Part shown: piece by piece, positions 1 to 20,000 of the stretch
How the letters are laid out: every line of letters starts with the position of its first letter
Position numbering within the stretch: the first letter of the stretch is position 1
Origin: Psammoneis japonica
Lineage: Eukaryota
Length of the DNA stretch: 20,000 nt
Assembly: GCA_008632985.1 (NCBI GenBank)
Contig: QPGO01000270.1
Coordinates: forward strand, 59,404-79,403
Direction of reading: 5' to 3'
Notes under the pieces: generated by a model
Told to the model about the DNA's origin: nothing
Databases searched by the model: none
The model's input: only the letters and a program-made list of their open reading frames with translations
Made by a program: the position numbers and the translations under genes

Positions 1-40
1 TCTGAAGTTGACTGAAAAATGGCGTCTCCGAGATGCGCAA

Positions 41-2933
41 ATGCGTGCTGGCACCATGAGCGGACAAGAAGCGACCACCGTCGCTGCCTCCGAGAGTGTC
101 TCCCCCCCCATGCAATCCATTGGTGAACATGGATCAACACCTCAAGCGTCCACTGGAGTGGTTGAAAGAGCTCAAATGGACCCAGCTCCACAACTAAATG
201 CTGCTGCTGCTGCTGAGACTCCTGCAAACAATGTTGAAGGCACTCCCGTGCAGCCTCCTCAAGCATCTGACCAAGGGAGCGGCAGAAGCAATGACTCTGG
301 ATCACAGAAACCGCCCCTGACAACACCTCGAACGAAAAGGAAGACAGGTTCGAAAAAGCGAATGAAAATCGGCCGTCAAGCGAAAGTCAAACGAATGGAC
401 CTCTGCCACATTCTCAGTGAGGTGCAATGACAAGCAATGCCTCGCGACGCCCCCAACGGCTTTCTTTTTTTTGGAACTGTCAAGGGCGGAAATTCAAAAG
501 TAGGTTGGGATGTTGATTTTGACACCCTTCCTGAATTGGATGAAAGAGTTTGTCATGTCACCGCTAACAAGATCACCGTCATGCAGGACTGGGAAGAGGA
601 AAACCCCATGTCAGAACAGGAACGTAGGAGCCGCTCGAAAGATGGCGACGATGACGAACCCGCGGCAAAGAAATCAAGGAAGACTTTGGCACTTCAATCA
701 TTGGATGAATTCTGTGAGCTTGAAGATGCAGAAGTTACTCAAAAATCCATCTTTGAAATGAGGCATGGAACCAATCCGCGATGCATTGAAAAGAAGGTTG
801 CATGGAAGACACACGGTGAGACAGAGTGCGCAACGGAGTCTCCACTCACAGTGCCGGACCCACCTGTTGAATTAAAGGACGTGGACTTTGCCAACAAGAG
901 CACACAAGAAAATTTCTTTGACCACGTGCTCCCGGATGTCACTGGTCACGGAAAGATTTTGGACAGATGCCTGAGTGACAGGAGAGCAAGCCATCACACT
1001 GCATGCCTTCAGCTTGACCGTGCTTTCCATGATCCGGATGCTGAAGATCCAGATTGGATGGCAAAGCAGTGTTGCACAGTGCTCATTGCAGCTGCTTCTA
1101 CAATTGAATGCGGAGTTGAAAATCTGTGGAAGTTGGGATCTTCAGAGGGTTGCTCGTTCTACCCCGACTTTGGGCAATGTGTTGACGTGAAAACTTTCAA
1201 GTGTTTCGAAAGCGCAGCTGCATTTTGTTGGGCCGACCCACAATGCTGGTTTCATGACAAACGCGACATGCCATGGGAAGTGTTTCTGCCGGCGCTGAAA
1301 GGATTCAATGACAGGAGACGACAACTCATCAAATCCCTTGTCTTGCCCTGGGTGGGAGCTCACAGTGCTGACGTGTGACACAAACAATTTTTGTCATCCG
1401 CAGCATGTTTCGCACGCACATTTCCACGTGTGACATCATAAAAAAATTGTCCAGACTCGCTGTTTTGCGAAGCCCCAGATGTTTCATGTGACGAATTTAT
1501 AGAAACAACGATGCACCAGTTGCATTCTTGAATGTCTGAAGAATGTAACTGGCCAAGCAAAAAATGATGTGCTTCAATCATGAGCGAGTTTGTGCATTCG
1601 CAAAATTGCCTCATTTTCTGTTGGCGATCATTGACATTTTAATTGCCGTGTGATTTTACTGTGGAGCTCGCACGCAGAATTCTACGGGCCCAATGTCACA
1701 CGGATTCCCACCTGCGTCTGGAACGCGTCACCCAAGACATCCAAGTTGGGTGGACTCCCGAATTGCACCCATGAGCCCCGCAAGCCTGTGCCTCTTGGAA
1801 CGATGTTTCGAAATGGGGCCGAATGCACTGCTGGCATTCTAGTGCACAACGACCTGGTTCAGCTGCCAGAACACCAGCAAATGAAGAAGTGCCACGGTGA
1901 GCAATCCAGTCTGCCTGATGGATCAAACATTCCTGTGCATGTGGCTGAAACACTGCGGCAAGTGGAGCATGCAGGAGTGAAGGAAGGCGGTTGGGTCGGA
2001 GGCGATGCATGGTTTGGCAGTGTTGTGAGTTGCGTCAAGGTGTCAAAACGGTTCAAAGTTCACTCGACCTTCGTTGTGAAGAATGACACTTCTTTCTTTC
2101 CAAAGGCTGCCATCCACAGAGTCATGATGGCACGACACAGCAATCGTTTGGCTGGAAAGTGGGTCACGTTCTTGATGACAATCGCTGGAGTGCAGCTGAT
2201 TGCCATGGGTTGCGCATGGAGCAAATCAAGTGTTGCATGTTTTATTTCAACGTGTGGACTAACCTCTCCATCGGACATGCCTCATGTGTCGAACTTCGAG
2301 AATGAGTGTGGAGAAGTGGCATCGAAGGAACTGCCATGCCCAAAACTTTGCGAATTTCTACATGAGCATCTGCCAATCATTGATGAACACAACAAACAAA
2401 GACAAGACATTCTTGGTCTGGAGAATTCATGGCCAACACGTTGTTGCTGGTTCCGGCTTCTTGTCACCACTGTTGGAATGTCAGTTGTGGATCTTCACCG
2501 GCTCTATCGGCACCATGACCAAACAACTCATGGGGGAGCCATGACGGCTAGAAAATTCTCAGACATGCTCTGCAAAGGCCTCAAGTGCAGGTCTGACCGG
2601 GACCGTCTCCCTCGAACTCCACCATCCAAGCCGGCAGCGGGAACACTCAAGCAAACAACCAATGATGCTGGCAATGCAACGAGACCTCCAACAGAGAAGC
2701 AACTTCAGAGCGGGCACAATGTTGGTCAACCGCATCAACAAAATTGTTGGATGTGTCGGAAGTGCAACAAGTGCACCACAACATCATGGTGCTGTGCGGA
2801 GTGTGACACGCCGCTGTGTCGAAAGAATCGGGGCCAAGGGTTGACCTGCAATGACGAGCACAGGACAAGCAGCGATCCACGCATCCGCTGCCAACCTGGA
2901 TGCAAGAAGGGTCAATTTCCTGATGAACTTTAG
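41..2933 (+). pseudogene. piggyBac-like (DDE_Tnp_1_7-type) transposase pseudogene, interrupted by a MITE at 1345-1729
   Basis: ORFs 8-430 and 437-1378 share a frame and are split by one TGA (428-430, probably from CGA). Coding resumes after the insertion with PKTSKLGGLPNxTxEPRKPVPLGT, then GDAWFGSV (second catalytic Asp), IDEHNKQRQ (third Asp) and a C-terminal Cys-rich domain CWMC...CxxCxxPLC...C..H. Stop TAG at 2931-2933. The start codon (ATG 41 or 56) is uncertain and no TIRs were found in the window. Confidence 0.85.
1345..1729. mobile_element. MITE copy 1, left end truncated, inserted in the piggyBac-like transposase
   Basis: 1351-1729 aligns without gaps to 3811-4189 (offset 2460, about 34 substitutions). 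It ends in the TIR TCCCACCTGCGTCTGGAACGCGTC. The outer part of the left TIR is missing. Confidence 0.9.
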
Positions 2934-3399
2934 AGTGATTTGTGGCATGTGACATGACTGCACAACTTGGTGTTTGCCACATGGTGCTGGCCTGATTCAT
3001 CAGGACCACAACATAACTTGGCGTTTGCTGCATGGCATCACCAGATTCACTTCCATCTCCCGCAGGGTCAGCCATTGCCATGCATCCTCAACACCATCAA
3101 GAAAAAACCAGCTGCTGCAGACACACATCATGCACCACTTCCAACAGTTGCAACCCATGACAACAGCGTCTCGCATCTTGCAACTTTCGCCTTTCAGGCA
3201 TGGGCCGGTTGGAGTGGTGCAAGTTCTGCATGACCACATCACAAACAAATGTGGCATCTCATGTGGTGTCTTGTAGAATCAATGCCAGGATTGCCGCAGG
3301 CCAGAGATGCCATGCATGGCATCATGGTGTCTGTGCGGATGACCACTGGCAGCAGCCAGTGCCAGTGGAAACAAAGTGGTGACATGCAGACATTTCGCC

Positions 3400-3775
3400 G
3401 TGCGTCACTTGCTTTGCCTCACTCAATGTCCTGCTGCTGCTAGAGTGGAGATCCGTCCCGCACTGTACAATGTAGAATCCTGTTTTGTAAAATTCCAAGC
3501 CTTGCCTCTGATGAGTGCCCAGCTGCTGTTCAGTGCAAGCTCCACCTCCCAGTCCCTCGATGGGACGGGGTCTTCACGGTGGAAAGGGAAGAAAGACGCA
3601 AAGCACTTCCAAGCACCGAGAGAAACTGCGTGAAATCCCAATTGGAAAGTGGTGGGGTGTGGATGGTTTGCAGTGTGTCACTCACCTTGCCTCGCTCCAT
3701 GTCCTGGTGGATCCATCCCACACTGCACAATGCAGAGTCCTGTTTTGTAAAATTCTGAGCCTTGCCTCTGATGAG
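3400..3775. repeat. Pair of ~105-115 bp diverged direct repeats (3400-3515 and 3673-3775)
   Basis: Shared core GATCCRTCCCRCACTGYACAATGYAGARTCCTGTTTTGTAAAATTC..AGCCTTGCCTCTGATGAG plus a similar upstream GTGYGTCACT..YTTGCCTCRCTC.ATGTCCTG. Confidence 0.85.
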
Positions 3776-3790
3776 CACACCACCACCATT

Positions 3791-4189
3791 GACGCGTTCC
3801 AGCCCTGGCAGGTGGGAGCTCGTAGTGCTGACGTGTGACACAAATGATTTTTGTCATCCGCAGCATGTTTCGCACGTGCATTTCTGTGTGTGACATTTTA
3901 AAAAAATTGTCCAGACTCGCTGTTTTGCGAAGCCCCAGACGTTTCACACAACAAATTTGTGGAAACAACAATGCACCAGTTGCATTCTTGAATGTCTGAA
4001 GAATGTAACTGGCCAAGCAAAAAATGATGCACTTGAATCATGGGCGAGTTTGTGCGTTCACAAAATTGCCTCATTTTCTGTTGGCGATCATTGACACTTT
4101 AATTGCCATGTGATTTTGCTGCGGAGCTTGCACATGGAATTCTACGGGCCCAATGTCACACGGATTCCCACCTGCGTCTGGAACGCGTC
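3791..4189. mobile_element. MITE copy 2, complete non-autonomous TIR element (399 bp)
   Basis: The left end GACGCGTTCCAGccctgGCAGGTGGGA is the inverted repeat of the right end TCCCACCTGCgtCTGGAACGCGTC. Subterminal CGTGTGACA/TGTCACACG motifs are present. Flanks CATT and CGTT may be a 4-bp TSD with one transition. Confidence 0.88.
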
Positions 4190-6500
4190 CGTTGCTGTTC
4201 AACGCAAGCTCTCAACCTCCCAGCCCTTCCTCCCCCCCTTGACAACTCTCCCTGCCCTTGCAGCCATGCTGTTCTCAATGCTTTGGAGATCATGCCTCTG
4301 CATGCAAGTGCAGCCACAAGCCCAAGCTCTCCAGTGGCATCTGCAACACCATCTTGGTCCTTGCACACACCCTTGGCTCTCTTCCCAAACTTTGTCACTC
4401 TCCCAATGATGCTCATCTTGAGCTCACAAACCTTCTTCCACATCGGCCCCTCCTTTGCCCGCTGATGTTGGCAGCACCGCCATCCCCCCTCCTGCCTCCC
4501 TTTCTGCTCCCTCCCAGCATCCACACATCACCGTCAATGCAACCTTCCCCAAAGCCCCTCCTCCTGGTCTGCCTGCCCCTCCCACTCCTGTCTCAACTGA
4601 GGCACACCATGTGAGCAAGAGGCCCAGGTTTCTGGGCTCTTCCACCTCCTCTTCTGATGGCTCAGTTGCCATCTTTTCCCTCAATGCCAGTGGGACAAGC
4701 CTCTCCCTGGGTCTCAATTTTCCCCTCCATGCAACACTCTGCAGCTTCCTTCAAAGCCTTTGCTCATGTGCTCTCTCTTCCCTGTCTGCTCTCCTCCCAT
4801 CTGCTGCTGACTTTGCATGGAATCAAATTTCCTCTGGCTGCTTTGACAGAGCCCATCACTCTGCATCTCCCTCCCAGTGTGCTGCACAGACTTTTGGCTG
4901 CACAACCCTGTTCGCCATTCTGCTGCCCACATCCTTTGTTTCATTTCCTCTCACCCCTCTCCCTCATCTCTGACTCCATCCCTTGAGTGCCCCACAAGTT
5001 GTCTTGCATGCCCCTTCTTTCCTCCTGCTCCCACAGCTCCTTTCATGCTGGCTCTTGCTGCTCATCTCCATGCTTCTGCATCTGCACAGGCTTTCACAAT
5101 TTCCACAGTTGCACTTTGCCCTTTTAACTTCACCCTTTTGGGGCCTTTTTTTCTGCTCCATGCTTTGCTGCACAATGCCCAACAATGAGAAATGGACAAT
5201 GCAGTGCATTTCTCAACCAGACAGCTCCAGCAGCTTGTGTGTCAATGTTGTGCACAGATCCACAGCGCAGCCATGTTCATCAATTCCAAAAAATGATGCA
5301 TGTGGAGAAATGGTCAATCTGAGACCTGCTTCTGCTGGACAGCCTTTTTTCTCTCCCTCACCATGCATGGCAAGTGAATTTGCTGCTTAGCATGTTGTCT
5401 TTGCAGTGTGGAGCTTTTGCCAATCGAGACTGCCCAATGCCCAATCATGCCATTTTTTGCCGCTTGCATGACACACCTGCGTGTGGGTGCAAAATCATCA
5501 ATTTTAAAGGAGCTTCCAATGGATGGACTTTTTGCTGTCCCTGACACATGCGGCAAATAAATTGGCTGGTCAGTGCAGTGTTTTTGCCATGAAGCAGTTG
5601 CCAACCAACTGCCCACTGCCCACTTCCATGCTGCTTTTGCCCCTTGCACAAATTGTCAGTTTGAGAGAAGCTTCTGCTGGATGCCCTGTTTTGTCTCATT
5701 CATTGTGTGGGGTGAGGGAACTGGCTGCATTGCACCAAGTCAAAAAACCACCACATGCTGCCAGGGCAACTTTTCTGCAAAAACACATTTCATTCCACAT
5801 GTGGAGAGAGGCTCAGATTGCAAAGTCATTTGGCAGTGTCTCCCGGCACAAACATTTTCAATGCTGTTTTGAAAGTGCTCTTTGCATGAGCCAAAGAACA
5901 CACCATCTGATTTGTTGAGCTGTGGCTCCCCAAAGAACACATGTTTTCACAGTTGCGATTTTTTGTGAATTTGTCAACTTGCAAAGACAAATGTAAATTC
6001 GATCTCAGCAAGATCAGCAACCCCCGCTGTGTTGCACGGATGCTTTTAACACAAATGAAAATTGGACATGAAGACTTGTCATTTGTTTTGGCACACTCCG
6101 GCACATCTTTTGCAAATGCATCAACACACTCACAAATGGACAAAACATTGTGTTTTGGTTTCTCCTTGCAAGTTTGTTCCCAACTTGGTGGCTGTGCAAA
6201 ATGTGGGAAAAATGTCCATTTTTTGAACTTTTTTGTTTGCACACAACTGGGAGCACATCACCTGGGGCTGTCCTCAGTGCATGGCAGTTTGGTGCACAGC
6301 ACCCACACAGTCAATGCCAGCACTGCTGCCAGCAAAGTGTTGCCGCTGAAAGTGTGGCTTCTGGAGGAGTGGTGTGAGAGCTGCTGTGTTTGCGCTGCAT
6401 TTGCATCATGTGTGGCTTTGCTGGGGAGTGGTGTCACAAATTGAGCAAAAGCTGGAAAAAGAAATGAAAAAAGGTGATGCTTTGGCACTCGTTCTGCTTT
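4190..6500. repeat. Heavily decayed repeat-derived DNA; 4190-5200 looks like a degenerate minus-strand coding relic
   Basis: No TA found in 4201-5120 and CG is rare. The plus strand is strongly pyrimidine-rich, giving E/K/R/G-rich minus-strand fragments. Family not recognised. Confidence 0.5.
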
Positions 6501-6734
6501 GCATGGAGCATCAGTCGTGTGTCATTCAGTCGTGCGGTGGTGCGCGTACGTTCTTCAGTCAGTCTTGCTTCAGTCGACAGACAGACTATCAAATATTTCA
6601 GACGACTCACTCGACTGCTTCGTAGCCGTCCGTTCTTGAAACTCATCGCGCGCAAACGTCGCGCGTTATCGGCAACACCCAACACACGACGAAGCACAAC
6701 AGTCTTTGTCGCCGCAGAAGACGAAAACAACGCA

Positions 6735-7187
6735 ATGGTACGTCGATATCCTTGCGTACACCGCTTTATTACATTCGTTGGATTGATTTTGTATTTACGA
6801 CAATGGATGTGTAACGGACAACTTGTGTCGGTGCTTCCGCAGCAGCTCAAAATTGTTCGTCATGATGATGTTTGTTGATTTCATTTGTCTGTACGACGTT
6901 CGTGTTTGTTTCTACGTAACTTTTGTACTAACGCTACGTGTTTTTGTTACCGCTTACTATTTTCGTTTGAACAGGATCAACCCGTCAAACTCGCCAAGGT
7001 GAACCGTGTTCTGGGAAGGACCGGTAATACCGGTAATGTCACCCAAGTCCGTGTCGAATTTATGGATGCCGAAGGTGGTGGTGGTGGTACCGGACGTTCG
7101 ATTGTTCGTAATGTAAAGGGACCCGTACGAGAGGGAGATATTTTGTGTCTGCTCGAGTGGGAACGTGAAGCTCGGCGTCTGAGGTAA
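6735..7187 (+). CDS. RPS28: 40S ribosomal protein S28 (eS28); exon 1 = ATG 6735-6737, intron 6738-6974, exon 2 = 6975-7187; 71 aa
   Basis: [32 protein letters not shown]...[30 protein letters not shown] is the eS28 signature. Donor GTACGT follows the ATG directly, branch point TACTAAC lies at 6926-6932, and acceptor GAACAG ends at 6974. Confidence 0.96.
6738..6974 (+). other. Spliceosomal GT-AG intron of RPS28 (237 bp)
   Basis: GTACGT donor, TACTAAC branch site, T-rich tract and CAG acceptor. Splicing gives in-frame M-DQPVK. Confidence 0.92.
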
Positions 7188-7739
7188 ACAAGAAAAAGTG
7201 CCTTGTTTAATAGGAGAGAGAGAAATATTGAAACAATCTGGAAGAGTAGTCTTTTTGATTTCCTTTTTGGTTGGAGTGTGCGAAGTGTTGTTTTGATGTT
7301 GCTACTCTTGTTTTGATTTTGAAAGTAGTACGAACGCATTGACCTAGAGGCAGTATGAACACCGCGCATTGAAGGACCACCATACTGTACTAGCATGCAC
7401 TCTAGTCACATTGCACTTTTGTTAGGAGCATGTAAATGAGGCGTCTTCGTAGGCCCTAGGGTGACGTCGATCGCATAGTCATGTCTTTTCTCCAATCCAC
7501 GAGCACAAACGATTATCTCCTCCGCAAAAGGTTAGATAAGGTCAGAATCTATTGACACGACTGTTCGCACCTTCCTGTTGTGTCGAACGTTCAGCATTGG
7601 CACGTAAAGTGGGTGCTTTTCATAGCAAGGGAGACTTGCAATGAAAAGCACCCATCTCCCATGAATCGAACGAGAACATACAATTTCCTTTAGTGCACGA
7701 TTGACCAGGATGGCGCACACTGCACATTCTGGACAAACG

Positions 7740-9940
7740 TCATGACAGCGACAGCAATTGATTTTTTTTTCATTTCAAACCTTCAAGAGTCTCCATCAAC
7801 AAGATTCCATTCACAGTCTGTCTTGCCAGAGACGACTTCCACCACTCTTGTTGCAGACCAGGGGAGGGAAATTGCAAACCAGCACTGCAGTTGGCAAAAA
7901 GAAACATCCCCGAGGAGGTCAGAACTGCACAGCTGTTTAAGAGATGAAGAGGTGGCGGCAATGGGGACGGTGGTGTCAGCCCCCCGATGTTGGCAGAGGA
8001 CACCCAGCCAGTCACCGCCAACCAAGAGAGATGGGCGGCATGATGAAAAGCCACATCTTCCACAACTCATCATTGCGCCCAGCAGTGGAAGTGGGGACAA
8101 ATCACATCTGCATCTGCTTTTGACAATTGTTCCTGCCAAAAAACTTTGGATGATTGTCTGCATCTGCTTTTGACAATTGCGCCTGCCAAAAAATGGCATG
8201 GTGCAGAAAGCATCGCAAGCCTTGCCAGCATCGCGAGGAGCGACCTGCGACCTGGCACATCTGCCTGAACATCCGCAAATTCCCCCACACCACTCACACC
8301 TGCCACCAGTGAGTTGTCAACATTCTCAAGGCACAAGTTGGGTGGGGTGACCAGCATTGTGTGGCAAGCTTCATGACCACTCAAGGCCCAAAGAGCACCC
8401 TTCACCAGGGGATTGAAGGCGACCCAAACATCGACATGGGATTTGCTCTAGCAGCTGACACATTCTGGCCCCATGTTGGACCTCGCAGCAGCAGGGAACA
8501 GTGACATTTTTGCACCAACGACGGACCTGGCATCAAAACCATGTGGGGTTCCACACAAAATTGAGCCTTTTCTCACCCATTTTGCAGCACCATTTTCACT
8601 TGCGAAAGTCCCCCTCCCCCCCCCCTGAGCCATTCTCACATGTCCGCAAATGGTGCAGAGCACTGGTTTGTTTTCATTTGTCAATGAGATTGGTGCACAA
8701 CAATGCAGCCATCTGATGCAAAAAAAATTTTACACTGGGCCACATTTCCAAGTGGGAAGAAATGAGCACACTTGTGAACATGACACAATTTTCTCTTCAA
8801 TGGACACAACAAGGGGTTCAAAAAGATGCAAACAACACACTGCTGAAAAAACAGCAGCAAATCCACACTGCAGCTCATGCAATCTTTTTTGCCAGTTGCA
8901 AAACACAATGAACACAATGGCATGACAACTGCACTGCACAAATCAAAAGGCAAAGATTGCTGTGGGTTTTTAGCAAGATGGCTGCATCAAAATGTGGCTG
9001 CTGCAAGGCTTTAAAAAAGACAGCAGCTGCCATGAAAACAACCATTTGCATCAAAACTGATGCAGCACTTTTGATGGTTCAACCACTGCAACACCTCAGC
9101 ATGTGCAGGGGGTCACCATTCTTTCCCCTTGTTCTGCACCTGAAATTGCAGCAGGCTTTGCAAACATTGAAAGGCTGGTCATGATTGAATGTTCATCAAC
9201 ACAAAGTCTTTGGGCAAATGTGCCTTTGACTGGAGTGCCCAATTTGGACACAAACATTTCCATCATTTGCTCACAAAGAGCTGGAGACATTGGATTGTGC
9301 AATTTTAAAGAGCTCACACATGCTTGGGATTCTGCAGCCAACATCACAAAAAGTCCCACCCAGGGCTGGAGTGCATCAGCCCTGTGAGGGATCTTGTGCT
9401 GCTGAGCTGTGCTGACATCAGAGTTTGTTTTTCATGTGCTGCATCATGTCATGCATGCACAACTCTGCATGCTGTCTTTCATGCAAAATTGCTGCTGCAC
9501 ACACACCCTGCTTTGCTCAAAGCCAAAGGCTTTTTTCATTGCACCGCCCCCCACGTCAAAAAAAATGAGCAGGGGGGCATTCTTGATGACATCTGAAGAG
9601 AAGCACTCCAGCCCCAGGTGGAAGCGCGCAGCACTCACACGTGACATGATTTTTTTTGTCATGCACCCAGTGTTTCAAGTGCACATTTCCACAAAGCTGC
9701 TGTTCTTTTTGGCACTGGCACGCCAACCAAATGACACCGGGATGACAACTGCAACATGATGAGTGGCTGTTGTCATCACTTTGCTTTGCTTGCAACACTG
9801 AGAGGAGTTCTAAATCCTTTCCCGCCCTGCGGCAATCTGCTTCTGTCTGACATCGGCATGCACAATGGTCCTGAGATGAGCCTCCGACTTCAACTGCGTC
9901 TGCACCATGCATGTCCGGACTGGATCCTCAAATCCCATCA
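7740..9940. repeat. Decayed repeat-derived DNA of unidentified family
   Basis: Same TA-poor, CG-poor, CA/TG-rich composition as the recognisable transposon relics. No credible intact ORF. Confidence 0.5.
8107..8193. repeat. Near-tandem 37-bp direct repeat, period 50 bp
   Basis: TCTGCATCTGCTTTTGACAATTG..CCTGCCAAAAAA at 8107-8143 and 8157-8193. Confidence 0.9.
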
Positions 9941-10134
9941 ATGGAACCACCATGGGAAAGTCAAAATCATGGGGCGGCACTAAAACTCCGTAGAAAATCA
10001 AGCAGAAAATGAATGGTCGAAGGAGTCAAAAACCCACCATCCAACAATCGCGATCGCTTTGGGGCCCACTCTGCTGGTTGTCAAGTGATGGCATCTGCTC
10101 GGAGTGCAACTCTAGCCAGAGGGCCTGCCATCTA

Positions 10135-10438
10135 AAAGCCACTAAGCTGTTCTAACACTGGCACAGATCTCAGCATCATTTTGATGTCACACACTGCACG
10201 CCTTTGTTGAAATGCATCATACAAAAAGCTGACTCAGAAAGTCCACGCCACCCAGACTTTGCAAAAACTAAACCAAGGCAACAGCTGCGACTGCACAACA
10301 TGTGCAAGCCACGCAACTGGTCTAAAATTGGTGCAGATCTGAGTGTTGTTTTGACACAAAACTGCAAGCCTTTGCTGAAATGCATCACACACAAAGCTGA
10401 CTCGGAAAGTCCATGCCTCCCAGACATCACAAACTAAA
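10135..10438. repeat. ~135-bp internal duplication of the transposase 3' end (10135-10271 and 10304-10438)
   Basis: Both copies contain CAGATCT.AG...TTTTGA...ACTGCA.GCCTTTG.TGAAATGCATCA.ACA.AAAGCTGACTC.GAAAGTCCA.GCC.CCCAGAC. On the minus strand both read W.AWTFxVSF..DAFQQR. Confidence 0.85.
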
Positions 10439-11840
10439 TCAACACTCCATTGCTGGTTTCTCATGCCGCGACTGAGAAACCAGGACAGTTTGCATCGTTT
10501 GACAGCTCGCTCATTGCCTGATCTTGTCACAGCAACACATGATGAACAAAGTACATTGACAACACCTGAAAGCTTGTCAACTCTGTCTGGTTGGCAACAC
10601 AGCTGCTCCTCCTGCTTTGCTTCCAACAGCAGATGGCATCCTTTGTCAAATGTGTTCAAGAAATGCTTCACAATTGTGCCCTCTCCTCCCGCAGGAGTGT
10701 CATTCTCAGCAAAATGTTTTTGTGGCTCAAGTGTCTTTGTGGATCGAATCTGCTGGTCATCATCACATTGGCCTGTGACAAGAGGAAGGCCAAAAATCCA
10801 GATGCAGAGCTGTGCGGCAATTCCAGCTTTGGCGCAGCACATTCCATGACACACATTGTGTGGCAATCGATTCATGTCCCCAGAGCTCGGGTCTCCCATG
10901 CATGTGTTGGACGTGTCATGCATCACAGGTCGGTGGCCATCTTTGGGGTTAAAATGTTGGTCCCGCTGGCGCTTCCGGAACTTCACATCCTCGTTGTGTG
11001 ATGCATGCATTGGCCATCACTCACGGCACTCCAACTCTTTCTTCAATCAGCATTTTAACACCTTTCCCAACGTCTTGTGATCTGCACCATGCTCCCTCTC
11101 CCAGTCCTCCCAATGTGCCATTGTTCGGCCAAATGAAAATTTGTGCGTGAAGAGGAGCTCTTCAACAAAAGTCACACAGGTTGCCATCTTTGTCATTTCA
11201 TCCAAATTGCCACCAAGCACTGTTGCACCACACTTGAGAAGATGCTTCAAATTCAAAAATCCTGTGCGATGCTTCACTTCCTTGGGAGTGAGTGAGAAGA
11301 GCCCGATCTTTGGTTTGTCCCGGGGCATTGACCTGCAGCATTCTCACCGGCTGTTGCTTCCTTTTGCGAAGAAGTTTTTTCACTCTCACGCAATCCTTCT
11401 TGTACAAGCACATGTTGCGTCTGAACAGACAAGACAGATTCTTGAGCACTTGCATTGACAACATGGCGGAGCATTTCTCAGTCAGTCCCCAGTCCATCAG
11501 AATCAGTTCTTGGAGGCAAGTGAAAGCTCTTCTGAGACCCGATTGGCTTTGGTGCTTCAAATGCTTTGATGGGTGCATGCTCCTTGTTGCACTTCGTTGA
11601 CTTTCCTTTCACCATTTCCATTGGGTGCTTGTCACAATGCCTGAGCTCTCCTTTGCCATGTGCTCTTCCTGGGCCCATGCAATCAGTCCACTCGCAATGC
11701 TTGGACAGTCGGATTTGGTGAGATTTCTGTCATTGATTGCTCCAGTGGGACGGCAGCTCCTTTGGATGGTTCGGAGCTTTGTGAAACTTTCTAAAGCAAT
11801 TTTTGCCATTGTTTGAGCAACCTTTGAAGTGACAGTGTTT
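10368..11840 (-). pseudogene. THAP-like + HTH + DDE_Tnp_4-type transposase region of the element (degraded)
   Basis: THAP-like CHFKGCSN...FHKAP...LRHCDKH (about 11840-11625), EVKHRTGF...EELLF helical region, and catalytic core VMHDTSN...CAKAGIAAQLC.W...TG..DD...FDKG(C/Y)...RSGNERAVKRCK. Stops and frameshifts are present. The 3' end is approximate. Confidence 0.82.
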
Positions 11841-12719
11841 GTGCTTTCTCTTTCTCTCTTCAGGACCGGGTTGCACATTTTTGGTGGAATGCAAATGGTT
11901 GGTGGCAGAACTCAAAATGTTTGTCATGTCAGCAAGCGGCTGCCCTTGACGCAAACAAGAACCGGTGCTTCTGCTGGTGCCTGAACCCACCAGCAATCAA
12001 GGTTGCTTTGATGATGGTTCTGTCACAGAAGGCGCTTCCATCCATTTCCACAAAAAACATGGCACTCTCAAATCTGTCTGCCATGCGATGCACCCACTGG
12101 TGCTCGGAATTATGATCCACCGCGGGATCATTTGCTCTTGGAGATCGAGCATGCGCAAGCTTCGCACCGATTGGAGTGTCCACATTGTTGGCTTTCGCTG
12201 ACTGTTTTTCTGGACGCAGCTCGTTCATTCTGTCTTTGCCAAATGGCACAGAAATTGTTTTGGTCGCCAAGACAACATTGTTGAATTTGGCCATGGTTGC
12301 CATCCCTTTGGGTGTGTTGGGAATGTCAATGCCAAAAAGGGGTTTGGGGTGAGATTCAGGGTTGCTTTCATTTTTCACCAAGTTGTCGGCTTTCCCAACA
12401 GGACTTTTGTGTTTCGCTTTGTCACGCAACAGACCAAGATCTCGCAACATTGGTTCTCCCAGGGAAAGCTTTTCCTCCCAATCTGTTGTTGCTGAGCAAT
12501 CATTCAACAGCTCCACAACCGTGGCAGTGGATTGCAAGGTGGGCGGAACCCGACCCGAAGCCTTGATCTTCATCCTTCAACCTTTTTCAACACTGGAGCC
12601 CCCACCTGACCGCTGATGTTTTCTTCCTTTCTAAGGTGACTGCAAAGGCTCGCAAGGACAAAAGATGACATTGTTCCACCACTTCAAAACAGTGACTGGC
12701 TTCCCTGAGCCAGCCGACC

Positions 12720-14376
12720 AAAACTGTGCATGCAGGCAACACGATCCTCTCCCAAATTTGATGCAGACTCGTTCACACACCCAGCCCGGCAGTGACATGA
12801 TGCAGCAACTGGTTCAGTGGCGTTGAATGCAGTGGCTCCCCTGCATTTCAGCAATTTCATCAAAGCAAGAATCTTGTTGCTCAAAATCAGACACTCTTTC
12901 CCCTCATGGGCAGCAAGAGTCACGGTTCCAAGTAAATTGTCCAGACTGCCGGCGTCCGTCGCATGTCAAATGCCCCTCTTGCACAGTTGCTCACCTGTGT
13001 GAGCTCTGGTGTTTTCAGCCACAGCCACTGCATTCCGTGGAAGGACGTGCTTGTGTGAAAGCTTCTCCCCTGGCTTTCAGATTCCAAGTTTGGTTGGAGA
13101 TGCCAGAATGTCAACAACAGCTGTGATGGAAGCAAGCGGCATGTCTTCATCTGCAATGAGCTCCGGCAGCTCCTCCACAGTGACAGTTTTCAACTGAACA
13201 AGATGGGGCACATGCAGCCGCTGTCATTGTGACTCATTTTTTCATGCAACAATCCCTTTGCTGGACACAACACTGCATCACTGGAGTTGACAGCTGCTCC
13301 ATTCACACCTGCAATGTCTTCCGCAAGAGCTTTGTGCAGCTCTTTCCCAGTCTTCTGTGAGTGCCTTGCAAGCAAATCCACTGCAGCTTTTGGACCACAT
13401 CCATCGACTCCTTGTGGACAAGCATCACATCCCAACAGGAGAGCTGCAAGGGCCCTTGTCATTGGATCATCAACCCCACTGAATGTTGGGTGGCCTGGAG
13501 TTTGGCCATCACGTTTGGCATCTTTGTCTTCATCAAATGGCGAGTGCCCCAACTTCACACTCAGAGTCTCCTCGATGATCTCAGCAATCATTTGCTGACC
13601 AGCACAAAGCCAACATGCTGATTGGGATCCTTCATTTTCGAAACAGAGATGTCTTTGATCACAATGTCAAGTCCATTTGGACCGACGTACATCGAGAAAT
13701 CTGAGTCACCCGACACAATTGCATCGGCACCCGAGTCGATGACCACCAATTTTGCAACACACGGGTCCGCCTGCATCAGTGCAGTGACAGTGGAGACCAC
13801 TCCTTTCCCCTGTGGATCACACTCTTCCACCATGCTTGTAAGATTTGTGTGAAAATCCGGCGTCAACCCACGATCCAGCATGCTTTCTAGGCCGCGGATC
13901 TTCTCCCAGGCCTTGTCCGCTTGCTCCGCATGGTCTGCCGGACTTTCAATGCTTTCAGCTCCAAGGAGACTCTGTAAATTAGATTGAGCAATAAAGAGCC
14001 GAGTCTTGGCCTTTTCAGCTTCAGCACGGCATCTACAAGAGGCACGCTTGGAGGCATGACGGTTTGTCGGATGGTCGCAGACAATGTGAGCGTCGCACAG
14101 TTTCTCAGACAGAGCCTTGGCTGTGTGAAAGACAGCATGCTCTGGGAGGAATGATGAGTGGTTGCCAGCATACTTGTGTGCTAATAGATTTGCATCAAGT
14201 ACTATCTTCAATCATTGTCTAGGGGGAGAGGAGTCAATCTCAACGCTTTCTGCAGCTGCTCGAGTTTGTCGTTCCAAACGATCCCTTTTTGCCACTTCTT
14301 GGATGACCAGCAGCATCAAATCAAGAGGAAGCTTTACAGTCTTCCAAAGAATTAGATGAGCACCCTTTAGACCCAT
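12720..14376 (-). pseudogene. XPG/FEN1/Exo1-type (PIN-like + H3TH) nuclease followed by a SWIM-type zinc finger; 5' part of the transposon reading frame
   Basis: The ATG at 14376 gives MGLKG (XPG-N-like start) and is in frame, through one TGA, with IVLDAN. Then follow IVCD...RHASKRAS, QADPCVA, IVSGDSDF and the H3TH motif LLGCD..P.GVDGCGPKAA (about 13440-13380). CHCRAG...ACMH (CxC...CxH) lies at about 12800-12726. Confidence 0.8.
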
Positions 14377-14719
14377 CTTTCATACAGAGGAGTGTTGGTT
14401 CGGCAACAATGTGATGACTTGTCAATGAAGAGTGCGTCACGATTGATGGCTGTGATGTGTTCAAGCCGTCTCAAAATTTCTCGTTTTAGCGCGGCGAAGT
14501 ACGATCGTAGTTTCTACGTAATTTTAGTACTGCCCCACACTTTTGGACTTTCCCACGGTTCCATGCATGCGTCGGAGAGTTGCGGAGTGACCAGTGACCA
14601 TGCCCACTTGCGCATGTGCTGTCAATCATCCGTCGTCATTTATTGACATCGAACTTGCAGCACTCGTTCTCTCTCTAGCAGCAGGCGTCTTCCAGAACAG
14701 AATATAAGAAGACAGAAGA

Positions 14720-16432
14720 ATGGATCCCGACGATAAAAAGAGGAAGCGAGCAGAGCTTGTCAGTGACGAAATCCGTGCGTTACAAGAGGAGCACGAGAAG
14801 GAGCTCAAACAAAAAGACGACGCCATACGAGCTGCCATGAAGCTGCTCTGCAATCCTGGAAATGTGCCGAAAAGGTGGCGCTGCATGCCTGATTCGATCA
14901 AAAACAACCCCACGGCGATTGCTGAAGCCATTGCGGGTGACTTGTTTCGTACGGAGGATACTTCGAAAGTGAGCGACAAGGTGCTGCAAGAGGCCGTGTC
15001 AATGTTGTTGGAAAATGATCGCGCGGCGGCGGTCAAGGCCTGTGAGAAGGGCGTTCTACCATGGAGCAAAGTAAAACCAACTGCAGAAGAGTGGCGTGGC
15101 TATGCTTACTTGTCCATGAAGGCGCTTACGCTCGGCAAGGTAAACGACGCTTCGCAAGTTCCGATTGTGACACATAGAATGATCAATGATGCTGTAAAAA
15201 ATGGATACCTTTGGTGGGAATATGTTCCAACAAGTTTCAAGGATGACTTAGACTTGTGTCGAATGATTCTGGATCCGTGGGATGCATCATTCCGAATTGA
15301 GGAGGACCGCCTCAAGGATCGTTTTCGTCCGATAGGCGGTACAAATTATGATGAAGCATCACGGGCTGCGGTTGATATTTTGGATCGTCACTCTTCGCTT
15401 CGCGGAGATCATCAAGTGTGGGAGAAGCTCATATCGAGCAATAAGAATTATGCTCAAACCATCATTAGAGGAGTATTTCAAGCTGGTGGTGGATATTTAC
15501 AGCCTGGTGGCGATCATTTGAAAGAAGCCTGCACCAAGGACTTCTCACTCCTCTTGGAAATTGATCAAGTCACTCATCATCATTTGGTTCGTGATTTCAT
15601 TGAAAAAAATGCAAATACTGTGTTTTGGACGACCGAAGAATTCATTGTGGCCTTTCCTGAATTTGTGGCCTCTCAGCTTGATCGTGTTGACCCCCAGCAG
15701 CCCTATTTCTCTAACTTGGAAGACTTTGCGGGCATCATTACTGATTGCTCCATGTGGACAGATGATTTAAGTGAGAGGTGGCTTCAGAGAGGCCTTCCAA
15801 TTGCACGCACTCATCCAGAGGATTGGAGAAGTGACCGCCAGAAGTTCTTGATGGTCGCTCGTTATGGCATAAACCGAGAAATAAAAGATGGGTCGTTTAG
15901 ACATGCCGACGGAGACCTCCTGGTTGATGCTGAGTTTATCACTCAACTGATGGAAATAGACCCATGGCTATTCTTGTATGCTTCGGATGAATTGCGTAAC
16001 GAGAATTACGAATTAGCTGTTTGGGCGATGGGGAATAAATACTTTCTGAAGCGTTGCTATGAATCCATTTCTAGAGTAGCGAGGCGGAAACGACAAGGAA
16101 CACAACGTCACCTGGCTCCTATCTTGACGGAAGAAAAATTGAAAGAGTATTATACTCGAGCCATGAAGGAATTGGCAGAGCATGATAACTTTGTAAGAGG
16201 ATTCCTCTGTGCCGTTTGTGTGCACGACGATCAACGAATCATGTGCGAGATGAATCACACTCCCCTGTTGAGGAACATCCGGGACTTTGCGGGGATTGCC
16301 ACAGGTTCCCATCTACGCAACATCCGAAAGGCCGTTGCTGTGTTCAAAGAGAACCAAGCCAAAAGTAGCCAGAGGGCTTATTTGTCTCACACTTCCGAGC
16401 TGGGAACGATCTTGGTCGTCTTGCATGCATGA
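14720..16432 (+). CDS. 570-aa intronless protein, probably DUF4116-type helical-repeat family
   Basis: Long uninterrupted ORF with normal composition (16 Tyr). N-terminal basic stretch KKRKR and coiled coil. DUF4116-like segments DAEFITQLMEIDPWLFLYASDELRNENYELAVWAM and WEYVPTSFKDDLDL. The CDS is firm and the family call is tentative. Confidence 0.75.
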   Translation: MDPDDKKRKRAELVSDEIRALQEEHEKELKQKDDAIRAAMKLLCNPGNVPKRWRCMPDSIKNNPTAIAEAIAGDLFRTEDTSKVSDKVLQEAVSMLLENDRAAAVKACEKGVLPWSKVKPTAEEWRGYAYLSMKALTLGKVNDASQVPIVTHRMINDAVKNGYLWWEYVPTSFKDDLDLCRMILDPWDASFRIEEDRLKDRFRPIGGTNYDEASRAAVDILDRHSSLRGDHQVWEKLISSNKNYAQTIIRGVFQAGGGYLQPGGDHLKEACTKDFSLLLEIDQVTHHHLVRDFIEKNANTVFWTTEEFIVAFPEFVASQLDRVDPQQPYFSNLEDFAGIITDCSMWTDDLSERWLQRGLPIARTHPEDWRSDRQKFLMVARYGINREIKDGSFRHADGDLLVDAEFITQLMEIDPWLFLYASDELRNENYELAVWAMGNKYFLKRCYESISRVARRKRQGTQRHLAPILTEEKLKEYYTRAMKELAEHDNFVRGFLCAVCVHDDQRIMCEMNHTPLLRNIRDFAGIATGSHLRNIRKAVAVFKENQAKSSQRAYLSHTSELGTILVVLHA

Positions 16433-16752
16433 GAGCGCGACGAAGATTTTCAAGATAAGTTCCGTTGTGTAAATCCCCCAGAAGTGAACACAGAACCGAG
16501 TTGCGGGTGCTGTATTAAAAGAGACCCAGGCCGAAGGTATCCAGAGTGCTGATGGTTCGTAATTTGCTTGTAACATGTCTTTATGCTTTTCCCCTTACGC
16601 CGCTTGCATACACAGTAGTTTACAATATCTGCGTTTAGTCTATGTAAGAAATAGATTGAAGTAGTCTCACACTTTCGAGCTTGGAACGATTTTGGACGTC
16701 TTGCATGCGCAGAAGAGCGTAACGACCGAATTCAAAAGAAGTACCATTGTGT
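16384..16752. repeat. ~88-bp diverged direct repeat (16384-16470 and 16664-16752)
   Basis: GTCTCACACTTYCGAGCTKGGAACGATYTTGGWCGTCTTGCATGC...GAGCG..ACGA...TTCAA.A.AAGT.CCRTTGTGT in both copies. Confidence 0.88.
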
Positions 16753-17198
16753 GATCTTTAGGTATGGGTCAGAATCTAGTGATACCACTGTCCGCATCCT
16801 CATCTAGTGTCGGCCGTTCAGCATTTGGTGCCTGCGGTAAATTCTTTTGCAAATCTCCAACGAATGGAACGAGAATACAGTCTCCTTCACAACGCGATCA
16901 AAATGAGGACGATAGAGTACTACATTTTTTCTGGACAAACCACGCATATGACACCGACAGCAATTTGATTTTGTTACTTTCAACCGTTCAAGTTTCTCGT
17001 ATGTACAAGATTCTATTTTTACAGTAGAAAAAGTTAATCTCACCAATTCTTACTGCGCGCCACTCTTGTTATTGAAGCCCACCACTCTCTTGTTTTGCAC
17101 AGCGCGCGTTATAGTAAAAACATCCGAGATGATACCTACTCGATCGCAATCTCTCCTCATACGTACACAATTTCCAAAACACATACCCTCTTCTTTCT

Positions 17199-17894
17199 TT
17201 AAGCAATCCCAACAAACGCATTTGCAATATCTCGTTTTTGTTGTGCATTGTACGCATTGTATTCGAATACCGCCTTCCAAAAGGTCACCAACTTTTCGTC
17301 GGCATCACCATGGTGCGTTGCTCCCGTGGCCACGACGAGAATGGCATGACAATTCTTGACAATGTTGATACTACCCTTGAGCGAAGACAACAATTTCTTG
17401 GTTCGTTGAGCGACCGTTTTGGAATTTTGAATCAGAGTTGGATCTCTGTAACTCGAAACCATGGCGGTCGGTGCAATCAAATTCATACACGCCAGAGGTG
17501 CTAAAATTTCAAAATCACTACGCTTCATGGCATTCAAGAGTATGGGTGGCATACGATCCTCATCGGCAATCGTTTTGTCGCCAACTTGAGTCACATAGGC
17601 GGCAAAGAAACCACGCATTCCATCGTAATGAGATAATTGTGCCGTCAAGAGCTTCACGAGTTGTTGTTTATTTTCGGTGGAAGAAGAACCGAGTGCCTTG
17701 ACAAGGACAGAAGCATGATAGACTTGTTCGGTAAAGTCGTGTGTCGAAACGTCCTGGACGGTTGGGAGATTGGCATAGTAAAGTGCCGTTGTAGTAGTTT
17801 CGAGACGAGTTGTTGGAGTCGACACAAACGCTAACGACGGTGCTGCTGACACTGTCAATCCTAGTACAAGCAGTAATTCTTTCATTGGTATCAT
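17199..17894 (-). CDS. Putative plastid-targeted conserved hypothetical protein (231 aa)
   Basis: Hydrophobic signal peptide LLLVLGLTVSAAPSLA, then F at +1 (ASAF-like motif SLA-FVS), then a Thr/Ser-rich transit peptide. The mature region contains AQLSHxDGxRGFFxxYxT...AD...LACMNLIxPTAM. The start may be the ATG at 17885. Confidence 0.8.
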   Translation of the reverse strand: MIPMKELLLVLGLTVSAAPSLAFVSTPTTRLETTTTALYYANLPTVQDVSTHDFTEQVYHASVLVKALGSSSTENKQQLVKLLTAQLSHYDGMRGFFAAYVTQVGDKTIADEDRMPPILLNAMKRSDFEILAPLACMNLIAPTAMVSSYRDPTLIQNSKTVAQRTKKLLSSLKGSINIVKNCHAILVVATGATHHGDADEKLVTFWKAVFEYNAYNAQQKRDIANAFVGIA

Positions 17895-18326
17895 GGTTTG
17901 GAATAAGAGTCTCTTGTTTTTTTTATTCTTGTTGTTTGTTCTGTTGTCATTGGCGCGTCACAGTTTTATGAAAAAAAAAACAGCAGGCGCAAAAAGAACA
18001 CGAGCAAACAAGAATTCCGATTCTTGAAACGCGGTGCCAGTCCCGGATACGACTCAATCAATTGGAATTCAACATTTAACGGAGGGGGTCATCAATTTGG
18101 TTGTTTATCCTAAAATGCAGAAACATTTGAATAAGGCTATTTTATAAATGTTGATTTTGAATACAAAAATTATTCCCATTCGCACCTGATCGCGCACGAA
18201 AACGAAGACATCAGGCTCGCTCATCTTCCATCTAAATCAGACTGCTAAACAGACCAGTGCACTAGCTAGTTTTGCATAAATTAGACTACATTATTCTCCT
18301 TACTATCAAGCAATCCAGTATGCTAT

Positions 18327-20000
18327 TTATCGCGAAGCCGGCGCCGTGAGACCGGCAACACCGGTCTTTTTGGCGGTACCCGAAGTCGTCATGTAGGGTC
18401 CCCACGACGAAACGACATCGACTTCTTCTTCACTGTCGGCATTGGCAAGCATTTCATTGGCAAATTCCCGAGCAGCCTTGATACGACGAACTTCCTTCAT
18501 ACGGACCATCTTGTTGCGGACAATCTTGCGCCAATACGAGCCGTCTTCGTTGGGTTGCACCACAACGACACTTCCGTCCTTTTCGTCATACATGACAACC
18601 GCTTGTTCTCGTCCGGGAATGCCACCACAGTCGGCTCCCTCCATTCCTTCCTCGTCGGAGATTTCACATTCGTCTTCGATACCCGAATCAATCACTGCAA
18701 TGTTCTTGCCAACAAGCTCATCGGCACCCACCACAAGACCTAGAGGTGCAAGAGTGGACTGATCGTACTCGACAAGCATACCGTTCAACATACCGAGAAC
18801 ACGGTTATCCGCCATTCTCCACCAAGCCACCGTTTCCGGCGTAACCTTTTCGTTGACATGAAGCGTACCATCCTCATCGTACGGAATGTACCCATCATCG
18901 GGGGATGGAGCTCATCACCGGCGCTCGGCGCGTACACCTTGAAGTATTCTTCACCCTCTCGTGCTCATCTTCATGAGCATACACACCGACTTCATTGCTG
19001 TTGGACTTGTAGGTAATGGTGGCATCCAAACGAATGGCACCGTCCTTTTGATGATCCACGGTACAAATCTCAAATCCGTCCTTGTTACCACGAATCAAAC
19101 GAGACTGTTGACGGCCATCGCGGGAGGTTCCACCGCGCATGACGGACGTTTGAACAAAGACACAGCTTCCTCGATTCGGATAAGGACCGTCCTTGGGATC
19201 AATCGTGGGAAACGTAATGGAATCTTGGTAGTCCTGTCCGAGATGAAAGTGTCCCGAGAACCACGCCTTGATACAGCGGTGTTCACGGACAATTTCAATG
19301 AATTTGCGACACTTTTTGTCGTCCGAATGGTTCAACCAGCAGCAGCCATTGACGACATGGTTTTCTTGCAAGACACGGAGACCGGATCCATTGGGGGGAG
19401 CGTGAGAAAAGACAAAAATCTTCCAATCCTCCTCGGCGGGATGGTCCTTGACGGTCTGTTCAAACCATGCCATTTGCTCATCGTCAATCGTCACTTCGTG
19501 CGATGTGTACTTGGCATCACGAAACACGGTGCTGCCGAGTCCCACCAAGAGAGTCTTTTCCGCAATCAAACGCGAAAAGTACGGCGTGGGCTTGTCGTGT
19601 ACGCGAAGGTACATTTCCAAATTCTCCTCGTCCGTTCGAATCTAGTAGAAATAAGCAGAAATAAGCAGAAACGTATTAGTATCAGGTCCATGATGGATAA
19701 CACTTTGTACACACACTCTCGAATATTTCTTACTCATCCAGTCCCTCCAAATCGTGATTACCACCAATAAGTTCATACGGAACTCCAAACGAACTCAAAA
19801 CTCGGCTGCAAGTTCGTGGCATTCCGTGGTTCCCGCAAACAATTCCGAGGTTTCGTCGGGCCGTACCGATTTGGATTCGCCCAAATCACCCAACGATACA
19901 AGACAAACATTACCGTGATTGTCCTTGGCTTGTTGGAAAATGGGTTTCCATTGTTCTCGGCCTACTTCATAGTCTTCCATTTTTCGTGGATCAATGTGCA
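18327..20000 (-). CDS. Calcineurin-like metallophosphoesterase, 5'-truncated by the window edge; intron 19733-19642; four apparent 1-nt deletions
   Basis: Motifs in order: (D)xHIDPR at the edge, LGDLG, GGNHDLEG (about 19765-19742, not shown in the ORF track), FSHAPP, WFSGHFH. Intron GTAAGA...CTAATAC...CTAG. Stop TAA at 18329-18327. Confidence 0.88.

Follow-up and report, generated by a model that had tools for sequence, protein, structure and literature searches.

Near-loss of TpA from silent transposon DNA in a 20-kb window suggests locally targeted A:T to G:C mutation

Introduction

A hypermutation that converts A:T to G:C pairs only at TpA was described by Mettrop et al. (bioRxiv 10.64898/2026.01.13.699255) for integrated NCLDV and virophage DNA of Bigelowiella natans. 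According to the accessible part of this preprint, two viral regions had 231 de novo mutations, of which 230 were A>G or T>C, all at TpA, mutation-accumulation lines had an elevated de novo rate (approximately 1e-7 to 1e-6 per site per generation) and the regions were without an excess of C>T. TpA-poor coding sequences were enriched in DDE endonuclease and reverse transcriptase domains. An ADAT2-like adenine deaminase was proposed, for which DNA-editing cases from amphioxus and trypanosomes were cited; in the accessible text of PMC10661471, the substrate of TadA/ADAT2 is given as "RNA, DNA?".

Other systems also inactivate mobile DNA or parasitic nucleic acids by mutation. RIP of ascomycete fungi makes transitions only and leaves a signature in dinucleotide ratios; it changes C to T at CpA, thereby makes TpA and stop codons, and is triggered by duplication in the sexual cycle. 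In animals, ADAR hyper-editing, with a preference for a 5' U, and APOBEC3 are deaminase systems which have dsRNA or ssDNA replication intermediates as their targets and leave strand-coordinated clusters. Here, we analysed one window of 20 kb (the whole stretch of DNA under study, 20,000 nucleotides), in which a mutation process was inferred from the sequence.

Results

The window contains two TpA-erased blocks (1-6546 and 7692-13687), separated by a spared island of 1.15 kb (6547-7691). The pooled blocks have 65 TA per 12,542 bp (observed/expected ratio, o/e, of 0.08), compared with approximately 800 expected from the base composition and approximately 460 at the host ratio; approximately 87% of the expected TA are missing. 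The gene-bearing parts have 284 TA per 6,946 bp (o/e 0.57). TpA o/e was 0.00-0.24 in all 25 segments of 500 bp in 1-6500 and 8001-14000 and 0.26-0.77 in the 13 segments in 6501-7500 and 14501-20000. The near absence of TA claimed in the original prediction was confirmed by direct count, with a single TA within 1-420 (at position 195) and none between 4144 and 5124 and, hence, none in 4201-5120. Coding and non-coding parts of the blocks were depleted alike. CA (o/e 1.65 in the blocks vs 1.19 in host parts) and TG (1.75 vs 1.12) were enriched, the other A/T steps were unchanged (AT 0.91, AA 1.27, TT 1.23), TC was at 1.00 and the GC content was 49.4% in the blocks vs 46.2% in host parts.

Block 1 (TA o/e 0.00-0.20 per 500 bp, CpG low too) contains a piggyBac-like transposase gene on the plus strand, whose N-terminal part (32-1345, homologue residues ~72-506 in tblastn) and C-terminal part (1731-2930, residues ~496-917) are split by a 385-bp insertion (1346-1730) with high contig depth in run X1. 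Copy comparison revealed a short direct-repeat pair (3373-3515 and 3646-3775) in a high-depth zone (3373-3775) and a second copy of the 385-bp element (3802-4189), 90% identical to the first. The most depleted stretch (4670-6546; TA o/e 0.00-0.08, CG o/e 0.07-0.22) has approximately single-copy depth in X1 and gave no Pfam match. The spared island (TpA o/e 0.63-0.77, CpG o/e 1.0-1.7) encodes the ribosomal protein eS28 (6978-7184, plus strand; PF01200, E 5.9e-28; PDB eS28 chains, E 1e-24), and its edges at 6547 and 7691 are sharp, within approximately 100 bp. Block 2 carries a remnant of a PIF/Harbinger-like DDE transposase gene on the minus strand (10237-11016), which has no Tyr. The block is followed by a transition zone (13688-14200), in which TA gradually returns and which overlaps a minus-strand ORF of 207 aa for which no family match was found. 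The host genes adjoining the blocks, in the eS28 island and from 14.2 kb on, keep TpA (o/e 0.5-0.77); among them, a gene with a DUF4116 domain (14720-16432, plus strand) has normal TpA and 16 Tyr and served as internal control. The two complete host ORFs have relatives at only 41-42% among 5.8 billion protein clusters and gave no hit in exact look-ups, which shows that the proteome of this genome is missing from that collection; the B. natans reference and MMETSP data are part of it. The nearest relative of the Harbinger-like protein is likewise distant (64% identity), and the organism of the window is probably different from the B. natans reference strain.

The transposase ORFs are almost devoid of tyrosine. 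One Tyr was found in the 313-aa and two in the 427-aa piggyBac-like ORF, amounting to 3 per 740 codons instead of the originally predicted 2 in about 850, and the predicted counts were reproduced for the ORF of 258 aa (no Tyr) and for the host ORF of 570 aa (16 Tyr). The piggyBac-like ORFs align to homologue residues ~72-917 with E down to 5e-119; the 5' end of the element may lie outside the window. In an alignment with 28 homologues, the window has Cys (TGY) or His (CAY) in all six conserved Tyr columns, and the same was found for all six conserved Tyr columns of the Harbinger-like ORF (46 homologues). The other conserved columns were retained in 135 of 162 cases (piggyBac-like; per-residue table summed by hand) and in 111 of 136 (Harbinger-like). 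A second alignment gave Cys or His in 8 and Tyr in none of 10 conserved Tyr columns. The motifs on which the original prediction had based its Tyr-to-Cys/His changes were upheld against homologues: DKGC falls on a Tyr column conserved at 0.93, PDFGxY is present in 10 of 12 homologues with C at that Tyr in the window (PDFGQC), and PNYTYEPRKP of the three nearest homologues reads PNCTHEPRKP. The two transposons are unrelated to each other, and the same Tyr>Cys/His pattern was seen in database proteins of other origin, namely in 12 of 140 piggyBac-like and in several Harbinger-like ones. Pfam matches of the piggyBac-like ORFs were not found at E up to 0.1, and PF13843 (DDE_Tnp_1_7) was matched by 10 of the 18 homologues tested. 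The Harbinger-like ORF, 64% identical to its nearest protein, had no Pfam match either; PF13359 (DDE_Tnp_4) is present in the precomputed annotation of 1 of 52 homologues, and one (P0175) of three homologues subjected to hmmscan matched it with 29.7 bits at a cut-off of 24.8.

The direction of change is TA loss, as originally proposed, because all 12 conserved Tyr columns are Cys or His, relatives have normal TpA (o/e 0.56-0.83 in eight related loci on metagenome contigs) and copies are discordant in CA/TG tandems. Three copy pairs differ by 82 mismatches, of which 28 lie within 14 CA/TG tandem doubles, 7 are TA vs CA/TG and 18 are CG vs CA/TG; only 11 are transitions outside the network of CG, CA, TG and TA. 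The repeats 3373-3515 and 3646-3775 contribute 4 doubles, 2 TA-type and 5 CG-type changes and the 385-bp copies, with 34 mismatches, 7 doubles, 4 TA-type and 11 CG-type changes. By arithmetic, the 13 shared and 11 half-lost CpG of the 385-bp pair predict approximately one CpG-derived double; since seven were seen, most doubles represent TA lost independently in each copy. The paired letters quoted in the original prediction were also correct (T/C at 3466 and 3473, A/G at 1499 and 1501). Both strands are hit equally, site by site, and neither skew nor runs of CA/TG were detected in the blocks (z 0.29 and -0.47). After a surviving TA, T is 0.23-0.27 times as frequent as in host DNA or relatives (chi-square p 8e-10 and 6e-9), in a comparison of 65 survivors with proxy ancestors to which fresh TTAA from piggyBac-type insertions could contribute. 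Most of the surviving TA have a purine as their 3' neighbour, with CTAA and TTAA (12 of 65) as the commonest words; TAT and TAC, therefore, look like the best substrates. Fungal RIP was rejected, in line with the original prediction, since it works in the opposite direction (TA o/e 0.08, AT o/e 0.91, TA lost).

The blocks are also poor in CpG (CG o/e 0.43; 0.00-0.2 in 4501-6500 and 8501-9500), with edges that are as sharp as those of the TA depletion and coincide with them, and CpG loss is as large as TA loss. Loss of CpG is the usual mark of cytosine-methylated DNA, and deamination of 5-methylcytosine gives the same products, TG and CA. The gain in CA+TG (6.8% of dinucleotides) roughly equals the sum of TA loss (3.6%) and CG loss (3.4%); about half of the CA/TG excess derives from CpG loss. 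CpG decay alone was rejected because it cannot remove TA and explains only this half. Thus, the original argument that 5-methylcytosine deamination is not sufficient holds, but the co-located CpG loss had been overlooked.

Contigs of run X1 matched the window in 4443-8625 with one differing letter and in 8610-10033 with five; X1 may be the assembly's own sample, and this agreement is no independent proof against a sequencing artefact. The insertion at 1346-1730 had a summed X1 contig depth approximately 900 times that of single-copy bins and, with 7 TA, shows weaker depletion than the element that it interrupts. The stretches with the strongest depletion (4670-6546 and 7692-9338) are only approximately single-copy in summed X1 depth (at least 80% likeness), and the edge at ~7691 runs through a duplicated host-like segment. 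The TA>CA/TG change is directional and confined to silent or mobile DNA, as predicted, but "repeat-specific" was too narrow a term for it. When the window was compared with other X1 copies, the 40 best-supported differences included 19 of CpG type and, of TA type, 2 singles and 4 doubles, which indicates that the current divergence between copies is mostly CpG-driven. One TA/TG difference in the X1 contigs, at 8910 in single-copy DNA, proves nothing alone.

The cut-offs of the B. natans preprint (10.64898/2026.01.13.699255; Rho TpA ≤0.43, Rho CpA+TpG ≥1.52, runs of at least three 1-kb windows) are passed by both blocks (6.5 and 6.0 kb; TA 0.08, CA 1.65, TG 1.75). A:T>G:C change at TpA was found in 12 of 12 Tyr columns, in 14 CA/TG doubles and at 7 sites of TA vs CA/TG. 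Going by the accessible text of the preprint, both systems have in common that TpA changes only to TpG or CpA, that TpA is depleted and CpA+TpG enriched, and that the change is local and strikes mobile or foreign DNA, single-copy DNA included; DDE endonuclease domains are enriched among the TpA-poor coding sequences of B. natans. Hence, the earlier statement that no such pathway is described does not stand. On the other hand, the targets identified in the window belong to DNA transposons and unannotated DNA, those of B. natans to viruses, and the depletion is deeper in the window (o/e 0.08 vs 0.45 for the B. natans NCLDV region). The window loses CpG in the same domains, whereas the accessible preprint text does not contain the word "CpG" and reports almost no C>T. 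Near-saturation on DNA transposons, co-located CpG decay, the 3'-neighbour bias of surviving TA and strand symmetry are absent from that part of the text.

Discussion

We consider it probable that silenced DNA was eroded over time by locally targeted TpA>CpA/TpG (A:T>G:C) mutation. The blocks would be silenced DNA made up of dead piggyBac-like and Harbinger-like transposons, unannotated sequence and the 385-bp element with its very high copy number; a local process would convert TpA to CpA or TpG at the self-complementary TA step and would halt within approximately 100 bp at the edges of the expressed-type eS28 gene island. Its aim may be set by chromatin or methylation state and not by sequence repetition. 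TA loss and CpG loss are two superimposed processes, which, in view of their co-location, may be coupled. The shared signature suggests that the process is of the same kind as that in the mutation-accumulation lines of B. natans.

The chemistry may be adenine deamination in DNA, with A converted to inosine and read as G. A TadA/ADAT2-type deaminase is a tentative candidate for the enzyme class, somewhat less than an even prospect. TadA and ADAT2-3 convert A to I beside a 5' U/T, and A34, the natural tRNA target of TadA/ADAT2-type enzymes, is also preceded by U. However, their natural substrate is a tRNA loop and the target here would be chromatin DNA, and the 3' preference in the window (T>C>purine) is unlike the ACG of tRNA-Arg. 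Rather unlikely is a route via thymine, in which a TET/JBP-type enzyme would oxidise T to 5-hydroxymethyluracil (5hmU) or a further modified base at silenced TpA, and mispairing with G or faulty repair would give T>C. Because TA is self-complementary, its products are identical whether T>C occurs on one strand or A>G on the opposite strand, and the two chemistries are indistinguishable here, but 5hmU is only weakly mutagenic and TC steps are kept (o/e 1.00). In the accessible text of PMC11572971, 5hmU is tied to transposon silencing in dinoflagellates, but no sequence motif was found for it in Breviolum. GC-biased repair or gene conversion in heterochromatin, resolving mismatches to G:C and slowly removing A:T pairs, would fit the slightly raised GC content and the many multicopy elements, among which ectopic conversion is possible. 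We regard it as very unlikely, given that the loss is confined to TA with AT, AA and TT kept, that only 11 of 82 copy differences are transitions outside the CG/CA/TG/TA network and that single-copy stretches are the most depleted.

It is extremely improbable that no mutation process acted and that the elements were TA-poor on arrival or TA was selected against, for instance as TTAA insertion target or by a TA-cutting nuclease. In most genomes, TA is rarer than any other dinucleotide, and piggyBac inserts at TTAA, but Tyr columns conserved in 28 and 46 homologues are Cys or His, relatives have TA o/e of 0.56-0.83, coding and non-coding parts are equally depleted and, among the TA words, TTAA survives best instead of worst; moreover, CA in one copy and TG in its sister cannot result from selection on a shared ancestor. 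Modified bases cause systematic long-read errors, and base-calling or polishing errors at such bases could turn TA into CA/TG in the assembly. This is hardly credible in view of changes that are fixed, discordant between copies and present in 12 of 12 Tyr columns, of the agreement with the X1 contigs (possibly the same sample) and of the same pattern in piggyBac-like and Harbinger-like proteins from elsewhere. The chance is just as slight for ADAR-like A-to-I editing of RNA copies of the transposons that were then reverse-transcribed and inserted again: a 3' G is favoured by ADAR, but TAG outlasts TAT and TAC in the window, the identifiable elements are chromosomal DNA transposons, the depletion spans non-coding flanks and ~3.5 kb of single-copy DNA, and strands are hit equally without the runs left by ADAR or APOBEC3. 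The UA preference of ADAR (5'UAG in a table of PMC10661471, as far as accessible) speaks for editing, and the ADAR parallel is also drawn in the accessible discussion of the preprint (10.64898/2026.01.13.699255).

TpA-directed mutation would represent a mutation-based genome defence, such as the accessible part of the 2026 preprint describes in one alga. Tyr is changed to Cys or His, ATA and CTA/TTA codons are altered and TAA/TAG stops are lost, so that transposase genes are inactivated by missense and not by stop codons. Compared with RIP, the window destroys TA instead of making it, affects single-copy DNA and removes stops: TAA+TAG words are fewer in erased DNA (7.5 vs 33 per kb, both strands).

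Two compositional classes in the window

Dinucleotide observed/expected ratios (o/e) revealed two compositional classes of DNA in the window. In 500-bp windows, TpA o/e was 0.00–0.24 across 1–6500 and 8001–14000 and 0.26–0.77 in 6501–7500 and 14501–20000. For a pooled comparison, the TA-depleted blocks 1–6546 and 7692–13687 (12,542 bp, referred to as erased blocks) were set against the remaining 6,946 bp. The erased blocks contained 65 TA (o/e 0.08) and the rest 284 (o/e 0.57), which confirms the original prediction that TA is nearly absent from the repeat DNA but common in the genes. CG was also depleted in the erased blocks (o/e 0.43 vs 1.13), CA (1.65 vs 1.19) and TG (1.75 vs 1.12) were enriched, and the other A/T-containing steps were not depleted (ApT o/e 0.91, ApA 1.27). 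Summed over the four pyrimidine-purine steps, the share of dinucleotides was nearly identical in the two classes (24.3% in the erased blocks, 24.4% elsewhere), and the gain of CA and TG (6.8%) approximately equalled the losses of TA (3.6%) and CG (3.4%). This balance corroborates the initial observation and adds a contribution of CpG: about half of the CA/TG excess is contributed by CpG loss. The finding is real and striking.

Transposon remnants and host genes

Homologues of the 427-aa ORF at 1650–2933 numbered 1,850 (E ≤1e-3) in a set of 1.84 billion representative proteins, and the piggyBac transposase domain PF13843 was found in 10 of 18 homologues tested. According to tblastn with nine full-length homologues, the piggyBac-like transposase is a single gene in two parts (32/218–1345 and 1731–2930), interrupted by a 385-bp insertion at 1346–1730. 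A second copy of the inserted element, 90% identical, is located at 3802–4189. This second copy (3790–4189) is flanked by a 12-bp inverted repeat, GACGCGTTCCAG ... CTGGAACGCGTC; the first copy (1346–1730) has no left terminus. In X1, a public sequencing run whose contigs were compared with the window, the summed contig depth of the element was ~900 times that of single-copy bins, a depth figure and not a copy number, and, therefore, the element may belong to a very abundant MITE-like family.

A second transposase-like ORF of 258 aa is encoded on the minus strand (10237–11016, stop to stop). It had 52 homologues with 43–65% identity, one of which, P0175, matched PF13359 (DDE_Tnp_4, PIF/Harbinger type) with 29.7 bits; the closest Harbinger-like protein found was 64% identical. 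X1 depth suggests several copies of this Harbinger-like element in the genome. Neither transposase ORF of the window reaches the Pfam threshold itself, as would be the outcome of heavy missense damage. When the 63 stop-to-stop ORFs of the blocks were searched against Pfam, ribosomal protein eS28 was the sole match above cut-off, and no Pfam match was obtained in 4.2–6.5 kb, 7.7–10.1 kb and 11–13.6 kb.

Ordinary genes are found from 14.7 kb on and encode a DUF4116 protein, an orphan 231-aa protein and a metallophosphatase-like exon; the genes in the window are intron-poor. The host ORFs of 570 and 231 aa each had one relative (41–42% identity) among 5.8 billion protein clusters, and a protein cluster look-up returned no exact match for either. 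The proteome of the genome is, therefore, not part of this collection, which includes the reference proteome of the alga Bigelowiella natans and the MMETSP transcriptomes. The window probably comes from a different eukaryote that is poorly sampled, in agreement with the intron-poor genes; B. natans or a close relative is the less likely source.

Direction of change

Three independent lines of sequence evidence show that TA was lost from the erased blocks rather than never present: conserved tyrosine columns, relatives with normal TA content and CA/TG swaps between copies. The direction originally proposed was thus correct. When the C-terminal piggyBac part was compared in an alignment with 28 homologues whose Tyr content is normal, the window had Cys (TGC/TGT, four) or His (CAT, two) at all six conserved Tyr columns, while 135 of 162 other conserved columns were retained (hand-summed totals). 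A second alignment covering both piggyBac parts gave Cys or His in eight of ten Tyr columns, one Phe and one Arg, and Tyr in none. The Harbinger-like ORF, compared with 46 homologues, likewise had His (three) or Cys (three) in 6/6 Tyr columns and retained 111 of 136 other conserved columns; its other changes included Ile to Thr (twice) and Leu to Pro (twice), which ATA>ACA and CTA>CCA would produce. The Tyr-to-Cys/His motifs quoted in the original prediction hold against homologues.

Eight related loci on metagenome contigs, with 38–56% protein identity, had TA o/e of 0.56–0.83, and the transposase family is thus not TA-poor by nature. The three repeat pairs within the window differed by 82 mismatches, 28 of them within 14 tandem CA-vs-TG swaps; a further 7 were TA vs CA/TG and 18 CG vs CA/TG, and only 11 were other transitions and 18 transversions. 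From the 13 CpG common to both copies of the 385-bp pair and the 11 lost in one of them, about one CA/TG swap of CpG origin would be expected, but seven were seen. By our own arithmetic, seven swaps would result from ~14 ancestral TA per 385 bp lost independently in both copies, which agrees with a host-like TA frequency.

Some homologues in the databases share these features, which lends support from outside the window that the pattern is real. Tyr-poor proteins made up 12 of 140 piggyBac-like database matches of at least 150 aa and were also represented by several Harbinger-like proteins, and some of them have Cys or His at the same conserved Tyr columns: P0159 has five Cys, two His and one Tyr in eight columns, P0075 four Cys and one His in five, and P0036 seven His and two Phe in nine. 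The absence of Cys together with His in 7/9 columns would mean one-strand conversion in the P0036 copy. A scan of viral contigs with the Tyr-poor homologues P0036 and P0159 found no locus.

Borders of the erased blocks

A listing of every TA placed block edges at 6547 and 7691 and a more gradual right-hand edge of the second block at ~13.7–14.2 kb. The TA edges are sharp, and CpG content changes at the same positions. The spared island between the blocks (6547–7691) carries the gene encoding ribosomal protein eS28 (PF01200, E 5.9e-28; PDB eS28 chains, E 1e-24), which suggests that gene boundaries are respected to within ~100 bp. Directly upstream of the eS28 coding sequence, in CpG-poor surroundings, 6601–6800 has a very high CpG density (25 CG within 200 bp; o/e 1.7 in 6501–7000), resembling an unmethylated promoter island.

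The edge at 7691 is spanned by a duplicated host-like segment (7540–7811 and 16767–17017). To the right of the edge, the host copy has 12 TA, none of which is retained and seven of which are CA/TG; to the left, two of seven are retained and two more are displaced by one column. Since the alignment is just ~69–81% identical, we count this result as weak support. A further short host-like pair is found at 16384–16470 and 16664–16752; these pairs (69–81% identical) sit downstream of the eS28 and DUF4116 genes and could be a shared terminator, a UTR or an old repeat. The transition zone at 13591–14211 contains a His/Cys-rich minus-strand ORF of 207 aa with two Tyr only and no family match, which may represent a gene at the block edge with incomplete erasure.

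Properties of the process

The erased blocks contained 1,368 CA and 1,285 TG and are, therefore, strand-symmetric. CA/TG skew did not go beyond p ~0.035 in any of their 500-bp windows, and CA and TG followed each other in random order (z 0.29 and −0.47 in a runs test). A search of the blocks for strand asymmetry and for runs of CA or TG coordinated by strand was negative, which leaves a processive single-strand deaminase burst model unsupported. The context of surviving TA was analysed by counting both adenines of each of the 65 TA (130 cases). T followed the adenine in 9/130 cases compared to 144/564 in host DNA, a reduction to 0.27-fold against host and 0.23-fold against metagenome relatives, and 3' purines were enriched 1.4–1.9-fold (chi-square p 8e-10 and 6e-9). 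The commonest survivors were CTAA (13) and TTAA (12). From the scarcity of 3' T and this excess, TAT and TAC look like preferred substrates, although some TTAA could be fresh products of piggyBac-type insertions.

Erasure is less advanced in younger DNA: 7 TA remain in the 385-bp insertion and 8 in the 1.3 kb of the transposase gene that precedes it. The most depleted stretches (4670–6546 and 7692–9338) had only approximately single-copy X1 depth at ≥80% likeness, which means either that they are very old and diverged or that the trigger is something other than repetition. The loss of TA also affects reading frames. TAA and TAG together occur 7.5 times per kb in erased DNA and 33 times per kb in host DNA (both strands), leaving TGA as almost the sole stop in 1–14200, and, as a result, stop-to-stop ORFs of at least 70 aa are more frequent in erased DNA (8.1 vs 5.6 per kb). 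In sum, the window shows a process of A:T>G:C transition that is cumulative, symmetric between strands and specific to TA; it is confined to CpG-decay domains and halts at an expressed-type gene. Biased gene conversion, ancestral composition or selection, RNA editing with retrotransposition and artefact are each contradicted by results from the window.

Relation to Bigelowiella natans and possible mechanism

The original prediction knew of no described pathway, which is out of date: TpA>TpG/CpA hypermutation was described in 2026 in a preprint on mutation accumulation in the alga Bigelowiella natans (Mettrop et al., bioRxiv 10.64898/2026.01.13.699255), and our finding belongs to this kind. The preprint was the sole relevant report on TpA-type hypermutation outside fungi among the matches listed, beside many papers on fungal repeat-induced point mutation (RIP). 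According to the accessible part of its text, 231 of 302 nuclear point mutations fell within integrated giant-virus and virophage regions; 230 of these 231 were A>G or T>C, all at TpA, with a rate of ~6e-7 per site per generation and the effect in some lines only. That part also reports 124 clusters of TpA-poor, CpA- and TpG-rich windows genome-wide, enrichment of DDE endonuclease and reverse-transcriptase domains in TpA-poor coding sequences and a proposed ADAT2-like adenine deaminase; CpG, piggyBac and diatom do not occur in it. The window probably adds a second organism. It also adds DNA transposons as targets and near-saturation, suggesting that ordinary DNA transposons are attacked and that erasure can run almost to completion, as well as co-location with CpG decay, sharp gene-respecting borders, the 3'-neighbour bias of survivors and strand symmetry.

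Targeting may be directed by a silent-chromatin or methylation state and the chemistry may be adenine deamination by a TadA/ADAT2-type enzyme. That this enzyme class is responsible is a tentative assignment, to which we give somewhat less than even chances. In tRNA, A34 comes after the invariant U33. The substrate of TadA/ADAT2 is listed as "RNA, DNA?" in a review table (PMC10661471). Since TA is self-complementary, sequence alone cannot separate adenine from thymine chemistry, and the main rival is modification of thymine to 5-hydroxymethyluracil. Repeats enriched in this base are reported in Breviolum, with a TA/TC preference in older work (PMC11071213), as is a link to transposon silencing in dinoflagellates (PMC11572971), but TC steps are undepleted in the window.

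Mutation restricted to the TA steps of silenced DNA is a novel type of genome defence in eukaryotes, so far reported once, in the preprint on one alga. With slightly more doubt than we attach to the enzyme class, TpA erasure might be a wider protist defence and not peculiar to one chlorarachniophyte. It would be aimed by the silent-chromatin or cytosine-methylation state that causes CpG decay, would turn both self-complementary pyrimidine-purine steps (CpG and TpA) into CA/TG, would hit single-copy DNA as well as DNA transposons and would favour TAT/TAC over TAA/TAG. The coincidence with CpG decay points to that state as the signal for targeting and gives a starting point for tracing the machinery. 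A natural TA-preferring DNA adenine deaminase, if acting here, would be of interest to base-editing work. For annotation, transposase remnants below Pfam thresholds imply that erased regions are mis-annotated; long ORFs in erased DNA are spurious, and many predicted genes there, perhaps including unannotated TpA-poor coding sequences of B. natans, may be as well.

Comparison with a public sequencing run

The contigs of X1, a limited control as the run and the assembly may share one source sample, differed from the window by one letter in 4443–8625 and by five in 8610–10033. Four listed sites in single-copy erased DNA (8910, 8437, 9886 and 9898) comprised one TG (window)/TA difference and three of CpG type, possibly recent mutations or strain differences.
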